From NCBI GenBank assembly GCA_002633005.1, contig NMRA01000357.1, positions 324,341 through 388,340 of the forward strand: a stretch of DNA of 64,000 nt, given 5' to 3'. A program made the position numbers and the translations under genes. Below, one piece after another: positions 1-64,000 of this stretch. How positions within the stretch are numbered: position 1 is the stretch's first letter; each line of letters begins with the position of its first letter. This stretch comes from Phoronis australis (lineage: Eukaryota > Animalia > Phoronida). The notes under the pieces were generated by a model. The model saw only the letters and a list, made by a program, of their open reading frames with translations, was not told where the DNA came from and did no database searches.

Positions 1-2923
1 TTTTGAGATTCTCGATACGTTTTTCATTCTTCGTAATCAATCAGACTATGGATATCTGTTGTTTGGCATGGAGCCCTTGTCAGATTTAATGGCTCTCACC
101 ATTTTCTTCTATGGTTGAAGCAGGCTAAGTAGTTCGTAAAATGATTTTAACCGAGCGTTACGCAAATGCCAAAATATTCTTCGAGAAACGGAGCACAGGC
201 TGCGCGTGGGCGATTGCATCGTTGTCAGTGTGAAAATTATGTTTAATACCGAATCAGTAAAATCGTTCTTATCTGTAATGTGTTTCAGGTGAAAGTCCGA
301 GCTGGGTGGTGGAAGAGAAAGCAAACAACGGAATGAAATACACTTTTCTTATCAACCGTAACCAAGTAAAGTCAATAACATGCATGTCAATACAGACTTG
401 TTGTTTCGATCAGATCTTAGTTGGTTGCATCTTAGTGTAAGAACCGGAAGGCAATTACAAGGCCTAATGAATTGGGACTGATGGTATTCCTAATAGTAAT
501 AGGGTTCGATTTCCGCCACCATCTCAGAGTCAAAGGCAACGCGTCCATTCGCTACTTTGGAATTTGCAATGTTAGGATTGGATAACTCCTGCTCCTTGAC
601 ATGTTTTCTTGGGTCGTCGATGTTTTCTATTAATTTATTGATACGGGAAAAGGATATAATTTTATATGGATTTCAAGAGATTGAAATACCCAATGCACTT
701 CTCTTAATTCAACTAAACAAAGTGTAAATACATCTATATCTGCAGGCAATCTACTCAAAATCCTGTCACCCTTACATGTAGGTTTCGTGATTTTACGAAA
801 TATTATTTCCCAATACATCGAGGCTACTTGCAACGAGAGAAATGATAAAAAGCTAATGCATTTACAAAGTGCATTAGGTTATCAATAGTAAATTACCTGC
901 TATCATACACTAACCTTGTTGATGACACTTCAGTCATACTTGATGGATGGAACACTTTTATCAATGTGAATTAATTCAGTCATTCATTTTTCTATAATTC
1001 CATCGCCACGTCACCGAATTAAGAGAGGAGTGGTGTAAAACGAATAATTCTGTAATATTTGCAACTACACGCTTTTACTGTTTTAAGTAACACTTTCGAC
1101 ACTACTTATCTGAATATGCAAACCAGTTGATGAGGTTGTACACAGTGCAAAACGGAAATTCAGCTTTCCGCTACCCATGCAAAACTGCTCGAAAGGAGAG
1201 AATTGCGAATAAAACATGAATGGCGCGTCATGATCTTGTTACCAACTTGCAGCAGCCAGCAGTTACGCGTAAATTCTCCGGAAACATTGTTCGCGTTAGT
1301 TTTTAACGCTTTTGCCCATGCCAAATGATATCGAATGGATTGCGTGAGCTATTGTTTAACTTGCATGATACCTACATGTTCTACAGACTTTGCATGGTTA
1401 TCTCATGTGGAACACTACCATTGTTTCCCTTTGTTGCATCTACAGGTCGTACATATATCATACCTTTTGCGGCCATCAGCCGGTTCCGATAAATGCTTTC
1501 CATTAGCTTTATAACTGAAAGAAAAAGAACAATATACACGCGTACCAATTGCTTTACGACAAGCCTGCGCCCTTGTGTTTTTCAAATAATTTACTTGGAG
1601 CGTCACAAGTTCGATTTTTCATTGTGTTAAGTAAGTTATCGCGAAGCAGACACTTGGATTAACTGCTTACCGATGTAGAGTATCTATACATAAATAAGCC
1701 CTACGTGAAAGAAATTTACCTTCATAGCGTTCCACGTGTAACTTTTAATTTTCTCACCTGACCTGGAATGTGTTACGACACGACTGGTTAACAAATATAG
1801 ATTATTACATGTTCTCAGTCGTTGTCTTCCGTATTCTAGAGCCCGAGAGGATTTTAGAGAACTATCACATGAGGGGCATCTTATAGCACATGTAGAAAAG
1901 TTATAATGAATCAATCTACATGTACATCCCTCGACCCGCTTCTGCTTAGGAACTACTTTCTACATGTATGTCAGAGGTCCGGGGTCGGAGGTCGTGACCT
2001 TTTAACAAAAGCCGAGCTTTTACTCAAAACGAATTGAAAATTAAAACAAAATGGAAAGAAAGTTTAATCTATAAATTAAGGTTTAGCAACCATTATAGCT
2101 TACTAAATATTCTATCATGCTAAGCTTCGACCGAAAAATATCGTCTGCTAGAGTACAGGTAGGTTACCACTGGTAGCTGAGTATAATGCTCAAGTCTAAT
2201 GTAAGGATGCCGACGACATGATACCTGTATTCAAATTGGAGATCGGTATTTTACGAGTGAGAGAAAATGAGATATAAATTTCACTGAATTAAAATACGTA
2301 TGTTTTTATGTAAATTATGCGTCTTATCTTTCATAGCGCATAATTGTCGGTTCAATGCCCTTTGTTAAACATGGGATTGTTTCGCGTGCTCATTTAAGGA
2401 CTCTGCTTTCACGTTCGATGAGGTCCGTCTCTAATTGATGCAACAGTAAAGCCGACGACTCGAAGCTCTTGCGGACAGGGTTTGAAACCGGCCTCGATTC
2501 CGCCAAAATTGTCTCCCTATACCACAATATAAGCCTCGCATGGCCAATAAAACCATGTAATAATCCACTTAGTTTCAGTAGTGTTGTTTTTAAAGTATGA
2601 ATGGTGGATGTGGTTGCCAGTAAATCGGACCTCGGTCAGCTCGCCCTGTTTAAAATCATATTTCTTGTTAACTCGCGGACAAGGTTGCACCTTTCAGTGC
2701 TCCATTTTATCACTACGTTTCGTTGATGTTGTGGAATATCAAGCGTTGTCTGCGTTGTTTACCGAACTTAAAACACTTACGCGAATAAAGCTAGCGTGAT
2801 TGTGATCATTATTTCAAGTACACGGCCATAACTCGCGGAAATTGATGATGTCGTTTTCTCACTTGCTCTATGGAAACAAAGTCTCGCTTTCCTTTAGTAA
2901 ACACGTTGAATCCTCACCAACAG

Positions 2924-2985
2924 CTGTGCCACAGGGTTCAGCGGACTGCATTGTGAAAATCAAACATCAACTACGAATAGGAAAG
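2924..2985 (+). CDS. EGF C-half exon of an upstream paralog (CATGFSGLHCENQTSTTNRK)
   Basis: Homologous to 23367-23428 with intact caacag/gtaagc sites. The flanking intron sequence (2740-3180) is also homologous to 23190-23620. Confidence 0.65.
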
Positions 2986-3730
2986 GTAAGCTAACGTACT
3001 ACAAATATAGATGAACTCCAAGGGAGATGTACAGATCATACGGCCTGAGAGTTTGGGTCGGGCAGCATTGCTTTCCAGAGTGCGTTTATATATGCTCGAG
3101 GGATTGGTCCATATACACGGTCCATTTACGCTTCTTGTATCTCATTTTTGCCTGGCATGTTCACATCTGCTGTGTTGGAATGTCATCGTCTGCTCTCTTC
3201 GTTCTCTGGGTCACGGGTTTACGTCTCTGCTAATCTTAAGACCTGATGGCATGAATAAAAAGGGATATTCTAAGACAAGCACGGCGACATTACCTCATAA
3301 ACGAAATTATTTCTCGTAATTCGTTCATCCAATCAGTGGTTGTGTGAAACAAAACTCGCTTTTTGTGGATTCATTTTCCTCAAGTTATCTTAATAGTCGT
3401 AGTTCGTCGCCGTACTTGATTTTTTTAATGTCGTCAAGGAAGCGGCCAATCAAATTGCACAAAAAAGTTTGCTTTATCAAGCCTCAAATGGGTAAACCAA
3501 TCACCGCCATCTTGAGTCTTGGGGACAAGACTGGCTTCAGTTTATGATAATTGTATTTACGAATTCCACTTTTACAGAAAGGGTTAACATGTTGTGTGAA
3601 GTCACTAGAATATGCCAAATTTAAAACCGCCTTTAAAATTCTGAAGTTCTTCTTTAAGGCGGCCTGTTCATCACCGGTTGCGCTCTATACTGAGCTTAAC
3701 TGTAATCTCACTTAATGTGTTACTTCACAA

Positions 3731-3819
3731 AGAGACAGGGTAGCTTAGCTTTGCAACAATGAGACGTTCTGTTTGAACGGAGAAGCATGTTACGATAAAA
3801 ATGGCACCAGTGTCTGCAG
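3731..3819 (+). pseudogene. Decayed EGF N-half exon (CNNETFCLNGEACYDKNGTSVC)
   Basis: Homologous to 22821-22905, but the acceptor AG is altered and a 5-nt tagct duplication shifts the frame. The donor is intact. Confidence 0.6.
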
Positions 3820-4089
3820 GTAACATAGGATTTCCTGCTTCTTCAACAAACATCGGCGATAAGTGCTTAGTATAGAGTACACTTAGTTGAGTCACTCACT
3901 CTTTGAGTAATCTGAATTTTGCAACTGGTTGATCTAATATCACATCATGCTGATGCGAATGATCATCAATTCATGTAAAAATAAACAGGGTAAATTATAA
4001 TCAACAATTATTGCCTGTGTAAGGAGTGAACCAATATGTTGGTTTTATTGGGAACCTGGAATCCAAATTTCTCACAGCTCAGTATCTGG

Positions 4090-4645
4090 ACCAGGTACTG
4101 CAGGGAATAGAAAACTGAATTTTGGCGCCAACCACTACGTTGTTCAATTCTTGAATAAATACACTGGTCAGCAGAAATGAATTAATTCAGGTTATCTGCG
4201 GAGGAAATTGTATTCGATTTGAAGGAGGGATCCTGCGGCTGAATGAAAAGTCCTCTTTTGTGGAGCATGCGCATACTGGGAAAAAGTTTCATGTCCATCT
4301 GTTTTTTCTCTTTAACTATACGCACCTTTATCCAGCCAGCTAACTGTATGAAGTATATCGTCAAAATACAGCTAGGTACCACTGTGCTTAAATCTTCCAT
4401 AGACCCCGAAATTGAACACAGCCAGGATAGTTCTACTCGTCACCTCGCCGTGAAACCTGTATCAACATGTAAATCTAAAGACCGGACGTGCATGCTGTAT
4501 TTTTTCTTTCTTATTCTCTGGGGGCTCCGTGGTCAGCGGACCTCTCGGGTCCTTCACGGAGTCTCCATAAGCGTAAATCTGTATCAACTGTATTTTTTGT
4601 TTTTTGACTTAAAGTGAATATAGTGTATTACTACTACTACTACTA
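4090..4645 (+). mobile_element. Probable LINE 3' end with stem-loop and (TAC)n tail
   Basis: GC-rich hairpin at ~4520-4567 and a TAC repeat at ~4628-4645. It starts where homology to the 23180 region breaks. Confidence 0.45.
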
Positions 4646-7600
4646 AATCTGGGAATCGAAAGACTCTCACCTTGCCTGCTATAGCCGTTTACGTGGAAAC
4701 CAATCTAATAAACGTCATTTTCTAGCGTAATCCTCCGCCTTTTCTAACAAGGAAATGTTCTGACGTCGTGACACGCAAGGGACATTTAATAAATTTTGCG
4801 ACATCTCTCGCGAGATGATGATAGCTTATCGGCAGCAAAACCTCTTTTGAAATTCGGTTTTACTGAATCAAAACTCTAAACACTTATAATGAAGTAAAAC
4901 CAGTTCCGATAAGAGATTGAGATACCAATTGCCATTTTGTTAATTCAACTAATAATATTTTATATGGATTTCATGAGAGTGAAATATTTAATGCAATTCT
5001 ATTAATCAACTAAACAAAGTGCACATACATCTACATGTATATCTGCAGGCAGTCTACTCAAAATCCTTGAACCCTTAAGTTTCGTGATTGTGCGAAATAT
5101 GGTTTCACAATACTTCGAGGTTATTTGCGACCAGAGAAATGATATGAAGCTAATGCATCTACAAAGTCTTCTAATTTATCAATAGTAAATTATCTGCTAT
5201 CATACACTAACCGTGTTAGTGACGCTTCAGCGATATTTGATGGATGTTAGATCTTCATCCAACCTGGTCCAAAGAGCACAAAAGCTGTGTCTCTTTCACC
5301 TCTCCACAAATTTCAAAAAAGTGTTTGGTTGAATTTGACTTGGGATTGTTAAATACTGTAAGCTTAACCATTTTCTTGCACGCAGGATAAGCTACCAAAA
5401 GGTCGGATACCAATTTCCAACCAACGAGATTTTGAAAAAGTTTTCACAAATTTGAAACAAAGTGTAGGCCTACCCCTTCCATGCCCGATCCTAAGAGAGT
5501 GAGCATTCACAAACCAAAATATTAATCAAATGAAGCATCACCGCTTTTCATTAATACAGTAGTAATACAAGTACAAGTACTCCTTTGAATAGTGTACCCG
5601 GAAGTGCACCCTTCGAAAGTACGTATGTACTTTTCAGCACACAGGACTAATAGTCAAAGTGAACCCCAAGCAATAGAAACTTGTGCTTCATTTATTATTT
5701 CGGGTGAGATTGCAAATACTGCATAACTGAAGTTACCAAGACGTTGTTCAGAAATCCGGGATGATGACGCTTCTCTCCATGATTGTTCGGTTCCCGCAGT
5801 ACGCCGTCGGCATCTGATACGTTAATTTTTTACACCAACGTCATGCAGTTGGCATCATTTCAAATCCAGAAAAGACAACCCCTCAAGGTCAAAACCATAC
5901 CCTGATTACGTAACGTCCATGGGTCGTGTAGTACGGACTCTTCGGCGTATGTTGGTTACAAAGACCCACATTTTCCTGATTGCCTCCAGAGGGGTTGCAC
6001 AACCGATAAGCAATTCAGCAAGCCTACTTTACGACATGACGTAGCATAATGGCGACGACAGCAAGGGTGTGGCGATGAAGTGGTATCACAGATGAGGCCA
6101 CGAGACAGAAATTGGTGAAGTTGAACTAATCTGAGTCACCCCTTTCCTTATAATATTTACCAACCTATGGTCGAGGTTCACTGTATAATCACTGCTAAAG
6201 GGTGCAGATTGGTGTAAATCGGGAGTCGTCTCGAAGAGAAACTTGATTTCGAATGCGAAAATCGATGGTGTCCACGGGAAATTGAGCGGTTCTTTGGTCG
6301 CGCTCTCATTTGTTTGCTTTCATTACCAAAAGTCTTACGTCTGTGTAAAAAAATCGTGTGGATTAAAAAAGAGGGGTGAAAACATAGTTAATTGTAATAC
6401 ATTTACAGAGACATGCACAAAACTGTTACAGAATTTGACTCAGGATGCACTGTGCAGTTCCATTTGGTTTTAGCTAGGCGCAAGGACATCATTCGACTTG
6501 TCTCCCCTCTGCAGAAAGTAAAACATGTTGTCTTCAGGCCTACACCTCCAAAGCGCTGCGCATCTTCACAGATGATCTGTTGGAATGTCAGACCACTATC
6601 GCCTTCATTTGGAGGTTGAAATGTGGCAAAGACGCCTTCGGGCTGACCAGGTCCCTGACAATGTTCGACATGAGCCATCGCAACATACCAAAAACAAAAT
6701 TAGTACGTATATATTCCGCAGATGTGTCCAACAGCGCCGACATCCAATCAGATTTTTGCAAGTTTGGATTGTTTGAGGACTACCTCAACTCTCAGCAGAT
6801 TCCTCTGGCAATGTAACACTGTTACATGGAATCACCACATTGAACAAAAACTTGTATTCGTTGGAAAGTACGTAATAGATTTCATAATTACGAAGATTCC
6901 GGCACTATTGTGCTATGTACTGCTCTCTTTAGGTTTTGTTTTCACAATATCCCCAGCGTAAGGGAATGTTGAAAACAGGACTTACATGTATGATTATGCC
7001 AAAACTCTCAAACGTTGCGTGCGTAAAAAGATGATGGAGTGACGATCAGATAAACTTAGACATAGTTTTTTATTTCGTTACGAAAATGTTTATCAATTTG
7101 ATTTAATTCAGTCCTTCATGTCTCTATAATTTCATCGCCACGTGACCCAAATAAGAGAGGAGTGGTGTAAAGGAAATAATTCTGTAATATTTCCAACTAC
7201 ACGCTTTTACTGGGATGAATAACATTTTCGAAGATGCTTAACTGAATACGCTAATCACTTGGTGAGGTTGTAGACAGCGCAAAACGGAAATTGAGCTTTC
7301 CGATACTCCTGGAAATCTGCTCAAAAGCAGAAAATTGCGAATAAAATATTGATAGCGCATCATAATCTTATTACGAATTTGCAGTAACCAGCAGTTACGC
7401 TAATATTCTCTGGAAACATAGCTCAAGTCAGTTTTAACGGTTTTCCCCATGCCAAATGATGTCGTATGGATTCTGTGAGCTATTGTTTAACTTGTCAGAT
7501 ACCTACTGTACGACGGGCGCCGCATGGTTATCGCATGGCATGTGGAACGCTACCATTGTTTTCCTTTGTTGTATCTTTGCTGGATATAACAATATAGGTC

Positions 7601-7970
7601 GCACATGTATCGTACCTTGGGCGCCCGTCAGCAGCATACCGGTAAATGCTCACCATTGAGTTTACCAATGAAAGAAAAAGAACAATGGATACTCCTAACA
7701 ATTGACCAATCGCAAGCTCCAACCTCTTGCATAAAGTGGACTAATAAACAATACGTTTTACTAGGCGACGTGTTATTTGTCGGATAAAATGGCGGCTTGG
7801 AAACGAAGGTGTGTCAATAATCTTGCGTTCTAAATTTGTCAGTTCAGCCGTCACTCAAAATCCTGGCGATAGGTCAATTGCTATACGACAAGCTTGTGCC
7901 CTTGGGTTTTCCAGATTAATTTACTTGGAGCGTCATAATATCGATTTTTTATTGTGTTAAGTAAGTTATC

Positions 7971-8480
7971 ACGGACAGAGGAACAACTGTCCCACTTGCT
8001 CTAGTGTCCCGCGACACCCTCCCATTATATAGTGACCTGAGCACACCAATACTTTAGACAAGTCCACAATAAACTTATCAAAGTTTGGGTCACCGATCTG
8101 TTCATTCAACGACGAACTGTACTCTTCACTGGGCCTAATTTCACTCCCACTACTTAACATCGCAGCAGGGCTGCTTGCAGGCCTTTGGCCATAATGACTA
8201 CATCCCGATACGCAGCAATAGTGTGTTATGTTGACTGACTCGTAAATAAAAGCAAACGACTACCGATGTAGATCAATGCCTGACTCGACAGCTCTCATAA
8301 TCAGACTATATGAAAAGAATTTGGCGCGAAATTCTTGCCTCCCAAAACTTAATTAAATTAATTATTCGTTCACTTCTCGGGAAGTGAACGAATAATTAAT
8401 TAAATTTTGAAAATCTGTCTGGGATAACCAACGAACCTTATTTTTGCTAAAGATGACATGATAAAAGGTTGCCTTTGGCT
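7971..8480 (-). mobile_element. Truncated, decayed copy of the same Kolobok family
   Basis: Homologous to parts of 63263-63555 and to the right arm of 33853-35164. It ends in ...GGTTGCCTTTGGCT|TTAA. Confidence 0.8.
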
Positions 8481-8971
8481 TTAACATGCGCTCGCTGTAG
8501 CGGATGGAGATGATACATGCCGTCAACCGCAAAAGCGAACTTAATCAAATTTTTTGTTCCACGAGTGCAGTGCAAGAATTCCCGGATTGACGATACACGA
8601 ATAGTGAGCTACTCCAACCACAAATGGCACTAATGTGTCAATACGGTGGTCGAGACTCCTGTTACTACCCAATCATCGACACTACTTTCAAATATAGAAT
8701 TCGAAAAAATTAATGGTTATTTGTGATCAGTGCAGACAAGAAATTTAATCTTTGATACATGCACAAGTATGGCCTTTTAAGATCCGGTTAGGAAAGACAA
8801 AGGTCCTATTTGGCGGAAAATCGATTCTCGAGCCTTTTAACATTATAACGTACAGAATTGAGTCTGCTCACGTCAATTGTGGGCTTTTAGTGACGTCAAT
8901 CAATTGTCACCTACTTGAAAGCATCACCGCAAGACGGCTTGCATTGATTGGAACTGTCTTCACTATTACAG

Positions 8972-8996
8972 ATGAATACCCAAAGTCTGTGCCTTG
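8972..8996 (+). CDS. Putative first coding exon (MNTQSLCL) of the ShKT-Ig-EGF gene
   Basis: tacag|ATG...CTTG|gtgagt. It ends in phase 1 and joins the hydrophobic exon at 10254. Confidence 0.5.
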
Positions 8997-11900
8997 GTGA
9001 GTGCATCACTGATCCATTTGTTTAACCATATGTTTGTGCCTCCAGATTTTTTTCAACCATTGATTGGGAATTCACCATTTGACAATACAACATATCGTGG
9101 TTCAAAAACATGAAACACACAATCACACAACAATTTACAAAAAGGATTCCCAATTTTCCATATTTCCAAACTTTGACTTATTTGAGTTTTTACAGGCTAT
9201 ATACTTTCTAAAGTTGAAATATTCCCTCACGAAACTGAAAAAGCAACACACACGTTTCGGTCTTTCTAATTAGAATTAAATTGTTTTCCCAGAAGTTATG
9301 ACATGTTAGATAGAAATTTTAGTTTATTGCCTTTACCAAAGGTTACTGTTTGGTACAGGAGAGAGTGTCAACAACGCAACCACCATACTTAACACTAACA
9401 CTGGCAATATATTAAGTTACCAAATTCAATTTAGCGGCTTTACAGAAGTTAAAATTATTGATACCTCCTTTGTTATAGCCAAGAACAATACGGGACCGTT
9501 TACATTTTTGTGTGAATGTGGGCAGGGAAATACCAAGTATGGCGGCTAGAAAGTAGAGCCAATCCATGATTGAGCCATGTGTCTCGGTTCGGGTAAAGTC
9601 TTCCGCGGGGAGGGTTAATTTGCAAAACGGTAAATTTGATGGGTTTCGTTCACGTGGCATCTTGTGATCAAAGGGAAAAATATACGTCATGGAAATTTAT
9701 CGAAGCTAAAACGACAGACCACTGGATAACTGTTTAGTTACATATTTCTCGATGTGGATACAGTTTCCAAGGAGGGTTTATTAATGTTATTGAATAGCCA
9801 ACTTTGTATTTCACAAATTAAAAACTTTTATCAATTTCTTACCTAATAAAACACTGCTATTTATTCAGCATCGCTACTTAATTGTAGAGAATCTTGTTGC
9901 TATACCAACGCGGGTACGCTTAGCATAAATTTATACATGACTCCATATAATAAGCCAAAACATGTATCGCTTCGACGCAAAGGCGTTCGCGGGGGTAAAT
10001 AGGTTATCCCACATACATAAAAGTAGTACATCGATAATCTGTCTCGAATTCATTTCATTTTTGAATGTCCGAGCTTAGCCTTCGGAGTCGTTGGTGTCAA
10101 AGATTAATTGAATTCTCTATAGGATCTGGCAGCAGTATTCCTATGTAGGCGGGACATCCTATACATGTACATCTGCAACATTTAAGTTGTTAAAACCCCC
10201 TTTGAAAGTGCTCCAGTCACATTGTTTGAAAGTATAGCGTGGTCTGCTTTTAGTTTTAGTGGTGGCCTTCTGTGGACTTCATCGTTACTTCGCGTCAGGA
10301 GGTTCGTGAGTTTGAACAACAGTGCATTTAATTGGAGTGACTCTCGTTGATATCAACCATTACATATATTTTGTGGATGACAAATATTGAAATGGTGCTC
10401 GCTTCTGTATAACATTGAGCGAGGTCTAATCTTTGTACTCAAACCCCAACGAGGAAGTATTGTTTAAAGTTATCCACTCTGATTTATTTAAAGTATAAAA
10501 AATTACCAATTTCATATCAAAAACATACAAAACAGCATCACCAGACGATCAAGTGTCAGATTTGAAACCCGCAGACACCATATTCATTAACTGATCTCGC
10601 GTTACGCCTTTTATTGGTCAAAACATACTACGCAGGGTAAGGACAACCAATCACATCATTATTGATCCTGCGTTGTGTTTGGAGCGAAAAATAAGAGCGA
10701 TATTGCTGCTCGTTTTACTGTGGTGTATGGTGTGAGAAAGAATTACGGAGTGTTCCGTTTGTGGTGGTAGTGTCACATCAGCATTTGAGCACTCTGTGAC
10801 TTTTTCATTTTCCCGCGGGACATCAGAGAAAAGCAAATATCATGCGCGCACCCAGGGGTGGGGGGCTCGGGGGCCTCGAACGAGCCCTCCCCATTTGGCG
10901 AAGTGAGAAAAAAGTCAGAGAAAATGAGACAACAGTCCACTTAACGAGCACAAACGCGCAATTCACACTGGTGCTCCCTTTTTTTTACTCCGCCGGCTAT
11001 TTTGTTACCAAAAGGTCCACATCTTTAGGAATTCGAGACCCCATATTGAAGTCTGGGTGCGCGCATGAATATGACAAAAGTTTTTACAAGTTGTGTGTAG
11101 GTGGAAATCATGCACCGGCAGTGGGTATGGTCATACGCCGGGCTCATGTCCGTGGAGCTAAGAAACATTCATTTGTGGTCGTTTTTCTTGTTTGGGATAT
11201 TGAATTGGCGGTTGTCACCTGCAATGCTATAAAAGCATGTACATGTTAATGATGCTGAAAATGTAATCACTTGTTGATACAAGATAAATGGTGGTTTTAA
11301 ACACTTTAAATGAAAGGTTTTCTTTGCTCGAATGAATTTCCCGTATATTCCAGCGACAAACTCAAGTATAAACGAGAGAATTTATGTAAAACTCGAAATT
11401 ATGACATCATACACACATTAGTGCTGGAGTTATCAAGCACACAGTGGAAGTAGTTCAATTTCGAATACAAAGATTAGAGCCATGAGTTTGCCACACATTC
11501 CACTAGTGTTGACATTCCATACAGATGTGCTTTAGTGAGAAATGACAGACCAAAACGTCGTCCCAAAGCAAGTAGCCCAGAGTTTGCTGTAAATGGACCC
11601 ATGTATTTTAGAAATGGCGTAGATTCAATATTAGTTCGAGTATATAACCTAATAATCAACTTTTTTGAAGGGCGACAAAATGTGTCGGCGTTCACAGCAG
11701 TATTTTTACACGAAATATCGATGTCTCAAAACCAGTAGATGGCGTTGTGGTAATACCTAGGCAGTTCGTTAGAGGTTATGGCTGCACATTGATTTAATCA
11801 TCTATTCATGTGTGCGTGTGAGAGAGCCCATGCGCCGATGAAACACTTTCTTTTTAACAAAACGGAGTTGCACGATGGGTTGTTGAAAAAACAGAACTCA

Positions 11901-14900
11901 TTGGTACTGGACACATTCCACAGCCTGCTTTGCATTAAATATAGTACACGTAAATCCTAATAATTTTCGGAGCCACCGGTGATGTACATGTATATACAGT
12001 TCGATTCCAGTGTTTTATTTTGCAACTCGGTTTTGATCCCCAGTTGTTTTACACTTTTCCATTTCTCAGATTGTTATTTTTAATTGATCTAGTCGATCGT
12101 TGTGTTTTTGCTTCTTTGCAGATGAATGCACGGACCTTGCTGGACCCTTCTGCAAGGCCTTACTAAAACGCTGGTCATACAAGCAATTCTGCACCAACCA
12201 ATCAGCCTATCAGCACACTGCGAGTTCAAATTGTCAACGGTCGTGCAATTTTTGTCACGCTGACCGAAGTAAGCATACATGCAATAGTCGTAGAGAAGTA
12301 GGCCTACGTGTAAACAAAGTGGGGGTTTCGTACAGCGCGGTCAACATCCGGTATTTACCGCAGACCGACATTCTTTCGGAACGCCTCCTGTGTTTTCGTG
12401 ACCTCATCTTTGTCCTTGGAGATGAACTATATCTGATCATTTAGGGGCTTCAATGGTACTCCCAATCAGAGATTTTATTTTTCAGGTAAAAGGTTGTAGC
12501 TAAAAGTTTTAAGATGGCCGTCTTAAGGTTACTGTTAACCTTGTTTACCATTTTTTACTATTGTGCAAAAATCCTAAATTCTGCCATCTCTAACACCCAC
12601 AAAGTACATATTTTCTTAAAATAAAATAAATTTGCTAACAGAAAGCTTGGCCTACATTGAGTGTGCACGCGTGTATACGTGCTTTCCTATTTATTTATGT
12701 CCATGTAAGGCTCTTATTCTGCTTTGCAGTTGGAAATTGTAGTCTAACGCTAAAATCTGTCGTACATTTCCAAGAATTGCACCACTAAAAGAGGTTCCCT
12801 GAAAGAGCTCCTATTCAAACAAGAAATTTGCATGAACTTAGAAAGTGTTTTGGGACATCTAGAACAATATGCTGGTGACGTCAGACTGTAAATTCAATCC
12901 TTTCGTTTTTACCAGATAATTTGAACTTTTAAATTGAATTCTAACTTGCTCGTTTGCTACGAAGAAAACATTGTGTTGATTGAAATGTCATTGCACATGT
13001 CGTGGAGTGGCTAAACTTACCTTCGCCGGATTATTCTTACATGTATACATTGTATGTACAGATGTTACCGTGTATTTTAAATGAGAACACGTGATTTTGG
13101 TTAGATTTTTCTAGATGCCAGTCAGCTACCGAACTAGACGTACATGCAGATGTCATCAGCATTGCTATGTTACAGACGTCAGAGTCGATGTCAGCAACAG
13201 AATTGAAGCTTCTGCAGGACGATCAGTCACACTGGAATGCACGTACTATTCAGTTCACTTCCTCGCTGTGTACGATCAGAGAAAATGGATGATGAAAACG
13301 CCAGATGGGGAAACGAGATTAGTATACGAATCACAAAGCGCACTAATACCTGGCAGCCAAGATAGGTTTGCGGAAAGATATCAGGGTCGTGCTGAAATTG
13401 TGATGCCACCCATCAGCAACCCTGATGATCAAAAACGCGGGTTTTATCTGAAGCTAAAACAGCTAACCGAAGACGACGAGGGTCTTTATACCTGCCAACT
13501 GTTCCCTGACAAGCGTGAGGTGGCGGAGAATTCCACGTGGCTGGAAATAGTGGACGGACGTGAGTATGGGAACATCCGTAAGGGATGACGTAAGATTTAT
13601 AAAAACGGAAACTGTTCTGTTGGGTCACGACTACAATTTCACTCACCTCACGAGGTGCGCAAGCCTATGGTCTCCATCATATTAACTAGCGAAGATTACG
13701 ATTCATACAGGTCCATGTGTATCGCTAATTATGACTTTTTCAGCCGGACGTACATGTACCTAGTTAAAACATTGCGTTGCGGGGATCACAAGTTTTTCCA
13801 CCAACAGCAGAAGGTTGACTGGCGGTCTCAGGTCTGTCTGCCTTCCCTGTGAAATTGTAGCTCAACCTTTGTTGGGTCGTGAGTGAAACACCCTCTGCCA
13901 GCTTACATGTACATTAACACTCTTTTCCGCCTGTTGTAAGGTAATTTGTTATTTTACAGCTTGTGATCAAGTGCAAGACCAAACAGGAACATTAGCTGAA
14001 GAAGACTGTCCTGGCCGCGGTATGTTGGTGTACTAATAATTTTCAACTGCTAAGATAAAGTGTACCTGCAGAGTTTATTCCCTTAGGCCCTCGAGGATGG
14101 AATACTGTACAAATCTATTGCCATTGATTCCTAAAAATAAAAATTATTAAATGCTTTTCTAAAAGCAAAAATTTTACTCTGATCTTTTGTTGATGGAAAG
14201 GTGTTCCCACAGCATAAGCCCATTCGTTTACGCACAGAAATCTATGGAATATCTTTCCACTACACTGATGTATCTTCAGAATAAAGAAACTGCGGAGTAA
14301 ATAATGCCAACAAATTGATTGGTTGCTCTATTAATTGTTATATTTCTTGTAACGGAGATGACGAACACTGTAGACTCGCACTGGGGAAAAACTGAATTTT
14401 ATACAGACACGTTACCTTGGACATAGACACGCGCATTGTTACCTACAAAAGCACGCGATGTTGTCCTTGAGAAATGTTTTTACCCGACGTTTTTCAAGGT
14501 GTTCCTTCGGAATTGGAACCCCGGTGTAAACCAGATATCCCAGAGTCGAAAACAGACTTCTGCGACTTCAAAATAGCTAACCAACCTGAAAACCATGACC
14601 CTAACAATTAAAAGAGGAACCCTTGGGAAAGAACAGCACATTCTGAGATCAAAACACCACTCCAACACTTACTGTCAAAATATAATCTCAAGAAAGTATT
14701 ACTTTAGTACCTTCAATCTGCTTTACGTTCATACGGCATGTACATGTATCATTTCAGATTTATATAAAAAATATAAATCACCCTATTTTTTAATATTTGT
14801 TTTGATTTTTTGTTTTAATATATGAGAATTTTAGACAACTTATGACCGATTGGTGTTATATCGTTATTCTGGTGTTACATTTGTGGTGCGATCTTCTGCG

Positions 14901-17900
14901 CGTCGTGGAGTATAGCGTCACCTATTGGAATTTTTCTCTTATTTCCCCTATCATCTGTTCTTCTACCAAGAGGTTAGTACATGCCACAACGAATTATCGG
15001 AACCGGTTTCATCACCTTTCAGAAATTCAGATTCTAAATTCCATTTTAATGGTCGATTTGGAATTAAGGTACACTCTTTAGAGGGATTGAACTGTGGAAT
15101 TGGTGAGGGTGCATACGTTTCGAGCGAACAATTTTCGCGGTGCATTTCAAAATCCGGAAATGATTGTGCAGAAAATATTTTTCCCTCTACAAGTAAATCG
15201 ACGAACCCTAAAAAGCTTACAATTGTGAAGATATTTAAAGGAACGATGACACTAGAAAGTAGTAAAAATATTGTTGTTTTTAATTTTTAATATATATTTT
15301 GAGAAACTATTAAATAATCTGAAATTAAGTAAATTTACTCTCCGAGATGACAACGTGTTCAGAGTATAGATAATGTTGAAATTCACCCACACACAAGTTG
15401 CACGACAAATTTACGTTTTATTATTGACAAATTAACAAGCACATGCAGAAAACAACTGGAAAGTATGTGATGATGCTTTAACTCAATTTTTGAGGCTACT
15501 TACAAAAGTCGCGGAATATTTGGAAAAATTTTCCGAGTTTCCTTCCAATCCCAGGAGTTTTTGTTTTAAAGGTCGGGGTTGTGTTTTTCGGGCTTGTTAG
15601 GTGTTCTGAAGTTGTGGAGGCCTGTTTTCGACTCCGGGATATCTGGTTTACACACTATTGTGTGGGTTACTTATTTTCGTTGCTGAAATGATACAATTTT
15701 GGAGACGGCTAATATGAGCAATTGCTGTTTGGTGCGACAGCGGCAAAATTAGGGGCCGTTGAGTACACATAAAATGGCATTTAAGTTTTGTTAGGATACC
15801 TATCCAGGTACAAAACATGAGGTTTCTTGAATTTTGACAAATAGACTGATTTTTGAACATCTGTTTTTATTTGTATAACCTGTCTCAGCTTGTCTCAGTG
15901 CTTACCAAGAAAGAGCCGAATTTTTATTGTGATATTTTCTTATTTGGAAATCATAAATGAAACAAGTATATTATCGATTTAACCAAGCCAGTAGTGTGCC
16001 AAGTTATAAATTTTCATTGGAAATAAAACGTTGATTATCGTGACAAACCCTCTACTAATTTGATGTCGCTGTAAAATCAGTGGAAGTGCAAAGTTTTCAA
16101 CCTATCCACACGTGTCGAGAAAGTACCGTCGAGGAGTCAGCTAACCTGGAACTGCCAAAAACACGTCGTGGAAATTGGGAATTGGACAATTTACGAGAAC
16201 GAAAAGCAGTTATGAAAAGCAAAAGCGTTCGCTTGGCATTGCTTCCCATTCCCTGTATTTCTTCTTCAGTTTATCAGTCATGTTAGTTCATGCTTTAAGG
16301 AAATCAAACATGTCCGTCTAAAACCTTGTTTAGCTTAAGTATCAGCAAAAGTAGAAGCAGTTCCCAAATTTTACAAAATCCAGTGATTTTAATTCAGTGC
16401 TTAATCAGACTTCACCACGTGCAAATAATACATGCAACTGTGGCAGAAACTGTGGTTTTCAGGATGATACTCATCCATGCAAGCTATTGCAATAGGACAA
16501 ACGTCTATCACCTACATGTAACTCATATGTTTGAATCATAGTTTTACGGCCCAGTCTATCGCATTTTTCACGTCAAATACAATGAATACAATGAACAACC
16601 ATTTTTCCCAACATTTTGCAAAAAGATCGTTCGGGAGTAGGAGATTGGGAAACACGACGAAGCATGGATCAGTTTTGAGCGAAGAATTGGTTTCACTTTA
16701 GAAAATTTCCTAGAGTATTGAAATATATTTTATACCTTTTTGAGGTTTCCTTTTTGGTATCGGCCCAATACAGGTTAAAATTTATGTTATAATCGCTATG
16801 GTTAGTGCCACTAGAGAGGCCCCCACGAAACCTTAATCCGATATTAGTTTTAGCCATCCAAAACGAACCTCCTCAAATACTAAAATATACAACTGACGAC
16901 AATCGTGATTTTTGTTTACTAAAATAAGTTAATTCTTCACAAATCAACTGAATTCTGCTTATGCTTTTGAGAAATAGCGCGTTTAGTTAGATAATTTGAA
17001 ATTGAATGCAGCTTTCACCCGCACAAACACTTATGGTGGCACCCACATTGAACTACATGTACTTCTGCACCTTCTCAGATGCTGAGCTTGTGATTGACTA
17101 CGGAAGTAGAATGCAACGCCACCTCTAGTTAAACAATGATATATTAGTAGAGCAAGGAAACCTTTTTTACAGAAATACATAACATATGGGGACATTTCTA
17201 TTCTAGTTGAAAAAATGTCGTTTCACTGCCACATAATTTTGACTAAATTGCCATGCATTTCTGGCAAGGTCATCAAAACTTAACGGTGTCTAACAGAATT
17301 ATATCAAAGTCTGTCTGGTCTGTTTTACGAACTGCTGTAGTATACGAAGTCTTAGAAAAATTTGTGTGCGTTGATAGAGTTTTGCGCTACTGTCATAATT
17401 GAACCTGGACTAAAAATCAAAAAGTTACCGAAGTTCTTAATTTAACATCTGACGACGCCTATAATTATAGAGGTGAAAGTGTACGTGCCCAGCATAACGC
17501 CCTCTAGAGTCGGCGGTAAAACTATTCTGCGTTGCCACTATGAATTTGGTAAGAACGATGCGATGGATAGGATACAGTGGACGTTTCAATACGACTCAGA
17601 TCCTGCGGAAAAGCATCTAGTCTTCGAGGAACCTGTCTACTTTCAAAACGGAAAGTTTTGGCCAACAGGAGGTCCACTTCAAGGAGTACCGCGAGACGCA
17701 ACGTATATTCGATATTTCCATCACAATTTCAACGCTACCATTGGTTTCATCTTCAGAAGTTATCGGGAGCCGGGAACCTACACGTGTATAGTAACAGGGC
17801 TATCTGGAAGAGTTGGAAGCAACTCGACATATGTCGACATGCAGCCTCAGTGTAAGTACGGTTAAAGCATGTGTCTGGTTGGCAAAGTACCAAAGAAACT

Positions 17901-20900
17901 CCGGGCAGTTCGTGGCACAGATATAGAGATATCTATGTTTGGTGACATAAATACAAATTCCATCCAAGGTTCACAGCCAAATTTATTCTTAGTTCACAAA
18001 AAATTGCATTTAAAATATGGTCTTTGCGAGTGAGATATTTCAAATACAGTGAAATAGTTGTGGCCTTCCTGTGGTTAACACCGCTTCTTGAAAGCTGGCT
18101 ACGAACACGCCGAGTTTGTTTGCGCCTAACCTGTCGACCATAGTGAAACATAATACAGTACAAAGTAGTATGCCTATTTGTTGCCAAACCGGCCCAGTCT
18201 ATTGAGTGAATCGACTGGCTGTAGTGACTTTCCGTTCATGCCATGTGTCAGTCAGATTGTGCAGGGAAATTTTCGTCAGGGTGCAAGCTGAAACTCACAA
18301 GTAAATGGACAAATGCTCGTGCAAGTCTCGAAGCCTCGATCCAGTCGAGTACGAATTCCTGAAGCGCCCAAAACGCCATCGAGTGGATAAGAAACTCTCC
18401 AAGAGTTTACCAAACATAAACTTTGTGCATATACTTCCGATGTTCTGATAGTGTGTCACACATCTCTCTTCGAACGGCAAACGGTAGCTGAGAAAGGACA
18501 TCGCGCGTTTTTTATTCGTCTCGAGATGCCGAAATAATTATCTCATGACCTCCAGATCACGAAGTGGTCAACCGAGGATTTCGAGCTTCCAAACTTGGTT
18601 ATCAGATGATATCGAGATCCTCACGTAATTATATCGGGAATCCTAGATCCCGAGATATTTAACTGAGAATCAATCACGAGATAACATTTAGTGTCAATTG
18701 GGACATTGTAAGCTTGAATGGGATCGACGAAGTTGAGCCGGAAGTACAGTTCAAACAATGGATTCCACCTTGGATAGAAGCGATGCAATTCGAGATCTAT
18801 TTAAATTAAGGTTGACAAAGAAGGAAATTAATGACGTGTTGAGGTGTTGGCTTGGTAAAACAGTTACTGTTCTTCATGTTTGTTGTTGGTTGTGGATAAT
18901 AGGAATCCCGCGACGGAATAATTACTTAGATATTGGTGATGTGTTTCGCGTCATGGATCGATAAGCATTGACGTCCGGACAGGAGCTCCGCCAGAGCATG
19001 TAATGTACATGTACATGTAAAAGAAATGCGCTGCTAATGATTAAGCAATTAAAACTGACATTTTTGGCCAAAACATCCTCATATTGTATCTAGTAAGTCC
19101 TATTCAGTTTTGGCCAGTATAAGACCGTAGGTAGAAAGTGGTGTTACAGTAGATGGGCTATTTTTGGTTAACAAGTATGCACAACGAAAGTAAAATGTTC
19201 GTGTTTATTCTTAGAGCGCCAACTGTTCCGCGATAGTTTCTATAAGGCAGATATTGAACTAGGCCGATTTTAAAACGTTTCAAAGAACTTAATGAAACCT
19301 TTTAAGTAGACGCTATTCAAGACTGCGGCGTTCCCACGCCACATTCTGTTTTTTGATAAACAGATTTAAGCCACAGCAAACTAGCGTGTACATGTAGGTA
19401 TGTCTTATGGGAAAGTCACCCATCGACGTAATAAGATTATGAATTTTCAATTGGTTTTGAGTAAAACAATTTTTTGACAAAAATTGCTCGGCTTTTTTTA
19501 AAAGGTCACGAACTCCGACCCGGGGCCTCTGACTTAGAAAGTAGTTGCAAAGCCCAGGCGAATCGAGAAAAGTAGATCGATTCATTGCAATGTTTCTCGT
19601 TCAGCAGGTGGTATAACTAGATTATTCTCCAAAATCCACTCGGGCTCTTCAACACGGGGGATAACGACTTCAGAGAATATTTTGACAAAATGTGAAAGAA
19701 GTTTTCATCCTAGGAAAATAATTAATACATCATTTATTTGGTCTCATTCAAAACATTGAAAACTCCTCCCTATCCTTTTATCTGACCAAGGAAATTGTTT
19801 TTAAATGGGTGTGACGGACGTACGCAGAGAATTTGAATTTTTAAAATTTGTTCGATGTCAATTTTCTGTGAGTTTCATAAAGTTATAATATTTTATTTTA
19901 TTATATGGTGAATTAGTGGAATGTTTGTAAAGCACAACATACCAATTTTTATATCCTGAAAGATTTGTTTGTTAGACAACTCTATGTAAGATGAGTTAGT
20001 GCGACGGACGTACGTGCTCAGTTAACAAGCGATTCCAGTAAGTTTGAGTCCGTTAGTCGTACGCCCATACTTAATTTAAAAAGGGATCTAAACAGTCATA
20101 TCAAGACGGTGAATAGACAAGCAAGTAAGAAGATCTTTAATGAGATCGATGGTGATTTCTCTGAAGGTTATCTTTATGGCAGACCTACATCGCATAAAGT
20201 GAATAATTCAATGGGACATGTCATTTCTCAATTGTATTAACACCTACATATAAAGCGTCTAAGTGTATTGATCAGATTACGAAGCCGTATATTCAAAGTC
20301 ATTATAGTTGCAAGTCACGTGACGACTTCCTTGAGATTTTGCGTAACACTGTACCTATTACAGGCTGCCAACCAATGTCACTAGATGCAAAGTCGTTATT
20401 CACCAATGAAAGAGTACTTGAAATCATAGATATAATTATTTACCTCCTGAAATTCATAAGGACATACTTAACAATGCTATTAACTTGCACTACGAAGGAA
20501 ATATTATCTTGAAAAGTTCTGTGAGGTTGCCGCTATAAGAATAGCGTCATATAAAAATATCTCTTTGTGGACTTTTTGTCGTTCATTTTCAGTACTTTAT
20601 CCAAATAATCGTAGTTCGTCGCCATCTTTAAATGTTTTAATATCGTCAAGGCATCGGCTAATCATTGCGCAAGAGGCATTTCCCCTAACCAAGCCTAAAA
20701 TGGCTAAACCGATCAACGCCATCTTGAAACTTGAGGACGAGGTTGACTTCAGGTTATCATAATTGTACTTACGAGTTCCACATTTATAGAAAGTATCGAA
20801 ATGTTGTTTGAAGTCACCAGAATATTCCAAATTCAAAAGCGCATTTAAAAATACAAAGTTCCCCTTTAAGGCTGACAAGTTGATCACCGCTTGTGTACCA

Positions 20901-23900
20901 TACTGAGGTTGACTGTACTCTTAATTAAAGTTCTTTTTAACAGGGAGACAGGGTAGTCCTTGCTACAATGAAGAGTTCTGCCTGAACGGAGGATCATGTT
21001 ACGATACAGATGATATCAGTTTCTGCAGGTAGGATATGATTTCCTGCTTCTGCGACAAATATCGACGATAGGAGCTTAGTTCTGAGTACAGTCGTTTCTC
21101 AACTCAGGCTTTGAATAATCAGCATTTTGCAACTAATTGATCTAATTACGTAACAGGCTGATGACGAATGACCATAAATGCATGTAAATGTCCATACGAT
21201 AAATTACAATCAGCCACAAATGTCTGTGTACAGGGTGTCCCAAAGNTTTATATCCTGAAAGATTTGTTTGTTAGACAACTCTATGTAAGATGAGTTAGTG
21301 CGACGGACGTACGTGATGGACGTACATTTGTAAGCTCTGAATTTAAAGTATTAAATTGGTTGTTGTGGCTAAAAATAATATCATCTCAAAAAATCAAAAT
21401 TCAGTACTTAGGCTATATTTGTCATTTGCTACTGATTCAATGTTTTTAATCAAGAAGCACCTGCATGAAATGATCACCCCAGGAAGCTAATGCAAATAAT
21501 AACATCGTTGTCCGTCTTAAACAACCTTTTGTCGCCCTTCTCCTTACAGTCCTGATAACGATGAGCATGACTTTCTAGGTTTAGGATAAAAGTAGGCCTA
21601 CCACATCAAGCCAAAACTCAATTGTTCCAGAGAGAAAGTAGAACTGGGATATTTGTAGAACGACATTGTACAGTTAGAAAAGGATGGATTTGTTCAAGTA
21701 ACTCCTGATATCCGTGACCAGCTAAGAGCGGAAAAACTAAGTGTCGTTGTGATGGTTGTCAACGTACTCTACCACGTCGTCTTACTGATGCTTCCAAACG
21801 TTTGAAAAAGAGCAAAAATATTGTAATTCGTCGAGCTGATAAGTCCAATCAATATGTAATTATGGACAGCAGTGACTATTTTGACAAACTTGCTCAGTTA
21901 ACAAGCGATTCCAGTAAGTTTGAGTCCGTTAGTCGTACGCCATACTTGATTTAAAAAGGGATCTAAACAGTCATATCAAGACGGTGAATAGACAAGCAAG
22001 TAAGAAGATCTTTAATGAGATCGATGGTGATTTCTCTGAAGGTTATCTTTATGGCAGACCTACATCGCATAAAATTGATAATTCAATGAGACATGTCATT
22101 TCTCAATTGTATTAACACCTACATGTAAAGCGTCTAAGTGTATTGATCAGATTACGAAGCCGTATATTCAAAGTCATTATAGTTGCAAGTCACGTGACGA
22201 CTTCCTTGAGATTTTGCGTACCACTGTACCTATTACAGGCTGCCAACCAATGTCACTAGATGCAAACTCGTTATTCACCAATGAAAGAGTACTTGAAACC
22301 ATAGATATAATTATTAACCTCCTGAAATTCATAAGGACATACTTAACAATGCTATTAACTTGCTCTACGAAGGAAATATTATCTTGAAAAGTTCTGTGAG
22401 GTTGCCGCTATAAGAATAGCGTCATATAAAAATATCTCTTTGTGGACTTCAGTTGTCGTTCATTTTCAGTACTTTATCCAAATAATCGTAGTTCGTCGCC
22501 ATCTTTAATTGTTTTAATATCGTCAAGGCATCGGCTAATCATTGCGCAAGAGGCATTTCCCCTAACCAAGCCTAAAATGTCTAAACCGATCAACGCCATC
22601 TTGAAACTTGAGGACGAGGTTGACTTCAGGTTATCATAATTGTACTTACGAGTTCCACATTTATAGAAAGTATCGAAATGTTGTTTGAAGTCACCAGAAT
22701 ATTCCAAATTCAAAAGCGCATTTAAAAATACAAAGTTCCCCTTTAAGGCTGACAAGTTGATCACCGCTTGTGTACCATACTGAGGTTGACTGTACTCTTA
22801 ATTAAAGTTCTTTTTAACAGGGAGACAGGGTAGTCCTTGCTACAATGAAGAGTTCTGCCTGAACGGAGGATCATGTTACGATACAGATGATATCAGTTTC
22901 TGCAGGTAGGATATGATTTCCTGCTTCTGCGACAAATATCGACGATAGGAGCTTAGTTCTGAGTACAGTCGTTTCTCAACTCAGGCTTTGAATAATCAGC
23001 ATTTTGCAACTAATTGATCTAATTACGTAACAGGCTGATGACGAATGACCATAAATGCATGTAAATGTCCATACGATAAATTACAATCAGCCACAAATGT
23101 CTGTGTACAGGGTGTCCCAAAGTGTTTACAAAATACGGTTTTATTGGGAACCTTGATTTCAAATTTTTCACAGCTCAGTAGTTTGAGTATGTTTACCCAA
23201 AACACACACGCAAGTAAAGCTAACGTGATCATATCATCATTTGGAAAGCATGGCGATAACTCGCGGAAATTGAAGATGTCGTTTTCTCTCTTGCTCTAAT
23301 GACACACAGTCTTGATTTCCTTTAGTGACACTTATGTTGCGTAACACATGGATTATTCACCAACAGATGTGCCACAGGGTTCAGCGGAATGCATTGTCAA
23401 CATCAAACGTCATCTTTGAAAGGGAAAGGTAAGGTAACGTAATGCAAATATGGGTTAATCTCAAGGGAAATATAAAGATCATACGGTTTGAGAGTTCGTG
23501 TCGGGCAGCACTGCTATCTAGAGTGGATGTTCCATATACTCCAGGATAGTTGTCTATATTTACCTTCCATTGACGTGACTTGTCTCTCAGTTTCTTCTGA
23601 CATGTTCTCATCTGCTCTGGTGCAGTGGCGGATCTTCATAAGGGGGTCCCAAGCTCCCAACATGTTGATTCGTAAACGGTCTCCCAAAACTCGATTGTAG
23701 AGGCGAGTAGCGTCGAATGGGAGGAGGTCAGGAGGGTTGTTTCCCTTCTCCCACCAAGGAGAAAATTTTGTTTTTGCTTCTCAAAGCAAGCATTTTCCTT
23801 GATTTCTGAAATATTATCAAAGGAAGAAGAAAAAAACCTGCCACGCACTCGAACTCTCGATCTGTCTGCCACAGCGCGCCTGCTCTACCACTGCGCCACC

Positions 23901-26900
23901 ACGCTTTCACTTACTATATGGCGTTAAAAGACATTCCTTTTCATGGTCCACAGCGTTTGCGCGAACTTGCTACTTTCCGTAATGTGTATTGCACTTTTTA
24001 TATTTTGTGCAACCTGTTCGTAGCAAATGTTGTTGTGTTTAAAATAGTTCTAAATTGCCTACGCGATTGCTTTGGATATCGTCTTAATTTTTCCCGGCAG
24101 CTTTTGTTTCTTCATCGTCACTCAGCTTCCATTCTCTTTGAAAAAATGGAGTAATTTTCTTTATTGCACAGTGGAGCAGACGACAGAAACGGAGTGGTAG
24201 TGCGCAGCCTCACTGCCTGTCGCCTGGGATATCGACTGGGAGCGTCATCAGTTAGCCATAGTTCTTTTACGATTGCGCCGGTTGTCTGAATCGAGCCGCC
24301 AACACCCCNCCCCCCCCCCCCCCCCCCAGCTTTCACTTGAAACATGCAAATGTTTCGAACCTCTATTGGTAACAGCACTAAACCGTGTAGATTAGGGACT
24401 GACTTTCGATAATCTGTAGGCAAGTATCATATTATTCCTTCCCCCAGTCCAAAAGTATGACTTTCAAGAAAATAATATTACCTCCCTTCGTGGGGGGGGC
24501 ACTTGTTTTGTAGAACCACCTAATTTAAGTACCCAAAATCAAACTAAGTTATTGGAAAAGTTATTGCAATCTTTATCAAAATGACTCTTGCAATTTGTAG
24601 ATGATGAATAAAAGTAACAATAATGAAGTTCAAATGTCTGGTCTTGATTTCATCCATATAAATTCAAGTGTCGAGTACATGTTGCAATTGCTCAGCAATG
24701 TAAGATGCAAACAGTGATTCAACGTATTTAATTGGCAATAGAAACATTATTTAGCGTCCTGAATTATCTTGTTGACAGTTTCTTTGCTCTCAGACTGCTT
24801 TTTTGGTATTATCAGAGTTGTCATCAGACTCTTAGTGCAGGGAGTAATTTCATCAAGTGACACCTTGTGGCGCTACTGTAGTAAACGTTTTTGTTCATGG
24901 AGATATGCTGCTATAGTGTGGTTTTAAATGGTGTTCTCCATGCAACTGCTATGATGAAGAAATCTTTGTTAAAGAAAACACCTGCAGCAGAAGTGCATCA
25001 GAGCATGTATGATGTATCCGTGATGTGAGCGAGACAGTTTTTGAATATGAACTCACCCTGGCTAGATTGGGTGTGTTTGGTATATTGCTCGTTGCACCGA
25101 TGACGATGCACAGAAAATTGTTTATGTCCTTGGTTAGAATAAATGCTTCCTTGGGCATTGACAGCCACACATGTGATGTAGTGAGGGAAATTGCATTTGA
25201 TGACATTGCAAGGCAGTGGGTGTCTGCCCCGAATGTATTTGGAGCATTTCCATCGGCCTCTTATGAAGAGAACTGTTCACGGTCCACTTTTAATGAAACT
25301 TGAGTCTAGGAGGCACTACCCAATCAGTGGCGAATTCAAGGGGGGGGGGCAAGGGGCCATGCCTCCCCTAAACTTCTCCCAGATACCATTTGGCAGTTCG
25401 GAGTGTGACTAGCACATGCGCGCACACAGGGGGGGCGGGGTGTGCACCGGGGCCGAATGCAATTGTATATATGTAGGTCTTGAACAAACCTCGTTTACCG
25501 TTTTTTAGTAATGAGGTCCACAAACCACAAAATTCGAGACTCCTGCATCCCTAATCTTTAAGATAAGCGTGCGCATGTGGCGAAATTCTGGTTATTTCTG
25601 TGCCAGCCCCCCCCCCCCCCCCCNNNNNNNNNNNNNNNNNNNNNNNNNNNNNNNNNNNNNNNNNNNNNNNNNNNNNNNNNNNNNNNNNNNNNNNNNNNNN
25701 NNNNNNNNNNNNNNNNNNNNNNNNNNNNNNNNNNNNNNNNNNNNNNNNNNNNNNNNNNNNNNNNNNNNNNNNNNNNNNNNNNNNNNNNNNNNNNNNNNNN
25801 NNNNNNNNNNNNNNNNNNNNNNNNNNNNNNNNNNNNNNNNNNNNNNNNNNNNNNNNNNNNNNNNNNNNNNNNNNNNNNNNNNNNNNNNNNNNNNNNNNNN
25901 NNAACACATGCTCGTGTCGACGGTGTTCTTTCAACATCATCTCTTCTTGGGTTTGTACACGCAGGTGTACTGCAGGGTAGCGTAGTAGGCCCTCTGCTCT
26001 TCTGGATTTATTTTAATGACCCCAATAAGCTGTCATGTAGCACTTACCGTTATGCTGATGACTCGGCGCTTTTTACCCCTTTGCAGGAGACAGCCCTAAG
26101 AGGTTTTGGCGATCACACCACGACTTGAATAAACTCAGCTATTGGTCGCAAGAATGGAGAATGAATTTGAAACCGTAAAGAGCGTTGACCTCACCCTCAC
26201 CAAATCTAAAAATTCTCTCTCCTTTGTGGACCCATCCTATGACCTCAAACTTAATTCTTAGAAAACCGTCGCACAGCCATCTTGGTATACTGATAGACGA
26301 AAAACTTTCCTTCACACCTGATGTTTGGGAGCTCTTAAAAGATCATCCCACTTAAGCTTGTCTCTGATCACCTGAACTCTATTCATTTCGAAGTCCTCTT
26401 CAAATCCTCTATTCTTCCACCCATTAGCTATTGCGATGTTATATCAGGTGTCTCAAAAGTGAGCCATTTTGACAAGTAATTTTTCAGCAATTCACCAACC
26501 TACACGTAATTCCTTCAACTTTTTAGCAATGTATCTTTGGAATATCATCAACAAGTTTACAAATAATCCTAGAGAAGTATGAAAATGTGGAAGCACAGTG
26601 AAGATCAATACAGCAAAGAAAAAATACAATATCACTGTGATTGCCATTGTCATCATGCTATGCTGACATCAGTCACTCGAAAATATTGGTTTCTCGAGTT
26701 TCACGTCTATTCTTTCACCCGTTCCAAACGCCGTAACATCATTCAAGAGTCTATTAAATGCAAGCCGTTACATGCTTGCAGCTCACTGTAATGTATTACT
26801 TACCCATATCCATTAAGCTGAGCTCCTGTGTTTTATGGTTTACATAAGCGGATGTGTAGTCCAAACGTAATGGCACGAGCACTATTTTGATTTCAAGTTT

Positions 26901-29190
26901 GAAAAATAGTGCATACGGTTGGTGCATCAGCCGAATCCAATACATGAAAAACCTGATTCATTTTGTCGTTATCAGCGTGTACTTCAAGAAATTTAACCTG
27001 TGTACACAAATGAAAACGAGCTGACGAGCTAGAGACTTGACTCAATGGTTTAGCAGTGGGGTCCAATGGTAATTTATCTCATGACCTTTAGAACACCATT
27101 AGATGAGAATCTCGATACCGGTTTCCGAGGGTTTTCATAAATTGTAGTAACGCGTCAGCTACAAATTTTTTCAAGGAGAATGCCACCCAAAAAACAACCT
27201 ATATTGTATCAATTTAAATCGAGTAGTTCTTCTCGATAACGGCAGATTTGGTTGCGTTACCTGACACCTGTCGGCAGACGGAGGTGTTGAAATTATCCAA
27301 TGGCGTAATTGGTTTCACTCGCAGTCTGTTCAGCGGTTCACAACACGGGTTACTGGTGTCAGCTTATCGCTTCAATTCATCGTTTAACACCAATAAATCA
27401 TCAAACTTCGATGTAAAAACCTTACAAATAACCTAGTTCTTATAAAAACGTGTTGTCTTATTTCGCTGTTACGGATATTTTGGTCTTGGACACACCGTAG
27501 CCTACAAAATTCGGCAGGCCAATTTACCAAGGTCCGTAGCAGGAGTTTGGGGTTTGTTCGGAGATAAATTCGAAGTATTCTTCCGTTAAATATAGACTGG
27601 AGAACCTAAATCTGTGTTGTTTATACTTGTGATTTTTTTAGTTCTAAACACACAAAGCGCTTGTTATCTCGGCCAGTAGCTCGGAACCCGATCAGGCCCG
27701 TCGAGGCCGGACTGATTCATTATCCCGGCCAGTGGGTTGGAACCTGATCAGGCCCGTCGCGGCCGCCAGGACTGGCACTAACATAAACCAGCTTGAGTTG
27801 TAAACTAAACCTCCAGTCACGAAGGACTAAAATATTGAGCCAAAGAAATAATGAGCACGTAATTATTTATGTGAATTAGCCACGAAACTGAAAATCTACC
27901 GTGACTTACTTGTCGGGGTTCGCGAAATTGGGTTCCCCTTCCACAGACCGTCAGGGCAAATGTTATACAGTAACAATGATTTGAATAATATATTTGTATT
28001 TCTAAATAAAGATTCCCCTAACGTGTGACAATAGCATATAAAATCGAGTAATTTTTTCGCAACAGCTTTCTGTCAGTAAACACTGAATGGGCATGCGCTC
28101 ACATGGCCTAGGTGCCAATTACCTTTGTTGCCGGCATCAAAAGCCGGTAACGCAGTGGTTTATTGACTACTGGCTTCTCAAAAGATTTGCACTCACGAGC
28201 ACTTCAAGACATTACAAATTGTATCTAGTGAAACAGACTTTGTTTCAATTTCATAAAAGCATTAGTTAGGATCATTTTAGGGTGAGAATAATTCATTTAG
28301 AAAGAGAACGCAGAATAATAAACGTCTACGTGGCAACTCGCCCGGCGCCAATTCCGACTTAGTCAAGAGCTCATCCGACGAAGATTTTACGTGTCGGACC
28401 ATTAGGTTTCACAGGCTATCAGTTCGATCCGGAATACACTGATCAAGAAATACTAGAGAGGCGCCGTGAACATGCATAGGCGACGGAACGTATGGATAGT
28501 TCTTTGGTAATCCGGAATTCGTCAGAGAAATCACCGTCGATGAAATGCCTGCCACAGACACGGAGATACATGTATTTCACGGCCTCATACTTGCTATCAA
28601 CAGCATACCTTTCATTCTTCACTACCGCGAACCACATCCTAAGCGGCATTTCGGGCTCTCGAGATAATAGAAAAAAAGATATACCCGCTGTTTTCGCAGC
28701 TTCATAGTTCGGACAAGCGGGAACCGATGCACTGCAACATAGCGGCATTCACTCGAAGACGAACCACTGACGTCGCTGCGTCGCTTCTCACCTGCCTCAC
28801 AGGTTAACGCGACACATCTCGGCAGGGTGAAGTCGGCGATGAGGATATTGACCGATTAAGACGGTAAAAAAGACTAATTAAATCGGGTGGCATTCTCCTT
28901 TAACAGAACCATCCACGCAGTGGTTGTTGAGAACGCCTTCTACCAGACACTGACGAAGGCATCAGCAACAACGAGGACGCAACCCCCTCTGCCGACAGAT
29001 GTGGTTTTCAAATGACACTTTTCGGTAATACCACTAGGTCGTAGCAGCAACTTAAATGTACCTCTGAGGTGATTGGTGAATGCGATAAAATTAATATTAA
29101 ATATTATATTTTGCAGGTTCCTCACTATTTTTGGCCTATCATACAGGTTGCGTGATGGTCGCCTGTGCAGTTGTCCTGAGTATACTGTAA
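8972..29190 (+). CDS. Multi-exon gene model: predicted GPI-anchored ShKT-IgV-IgV-EGF cell-surface protein (~429 aa)
   Basis: Ten phase-compatible AG/GT-bounded exons: 8972-8996, 10254-10301, 11101-11124, 12122-12268, 13176-13559, 13960-14019, 17471-17851, 22821-22905 (or its duplicate 20944-21028), 23367-23428, 29117-29190. They sum to 1290 nt (430 codons including the stop) with no internal stop. The three small 5' exons are the least certain. Confidence 0.7.
10254..10301 (+). CDS. Putative signal-peptide exon (VLVVAFCGLHRYFASG)
   Basis: ctgcttttag acceptor and a weak AG|gttcgt donor, phase 1-1. It completes the signal-like N-terminus MNTQSLCLVLVVAFCGLHRYFASG. Confidence 0.5.
10841..11067. 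mobile_element. MITE with CATGCGCGCACCCAG TIRs and 5-bp TSD AATAT
   Basis: Perfect 15-bp TIR with AATAT on both flanks. A related copy lies at ~25415-25577. Confidence 0.8.
11101..11124 (+). CDS. Putative 24-nt micro-exon (GGNHAPAV)
   Basis: tgtgtag|...G|gtatgg, phase 1-1. It is optional for the reading frame. Confidence 0.4.
12122..12268 (+). CDS. ShK toxin-like (ShKT) domain exon
   Basis: ECTDLAGPFCKALLKRWSYKQFCTNQSAYQHTASSNCQRSCNFC has the six-Cys ShKT pattern (C-x-D...C...C...CxxSCxxC). Strong polypyrimidine-cag acceptor and gtaagc donor, phase 1-1. Confidence 0.85.
13176..13559 (+). CDS. Immunoglobulin V-set domain exon 1
   Basis: GRSVTLECTY...KW...RYQGRAEI...YLKLKQLTEDDEGLYTC has the B-strand Cys, C-strand Trp and DxGxYxC motif. 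tacag acceptor and gtgagt donor, phase 1-1. Confidence 0.9.
13960..14019 (+). CDS. 60-nt linker exon (PCDQVQDQTGTLAEEDCPGR)
   Basis: ttttacag acceptor and G|gtatgt donor, phase 1-1, open frame containing two Cys. Confidence 0.7.
14524..15653. mobile_element. MITE-like element with ~100-bp imperfect TIRs
   Basis: GTGTAAACCAGATATCCC(A/G)GAGTCGAAAACAG... is inverted at both ends. No clear TSD. Confidence 0.65.
17471..17851 (+). CDS. Immunoglobulin V-like domain exon 2
   Basis: GGKTILRCHY...IQWTF...EPGTYTCIV...NSTYVDM. tatag acceptor and gtaagt donor, phase 1-1. Confidence 0.88.
18520..18985 (+). mobile_element. IS3EU/integrase-type DNA transposon 5' remnant
   Basis: Repeated CGAGAT motifs, then MDSTLDRSDAIRDLFKLRLTKKEINDVL...GIPRRNNY..., resembling the N-terminal HTH region of these transposases. 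Confidence 0.4.
20944..21028 (+). CDS. EGF N-half exon, duplicate copy (within probable assembly duplication)
   Basis: RQGSPCYNEEFCLNGGSCYDTDDISFC. Identical to 22821-22905. Confidence 0.55.
21520..22375 (+). mobile_element. Penelope-like element reverse-transcriptase fragment, decayed (partial duplicate at 20014-20500)
   Basis: IVIRRADKSNQYVIMD...GYLYGRPTSHK...MSLDANSLFTN are PLE RT N-terminal motifs, with frameshifts. Confidence 0.8.
22821..22905 (+). CDS. EGF-like domain N-half exon (C1-C4)
   Basis: CYNEEFCLNGGSCYDTDDISFC. tttttaacag acceptor and AG|gtagga donor, phase 1-2. Confidence 0.85.
23367..23428 (+). CDS. EGF-like domain C-half exon (C5-C6)
   Basis: RCATGFSGMHCQHQTSSLKGK. caacag acceptor and AG|gtaagg donor, phase 2-1. 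Confidence 0.85.
23837..23904 (-). mobile_element. tRNA-derived SINE head
   Basis: A box TGGCGCAGTGG and B-box-like GAGTTCGAGT. No complete cloverleaf. Confidence 0.55.
25624..25902. other. Assembly gap (N run) after a poly-C tract
   Basis: Run of n characters. Confidence 0.99.
25903..26445 (+). mobile_element. Non-LTR retrotransposon (CR1/L2-like) RT fragment
   Basis: GVLQGSVVGPLLFWIYFND...YADDS, followed by W...W and HLGILIDEKLSF motifs, with stops. Confidence 0.85.
27174..28899 (-). mobile_element. Second Kolobok-type family element with a decayed THAP ORF (28443-28748)
   Basis: 15-bp TIR AGGAGAATGCCACCC at both ends, with flanks TTCA and TTAA. MPLCCSASVPACPN...W...RVCGRHFIDGDF is a THAP C2CH pattern. 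Confidence 0.75.
29117..29190 (+). CDS. Terminal exon encoding a GPI-anchor-like hydrophobic tail (GSSLFLAYHTGCVMVACAVVLSIL*)
   Basis: ttttgcag acceptor in phase 1. Small residues are followed by a hydrophobic tail ending at TAA. AATAAA lies at ~29360. Confidence 0.65.
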
Positions 29191-30396
29191 TCGTACAAGC
29201 GGATAAGACGGTGCTGAATGGATATATGGATATGCGAAAGTTTTAATATCGGACTGAGGATTAAGCAAACTGAGAGATGAATAGCGACGTGGCGTATGAT
29301 AGCACCGTGATCTTCACACGTGTACATACACTATGTTAATTTCACATAAATGTACACCAAATAAAGATGTACCTTCATATCAAACGCTGAATAATTGTTC
29401 ATACATATCCATTCAACGTTCACCTATAATGACTGTAGATACTATTGTAGGTGAACCACAGACGCAAGAGTTGCGTGAAGGAAAGTAAACAATGTGATCA
29501 GGTGCTTCGTCTGTAGTAGATTGTGAAATCTCGCGAAGTCTCGTGAGATCTTGCATTTTCGTGATGTTTCCGCGGCTACGGAACACCCCTTTCTCTCGGT
29601 GATGCTCATAATGTGGTAGCAGCCATGTGGGGTCTGTTTCATGAATATTGACTGATAAAAGTCTAATGGCAGAAATTTGGCCTTACACTCTACATAAGTA
29701 TTCATGTAAAACAATTAAATCTCGATTTAGCAAACGCGCAATCTCTGAGAATATACCCTAAACTGCTAGTTACAGAGGTATTTTTGCGAATTATCTCTAG
29801 ACTGCGTTGCACTCAAAATTACATTTTTCAGTAATTGTGAATTGGGATCGTAAGACCAAATTTCTGTCTTGAGCCTTAAGTAATTTTATGAAACAGGTCA
29901 GTGACCGCAGATGATTTTACCTTTATATCATTTACAAGTACAACATGTTATCAAAGTCCTAATTTGGTCAAGCTGAAAACACAAACTTCAAATCGCCTTA
30001 AATCCAAATCAATAGAGTCGGAAAATCCTGCCGTCGAACGAATCGTTGAAAGCTGTCCCAAGTCTTGAAGGCGTGTAAATAAATTATAAACGCTAACTTC
30101 AGAAGCAAACCAAAAAGAGTCCACTCTACCACATAAACGATGATTTTCAATGATGTAGAACGGCTCAAGTTATTGCCATTTTGATGCTCGCTCCTCTAGA
30201 AGGTTACTACACTGCTCACTGCTCTCCATAAGTCCATTAATTGTTCCAACCACATATCGATTGTTTATAATACACGTACAGTGACACTCGAATGTTCCCT
30301 TCGTTTGTCTAACGGGGCAGAGAGTAACACATGTTCTAGGTACACTATATGTGATTGACACATTTCGAAACACATAACCCAAAAGTGGCCGGAGTC

Positions 30397-33300
30397 TTAT
30401 AGCTGCGTCATTTTAACGTCCACGTCCTCCTCGCGTTCCTTATGTTCGTTTAAGCCTACGGTGAAGTCTCTCTGTCCCTTCCTCCGTGCGATACAGCTCA
30501 GCACCAGGTAGATTAACGCCAGTGACACGGCGTAACCTATCTCTAAATAAAACAACGAATAAGGCGCGACGTTATCGAAGAGATACCCTCCAAGGTATTG
30601 GTAAATGAGCCCACCAACCCCAGTGCCAATCATGAGTACACACACCGCCATACTAGTCATGTCCATGTAAAGATTTGCCCAAGACATACCAGAAGGGAAC
30701 ACCGGGGCTATAAAGAAGCCAAACGCACACGTGAAAATCCACAGTACCAATTTTTGACGATAGCCGGCAAAACTGAGTACGAGTGCAGAAGCCAGAGCTC
30801 CTACTATTTCAATAATCAACATGTAACCAGGAGCGATCAAAAAAGAAACGAGCATACCAGCGAATCGTCCTCCTGTGAAAAATGCCCAGAAAAATGTATT
30901 CAACGTCGCCGCTTCGTCGCGGGTGAAAAACTCTCCGTTATCGAACTGTGTCCTGTTGTCGACTACGTAAGAAAATAGGAACTTCCCGTAAGCTCTTTCT
31001 CCACCGGCAACATGGATGTAAAATAGGAACAAGAAAATCAACATCAAGATGCCGAACAACAAATCTCCTTGCGCGCATTTGGCAGGATTCAATACAGCAA
31101 AGAACCGCTCTTTGCTTTCATGCAATTTAAAACCTTTCGGGGGTCCAACACAATAAAATGCCAGCATCACCAAAGCGATTGCGAAGACAATTACAGCTAT
31201 GATCAAGTACGCTACGTTTATCCTCGTTTCGGAAAGACCACCGGATGCGGAAGTGGCGTTCAAGGCGTCTCCAGTATCATTAAGTTCCTTCGCCAAGAAT
31301 GGCCGTGCAAGTTGCGGCGCAAGTATGGCGCCAAATCCAAAGCCAAAATGAAGAGACTGCATTGGTGCTGCTGACTTATCTCCCCACAGCTTCATACACA
31401 TGGCGTTTCCACCTGGAAATGAAATAATTGCACACTGGTATGAATCGCCATTGGCGCGAAGGCGCTCTATGTAAGTCATCTCGACATTGTGGCGGTAATT
31501 AATTTGTTGGTCAATCAGCAGCAGGTCGCAAGATTGAAGCATGATATGCCAAGAAAGTACCCACGCGCTGATGTCACAAACTGCTTCCAGGTGCAATTTT
31601 AGACACTAACTTTATATTTATGAAAATCTGTAATTTTGACGTCATACCAGATAACGTCGTAATAAGTAAATTAGCAATCTTTAAGAAGCTGTACCGTCGT
31701 GGACTCGGCAAATTCCATCTATCTTTTTTGTTACATTATCTGATTTATTGGTTTGGTTGTAACCAATGTAGTGTTCCTTTTGAAATACAACGGACTTGGT
31801 GGGAAACCCCACTTCATTTCACAGAGAGGAATTAAATCGCGTAGAGACTTTCCGCATTTAAACCTCTAGAGTAGAGTTCTATCCCAAATCATGAACCAAA
31901 GCAAAGTTCTACAAAAAGGTCGCTCCATGTGACTTTAATTCTATTTCAATGTTATCGATGAGGCCTTTAAAAGAATGACACTGCCTGTGTATTTTTGGCG
32001 TGCTTTTAATTTTTGATAATGTATTATAATTTCTGTCGTAGTTGTCAGAATTTCCTTTCTGAAATGCCGTTTTAAATCTCGTTCGACACTTAAATCAAGA
32101 TACCACACCAAGTACAGTACGTTGACCAATTACAAAAGTCAGATTGCTCATTCCTCCAATCATAGGAACCTAATCTCAAGTCTTTCAATAAGCAGGGGAG
32201 TCATCAAGCAGTTATTCGAGGCAACACTAGTGTACTTGTTACCTGCGTTGATAATAGCTTCCGCCAGGCCGTTGATAAAAAACATAGCCGACATCCCAGC
32301 TTGCACTACAAACCACGGGGTACACAGCGTGCACACGGCAGCCGCCATCATGGAAAGTGACATCAGAAGATCCACGTGACTTCTCAGCTTGTCGCACAAG
32401 AGTCCCCCTAGAGGTGCTCCAATTATTGCACCGATACTCTTAAAGATGAGTGACTGCGATATACCTTCAGTGGTCGTCTTAACCAGATCTCTTAGGTCTG
32501 GCAAGGTTGGGCCTGTGATCTCTAGGAACAGTCCCTTTAAAAAACATGCATGTGAGTGATCTACAAAATATTGATTAATGGAGTGACACCAAAATCATTA
32601 GCATTAATTGGGCATTTGCGGTACCGGTATTATAACTTGACGTGTCACTGACACGTTTAAAATGCATCTTGTAGCGAGTGGTTCAACGGAGTTGACTTAC
32701 ATATACATTTGGTCCTAGCTAACTGTACGACCCGGCAAGATCCCCACTAAGAAGAATGTGAAATTTGATTTCCAACTAATCTGCCATTAATTGGGTCACG
32801 TAACTGTACCTTTTGAAAAAATTAGCGAAAAAGAAAGATACATACATGGCAAAACAACAGTATCAAAATGACTAACTGTCGTCTGATGTAAATATACGAA
32901 GTGAAATCTCAAAGACGTTAAACGGTAAAAACTGACTAGATTTACCCCAGCTAGATGGGGAGTTGATTTGCATATCACATCATAAATGGCCTTCTCTGCG
33001 ACATATACTGTAAGTCTAGGTATCGACAAGACTGTTTCACCCAATGTGGCAATTTCAGCCACAAACTTGTGCCACGTCATTCATGTCCAAGCATTTTATC
33101 CCTGCATTCATGTCTCTGGTTTTCATCACCGTTTTGCTCTTTCCTAACAACACTTACAATCATGTAGTTCTACAAGACTTTTGAGTGAAAGTCATCCAAG
33201 TCATTAAATTCTAGTTTATATTATTGTTAAACATTCTAAAGAGATACAAAGACACTTATCTCACTTTGGTCTGATAACATACATGAAAAACGACTCGTAG

Positions 33301-35706
33301 ATCACACAGATTTCAAATCAATTGCCCCAAAATAGAGCTCTACGTGTATGACCCTTGTCAACTCTCCAACGAGGAACAAGTCTGAATTAGTTTTACAAAG
33401 ACCAGCGTGACTAGCGCTTCTGTGAGTTAATCGACTACTGAGGAGAAACCCTGGCAATCTCGAACCATTGAATTGTGTTTGTGACATAGCGAGCAAGACA
33501 ATTTGCTTATCCCGAAAATGTCCTAATTTCGCCGTATCACGTGACCAAACGATTTTGGGCGTATTCACTAATGCATGGTGCACCACTGAAAAAAGTGGGA
33601 TTAAATTCCCCCAGCCTCTCTGTGGTGCACCGCCTATAAGACATGGGTAGCGCAGCACATAAAAAGTTGGGCTATAGCCCCCCCCCCCCAGCACCCTATG
33701 GTGCGCCGCCCATGTTGCATTCTTGTAAAACGACAAATAAACGTTAACTTAGTTACAAGCAACTCATAATTGTTGTAACAAAAACATTTTTGTCGTTTTA
33801 TTAAGCAAAAGCGCACCATAAAATGAAGTTCAGAATTTAGCCAATACATTAAAGGCGAAGACAACCTTTTTCATGTCATTTTTAGCAAAAAATAAGGTTC
33901 GTTGATTATCCCAGACATATTTTTCACTTATTTACAGCTTTTTGGAATTTAATTAATTACTCGTCTTCTTCTCAGGAAGTGACGTTTCGGGAGGCAAGAA
34001 TTTCGCGCCAATTTCTTTTCATGTAGTCTGACTGTGAGAGCAGTCAAGTCAGTCAATGTTCTACCTCAGTTGTGATAAGTTCGGTCGTCGTTTGCTTTTG
34101 CTTACGAGTCAGTCAACATGCCACGCTGTTGCTGCGTACTAGGGTGTACTCATTATCGTCTCACGTACAGAGGCAGAGTTGTCCCACTTGCCCGAGTGTC
34201 CCGCGACACACTCCCACGGGAGGGTGATCAGCGAACCCAAACTGCTTACATCCCGCCGTGCGACTCCCTCACCACACATCTGGCACCTTCAAAATAGCTC
34301 CAATACAAGTCCACAATAAACTTATCAAACTTAGGCTCACCGATCTGTTCATTGGATGACGAACTGTCCTCTTCACTGGGTGTCGAACTCGGCCGGTATT
34401 CACTCCCACTACTCAACATCGCTGCAGGGCTGCTTACAGGCTCTGGGCTAGGGACAACAGCACAGGGCGAATCACTGCTAGTTCCCGGAATTGCACGCAA
34501 TGGGGTACGTTCGGAGGGACGGGTGACAGCTAGATGAAGTGCCTCCAGTCACTGTTTATAGTGGCCACAGCTCGCGAGGCTTAGGCTTCAAAAACGCACT
34601 TCTCGGGGTTGGCGACGGAGCACTGCCGGGAATCTTCAGGCGTTGTTTCGCAGGGACCTTCATCAATTCAGCGTACATATCTCTGTCGTAATCTGACGGC
34701 ATAAAATGCTTGCCGCACACTCGATAACCCTCCACTGCTTCGTACGTTGTGTGCGGGTAGCGCTGCGTTCTTCACATGAACGAGCTACATGTAGCCAAGT
34801 ACGGCGAAGTGTGTCATCCTTCGCAAGCGACGCAAGGTACCCAAAGCGCGTGTGAGACGATAATGAGTACATCCCGGCTCGCAGCAACAGCGTGGCATGT
34901 TGACTGACTTGTGAACAAAAGCAAACGACGACCGAACTTATCACAACCGAGGTAGAACAGTGACTGACTCGATAGGTCTCACAGTCAGACTATAATGAAA
35001 AGAAATTGGCGCGAAACTCTTGCCTCCCAAAACGTCACTTCCGGAGTAGAGGATGAGAAATTAATGAAATTACGAAAAGCTGTAATTAAGTGGAAAATGT
35101 GCCTGGGATAATCAACGAACCTTATTTTTGCTAAAAGTGACATGAAAAAAGGTTGCCTTCGCCTTTAAGCAATCGCTTCCGACCATGCTGTAGACTGGAA
35201 CCTTTGGTAGTAACTTTCAATAAACCTGAGCCAATTATCACAATCACTAGTCTTGATGTGAGTCTTCGCTATAGACTTGCTAATAAGACGTCATTTGGAC
35301 CCAGTAAAATAAAAATGAAAATGCCAAATTTATAAGCATTAAAAACAATTTGAGCACATTTTACGTTCCGCTTTTACTTTCTAAGCACTTTTAGGTATCA
35401 TTTCTCAGGGCTATGGATCTGCAAAAAATCAAATTTGCTTCCGAGATTACCTGAATGGGAAAACTATGAACCTGTGAAATGTTTGGGAGCGTTGCGGGCC
35501 AGATCGCGTCATCATAATAACACCAGGCACACCATAGTAAACATCTTGATAGACTTCCAATATCAACTTACTATACTGATCCAGACCAAAATCAACCCAG
35601 CTTGCTTTATAAGTCGGTATCTGAAAAAGGTCGACTCTTCGGTAGACGGAGCGGTCAGAGGTGCTTGTGAGCCGGACGTTGAAATTTGCTCGCCTTTGTC
35701 CGTCAT
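30397..35706 (-). CDS. MFSD4B: MFS transporter, MFSD4/sodium-dependent glucose transporter 1 (NaGLT1)-like, ~480 aa, 3 coding exons
   Basis: Exons 35706-35572 (MTDKG...LILVWISI, phase 0), 32534-32243 (GLFLEITGPTLPDL...GGLLCDK...IINAG) and 31412-30397 (GNAMCMKLWGDKSAAPMQSLHFGFGFGAILAP...FWAFFTGGRF...APVFPSGMSW). These motifs are typical of the MFSD4 family. The symbol indicates family, not proven orthology. An acceptor at 35716 implies an upstream UTR exon. Confidence 0.88.
33853..35164 (-). mobile_element. Non-autonomous Kolobok derivative with ~310-bp inverted arms, in an MFS-gene intron
   Basis: TTAA TSDs at 33849-33852 and 35165-35168. AGGCGAAG(A/G)CAACC termini. The internal decayed THAP region is homologous to 63260-64000. 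Confidence 0.9.
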
Positions 35707-38700
35707 GATGGCAACCTGAAAAAGTCACGAAGTACAAAGCATATACGTAATATCACCGTGCAAATTAAGTTTGCAGCATTGGAACAGGATGAATAAATAG
35801 ATTTGCCCCATGAAATTCAGTTGAACTGGTTAGTTTTCGTTTTCTACACACCACGCGATTCCCAGTGTTTGCTAGGCAGGCAGCTTTTGTGAAAAAAGTT
35901 TCAGCCGGAGAATATTCACATGAATAGACAATTCAATAACGTACAAATTTCACATCATCGCAAACATATCAGGTACAAATTTGGTAATAATTTTAGTCAC
36001 CATGGCGACTGTGTGGTTAAAGCTAATTCCTTGTTCAGACACACAATGCAAATAACATATAGTTGTCTTTACAACAGAAGTGAATTAAGAAGCCAAGAGA
36101 AAATATAACAAAAATATTTACAAATTTTACTGATCCCTATTTCCATGTGTATAGCCGCGTGTACTATCTTATGTCAATGTTTAGATACCGAAGACACTTC
36201 GTATCTTTTATCTTTCTCTCATTAAGTTTGCTTCGTGTCTACACTCAACGAAATCGGTACGTGAAGAAAACCTACGTCTAGTTTTAGGCAAGGAACTCAA
36301 AGCTATAAAATTGCAGTGGATCGTTAGGGCTTACAGTACGTGCAGAATATGTGATTTTAGTTTCTTCGACCCACACGTGACCAGCGTAACTGATTGCACC
36401 TCTGTATACACCTTAACGTGAAACGTCTGTGCTGTGCATAGGAACGCAACCCGACGCAACTTATTTTCCTAATCAAACGCCAATCCACCAAGTGTAGTAC
36501 AACAACCCAATTCCGTATGAAATTTCCTGTTGCATTCGGAGATTCTTATTTAAGGTTATGTGGGACCATATCGACAAGCCTGCGGATTCAGCCAAATGTC
36601 TACAAAGGTGTTGATTTTACTGTAGCTCGGTAAATGTACACATTTTCCGAAAGCAGGTCTGCAAACTTTGATTTCCGACCAATGTGCCACTGAATGGGTT
36701 ACGAGACCAAGTATTTTAGTAAAGGTGAAATGTAAAAAATACTGATACAGTAACTTTCATTTTCGTTTTTTTTTTTTCCTAAAATTCAAGACAGATCTAT
36801 TCTCGATTGCCCCTCGTGCTAATGTAGAACATTTTAAAAACAAGCCCCACCATCTTCTTGAGGGTCAGTGCATAAAGCATCGTTTGTGAAAGTGTCATGA
36901 GATTCCAATCAGCCATTTCTATGGTATGATGCTCTGAAGTTAGCCAAATGTGGACAATCTTGTAAGGTCTTACACCGTGGTCTTAAATTTTAATTGTATT
37001 GGGTTAATCTTCAATATCATTTTAGCACAATGCCGTTTTGAAGACGAGAGAACGTAGCAGTAGCTGGTTAGCCCTCAACACTGATACCACTAACTTTCCT
37101 GCAGAAAGCTTACATATACTTTTCAAATGAACGTCACAAATTAAATATAATGTATTTATACCAGAATAACATAAAATAACATAAGGTGATAAGATTTCAA
37201 TTCCGACAAACAAACGCTAAGATAACCTATTTGCCAAAAATCTGCGTTCACTAAGAGTTTACGTCAGCAGTAGGCTCGCTGATCTTGGCAACATTTAGTT
37301 CATTGATTCAAGATTATAAAAGTGTTACTTACTCAAATCCAGGCCGCTTGCAATGCTTCTGACCTTGAAGTCTTACAAGACATTAGTGTAAACAATGCAC
37401 TGTTTACTGAAATTTATTACTACTAACTTTCTGAACTATGAGTCGGACCTTATCTATTGTTATCTCATTGACAAACTGGTGGACTCAGATTAACTCACAC
37501 ATTAGATATACATGTAGGCAGAAATAAACCGTGAGATAATGTTCTGTCAAGAACACCGAATATTTCATTACGGAGTGTTCCCGTTGCTCCCAACCTGTTC
37601 GATTCTATAACCCAACAACAAGTTGGGAAGTTTACCCCTGAAGCCAATATCTTACACCACAGATTAACTCCAATCTGGCATTCATGGTTGGAGGGTTCGA
37701 TAATTGCACTAATCTTCAATAAGATCGTATCTAGCCTGACTGGGTTGTGCTGTTAAAAATGAAAGTTAAGTTATAACACATTTGAATATAAACCAATAGG
37801 ATTTCTGAAATCGTCGTCAACTGGTGATCATGTTTAGTTTTTGAATCGCCAAAATCGCCCAAATGCAATCGAAGTTACGACAATCTATTCTTTCTTCGGT
37901 TTGACGGTGTTTTCACGTAGTTTGTATTAAGCCTGGTAGATAATTGGCCTGCCTGTTGTAATAACAGGCAAAAGACTATGCTTGGCAGCTAACAAAGAAG
38001 CTAGATGATATCACACGCTCAGAACCCCCTACGTCTGGTAAAGTCACTGAACGGGATAACGCTGTCATGTATTTCAATTTATAAGAAAGGATCTGCATTC
38101 TCATGAGCATCGACGAAACCAGGGGGCGCAACGGTGTCAAGTCTTCTTTACAATGAGCTCCTCGCTCATTGCACAAAAGTCATTCCCTTTCTAAAATAAT
38201 TTCAAATTTTTGTTTTCCCCTGGTAATTGCCCTCGTGTTGCAGTCATTTCACATTCTTGTTGCACTCATTTCTGCACATACTCCTCCTGCAGTGGCCAAC
38301 AATTTTGTATTTGTCCTCTACTTGTAAAATAAAGCTGTATACGCCGGTGGCATGCCCAATGTACTTTGTACAAAAGCCAATGAATTTCAAACACACACGT
38401 CACAGTGGCCATCGCAGGCCCGTCGTGGTCAGGCTTGCTACCTGCCGACGTATAAGTTTCCTTTTTTAAGTCAAAAGGAGACGTAGACGGTTAACCCTTC
38501 AGCATTTATTCGGATTCCCACTGTCCACGGATTACTCTTCACCTGACAGACGCAGTGTTTCTTTGACTAACTGAGATCGCTAACCATGCTTGAAGTACAA
38601 ATGTTTACACTGTAGTCATTGTCAGATTTATCAAAACTGCCTTCAATGACTAAAACGCTTTAAAGTTTGGCTCAAAATTTTACTTAGTCATACTAGAAAT

Positions 38701-40735
38701 GTCTTCAGGGCTTTAAAATACAAAGTTCATTCTGGTTTGTTTTCGGAACGTGCAAGTTTAATGTTAGTCTTATTTGTAAATGAGCTCCATAGATGACGTC
38801 ATAAAGTGTGGACGTGTTTAAGGATGGTTGCTTATATTTCAGTTACAGCAATGAACACGAAAAGTCGCACTGTGATAATTATTCATTTGGCTACATGTGC
38901 ATGTATATGCTATTCCAATGTGATTGAGGTGCAGATGTTTTGTTATGAAATACCGTGTGTATTTGTACACTGCATTAGTTAATGCATATAGATGTACACG
39001 TACAATGTAATTTGTTCATCATAAGTATAACTTTTACTGTCGATCATCATCCTCTTCGACAATGTGAAAAACATAAACACGCTTTACGGTGAAAAACAAG
39101 TTTATTTGGAAGAGAAAAAGGAATTCAGCTGCTATGAATTCCGATATGATTAAATGTATTTTTGCAAAGTAGGTGACAGCTGGAAATCGTTGATTTGAGC
39201 GTGATACTCTCGAGACTGGAGTTACACCAATCACGACACGATATCTGCTGACAACCCTACAGAGTTGCAACTTTTCTTTTCATTCTAAGCCCTGTTTAAC
39301 TGCAAGTTAGAAAAAAATCCACGAGATCGGTGATTTTAAATGATGTTAATAGACAAAAGAAACAAAAATCCTGGCATGCTATAGTTCACCATGAAGATTA
39401 ATAAGATAGGCTTTCATTTGTTGATCGTCTGCTCTGGGTCGACGGATGTTTACGGTGTTATCTGTTGATTTTCACCAGAGAGCCTACTTGACCTGAGCCA
39501 GTGTTACCAGAAGAGCATCCTGCCACGCCCGGCTGAAGCAGCGACAACAGTGACCCTTTCTTGACTGAGATTTACCTCCTCAGTAGGACAAGTCCGTGAA
39601 TCAGGAGTGCGGTTCGCTGATGCAAGTGATAAGTTTGCTTTGCAGCAAAAAACTTCCCTTTTGGACTAGAAACAATGACTTAAAACTCACAATTGAGGAA
39701 ATATATCCAATAATTCAACATCGTAGCCAAATATTCCAGTGGCGACCATGTTTCTAGGATACACTAGTAAAGTCACCTCCTCTCGCGTGATTTGTGTGCT
39801 ACCGCTTGGTCTCATTTATCTCGCAAAAAATTATAAGACGGAAAGGTAAACAGTTTTAAGGCAAAACGCAATTCACGGTTGTTACCAAAAGTGTGACGCC
39901 ATGTTTCCCAATAATAAAATGGGTTTTAATTATGCAGGTTTATGGTAAAACGGGAGATGGTTTGACATCTGCGGCGACATTGAACGGGTATTTACCACGT
40001 TCACGTCAACATGTACTAGGTTTATATAGGAGGTGAAAACGTTTTTGTGGCTAAACTCCTGCGAGCATTTATATCACTGGCGTTTTTGTGTTAGTTAAAG
40101 TGATAGGAAAATCTTCATCGCTTTGGCAAGCATGTGAACGGAATATTAGAATTGACCAATAGGGAAGTCGACATTTTGCTTCAACTAAAAGCGCAGAAAC
40201 GTGCCGTCGACTGCACCATTGGCAGGTGTCACCCAAGCGTAAATCTCGTGTGATTGAAAAGGTAACAATGTGTACAACTGACTAGACGGACGGTGCAAGC
40301 CATAAAAAGTATGCGTACCTTCTGGTGTAACCAGAACTGGAAATTCGCAAAGCTGGGAAATAGACCGCTGACCTTGTAGGGTCATTCCCTTAGGAAGAAC
40401 CACTCAAGACACGAGATACTTGTTTAGGCAATGACAAAAACACTTGACACTTTCGTCAGAACAAGTCTGCTAAGTGCCCGTCTTCATTCGGCTGCTCATA
40501 GCTGCAGTCGAGGTCATAATTTGAACTTGTTGTGCTGACCGTGTGCTCTTACAGTATGTTCAAACGTTGGTTACTTCTGCACAGTATGCGTTAGACCCCG
40601 TCTACAGGGCGTGTCACAGCCAGCCGATCCTCTTCCGGGATAAAAGTGCATCTACTTGATTTGACGCTATTGACCATTACGTCAAGTCCAATGGTGACAC
40701 TTGAACCACTAGAAACAATTACTGCATTTTGCGTG

Positions 40736-40743
40736 TATAAAAG
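40736..40743 (+). promoter_or_regulatory. TATA box of the lipocalin-fusion gene
   Basis: TATAAAAG ~75 nt upstream of the ATG. The paralog has a similarly placed TATA. Confidence 0.5.
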
Positions 40744-40812
40744 CGAAAGACGGTTTAGTTTACCTTCATCAATTCTTTCACGGAGCACGATTAGCAATCA
40801 GAATAGCCCACC

Positions 40813-40938
40813 ATGGAGCTAAACTTGGTCGCATTAGTGGTGCTCGTTATATCACTTGACTTGGTCATAGCTAAGCCAGTACAAGAATCCTGCTCTTTCG
40901 ACCAGGCTGGAGTCTTTGTAGCTGTCGACCCTCTAAAG
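40813..40938 (+). CDS. Signal-peptide exon (MELNLVALVVLVISLDLVIAKPVQESCSF...DPLK)
   Basis: CCACCATGG Kozak context, hydrophobic core, AAG|gtaaga donor. Confidence 0.85.
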
Positions 40939-43900
40939 GTAAGACCTACCAGAAGAAGGTTTTTAACACTCCTCATGTATTTTTCAATGCAGCATCACGT
41001 TTGATTCCATTTTCTGAGAAGTGAAATAAGACAAAAATGTGGTCTTACACTCCGCACAGCTACTTTTGAAAAAGTATTAAATCTCCCTTGAGCCAAAGTG
41101 CACAGTCTCTGAGAATATAAACACAACAGCTAGTTAGCTTAGCTAATTTGTATCAATTTTTTCTATACTGTGATGCTCTCATAACTACTTGGATAAAACT
41201 ATTATTCTTCGGGTGTGAAGTGAAAGCGCAATACTAAGAGTCTGTTTTAAAAGTGCTCCTTCCTTTGCATTCATCAATTTAAAACACGTAATGAATTTCG
41301 TCAGTCGAGAAATATTATTGAAATATGCACATTTCGTAACGTCCATCCTCGTTTTTTTGTCTTATTTTGCCATTAAATTTTAAAAGGTTTATTTAAAAAC
41401 TGGAGGAGGTTTCCATCAAAACCTCGTTGCATATTGCGGTAGTTTCCCATGCTGCCATTATGGCGTTTTGTCCATGCCCATCTTGCAGAGTCACGTTTAG
41501 TTTTATCTATTCACGTCATAATAAATGACATTTTTGCAATCCCCCTCTTGTTTTACTTTGCACCATAGCTCATGGCGTACCCCGGGCAAAATCGATTACG
41601 ATAAATTAAATTTTACTTGTTAAATGCATTTATCGTCATTATTTTTACATTTATCTCTTTTTTTTGATATCAACCCTTGGGGTTTATTCTTCATTACTCA
41701 TCTCTATTTATAGCCTCAAGGGCCTACTTTTGAATTCATACATTTCTCTAGGCGACACCTGATTGGTCCCCCATATTTCCTTTGTTCAGTTCAACGTGGT
41801 CTAGCTCATTCAGTAGCCTACCTCGTCGTCTCGGCTAAGCCTCGGGATTTTGACGAAATTTCCAAGATATTTTGCCCATGTGGTAAACCTGAGACTCGTA
41901 CAGGATTCTCTATTTTTCTTATTTTAGTTCTCAGGAAAGTGGTATATTTACCAGCACGGGCATCGTGAAGGAAAATGGGTTAACGCCTACATGACAGTTG
42001 AAGACGCAACCATTAAATTCTATGACTACACAGATGCGATGTAAGTAATTGTTGGCTACAACAACCTGTGACATTTTCGAAGAACTGTGTCATATTCTAC
42101 CTTTACGAAAACATATCTGGGTTATAACAAAATTATCCTTTGTACATTAACTAGGCTTTACTAGAAATTTTCTGTCTCAAAGTATACGAATCTGCTGTGA
42201 GACGCTGTCACTTGAAAATCCGCAATAAGCAAGCCACTTTTAAGATTTCATTGATGAATGTCACTTTAATTAGTCCATACCTTACGATGGCTCAGTGGCT
42301 AGAGCGGAAGGTCCTGGGTTCGAGTCCCTGTCGGGGGCAGAAATCTTTTCGGACTTGTATTCATTAGGTCACACGATGTGACCAAAAAGATGGCATGCTG
42401 ACGGGACAAAATGTTCGCTACTTTTGTCTTGTTCTGTAGTGCGAACAGAGCATGCGTAACTTCCATAGGTAAGGTACTGTTATGACAACTTGTGTTCTAA
42501 GAGAAATTCACATGTAGTCCCCCCCTCCCTCGTCCCTAAAGACTGATTTACGCACGGTTCACACATTATTCATGTTGGTACAGACGAAAGCCATGAGCTT
42601 AGCTCACTTGAATCTGTGACTGGTAGTCACCGGCTTACGTTACAAAAGTTTTATTCTTAACAAATCAAAGAAATACATGACGTAGTCCTATGTTTTTGTA
42701 ACTGCTGACACGAAACTTTTACATTTTAGGAAAGCTTCGGGAACGTTCCACTTTAACAAAGACAATGGATTTTTGTTAACCGTAGAAAACCGCACAAGTA
42801 AGTGGCCAATGGTATGATTTGGTACACGGTTTGGCATCACCAGTAAGGTTACGTGAGCCATCGTGTGTAGACGATGGTCTTTAAATTTATACCACTCTGT
42901 CATTGGTTGGGTCACGTGACCATCCATAGGAATGGAAAGGTATTGATGATACAGTATTGTGAATTCTCAAATACACTGCTACAGCTTTGTGAAACAACAT
43001 TTTCATTTTACTGTTTTGATTTTTGATATCTTCTTGAACAAAAGTTGGACATCCCAACAGATTTTTGAAGATTTGTACATGTGAGCGCTTCATATAAATC
43101 TGATCAGCCATACGCGTTTAAGGGATATGAAGTTGCGAAGTTTTTCGAATTTGGACAGTTTCTTAAGTCCAAACTAGTTGTTGCCAGAAGGTGCCAGCAC
43201 GACTTAAGAAAAGTGCTGGGAAAAACGGGTAACGTTGGCCAAAAACCTGGCTTGGTTACCACGTGGTTCACTGAGTTCTTAATCAGATCGTACAACACCA
43301 AGTTGCACAAGTTGCCTTACCCGTTTCCTCTAGGTCGTTCTGAGAACAGAGGGACCCTAAGCGAGATTAAAACTAAGTGAGTGACAATTAAACTTGGGCC
43401 GGTCTAAGGCGTGACTAAAATGTGTCACGACTACCAGCCTTTTTACAGGGTACAGTTGAAAAAAATATGCATTACGAAACCCTGTTAGAAGATCAGTGTA
43501 TAGTCCAGAGTCTACTGGCATTCTGGTAAATTGCATATCGAGCACGGCTCAAAACCGTGTGTAATAGAAACTGAGGTGGATTGTTTTATTTTTTTATTAA
43601 CAGGTGTCGCTGGCGTGCTTTACTTTGACGCCGACTATCAAGCGTCCGTTTTATATGAGCGACTTAAAGTAGACAATGTCGCAGAGGGCAGAACCTATTT
43701 ACTGACAAGGCAGCCAGAGGTGGACCAGGACACCAAGAAAATGGCGTCTGCCGTCAACAAAGGCGCATCCAAATTGTGCCTAAAAGATCCTCAAGGTGAA
43801 CAATGTGCTGCTAATAGTTTTAAAATTCACTTGTATATTTCCATTAGTGTTTGAAGTGATTCCCCTTTACTTCAAATGCATAAATGTATTAGATTTCGAG

Positions 43901-46900
43901 AATGCCAAATAATCACAAACTGAGAAATTGCGAGACATTTAAAGGTGTACAGTTTGTTTGGATGCCCCTAACTACGCTAATGTGCAGCAGGAATTAACAA
44001 CAATGCTATTTGAACATCATCTACGCAGTTGTATTTATTAACAACTTATAATGTGAAACTAAAAAAATTTGCAAATAGGTAACCTTTGCACTAATGGCGT
44101 ACCTTGGGTGCTCATATAACCTACATCATATGGTGTTATTCCCCAACACCACGCCGCGATACTTACCTTACACGATTGAGAGATTTACGGCGAATCGTTT
44201 GCGACACAAAACTCGTCCTTAAACACATTTTCAGCCTACTTCATATTCACATCTTGGCCTTATGTTGTGTTTTTAACTAATTTGACCAAGCAATCACAGA
44301 TACAAGGAATTGGAGTGCAAGTTGTACTTCAAATATTACAAGTTACACGTTTATACATTGAAGGAAACTAAACTCAAAAACGGCGCCAAGGAAGCATAAA
44401 CACTGCCTCTTTTGATTTAAGACAATTTCGTAATAAATTGTAATCGATGGACCCAAGTTAAGAGCCATCTGCCAGGTTGGGTACAACTGACAATTGCTTA
44501 ACAGTGGCGGATTTAAGGTTGGGGACCAAGGGGGCCATGGCCCGCTCCTAAAATTATCCCAGATTCCATTTGGTTGTTCGAAGGTGCGAATGACTGACGT
44601 TCAAAGTCCTGCCCATGCCCCCAACTCGAAATCCTGGATCCACCCCTGCTTGAGACCGTGTTCAGCAAATAGATCTATTGTTTCGCGTCTCAAGCAATAA
44701 CGAACTGTCGAAACAAGCTGGTTCCGGTTTATAATATCAAGTAGTCTGAATCAGAAATCAATTTCTGTGGCAGAGGATTGGTTTGCTGAACCTTCAAAGA
44801 GACTGGAAAAGCACATGCTATTATTAATCTGGTTTTATGTCGTTCCTTCCTCAGATTAGAGAAGACTGCTGGGTTTGAGGGAGAATCCCTAGTCTTTGTA
44901 GTTTGGGCTCAGACCCAAGATGTTGGCTGGTCGCGGTGAATCTCAGGGAACGTGGTCTTAATCACTAAAACGTTACCCAGATATTCTTCTTCGTCTGAGG
45001 TAGGAAGTAGTTGGGACCGAGTTTACATCGGGAAAGTGAGCATTCGACAAAATGATCACGTATTACTTGATAAAAATGACGAAAAGTGTAGTAAAAATAT
45101 TACATTTGGGTTAATGACATTTTTTGCAGCACAAGCTGTGGAAGCCATTACTAAAGAAGGGAGTGGTGATGTACAGCGCAAAATGGAACATAGTGGAGAC
45201 GTAGGCAGCGGTGAAGAAGACGGCACTCGCGTGGAAGGCAGTGGTTATGCGGAAGGCAGTGGACATGTGGAAGGTAGTGGTGACGTGACGGGTAGCGTTC
45301 AGGTGGATGGAAGTGGTCACGTAGACGGAAGCGGTCGCCTGGAAGGGAGTGGGGAGTCAGGTAAAATCCACCGGTTATGAATCTTTGCATCAAGATTTTG
45401 ACAGAATTTGCCGTTGCTTAGCTGATAGATGCATCCGTTTCAACACGTAATCGGCATAAACACTTCATTACGCAACATAGTTTCATATTTACCTGATTGC
45501 TTTTTAGACAAGTCAGAAGGCTCTGGTGAGCACATTTGTCCCAATGTGATATGTGCTATGCACTGCACCTATGGATTCGAGAAGGATGAACACGGTTGTA
45601 ATATCTGCAAGTGTGTGGCGGAGACATGCGCACTCGTTAGGGATGCTGTCAAAGAAAACGTTAGGAAAAGTTTAGGGGCCGGTTCACCATTGTTGGGAGC
45701 AGAACCTCCGGTCTGCGAGAAGGATGGTAGTTACAGTGCCAAGCAATGCTCGGGCTCCAAGTAAGTCATACATCATGAGACACAATAATCAGTAGGAAAT
45801 CACTATACCACTGCTATCCTCCATAGACGCAGTGACACGTGTATAAGTCATTACCTTAACGTGCAGCTTCTGCCTGAAGCTGCCAATTAGGACACGTGAC
45901 CTGGTCATCACCAACAGTAAATAGGAATTAGCACTTATTCAGTAACGTTCACATAGGCCTTCGGTGTCGATTGTCAAAAATAATAGAGGCTACTTGAGAC
46001 AGCTTCATTTACCATTCTCAAGCACAGACGCTAGGAGTTGCAGTCAGGCTACTTCATATTTAGGCACAAATGTCTGTTTCATGCTAAGCAAATGAAGGCT
46101 GACGTCCCACTCTTACAAACTGCCCATGGTGATGATTGGACTCTACAATTTGTTAAACACGTCTATTTAGTCAATAGTCAAAAGTGTTTACGCTTTATGC
46201 TTTTGACTGCTTCGCTATTCGTGAGGAAATATGGTGGAATTTATTGCGTTTCATCTGTCACTAGCTCTTATTGAGTAGCAGTAAAGTCAAAAGCGACCCC
46301 CCCTCTCTTTGTATCTCTGACAGCTGATCACCGCTATTACACTACAGTAGTATATGGAACGACTCAACGGCCATTATAGCAAAATTAGTGGCAAACAACA
46401 CATACAAGTACATGCCACGTCGAAAACAAAATTCAAGTGATTATTGTTGATCAATAGTGTTTTTGCTCTTTTGATGATAGTAGGCAGATGTCATACTGTA
46501 CGTCGACTTCCAAAGAGTTCTCCCTGATGCTTTTAGCTTTGGTCAAATGGTGAAGTCGTGCGTAGTCACTTGTTTGCTGGACATTTTCTGCCTGGAAATT
46601 GTAGTTGTGCACTGTTAAAGTTTATAGGCATACCGTGAAATGGATCAGCGTGGATTTAAGTGAGATATTTGCTCTTACGCTCGCCCTCCGCAGTTATTCA
46701 ATAAATGTTTTAGACGTGTAATTTTCAGGACATCATGGCCAGAAATTAGTTGTTAGAAATCATCTTACTGTCTACATGTACCACTTATGGTAAATTCTCT
46801 TTGTCATTAAGTAAGATTCAAACATTAGGAATGTAAGACCAAATTTCTGACTTACGTCTTGGGTCTCGTTCCATAAAACAGGGATAAGTAGGTTTTGCCT

Positions 46901-49155
46901 GTTGTGAACGAAGAATCTCATGGCTAATCATAAAACCATCATAGTAAATTCCATTCGTGCAAAAGTTGTGTGAATCGCACTACACCACACAATATTGGCT
47001 GTATACTTGTATCTCTAACGTACACATGTAGGTGATTTTTGATTGTCGTCTATACTGTACAATGTTTGGCGTTGTACTAAATAACGTTTTACTGGTACTG
47101 GTAGTGCAATCGTTTTCCTTGTGAAAAATGCAATAGTACAGTAACTGATTTGATTTGATATTTGAATGAATGTGTATACCTATATGTAAATGTACACGTA
47201 TACATGTACATGTATAAGTGTATGTATACAGTATATACTGTAGCTGTTACATGAAATAACATGTTAAATAAACCAGAGCATCAGGGCACATTGCCGGGTG
47301 TACCAGGTTGGTGATAATCTCTGTCTTGCCTCTTTGTTACATGTAGATGTTACTGCGTCAACTCCAAAGGCAAGATCATCCCAGAGTTCCTGGATATTGA
47401 CAGATGGCACGCTAACTCCCTCACATGCGGTAAGTGGCCTGTCAACACTGGCGATTTCTGGATGCTTAAGACGGGGTAGTAGAATTCACAGCTTTCGAGA
47501 AAAAATTACCACGAAGTCCTGAAATCGGTATAAAACGGAATGCTGGCGGTAACTTTTGTTCATAGGGCGAAATGGTGTTACAACACAAACTATATGGATG
47601 CATGACAAGTGGTAGAATTACCTCATTTGCGAAACAAGGGGTAATTGTTTCTGACATATAAGCAAGTGTTCCGATTTTATGACAAAACGGTCAATGGTAT
47701 AAACTTTGAAAAGATAAGAAGTACCTCTGGCATTAAAAACATTTGCTGAAGAGCGTTGCAGAACCTTCATGAAAGAAGTCACAACCATGTACAGGCGTGC
47801 ATGCATATGCATCTGTTTTTGATCTCTGAACTCCACCGGACTCTAAACACGTACATTTGCCATGGACACAAGTTAACGACAACGCAATTAGAAATATTTT
47901 GCAAAACATGGAGTGATCAAACATCAGCCGCTGTCACCAAAACCTACGCAAATCACACGACAGGGTGGGTGCCGCTGTGTTAGATATGGGCAAACAATCA
48001 AGTGAAGATCAACCGTTTCCCGAGAAAGTATCACAATTTTTCCAAATACTGCTGTCATTGTATTCAAATACGATAGCCTTGCCTAAGTTTATCTCTGCGC
48101 TAGAAAATCACATCGACTGCGTTTCCCGGTCACGACGTTACCAAAATATGAGAAAACAGACTCCAGTCAACCACAGACCATCCTTAGCTGTTAGAATTGA
48201 GTTTTCCGGATTTTAATGTCTGCAATGCAACTCTCTGAGCAAGAATATTACTTTTGGCATCAAAATGACAATTGGCGAACTAATCTCAATACAACCTAGC
48301 AGTTAGCACGGGAGCAACGTAGAATTGTGGGGCAAGTGCGCTATTCAGTGGCGCTCAGCATTGTGGGTAACATAGCAGAATGAGAGTGAGCGCTGGGATA
48401 TTTCGGGTAATAACTGTTGCAGAATACTCAAACGGATTGAGGCGCGGGGCTCAGTTGCCGAATATCTCTCCTGAAAATAGTCTTGTGCCATAAGCCTTCG
48501 TTTACTCTAACTCTCTCTTTTACCGATGTATTTGTACGTATGGTCTCGTGCCTACTACGTTTGTTTCACTGTTGTTCAAGGTTGCGCCAGGGAGTACTTT
48601 ACCCAAACATCTCTCGGCAAAGAAAAACCCAGCGTTCGGTGTGACACGGTTGGCAACTACCATCCGGTGCAATGTTATGACCGTGTTTGTTATTGCGTGG
48701 ACCCGAGCAGTGGCGCTCCAGTCGAAGGCTCGCAAGTACCCCTGGCGGGAAAAGAAAGCTTGGAAGAAAAATGTGCCACTAAAGGTTAGTAAAAGTTTAA
48801 TATGAAAAAAGAAGTAGGAGTGGTACACCTTTATGAATCGTCAGATCAGTGAAACGGAATTCTCATTGAACTTTTGGATTTCGGATTTTCAATGCAATTG
48901 TTTAACATTTGAAGGTTTATTTAAAATTTTGTTATTCACGGCTTCACAAAATACAGTTATATAAAAAACTGAAAAAAATAGTGCTGTTTTATTCAAGGTT
49001 TTAAAAATCTTTCAGATTTGTCCGAAAAGAAGACGGAATCGTCGGAAGCCTCAAAGTCGGAAAAAGAAACAAAGGATCCACAGGTTTTTGATATCGCTGA
49101 GAAAATAGTTAGTGCATCACGTGACGTCGCAAATACTCCTAAATTGTTTAAGTAG
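40813..49155 (+). CDS. Multi-exon gene model: secreted lipocalin / EGSG-repeat / antistasin / 2x thyroglobulin type-1 protein (~469 aa)
   Basis: Phase-compatible exons 40813-40938, 41928-42040, 42730-42797, 43604-43795, 45130-45360, 45508-45760, 47347-47429, 48581-48784, 49016-49155 total 1410 nt (470 codons including the stop). A possible extra 29-nt exon lies at 42440-42468. Confidence 0.82.
41928..42040 (+). CDS. Lipocalin exon with SCR1 (FSGKWYIYQ)
   Basis: GxW motif at the start of the exon. attttag acceptor and gtaagt donor. Confidence 0.8.
42284..42340 (+). mobile_element. tRNA-derived SINE head (internally shortened)
   Basis: A box TGGCTCAGTGG and B box GGTTCGAGTCC. The anticodon arm is missing. 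Confidence 0.55.
42730..42797 (+). CDS. Lipocalin internal exon (KASGTFHFNKDNGFLLTVENRT)
   Basis: ttttag acceptor and gtaagt donor, phase 2-1, compatible with neighbouring exons. Confidence 0.65.
43604..43795 (+). CDS. Lipocalin exon with SCR2/SCR3-like motifs and C-terminal helix
   Basis: VLYFDADYQASVLY (a TDY-like motif) and TYLLTRQPEV (the L-x-R-x-P motif), then a helix and a Cys. Phase 1-1. Confidence 0.8.
44502..44648. mobile_element. GC-rich MITE (CAGTGGCGGATT...ATCCACCCCTG)
   Basis: Imperfect TIR and near-TSD CTTAA/CTTGA. Related ends occur at ~23623, 25325, 53690-54099 and 61167-61460. Confidence 0.7.
45130..45360 (+). CDS. Acidic Ser-Gly repeat exon (candidate glycosaminoglycan attachment region)
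   Basis: Nine SG dipeptides, mostly (E/D)GSG, with an 18-bp/6-aa tandem unit. tttttgcag acceptor and gtaaaa donor, phase 1-1. Confidence 0.85.
45508..45760 (+). CDS. Antistasin domain plus N-half of thyroglobulin type-1 domain 1
   Basis: CPNVICAMHCTYGFEKDEHGCNICKC matches the antistasin pattern. It is followed by TC...PVCEKDGSYSAKQCSGS. Confidence 0.9.
47347..47429 (+). CDS. C-half of thyroglobulin type-1 domain 1 (CYCVNSKG...C)
   Basis: CWCV-type motif CYCV. Phase 2-1, gtaagt donor. Confidence 0.85.
48581..48784 (+). CDS. Thyroglobulin type-1 domain 2 exon
   Basis: CAR...VRCDTVGNYHPVQCYDRVCYCVDPSSGAPVEGS...C. Phase 1-1. Confidence 0.9.
49016..49155 (+). CDS. Terminal exon, charged low-complexity tail (DLSEKKTESS...PKLFK*)
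   Basis: tctttcag acceptor, open to TAG at 49153-49155. AATAAA signals downstream (~49595, ~50510). Confidence 0.7.
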
Positions 49156-51771
49156 TGAACAAAATGTGTTTCGACGTGTGTATGTTAAGGTTTTACCAAG
49201 ATCTGATCATCTCCCTGTATTTTCGAAATTTCCTACTGCTTCACTCCTATTAAAGCATCACTCCTGTGATATGCTTATTCAGATATCGAAAGGAAATTTG
49301 GAACACTGTTTTAGAATGTTCATCTAAAATTGGTTATTTCAACCTCAGTTGTTACTTCACCACTAGCATATCTTCGCTGCCATGAAATGGCGACATTTGT
49401 CCAACAGCCATAATGAATAGTTTGAACCGCTTTATTAAAGTCCGGTCACACCTGTATATGTAGCTATGACGGTCTTAAGCGCATTATCGCAAAAACCTGA
49501 ATCTGCGTGTATTTAGAGACCGAAAACGTTGCATCTTACGAAAAGCTGTGATTACGTTTCGTACGGTCTTCTACCTTCTTGAGCTTCGTCAATGAATAAA
49601 AGTCGACGTTATGACCGTCCCAAGGTTGACGACGTTTGAAAAAGCGGGCCCCACGAGCTAATACATTAAGCGGTTCGACTGCTATGAGTTTCCAAATTTG
49701 CTTCAAAGCTTGTTGGATTGATGACGCTTGCCTTACACAGAGTTATTTTCTTTCAAAGAATCAAACATTTATGTGGTAATGAAAATCTAAAGAGGCTAAA
49801 CGTGTGTTTTAGTTTACTTTTAAAGATATTACTTAACTTGCGCACTTTATTTCATTTTGCAAAATGCAAAGAAATTAGAACCGAACAGGTTGCACGACTG
49901 CATTTTGTTTGCATTGTACAGGTATGTATTTGTCGTTACTTCTTAAACAGTTGAACAGTCAAAACAGTAACCGAATTCATATCATAGAGGCTACTTAGAA
50001 TATACAGGGCACTTGACGAATCGTGTTTTCTATAATTTAATCCCATATTTCGGTCTTAGCTGCTGGGAATTAGGCGTAAATTTTGCTCACATTTCTACAT
50101 GGTTTGTCTGACTTTGTTCTTCCTACATGTAGTTTGCTCGCATCTTTCACGGTTTTTGCCGAAACCTGTGTTAATATGAAAGCATTTTTTCTTCTAAAAC
50201 TGTCATCAAATGCATTCTGTGGATCAAGACGTCCTGGTTCACCCCACAGTCGTCCACAAACTCACCGGAGGTGCGAGCTGGTTGATCATATTTTGTAATG
50301 AGTTGTTGAACTTGAATCGTTTTTAGGATTGCCGAGGAGGCTTACTTTAAATGATGAGTCAGTGTTATTATCCGATATTCGTCAAACTTCAGGTTCAGTA
50401 TACTTTTAAACATATTAAAACAACTTGTCCTTTTTAATTGATTTTTTGCATGTAAGTTTTTTTTTTGTTAAATTATTTCAAGCTCTTCTTAGAACTGATA
50501 TTGGATGACAATAAATGAATTTACTTGGAGAGATATATTTATTTTCTTCTGAACAGTACACATCCAGATCCGTAAACCCAATGAACAGCATCATTTATTA
50601 CGATCAACATTATCGCGTACATTCCGCACGCCTAACATACCAAAAAACAAACTCCTCGTTTTGTTGAAACACTTTTTGACAGGTTTCTAAGTGACAAAAC
50701 AAAAACGTCTAACGTGAGACAGAAAAAATAGAAATGTTACTTTGGATAAATTCATAAGGCATAGAATATTACCTGCCTCATATTGTCCAGATATTGATGA
50801 GCGTCGCCGCATACCTGAACTGCGTGTCTCTTGCATGTGCTTAAAATTAAATCCGTAAGGTGTGTAAAGGCCCGAAGGTTCGACCTTCTCTGAGAGTACA
50901 CCAGATCAAAGGAGTTCAATGCAGTCGTGTATACGACGTTAGAACCGCTATCCTATAGCCAGTTTCACATGCTGTGTTAACTACTGCAGACCGTAACCAA
51001 ATACGTGTTCGCTGCTGTACGTGATACGATACTGTAATTTGTTCTTTAGTCTTTTCATTTTATATATCAATATTTTGTCAACCTTACGTTGTCAATAAAA
51101 ATACTACCTCATGCTACAGTACCTACCGCGTCCATGAAGGTGAGTCTTCACGCATCACACCCCTCATACTCCTATACTGTTGGCTACTGCATCAAACTGG
51201 CGTCCACACTCACAAAAACCATACATTGACCTCCAAACACGCTGCCAGACTGATAACTACAGCTTATATTCTAAAAAATTGGTCTCGGATTCATGATCGG
51301 CGGTGCTCGGTCTCCTTGTCTTTTACCAAACTGGGAGGTCACCGTACTGCACTGGTGTTTGTAATCCGAGGAGTTCTGCTTTGAAGGTGGAAACCGTGTA
51401 TGTTTTTGGGAGCCGGAAGGTACAGTGTATCGTGTTTAGAAGTCAATGAGCAGCGACTGGGTTTGTCAACGGGCCTGTTTCTATTAGTGAGGAATTACGA
51501 GAGTTCTTGCTGTGTCGTTTGGGTAGCCTGAATTACTACAGAAAGAGGGAAGGGTGACAGTAATGAACAACCCGTATAGTAATGAACTCACCTACAAACA
51601 AGATACAAGCTATAGACTGAGAAACAGTCATCGCACTCTAACATACCTATAGAACGCAAAATCACTTGTCAAACATGTATAGAATAGGGAATAACGTATA
51701 AAATAAATCTGAAACTGAAAGAGGCGATCCAGATCCTCGAAAGGATAGTATTATTTGACGAAATGCAGAAT

Positions 51772-51778
<7 letters not shown>

Positions 51779-51840
<62 letters not shown>
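51779..51840. repeat. (TA)n microsatellite
   Basis: About 31 TA units. Confidence 0.95.
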
Positions 51841-51842
<2 letters not shown>

Positions 51843-54800
51843 TAAATAAAACAACAATAATGGATCCATTATTCTTGTTTTATTTACATAGAATGGTGAA
51901 GTTTGACACATTTCCGGCCACCAGGCCACTGGATAAATTAATGTTTTGATCGGAGCAGTTCACTTGAAATGGCAAACGTTTTGGTTAAACTGTTTTAGTA
52001 AAAACAAACAGTTTGGCAGTAAGCTCCACTTACATTTCGCGTCTAGTTGGATATTCTTGGAGGTTTCAGAGTCATTTCACAACACTCATATAATTCAGAA
52101 TTCCTCTGAGACCACGGCGCAGGTGCATTTAGGGCTATTAAAAACTAGTTAATCCTCAAGTCTGTCTAGCTCCGTGTCTGCATCAATGAGTTAAGTTGTC
52201 CACTTTCACCCTCTGTACACATCCGTGTCATACTCTACATGTACATGTAAACGTACATGTGCCATGCTTCATCTTAAAATTTTGGGCTGTTGAAATTTGT
52301 GCATTTTGACAAAACAGACGACGCCTTCGACAGCCCTATTCCTGGGAGATAGGATAAGCTAACGCTACCTATTGTGCTCGACTGATAACTACCGCTCACC
52401 ACGCAACTGACAGCACAACTCACTGGACCTGTAAACCCGCGCTCCGTAATCAGGAAAAGTACGTGTGTAGAAGGCTCAAAATCTTCCTGGTGAACTTCCT
52501 CAAATACGTATGGGCTTCCACCAGAGTTTCGCCATTCATCTGAAAGATAAGCAAATTTCTGCGCAGTAGTAATATACCACGAATCTTGGTGATTTGAACA
52601 TTCAGAAGTTTTGTTTTCATTGCGTACAAAAAAGTAAGTTTTGCACTTGTATTCCTTCAAAAATTAATATGAGTTCTCGTATGACTGGTTTTGTCATTTT
52701 CTACTTAGTATACACAACAATATTTACTTACAGTATGAGTGTTTTCAAAACTTATCTGGTTAATTCATATTATACATGTAACTGTGTGCGTTTCCCAAGC
52801 ATGTATGCTGTTGACATCAATATTTATCTATATCAGAGTAATCGCAAATATGTCTTTTAAATTATTCACATTAAAGCTTAACTCTGTTACACCTATTTGA
52901 AAAATCTGATCATATGAAAATAATTTTGAGCATTTGATACCTTTGCGTAAAATGATCGAGGAAAATCACACAACGCGAACAATGCACAATCAATATCAAC
53001 GGAAAGTACACAATAATAATAATTAGCACTATGATGGACTTTTAAGAAGGTCCAAACAGCAAAAAGAAGACTAGAACTGAATGTACCAGCGATTTGACAG
53101 CTTTTTAAATAACCCCTTTTAGCTAGAGAGTATATATAAAAAGACAGAATAATCCTGTTGTACTTTATCAGTGCTTTTGATATTTAAAACCGCAGAGACA
53201 GTTAATTGAAAATCTTTTAATTAACCTGACCTTACATGTACATGTACATGCCCCAAACACGCGGGAGTTGATCGGAAGTTATAAAAGAAAACGCTGTGGT
53301 TGTTCATCAATTAAAGAAAACAGAGATTGTCATGTTCACTCCTTTGCGGGAATATCACATGAAGTGAAGCTATACGGTAGGGCTGCTTGTGAAACCATGA
53401 ACTGTACACTATTTAAACTGTCATAGTCGGCTAAAATGAGGCATGCATAAAACACACAGCGTTGAAGGAGACTGTTGAATTTTTCCCAGACGGCACTTAA
53501 ACAGCATATTCCGTTCTTTTACATCTAAACACGTCAGTTTTCTAACGTAATGTGTTTTTTCTTTCGTTATAATGTATGCGTTGCCAATGATAATTGTTGA
53601 ATCAAGCGGTCTCTTGGAAGACTCTCTTTGCCCAGCGTGTAGCCTCAAAATTAGGACACGATGCTCAACAACACGATACTCTGGTAATACAGGGGCGGAT
53701 CCAGGATTTTTAAAAGGGGGAAGGGTCAATACTATTTTCTAAAATGGGTTCAAGTACAATCTGAAAATCATAACGCTAAATCGTCGTGAGAGACCGTCCG
53801 GAGTTGGTATATGTTGCAACTCCGGACGGTCTAGGGTCAACAGAAAACTACAGTTCAACTGTGATAAACGAGAATAGTTCTAATTGCTGAGTGAGCTGCA
53901 GGTATGCTTATTTTTTATGACACACAATGTGTGACTGGGCAAAGCGTTTTCAAAATACTTTGGATAAATCAGTGGATTGTGAGACCCCTGAGGCCCCTGT
54001 AAAGTCCTCACGACAATTCTACGTTATGTATAGATTTGATATCACTAAAATCAAGGGAAAATGGGGTCCTGACCCCTTGAGCCCGTGGATCTGCCTATGT
54101 TCATAATCCCCTCTCCCTCAAAAAGAAATTACCTAAGTAAGGTATTGTGATTATTACGTTACTGGGTATTAAAGCGAATTTGACCATGCTACCTAATCGG
54201 AATGTGTATCATTTGCAGCCCTTGGGTCGCTCGGACTTTTTTGAGACTCATCTTGGCAAACACTGAAAATATCATGAGTATTTTAAAAGCAACTGTAGAT
54301 TCCCGACTAGAGATAGAGATTGGATGATAAGGCAAACCCACTCGGCGTTTCAAGAACAGAGCTCGACATTCAGTTCTGAAAAAGTTCAGCTCATCTCGCG
54401 TGTAGGTTTAGCGCTTGCTTAGAAAAGTTTATTTCTCCTTTGCCTATCATTCTCTCATACGACGTGAAGAACACACCTTGGCTGTTCTCAACCTGGCTTT
54501 GACCATCACCAGTGTCGGCCATTTTCACGTTGCCATGCAACGTAATTTTATCGAGGACCACAACACATCTTGCAGTTTGATGAATCTAGTAATACGGAAT
54601 GACTTCAAGAGGTCAACACTAGCCGAAAACAACCCAAATATATTGTCAAATCCTTATTTTTCTTAAAAATTAATTGCATCCTCTAACCAAGGAAGAAAAA
54701 TCCATGAGATAGGTATCAAATTGTCGGGTGTTTTCTATTGATCTAACATACATGCATATCTTACATGTATGTTAAGACGGCTATAGACCAGCGTTCGGTG

Positions 54801-54965
54801 TAAGAAGCGAACTTCCAATTAAATTACATAAAATATTCTCAATTCTCGAGAAATTAGTCGAACAAGAAGATAATGTACAAAACAACGCTTATTTGGTGAC
54901 AAAAACAAGACAAAACCGTGATGACAATTGTGATGCATCTGTCCTAGGAGTAACACACTGTACAT

Positions 54966-57335
54966 TAGTCGGTGGGCCAGATTTTGTAGGGCCTCTAGAA
55001 AATGGTTTTTGTGAGTACTTTAGGGGGGCAATTTTATTTTGGTGTTTTTTAATTCAGTTATTAGAGTGTTTTCAAAATCTAAAAAGTTCCCACATATAAA
55101 GTTGCACATTTTTGAGAAATTTGAGTTTGAAGTTACCTAATAATCACCAAAGAGCTTAGTAAACTTATATTTGTAAAAACCAACAGTTTTGGTGACTTTT
55201 TTGTAAAACAAGTAATATGGTCCCTTCAGCGCCATTGTATTGAACAATATTACACTCACATTACATGTTTTACTATTGGAAATTAATTGTAAACAGTGAA
55301 ATTTAAAAAACGTAAAGAGACACCTAGTGGCAAAAATGCAAACTAAGTCTGAATATTACTAGGAAGTTATTCTGGCATTGTCAGGCAACAAAAATAACAC
55401 AAAACACTTGAGACTGGGCAAAATCTGTGCCTCAATGACTAAAACATTGACTAATGGTGTAAAATACAGCTTGTTTGCATAATACACCAGAAATACGTTA
55501 TGGTACAAAAACAATATAGTTGAATGATCTCTGTGAATGTGCACAAAGACTGTATGAAAATAATAGATTATTCAAACAGCGTTTATCAAGCAGTATGAGA
55601 CAAATACATGACAGTATCAAAGTATGTACTTTCTATGGCTTAATCAACAAATAAAATTAACTTTTTAATACAAAAAAGGAAATAACGGGGTTGGAGGTCT
55701 ATTTAGGGTTGACTTGTCAAAGAACTATCCAATGTTATGTAGTCAGTGTTGCTGATGTTACTACAGTTGTCACAGCTGTACATTTCTGTACAGTTTGACC
55801 CAGCATTGCAGCACAAACTCAGTTTCCCAGCACACATGTTCTTTTTGCACTTGCAGCGTTCATCGTTTAGTACTGTCAATGGAGATGCGGTCATTGCCAT
55901 ACATATTAACTGCAAAGCTCCACNTTGAAATTTATTTTCTTTAAATCAGATGCTCAAACCATAGTCAATCGATTTACACTTAAGGTAATCAACGTTTGAC
56001 GAAATGGACAGTGGCTTCCATCGTCCTCAAATTTCGACGGCGACGATGGCCACTTAGGCACTTTAATCTAATTATCATCGCAGCTACCTAAGTAATTAAT
56101 GTTTACAAAAAATTGAGACTATGGCAGGGGATGACGGCCAATTGGCATGTTGTTTGCAACCATCTACTCCATTTAACCTTCTCAAATTTTTTGACTTAAA
56201 GTGCTTTAAAATCACACCCACATTATAACGCCATAGGATAATCCCTTAGCGCAAGCAGTCTCGATGTGGCAACTGAATGGAGTGTTCGAAAAACATGATT
56301 GCAGGAGCATTTGTTTAAACTGGGAACAAATGAAAACATTAACTACCTCCTCAGAGGCATCTCTCTACGCGGTACTTCTAAACTTATAGGAATATAATTT
56401 GCCGAAAAGTATCCGGCATATGAAGTACCTATGGTATGATCATCGTCTCTACTGGGTCAGCAGTATTGTCTAAGGCCTAGGCAGCCAAGGGGCAGAACAA
56501 GTTAAAAAACAACTGGTGCTAATACTGAAACACACATGGAAAACACCAAGATGTATTTTTAAAAAACACGTACCTGTTTTTGAAAGCTATACTTCTTCCT
56601 CTTTCTTGAAATGTGGCCCATAATGTACTTTTCCTGCTAACAAATGATGCACTAATGTTTCAGAATGTTCCTATCTTGTTCAGGTTAGTTTCAGATTTTG
56701 GAAGTATAATTGATTTTCTTGGGAAATCTTGGATAACATCTGTATCACTTTCAGCAACTTCAGCTTTAGTACTACTGTTGGTGCCTTGAAACGTTGCTAT
56801 CCCGTTCTATGTCCTTTCAATTTTTTGGTCTGACACTTGGTCTTCTAGTCTACAGCACTCAGCAGTATACTGTGTAGGCTACCAGGACATGCAGCTGTTT
56901 TCTGCACAAACGTTTGTGACACTTCTTCTTTTTGATCTACTGATCTACAGAATTCCACAGTCAATCAGCTTTCGTCAGGAAGCTTTCCTAAGCTTCTTTA
57001 GGCTCTGACATCACAATTTTGTGCTGTTTGATAAACCTTGAATTATACAGGCATCACACTCCATTGGAGCAGCCATATTGAAGTAACTAAGCACAACAAT
57101 ACAATCTGGCTCTCTGATTGGTCAATTCAATAGAAAAGCGCCATCAAGTGGCAGGAATGTACATCATGTTTTTTGCAACAAAAACACCTTTTTTTAAAAA
57201 AATGTGCAAGTGTAGATGTGGGAACTTTTTGGAATTTGATTTATAGGTATATTATCTAGCCACATAGAAAAAAACTAGGTTGCCCCCCCAAAGTACTCAC
57301 AAGGATGAACGCTATGAGATCTGGCCCACCGACTA
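54966..57335 (-). mobile_element. Academ-type DNA transposon, internally deleted
   Basis: TAGTCGGTGGGCCAGAT TIRs with extended subterminal similarity and a 3-bp CAT TSD. 55703-55915 (-) encodes CKCKKNMC...CCNAGSNCTEMYSCDNCSN, resembling the Cys-rich Academ transposase C-terminus. Confidence 0.8.
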
Positions 57336-59633
57336 CATGTACGTAATAACTCGGATAGTGTACCAGTGGCGCTACCGGGGCATAGGTCTACTAGCAAACT
57401 TGTGAGAAAAACTTCTGAATACGAGGAACCGTTTTGGCCAACAACAAAATCAATTTCATGACAAATTTTTTGTTCAGTTACTGCAAGAAATGCACTCGTA
57501 CAACATTATGTACGGAATTGGCATTTAGCATAGAACAACTCGAAATTCCAGACCAGTGGAAATCACAGTACGAAATTATTTTGAAATTTGTCGAGAAAAT
57601 ACCTCTTTTTGTACAAAATTGACTCTATAAAGATATCACCATATTTACTTAACCAAGGCGGCGGCGAGCACTTTCCGGTGAGTAATTTGCAGCGTCGGTA
57701 AGGGCGAGAGTGATAACTTGGCGGACGCGGTGGCTACCGGCGTGAGGCAACTGTGAATTTTTTTACGACACGGAAGGACACGGTGAAACTTTGTAGGGGG
57801 CTTTGAACTTGTCCAAGATCATTTGTTTTTCTACGGCATTGCACAATACCTGTTTAAATGCAACTTGCACAGTGAATTGACCTTAACGCGGATGGGGAAA
57901 TCAATGCAGTGCATTGGATTGGTACACTGTAAATGAAGGTGATCCGATAGAGAGGCATAAAAGTGTAAAATCGTCTGTTCGGTAAGTTATTTACAAAGAT
58001 GCTACGCAAAAAAATCTCGCGATGTAATCTATTGTGTTCACTTGCTTCGCTTGGAACACATGTTGATACTTCGCATCTCGCATCTACGGTACGCATGCCT
58101 GCTTATACGCACATCTATGATGAACTGTTCTGAACCCCTGCCTGCTCTAAATAGTACACAGATCGGGATGTGCACATCTACTAGTGGTGTAGGCAACACG
58201 TAGCCCCTCGGTTGGCCGGTTGGGGGCTACAATACTTCCCATCGCTTTGTGTACGAATTTCGTCCCGTTTATTTTAAACGGGCGGTAGGCCAAATCCGGC
58301 CACCGATTTGGAGATTTCACCTCGTCAAAAATACATTCCGCACTAAAACTATCGCTTAAAAAGCCCTTATTTTTCAGTGGTCTTTTTTTCTTCCACACGT
58401 ATCTCCGATGAAGCTTAGTTATTAGAATTAAGGTGACTTTAGCGAAAAATTACAACTCCACTTTTTGGTCACGGTTAACTTTTCCACCACGCGCGCGATA
58501 ACCACAGTTTTCAAACTGAGTCACGTGAGTTAGGCAAACCTAACGCGAGACTGAGCGAAGCGCGTGACGCTAGCGAGTGACACTTACAAAATAGCATGGG
58601 AAGGTATCAGGGGAAATTTGTAAGATTTGTATTCCTTGGACTTTTTATTCGTTAACATGTGTGATTCCACCTAACTTCCTCAAAATGGCACTCGGTAAGA
58701 GAAACTCGAGCAAAGTGAGACACATTTTCTTCGATTTGTTCAAATTATCTTGACAGAATCGTCTCCAGACTTATGGTATGTGTTAATTATAACTCCATGT
58801 ATATATATGCGTGTTTCATTTGATTTTATTCCATGTATTTTGAAATTCGTAACTTTTTGCGGGATGTAGGCCTAGTATCACCCTTGGCCTGCGGCATTCA
58901 AGGCGATGTACATGTAATTGCCTACTAGCGTAGCCGAGCTGCTTGCGTTACTGATAGCCAGCACTCCTCTGTGTACGTCACGCGCTCTGAATAAAGAGGT
59001 CAACACGAAACACGACGCACTAACACAGTGACGCGTTTGCAAAGGATGGGTGACCCAGTTCCAAATGAAGACCCCCAATGTTCTGCCAGACGACAAAGTA
59101 GAGCAAACTTCCGGTAAGTACTTCAACATCTGCTATTGTCCACTCGAGAACCAATTATTATAATTGTTATCTTGGGACAGCACCACGCCCTTACTACTAA
59201 AAGAAATTGTCAATTAAAAGGTCAGGCACAGATCAAATCCTGGGGTACTACTCCAATCTCCAATCACATTTACAAGAGTCTTCTATTATTTGCATACAAC
59301 ATTTATTATTGATCATCAAGCTGTGAAAGGTGAACGTATACTGTACACGAAAGGAACGTTCATATCTAAAATGTTGAAGGACAATGAGAACAACAAAAGT
59401 AATGTCAAACTATATAAAATACAAACACATAAATCACGGAACGTCTTGATATCATTTATTCGTAAATTGTTTTCAACACATGAACATTCTGTCGTGAACG
59501 ATTCTACAAATGTGGCATGCCAACCCTTGCGAAACAGCGCACCCCCGGGAAAGGTTTCTTCGCGTGTCGCCATCATCTGTTGCGTCAATGATTCTTGTGA
59601 CATTATAAACACTTGAAAACGTGGCACGTAGAT

Positions 59634-59641
59634 TATATAAG
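59634..59641 (+). promoter_or_regulatory. TATA box of the paralog
   Basis: TATATAAG ~85 nt upstream of the ATG at 59720. Confidence 0.45.
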
Positions 59642-59719
59642 GGTGCACGACAACGTGTCTTCCTAACGATACACAGGCAATCTTCCATCGCCACACCTCT
59701 GCCACAAATACCCTACGCT

Positions 59720-59842
59720 ATGGAGCTAAGACTTCTTTCCCTGGCACTGCTCACTGTAGCGGTTGGTTGGACTTGCGCTAAGCCGGTTACTGATTCCTGT
59801 GTCGTTGACTATTCAGCCTTTAAACCATCTGGCCTCTTTAAG
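59720..59842 (+). CDS. First exon of a tandem paralog of the lipocalin-fusion gene (rest not found in window)
   Basis: MELRLLSLALLTVAVGWTCAKPVTDSCVVDYSAFKPSGLFK|gtaagg. It shares the MEL...AKPVxxSCxxD layout, near-identical length and phase-0 donor with 40813-40938. Confidence 0.78.
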
Positions 59843-60630
59843 GTAAGGACTAATTTCTTGGTGCAATGATCTGGTTTATCAAACGTTGCGTGTCGACTTG
59901 TCGTAGTTAAGACCGCCGTAATTCATGTCTTTACTGGCACACAAGACCGTTACGGAGGACTACTGTCAAGTCTTCTGAAATCAAACGTCGAAACCGTGCC
60001 ACAGGGTATAAGTGAGAGTTATTATGAATCTGAAAAATCTCGGTCCCAGGGTCTTCTCTATGTTGCTTATTTTTTAAATAAAAACTTATGCAACGTCGCC
60101 ACGGTACTACAAAAATTAAAACATTCCGGTGGAGGCACGTTATTATTTTGTGTCCTGTGCGTTCTGAAAAGTCTCAATGTGCCGACGAAATATCAATCTG
60201 ACTTAATGAAGAAATGTAATTTTAGTAGATTATTCGACAATCTGTACAGTGCTTTAAAAGTGATGCAACCTTTTCTCATCAAAAATCGACCTCATGAAAC
60301 TATAAGAGTATATCCTCAGTTAATTTCCAAATGACTTACTGTTATCTTACAGTACATGTATATTTTGTGTCGCTCAAAGTTTTCTTAGCGACTTCGACGA
60401 AGCAATGTATACGTCGTCAATAATTGTCAGATATTTTTAGAACATTGTAAAACTGAAGGTGAGTGATGATATTTTAATCAAGATCATTTGACGTGGGTAT
60501 GCCACGTGTTGCACTTTTCTGATGCTCGTTTACGCCAAGAAAAATGGATTTTTCTGGAAATGCTTAGTCATTGTACTCTCTAATCGACCTTCGTCCAGCT
60601 CCTTGTAGCTGATCATGAATTAACCAATAT

Positions 60631-62242
60631 AGACCCTATTCACGCCGACAGGAGGCGCCTTCCAAAACGAGACTCGCTACGATAGCTCTGGTGGCTTATC
60701 CGCGTAGTTGTACTCCGCGTTGCTCGAGCAGCTAGAAAAAATACAGACACTCTGTTTTAAAATCCCTAAGGACGTTGGGATCCGGAAGCGTTGGGTCCTT
60801 GCCATTCGCCGCGACGACGGAAAATATGTCCGTGTAAAATTTATAACTGTTATCGAATCATAATTTGTAGCATCTCAGACTGGATGCCGCCATAGCAACG
60901 GGGACCGGAGAATCTTCGGCCAGCCAGGCTGTTTTCATGACTATGGGTTGAAGCGCGATGCATTTTTCTTTAAAAAAAGGACAGGGCCCTCAATCCCTCA
61001 ATTTTGGGGCCAAGTTTCGACTCTATTACCCTCTCAAAAATATTGAAAAATCACGCGAAATTCGCGGCCACGAGGCCTAAAAATTCCCTTTGTGATTGAA
61101 AAATTCTCTCCAACGGTTCAAATAACTTGTGACCACAAGGGTGACAATTTGAAAAAAGTACAAAATCATAGGCAGATTTAGAGGGGACAGGGGCCGCAAG
61201 CAAAAATAAACCAGCAAAACGTGAAGCGGGGGGAAATACTGAGTTCGAGCTAGGACCGGTAGTGGACGAGGGGGGAAAACACGTTCCGTTTTATTGTTTT
61301 AGTCCACGACAGTTTGGGGAGGCAAGGCAGTGTACTAGTCAGGATTTTGCCCGTCAGACATTCGCGCTCCTGAACTGCCAGATGGCCGGAGTCTGCCAGT
61401 GGGAGAATTTTAAGGGGGGCTGGGGCATAGCCCCTGGGCTCCCCTATAAATCCGCCACTGTGTTATGTCCAGTTAACTGAATTTGAGCTCTAAAACGAGG
61501 TTATGCTTTGGACGAAAGAATTAGGTGTTTTAATTTTAAAATTCAACTCGGTCGAGATTGATATTTGAAAAATGTAACACATGAAATAGACGCAATTATT
61601 AAAACCAAGAAAGCAGAATTGATGGTCATATAATTATTATTTTCAATTGCGAGCCTGGTTTTTTATCGTAATCAAAATATATATTTAATAACTTCAAGTA
61701 TTATTTCAGATCAATGACAAATCAACTGTTAGTCCCGGTAGCGCCTACCTCACCAGGACCTAGGCTATGCTTGAAGCAAATAGGCCTACTCTTGTTTAAC
61801 AAATTAAACTAGATGTGACTAATTGCACATGACAGCAAAATTCTATAAGCCTCCACTGTCAAATATATCTTCAACTCGTCAACAATACGGCCAGATGACC
61901 TGGTTCATGTAGAAAGCATTTTTATCAAGAATTTATTAGAAGAAACGTAGCTCTGCATTCGGCATGATACCTAATCCTTAACACTACGATCGCCGCAATT
62001 TGGTCGTATTTACTTTTCATGTTTCGAACCTAGTTTTCCTGACAAAACTATATCCTTTCGTCAGACAACTCTTTGGTGCATTGACTTGTTCTTTAATTGT
62101 ATTTTTCTACGTCTCTGTGGTTAATTATTGACACATTTTTTTAAGATTTAAAATTCATGTTGGACTCCAAAGTAAGTTTCCGCTTTGTTTATCGCAGTGA
62201 GCCTCGCTTTGGATTTTAATGTCCGCCGCGTGAATTGGGTCT
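60631..62242 (+). mobile_element. ISL2EU/Harbinger-like element with a THAP remnant
   Basis: TIR AGACCC(T/A)ATTCACGC and a 2-bp AT TSD. At ~60740-60835 it encodes FKIPKDVGIRKRWVLAIRRDDGK, a THAP fragment. Confidence 0.65.
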
Positions 62243-62936
62243 ATAGACCAGTAAAGCCTTGCTGGAAGTGCCCAGTGTCCAGACGTGTCGTCCTGTGGCT
62301 TTCGTTTGCGGCGAACGATTATGCATGTAAGCAACAGAGGACAGCAAAATAAAATAACAAGAAGTCTTATTACTGACTTATGCTGTACTTTGTTGCTGCA
62401 ACCGTTTGCCGCTGCAGACGTCCCTAAAAGTGACTTGTCGTGGCCTTTCTAAAACGTGTTTCTGTTTAACTATCCTTTTATTAACATAATGACGTCATTT
62501 TAATATAGTGTATTACAGAGATTACCCACTTCGAAAGCAGATTTAGATGCCGAGACTGCGTTTTGTGCACAGGTGTACCGCACACATTTGTTCAATTATT
62601 AAAGGCGATGGCAACCTTTTTCCATGTCATTTTGAGCTAAAATAAGGTTGGTTGGTTATCCTAGACATATTTTCCACTTAATTACAGCTATTCGTAATTT
62701 TATAAATTAATCGTCCGCTACTCCGGAAGTGACGTTTTAAGAGGCAAGCGTTTCCCGCCACTTGGTTTTCCGTTGACTTTACCGTGCGAATCTGTTCTAT
62801 TCTACCTTTGTTTTGTGCTGTTTTTCAACAATTGTCGCCACCACATTCCATCGGCGTGTATTCTGCGGCAAGATAGGTTAGTAGAGAACTCAACTACGAT
62901 GGATTTGAGGATTGTTTAGTGTGTTGTAAGCTGAAA

Positions 62937-63332
62937 ATGGCTGGAGCCGGTGACCGGTATCACAATGACAGTAGTGTGAGTGACGGAGACCTTGTTCACA
63001 GAAGTGGTGACGAGCAATTTTTTCACGAACATTCAGTGGGTGGGTACATGTTTGAGCCCGAGTATAACGAGGCAGAGTACGCACAGGCACAGGCAGCTGT
63101 TGAGAGAAACGAGGCGGCTACTGAGGACAGACGTGGTGACACATCTTGGTGCAAATGCACTGTGTGCGTTGTTATGCCTACCTCAATGGAATGCTTGTGC
63201 TGTTCAGAGTTCGACGAGGCCAAGCCACTACTGGATATGGTTAAGTGGACCTCCGGCATACCACGGACAGAGGAACAACTGTCCCACTTGCCAGAGTGTC
63301 CCGCGACACACTCCCACTGGATGGTGACCTGA
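62937..63332 (+). CDS. KolX-like (P2X7 C-terminal Cys-rich-like) ORF, 3'-truncated
   Basis: GYMFEPE...RRGDTSWCKCTVCVVMPTSMECLCCSE matches the PYxFEP...WCxCxxCxxMPTxxECxCCxE signature. Homology ends at ~63230. Confidence 0.8.
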   Translation: MAGAGDRYHNDSSVSDGDLVHRSGDEQFFHEHSVGGYMFEPEYNEAEYAQAQAAVERNEAATEDRRGDTSWCKCTVCVVMPTSMECLCCSEFDEAKPLLDMVKWTSGIPRTEEQLSHLPECPATHSHWMVT

Positions 63333-64000
63333 GCACCCAAACTGCTTACATCGTGTCGTGTGACTCCCTCGCCACACACCTGGCACCTTCTAAATAGCTC
63401 CAACACTTTAGACAAGTCCACAATAAACTTATCAAAGTTTGGCTCACCGATCTGTTCACTGGACGACGAACTGTCCTCTTCACTGGGTGTCGAACTGGGC
63501 CTGTAATCACTCCCACTACTCAATATCGCTGCAGGGCTGCTTAGAGGCTCTGGGCTGGAGAAAACAGCACAGGGCGAATCACTACTGGTTCCAGGAATTG
63601 CACGCTCTGGGGTACGTTCGGAGGCACGGGTGACAGTAGATGAAGTGCCTCCACTGGCTCCAGTCACTGTACTGGCCACAGCTCGCGAGGCTTCTCGCTT
63701 CAAAAACGCACTTCTCGGGGGTGGCGACGGGGCACTGCCGGGAATCAACACAGACGGAATGGCATCCTTCTTCAAGCGTTGTTTCGCGGGGACCTTCATC
63801 AGTTCAGCGTACAAATCCCTTTCGTAATCGGACGGCAGAAAGTGCTTGCCACACACACGGTAATTCTCCACTGCTTTGTACGTTGCGTGGACGGGTAACG
63901 CTGCGTTCTTCACACGAACGAGCCAAGTACGGCGAAGTGTGTCATCCATCGGAAAGCGATGCAAAGGCACTCCCAAAGCGCGCGTGAGCCGATAATTACT
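63023..64000 (-). CDS. THAP-domain N-terminal part of a Kolobok transposase, lacking the catalytic core
   Basis: LHRFP...RRTW...RVCGKHFLPSDY...LKKDAIPSV (THAP), a Ser-rich linker, then CQVCG...WECVAGHSGKWDS...GMPEVHL. The start codon lies beyond the window. Confidence 0.82.
   Translation of the reverse strand, partial: SNYRLTRALGVPLHRFPMDDTLRRTWLVRVKNAALPVHATYKAVENYRVCGKHFLPSDYERDLYAELMKVPAKQRLKKDAIPSVLIPGSAPSPPPRSAFLKREASRAVASTVTGASGGTSSTVTRASERTPERAIPGTSSDSPCAVFSSPEPLSSPAAILSSGSDYRPSSTPSEEDSSSSSEQIGEPNFDKFIVDLSKVLELFRRCQVCGEGVTRHDVSSLGAQVTIQWECVAGHSGKWDSCSSVRGMPEVHLTISSSGLASSNSEQHKHSIEVGITTHTVHLHQDVSPRLSSVAASFLSTAACACAYSASLYSGSNMYPPTECS

Follow-up and report, generated by a model that had tools for sequence, protein, structure and literature searches.

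A single transcribed gene of nine exons, on the plus strand of the window analysed here (the whole 64-kb stretch of Phoronis australis DNA), encodes a signal peptide, a lipocalin-like domain, an acidic linker rich in Ser-Gly pairs, one antistasin module and two thyroglobulin type-1 (Tg1) domains within one protein. All of these parts are known modules and it is their combination that is new, their activities being predicted. The best reading of the product is that of a secreted, uncleaved protein with glycosaminoglycan chains, which would shield matrix, mucus or body fluid from proteases and at the same time bind a small hydrophobic ligand, and we give this mechanism as a whole a probability of about one half, our confidence in the architecture being far higher.

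Joining the nine exons by their coordinates gave 469 codons plus a stop, from the ATG at 40813 to the TAG at 49155, with no internal stop codon and with GT-AG borders at all eight introns, in agreement with the one phase-consistent reading frame across all modules proposed in the preliminary description of this DNA. The features of the gene are the following:

40734-40741, plus strand: TATA-like box, recognised in the sequence
40813-40938, plus strand: exon 1, with the signal peptide (residues 1-20), the start of the lipocalin-like domain and Cys27; a phase-0 intron follows
41928-42040, plus strand: exon 2, with GKWY (SCR1, 41934-41945), a short histidine-bearing loop 1 and predicted strands A-C; a phase-2 intron follows
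42730-42797, plus strand: exon 3, with predicted strands D-E and the sole N-glycosylation sequon (Asn100); a phase-1 intron follows
43604-43795, plus strand: exon 4, with DADY (SCR2, 43627-43638), LLTRQP (SCR3, 43699-43716), a predicted helix and the last strand with Cys161; a phase-1 intron follows
45130-45360, plus strand: exon 5, the acidic Ser-Gly linker with nine of its ten sites, composed of an 18-nt repeat, and with a polymorphic dibasic RK at residues 183-184
45508-45760, plus strand: exon 6, with the tenth Ser-Gly, the antistasin module (45537-45614) and the first part of Tg1 domain 1
47347-47429, plus strand: exon 7, the second part of Tg1 domain 1 (CYCV)
48581-48784, plus strand: exon 8, Tg1 domain 2 with six cysteines (Pfam E 4e-10)
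49016-49155, plus strand: exon 9, a charged tail of 46 residues and the stop, without a transmembrane stretch
49156-50520, plus strand: 3' UTR of about 1.35 kb with AATAAA at 50510, from read depth and signal position

RNA data came from three stranded raw runs of a single study (X2, X3 and X4), of which 18-19% each was examined, and from the contig set of a second study (X1). All eight joints were read in all three raw runs, by 22-67 junction reads per joint and run (X2/X3/X4: 41/48/37 at 40938/41928, 31/34/32 at 42040/42730, 42/46/47 at 42797/43604, 25/44/22 at the lipocalin-to-linker joint 43795/45130, 28/34/36 at the linker-to-antistasin joint 45360/45508, 25/31/49 at 45760/47347, 26/50/49 at 47429/48581 and 49/48/67 at 48784/49016), and all of these reads derive from plus-strand RNA by the usual stranded-library convention. 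One 1640-nt contig of the second study contains all eight joints and both halves of the gene, in pieces from 40749 to 49317; full-length linkage is given, in these short-read data, by the overlapping junctions together with this contig. The lipocalin-like, linker, antistasin and Tg1 exons are parts of a single real transcript. The joints 43795/45130 and 45360/45508, for which an RNA check had been set beforehand, are spliced in each of the three runs and in the contig, and a division into two separate genes is ruled out by the reads that span the joints leading from the lipocalin-like to the antistasin/Tg1 exons. A 29-nt candidate mini-exon at 42440-42468 was also rejected, given that it breaks the frame and that the reads splice 42040 straight to 42730.

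The transcript starts at about 40750-40790 (the contig begins at 40749 and X2 read ends pile up at 40788), and at its other end read depth persists into the bin 50327-50727 and is zero past it. Dispersed repeats within the introns, at 41400-41900, 42300-42420 and 44000-44620, attract reads of both strands from many other transcripts. The cleavage site of the signal peptide was assigned by eye, the most hydrophobic 15-mer being residues 5-19, and since the N-terminus is the sole strongly hydrophobic stretch, the protein should be secreted and soluble. Among the coding variants listed, seven of 16 are synonymous against 22% expected (p 0.04), an excess that can be taken as a weak sign of constraint.

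The C-terminal modules are well defined. With the exons scanned singly, Pfam recognised Antistasin in exon 6 (E 6.7e-10, 39.7 bits against a cut-off of 21.2) and Tg1 domain 2 above its cut-off, while Tg1 domain 1, split by intron 6, gave E-values of 3.9e-4 and 0.092 on its two parts. There are six cysteines in every one of the three modules, and both Tg1 domains carry the QC and CxCV motifs, so that the one antistasin and two thyroglobulin type-1 domains originally described are borne out. PDB sequence matches of exon 6 were to antistasin, hirustasin and saxiphilin, and Ala260 is aligned with the arginine of antistasin and hirustasin that we take to be the P1 residue of these leech inhibitors; the P1-equivalent position is therefore Ala in the Phoronis module and Arg in the leech proteins. 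For many Tg1 and antistasin modules no inhibitory activity is known. Like antistasin, hirustasin and Hydra antistasin (PF02822), the module has six cysteines and it aligns with the first two, but it is a single short module of the Hydra-repeat type, as the six-cysteine antistasin repeat is described in PMC7851590, whereas the leech domain is described there as having ten cysteines.

These same modules could instead be disulfide-rich spacers or binding modules of a structural or adhesive matrix proteoglycan, comparable to nidogen or SMOC-type proteins, in which the barrel would be a binding head. Ten clustered Ser-Gly sites would suit a brush of this kind, antistasin and Tg1 modules are found mostly in long repeat proteins among the best 150 of the 422 exon 6 matches described below, and an antistasin-like protein of the leech cocoon wall is cited in PMC7851590. 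However, the Phoronis protein has three small modules only, without a repeat array, the six cysteines are complete in every one of them, and the P1-equivalent Ala is also kept in a related transcript, after a Ser-Gly repeat of its own (85 X2 and 132 X3 loose-ended reads run from that repeat into the antistasin module). We regard a purely structural role as unlikely, though as an alternative of some weight, and prefer a protein with inhibitory modules.

The linker extends over residues 167-252 and holds ten Ser-Gly pairs at residues 178-249, among 19 acidic and 6 basic residues, which upholds the ten sites in acidic context reported initially; this number was reached in none of 20000 composition shuffles of the linker. 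Eight of the ten sites fit the E/D-G/A-S-G motif (E/D-G-S-G type) derived from the C. elegans chondroitin glycoproteome (PMC8418075), a source that also describes attachment motifs alone as ambiguous and as no proof of glycan occupancy. The Ser-Gly sites of the linker are, at this level, predicted glycosaminoglycan attachment sites, and the gene is a candidate for an invertebrate proteoglycan core protein.

The nature of the N-terminal domain required more extensive comparison. No family was matched by Pfam with exons 1-4 scanned singly, and PDB sequence searches with the N-terminal exons found no lipocalin. Nevertheless, GKWY (residues 45-48), DADY (residues 111-114) and LLTRQP (residues 135-140) align in order with the matching positions SCR1-SCR3 of lipocalin profiles. 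The profiles were built from retrieved sequences, to which a search of prophage contigs contributed Blc-like lipocalins only. In local HMMER comparisons the domain scored 1.9 bits with 80 bacterial lipocalins (87 of 2000 shuffles as good), 5.3 bits with a profile of 216 domains (13 of 2000), 8.8 bits with 22 eukaryote-type domains (1 of 2000) and 9.1 bits with 23 lipocalin domains of less than 50% identity (1 of 2000), a profile that gave at best 2.8 bits on 341 non-lipocalin proteins. The alignment with these 23 domains is collinear end to end, through the early cysteine, GKWY, DADY, LLTRQP, the helix and the last strand. With hhalign no significant match to lipocalins was obtained: the probabilities were 0.09-2.4%, and 4-43 of 150 shuffles did equally well.

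After these weak local-profile and hhalign results a custom script was written that scores the whole profile by Viterbi, and here the domain scored -2.7 bits, shuffles scoring -41.5 on average (z 5.8); none of 1000 shuffles and none of 600 real windows did as well. Disjoint sub-profiles gave z 4.6 (10 eukaryote domains) and z 5.7 (13 others), with none of 500 shuffles as good in either case. On the same whole-profile scale the domain lies at about -1 to -19 bits versus 34-182 bits for held-out lipocalins, these having been chosen by likeness to Blc. AlphaFold models of single exons were uninformative for exon 4 (pLDDT 47.7), the other such model having a pLDDT of 46.5.

In lipocalins the first intron sits just ahead of GxW. 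The intron phases across the Phoronis domain are 0,2,1,1 and match the start of the 0,2,1,1,1 pattern described for chordate lipocalins (PMC3184775), the match being one of phase; in tick lipocalins, too, intron position and phase are described as conserved (PMC3695081). The domain can be compared with lipocalins of the ApoD/Blc/insect type (PF08212, PF00061), with which it shares the three motifs in order, collinearity to the last strand and intron phases that begin 0,2,1, and an early N-terminal cysteine is also present in mosquito lipocalin domains, of which the mosquito proteins P0001-P0003 and P0080 carry three to five in tandem. In comparison with the ApoD/Blc type the Phoronis domain is very divergent, has two cysteines only (Cys27 and Cys161) and is fused to 300 residues of other modules. 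The two cysteines are placed like those of the Cys4-Cys160 bond of retinol-binding protein. SCR1 and SCR2 lie closer together than in the lipocalins aligned with it, and the pocket may therefore be small or closed. His52 and His54 (exon 2, 41955-41963) belong to the short loop that follows the GKWY strand, where the barrel is predicted to be open; that they are metal or heme ligands is speculation.

The lack of any library match, the hhalign result and a score far under that of held-out lipocalins could mean that the domain is no working lipocalin, being a degenerate barrel that lacks a pocket or else a different beta-rich fold with motifs that arose by chance. Such an outcome appears very improbable, given the z-scores of 4.6-5.8 with independent profiles, the ordered motifs, the matching intron phases and, in small numbers, the three of four mature-domain variants that are synonymous among those listed. 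The lipocalin assignment of the preliminary description is thus made probable by motif order, whole-profile score and gene structure and finds no confirmation in the Pfam and PDB libraries or by hhalign; the domain is very likely a lipocalin-derived barrel and probably a distant, very divergent outlier of the family.

The order of parts, namely signal, lipocalin, acidic Ser-Gly glycosaminoglycan site and protease-inhibitor modules in one gene, recalls vertebrate AMBP as it is described in PMC7965949. The differences are considerable: the Phoronis gene has an antistasin and two Tg1 domains where AMBP has two Kunitz domains (none were found by single-exon Pfam scans), ten Ser-Gly sites instead of one, and four lipocalin-coding exons instead of six. 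According to that 2021 review, a VRR link in AMBP is cleaved in the Golgi, ahead of secretion; the halves are not described as associating after cleavage, the one chondroitin chain is on bikunin, and the scavenging depends on a free Cys34. The Phoronis protein has no R-x-x-R (furin-type) site in its 469 residues and no loop-1 cysteine equivalent to Cys34, and the earlier claim that it follows the same logic as AMBP was overstated; the resemblance is one of layout only and not of membership in the AMBP family.

A true polyprotein of the AMBP type, whose cleavage at a dibasic site behind the barrel would set free the lipocalin and leave the glycan-bearing inhibitor as a second product, is improbable. 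The dibasic RK at residues 183-184 lies 17 residues past the barrel and upstream of nine of the ten Ser-Gly sites, much as VRR is described to precede the chain site of bikunin, but besides the missing R-x-x-R site one Ser-Gly lies upstream of the pair, and residue 183 is polymorphic, being His in the X1 contig (and in 0 of 43, 0 of 76 and 0 of 37 reads of X2, X3 and X4). An uncleaved product is the reading that we retain. As for the independent assembly claimed at the outset, it is likely: the antistasin and Tg1 modules have no relationship to Kunitz domains, and for AMBP itself an origin by duplication and fusion from a C8G/PTGDS-like lipocalin, within the chordate lipocalin radiation, has been proposed (PMC8420045), which together make a shared fused ancestor unlikely.

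The pattern of introns is informative on how the fusion may have arisen. Introns 4, 5, 7 and 8 are all of phase 1 and lie at module boundaries or at most 10 residues from them, intron 6 being of phase 2 and inside Tg1 domain 1; phase-1 introns at module borders are the pattern expected if exons were shuffled onto a lipocalin gene that was already complete. Accordingly, a chain of phase-1-flanked exons would have been added to an ordinary lipocalin gene with introns 0,2,1, and the locus would offer a clean case of such shuffling.

We found no protein or paper with this architecture, as the preliminary description had anticipated in recognising no named protein of the kind, the searches having weak coverage of animals. 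No literature combining lipocalin, antistasin and thyroglobulin was found; papers on lipocalin plus antistasin concern, by their titles, leech or tick saliva only, further titles show no such architecture, and no lipocalin is mentioned in the accessible parts of PMC11310086 or of 10.1101/2025.06.18.660348. HMMER with exon 6 against 1.84 billion representative proteins gave 422 matches. Among the best 150 there was no similarity to the N-terminal domain (lowest E 0.55) or to the lipocalin profiles, nor did Pfam find a lipocalin family in 141 of these 150 (the nine longest left out). Antistasin-like and CxCV motifs occur together in six of the best 150, and because the exon 6 ranking favours repeat proteins, orthologues could be among the other 272. 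Conversely, neither Antistasin nor Tg1 occurs among the 120 listed of 195 long lipocalin proteins, in a search that missed AMBP itself; many of these are bacterial fusions or mosquito multi-lipocalins, so that lipocalin fusion as such is not rare. Word-seeded protein searches, which were weak, gave 0 of 44 candidates for exon 4 and 0 of 59 for exon 6, and exon 6 had matches in 0 of 536 stretches scanned in metagenomes. A protein of the same architecture may exist as an unnamed annotation. The Phoronis protein combines known modules in a new arrangement and is a plausible convergent parallel to AMBP.

Within the species relatives exist, and at least one of their transcripts has the same linker-antistasin-Tg1 run. 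One RNA contig of 1936 nt can be aligned to 45514-45754, the alignment showing 46 differences and 2 gaps, and in a second contig the similarity is to short pieces of both Tg1 domains. Downstream in the window lies the beginning of a tandem relative, 43% identical to exon 1 of the gene over 30 residues (E 3e-5), with a TATA-like box at about 59634:

59720-59842, plus strand: exon 1 of the tandem relative, with signal peptide and, as in the gene, a K-P-V start, an early cysteine and a phase-0 GT donor

No further exons of this relative were found within the 64-kb window; the intron after it, in which a transposon-like element lies, continues to the end of the window, over 4 kb or more. The 1936-nt contig has 760-930 nt 5' of its match versus about 800 in this gene, and this 5' length and the tandem exon suggest that relatives also carry the lipocalin domain. 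At 80% identity no relative reads were found on exons 1-4 beyond the depth of the gene itself, and no orthologue outside the species was found in protein searches, which were weak for animals.

Elsewhere in the window, three plus-strand exons within 12088-17862 possibly form one ShK-Ig gene, one of them being ShK-like (E 0.007) and two of Ig V-set type (13115-13564 with E 1.6e-11 and 17446-17862 with E 0.01), and the minus strand holds exons of a Major facilitator superfamily transporter at 30400-32594 (MFS_1 E 4.5e-4). Related copies of an element lie at 34162-34989, 62598-64000, 7967-8484 and 28446-28748, two of the four having 83% identity over 746 nt, and their reading frames are presumably THAP-like, a label given by eye. 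A 1.2 kb segment is directly duplicated almost without change (20012-21245 and 21888-23122, 98.5%), and a diverged third copy lies near 3360-4080; the arrangement resembles the remains of a retroelement or a duplication introduced in assembly. A 279-base N gap adjoining a C-run lies at 25624-25902.

For the C-terminal half, closer working models than AMBP are testican-1, a proteoglycan with a Tg1 domain described as inhibiting cathepsin L (PMC10889554), and the two-domain thyropins. The Phoronis protein shares secreted Tg1 domains with testican-1 and with the thyropins equistatin, saxiphilin and tick IrThy, for none of which a lipocalin or antistasin module is described. In saxiphilin the Tg1 domains accompany a ligand binder of transferrin fold, which makes it a second analogue of a ligand binder plus thyropin. 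In the mechanism that we favour, a xylosyltransferase would prime several of the E/D-G-S-G sites, and the glycan chains would form an extended acidic brush that retains the protein in the extracellular matrix and spaces its ends. The antistasin loop, with its small alanine at the P1-equivalent position, would inhibit, in canonical fashion, a serine protease of elastase-like and not trypsin-like type, and papain-family cathepsins would be the targets of the two Tg1 domains. The ligand of the barrel, which the single Cys27-Cys161 disulfide would close, would be a lipid, a pigment or something similar, and the protein would leave the cell uncleaved, shielding matrix, mucus or body fluid from proteases.

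In the 2021 review (PMC7965949) the fusion to a protein that is no lipocalin is said to set the AMBP gene apart from all other lipocalins, and the reason why its products are made together is given as largely unknown. A transcribed gene in which glycosaminoglycan sites and inhibitor modules of an unrelated kind follow a probable lipocalin suggests at least two origins of this layout. More tentatively, and at rather less than even odds, the invertebrate family could be a second independent AMBP layout of lipocalin, glycosaminoglycan brush and serine- and cysteine-protease inhibitors with all three functions active. If this is true, the pairing of lipocalin and inhibitor was selected for, and the Phoronis gene would be a natural test of why vertebrates encode alpha-1-microglobulin and bikunin in one gene; if its protein stays uncut, it would show what the joined parts could do together.
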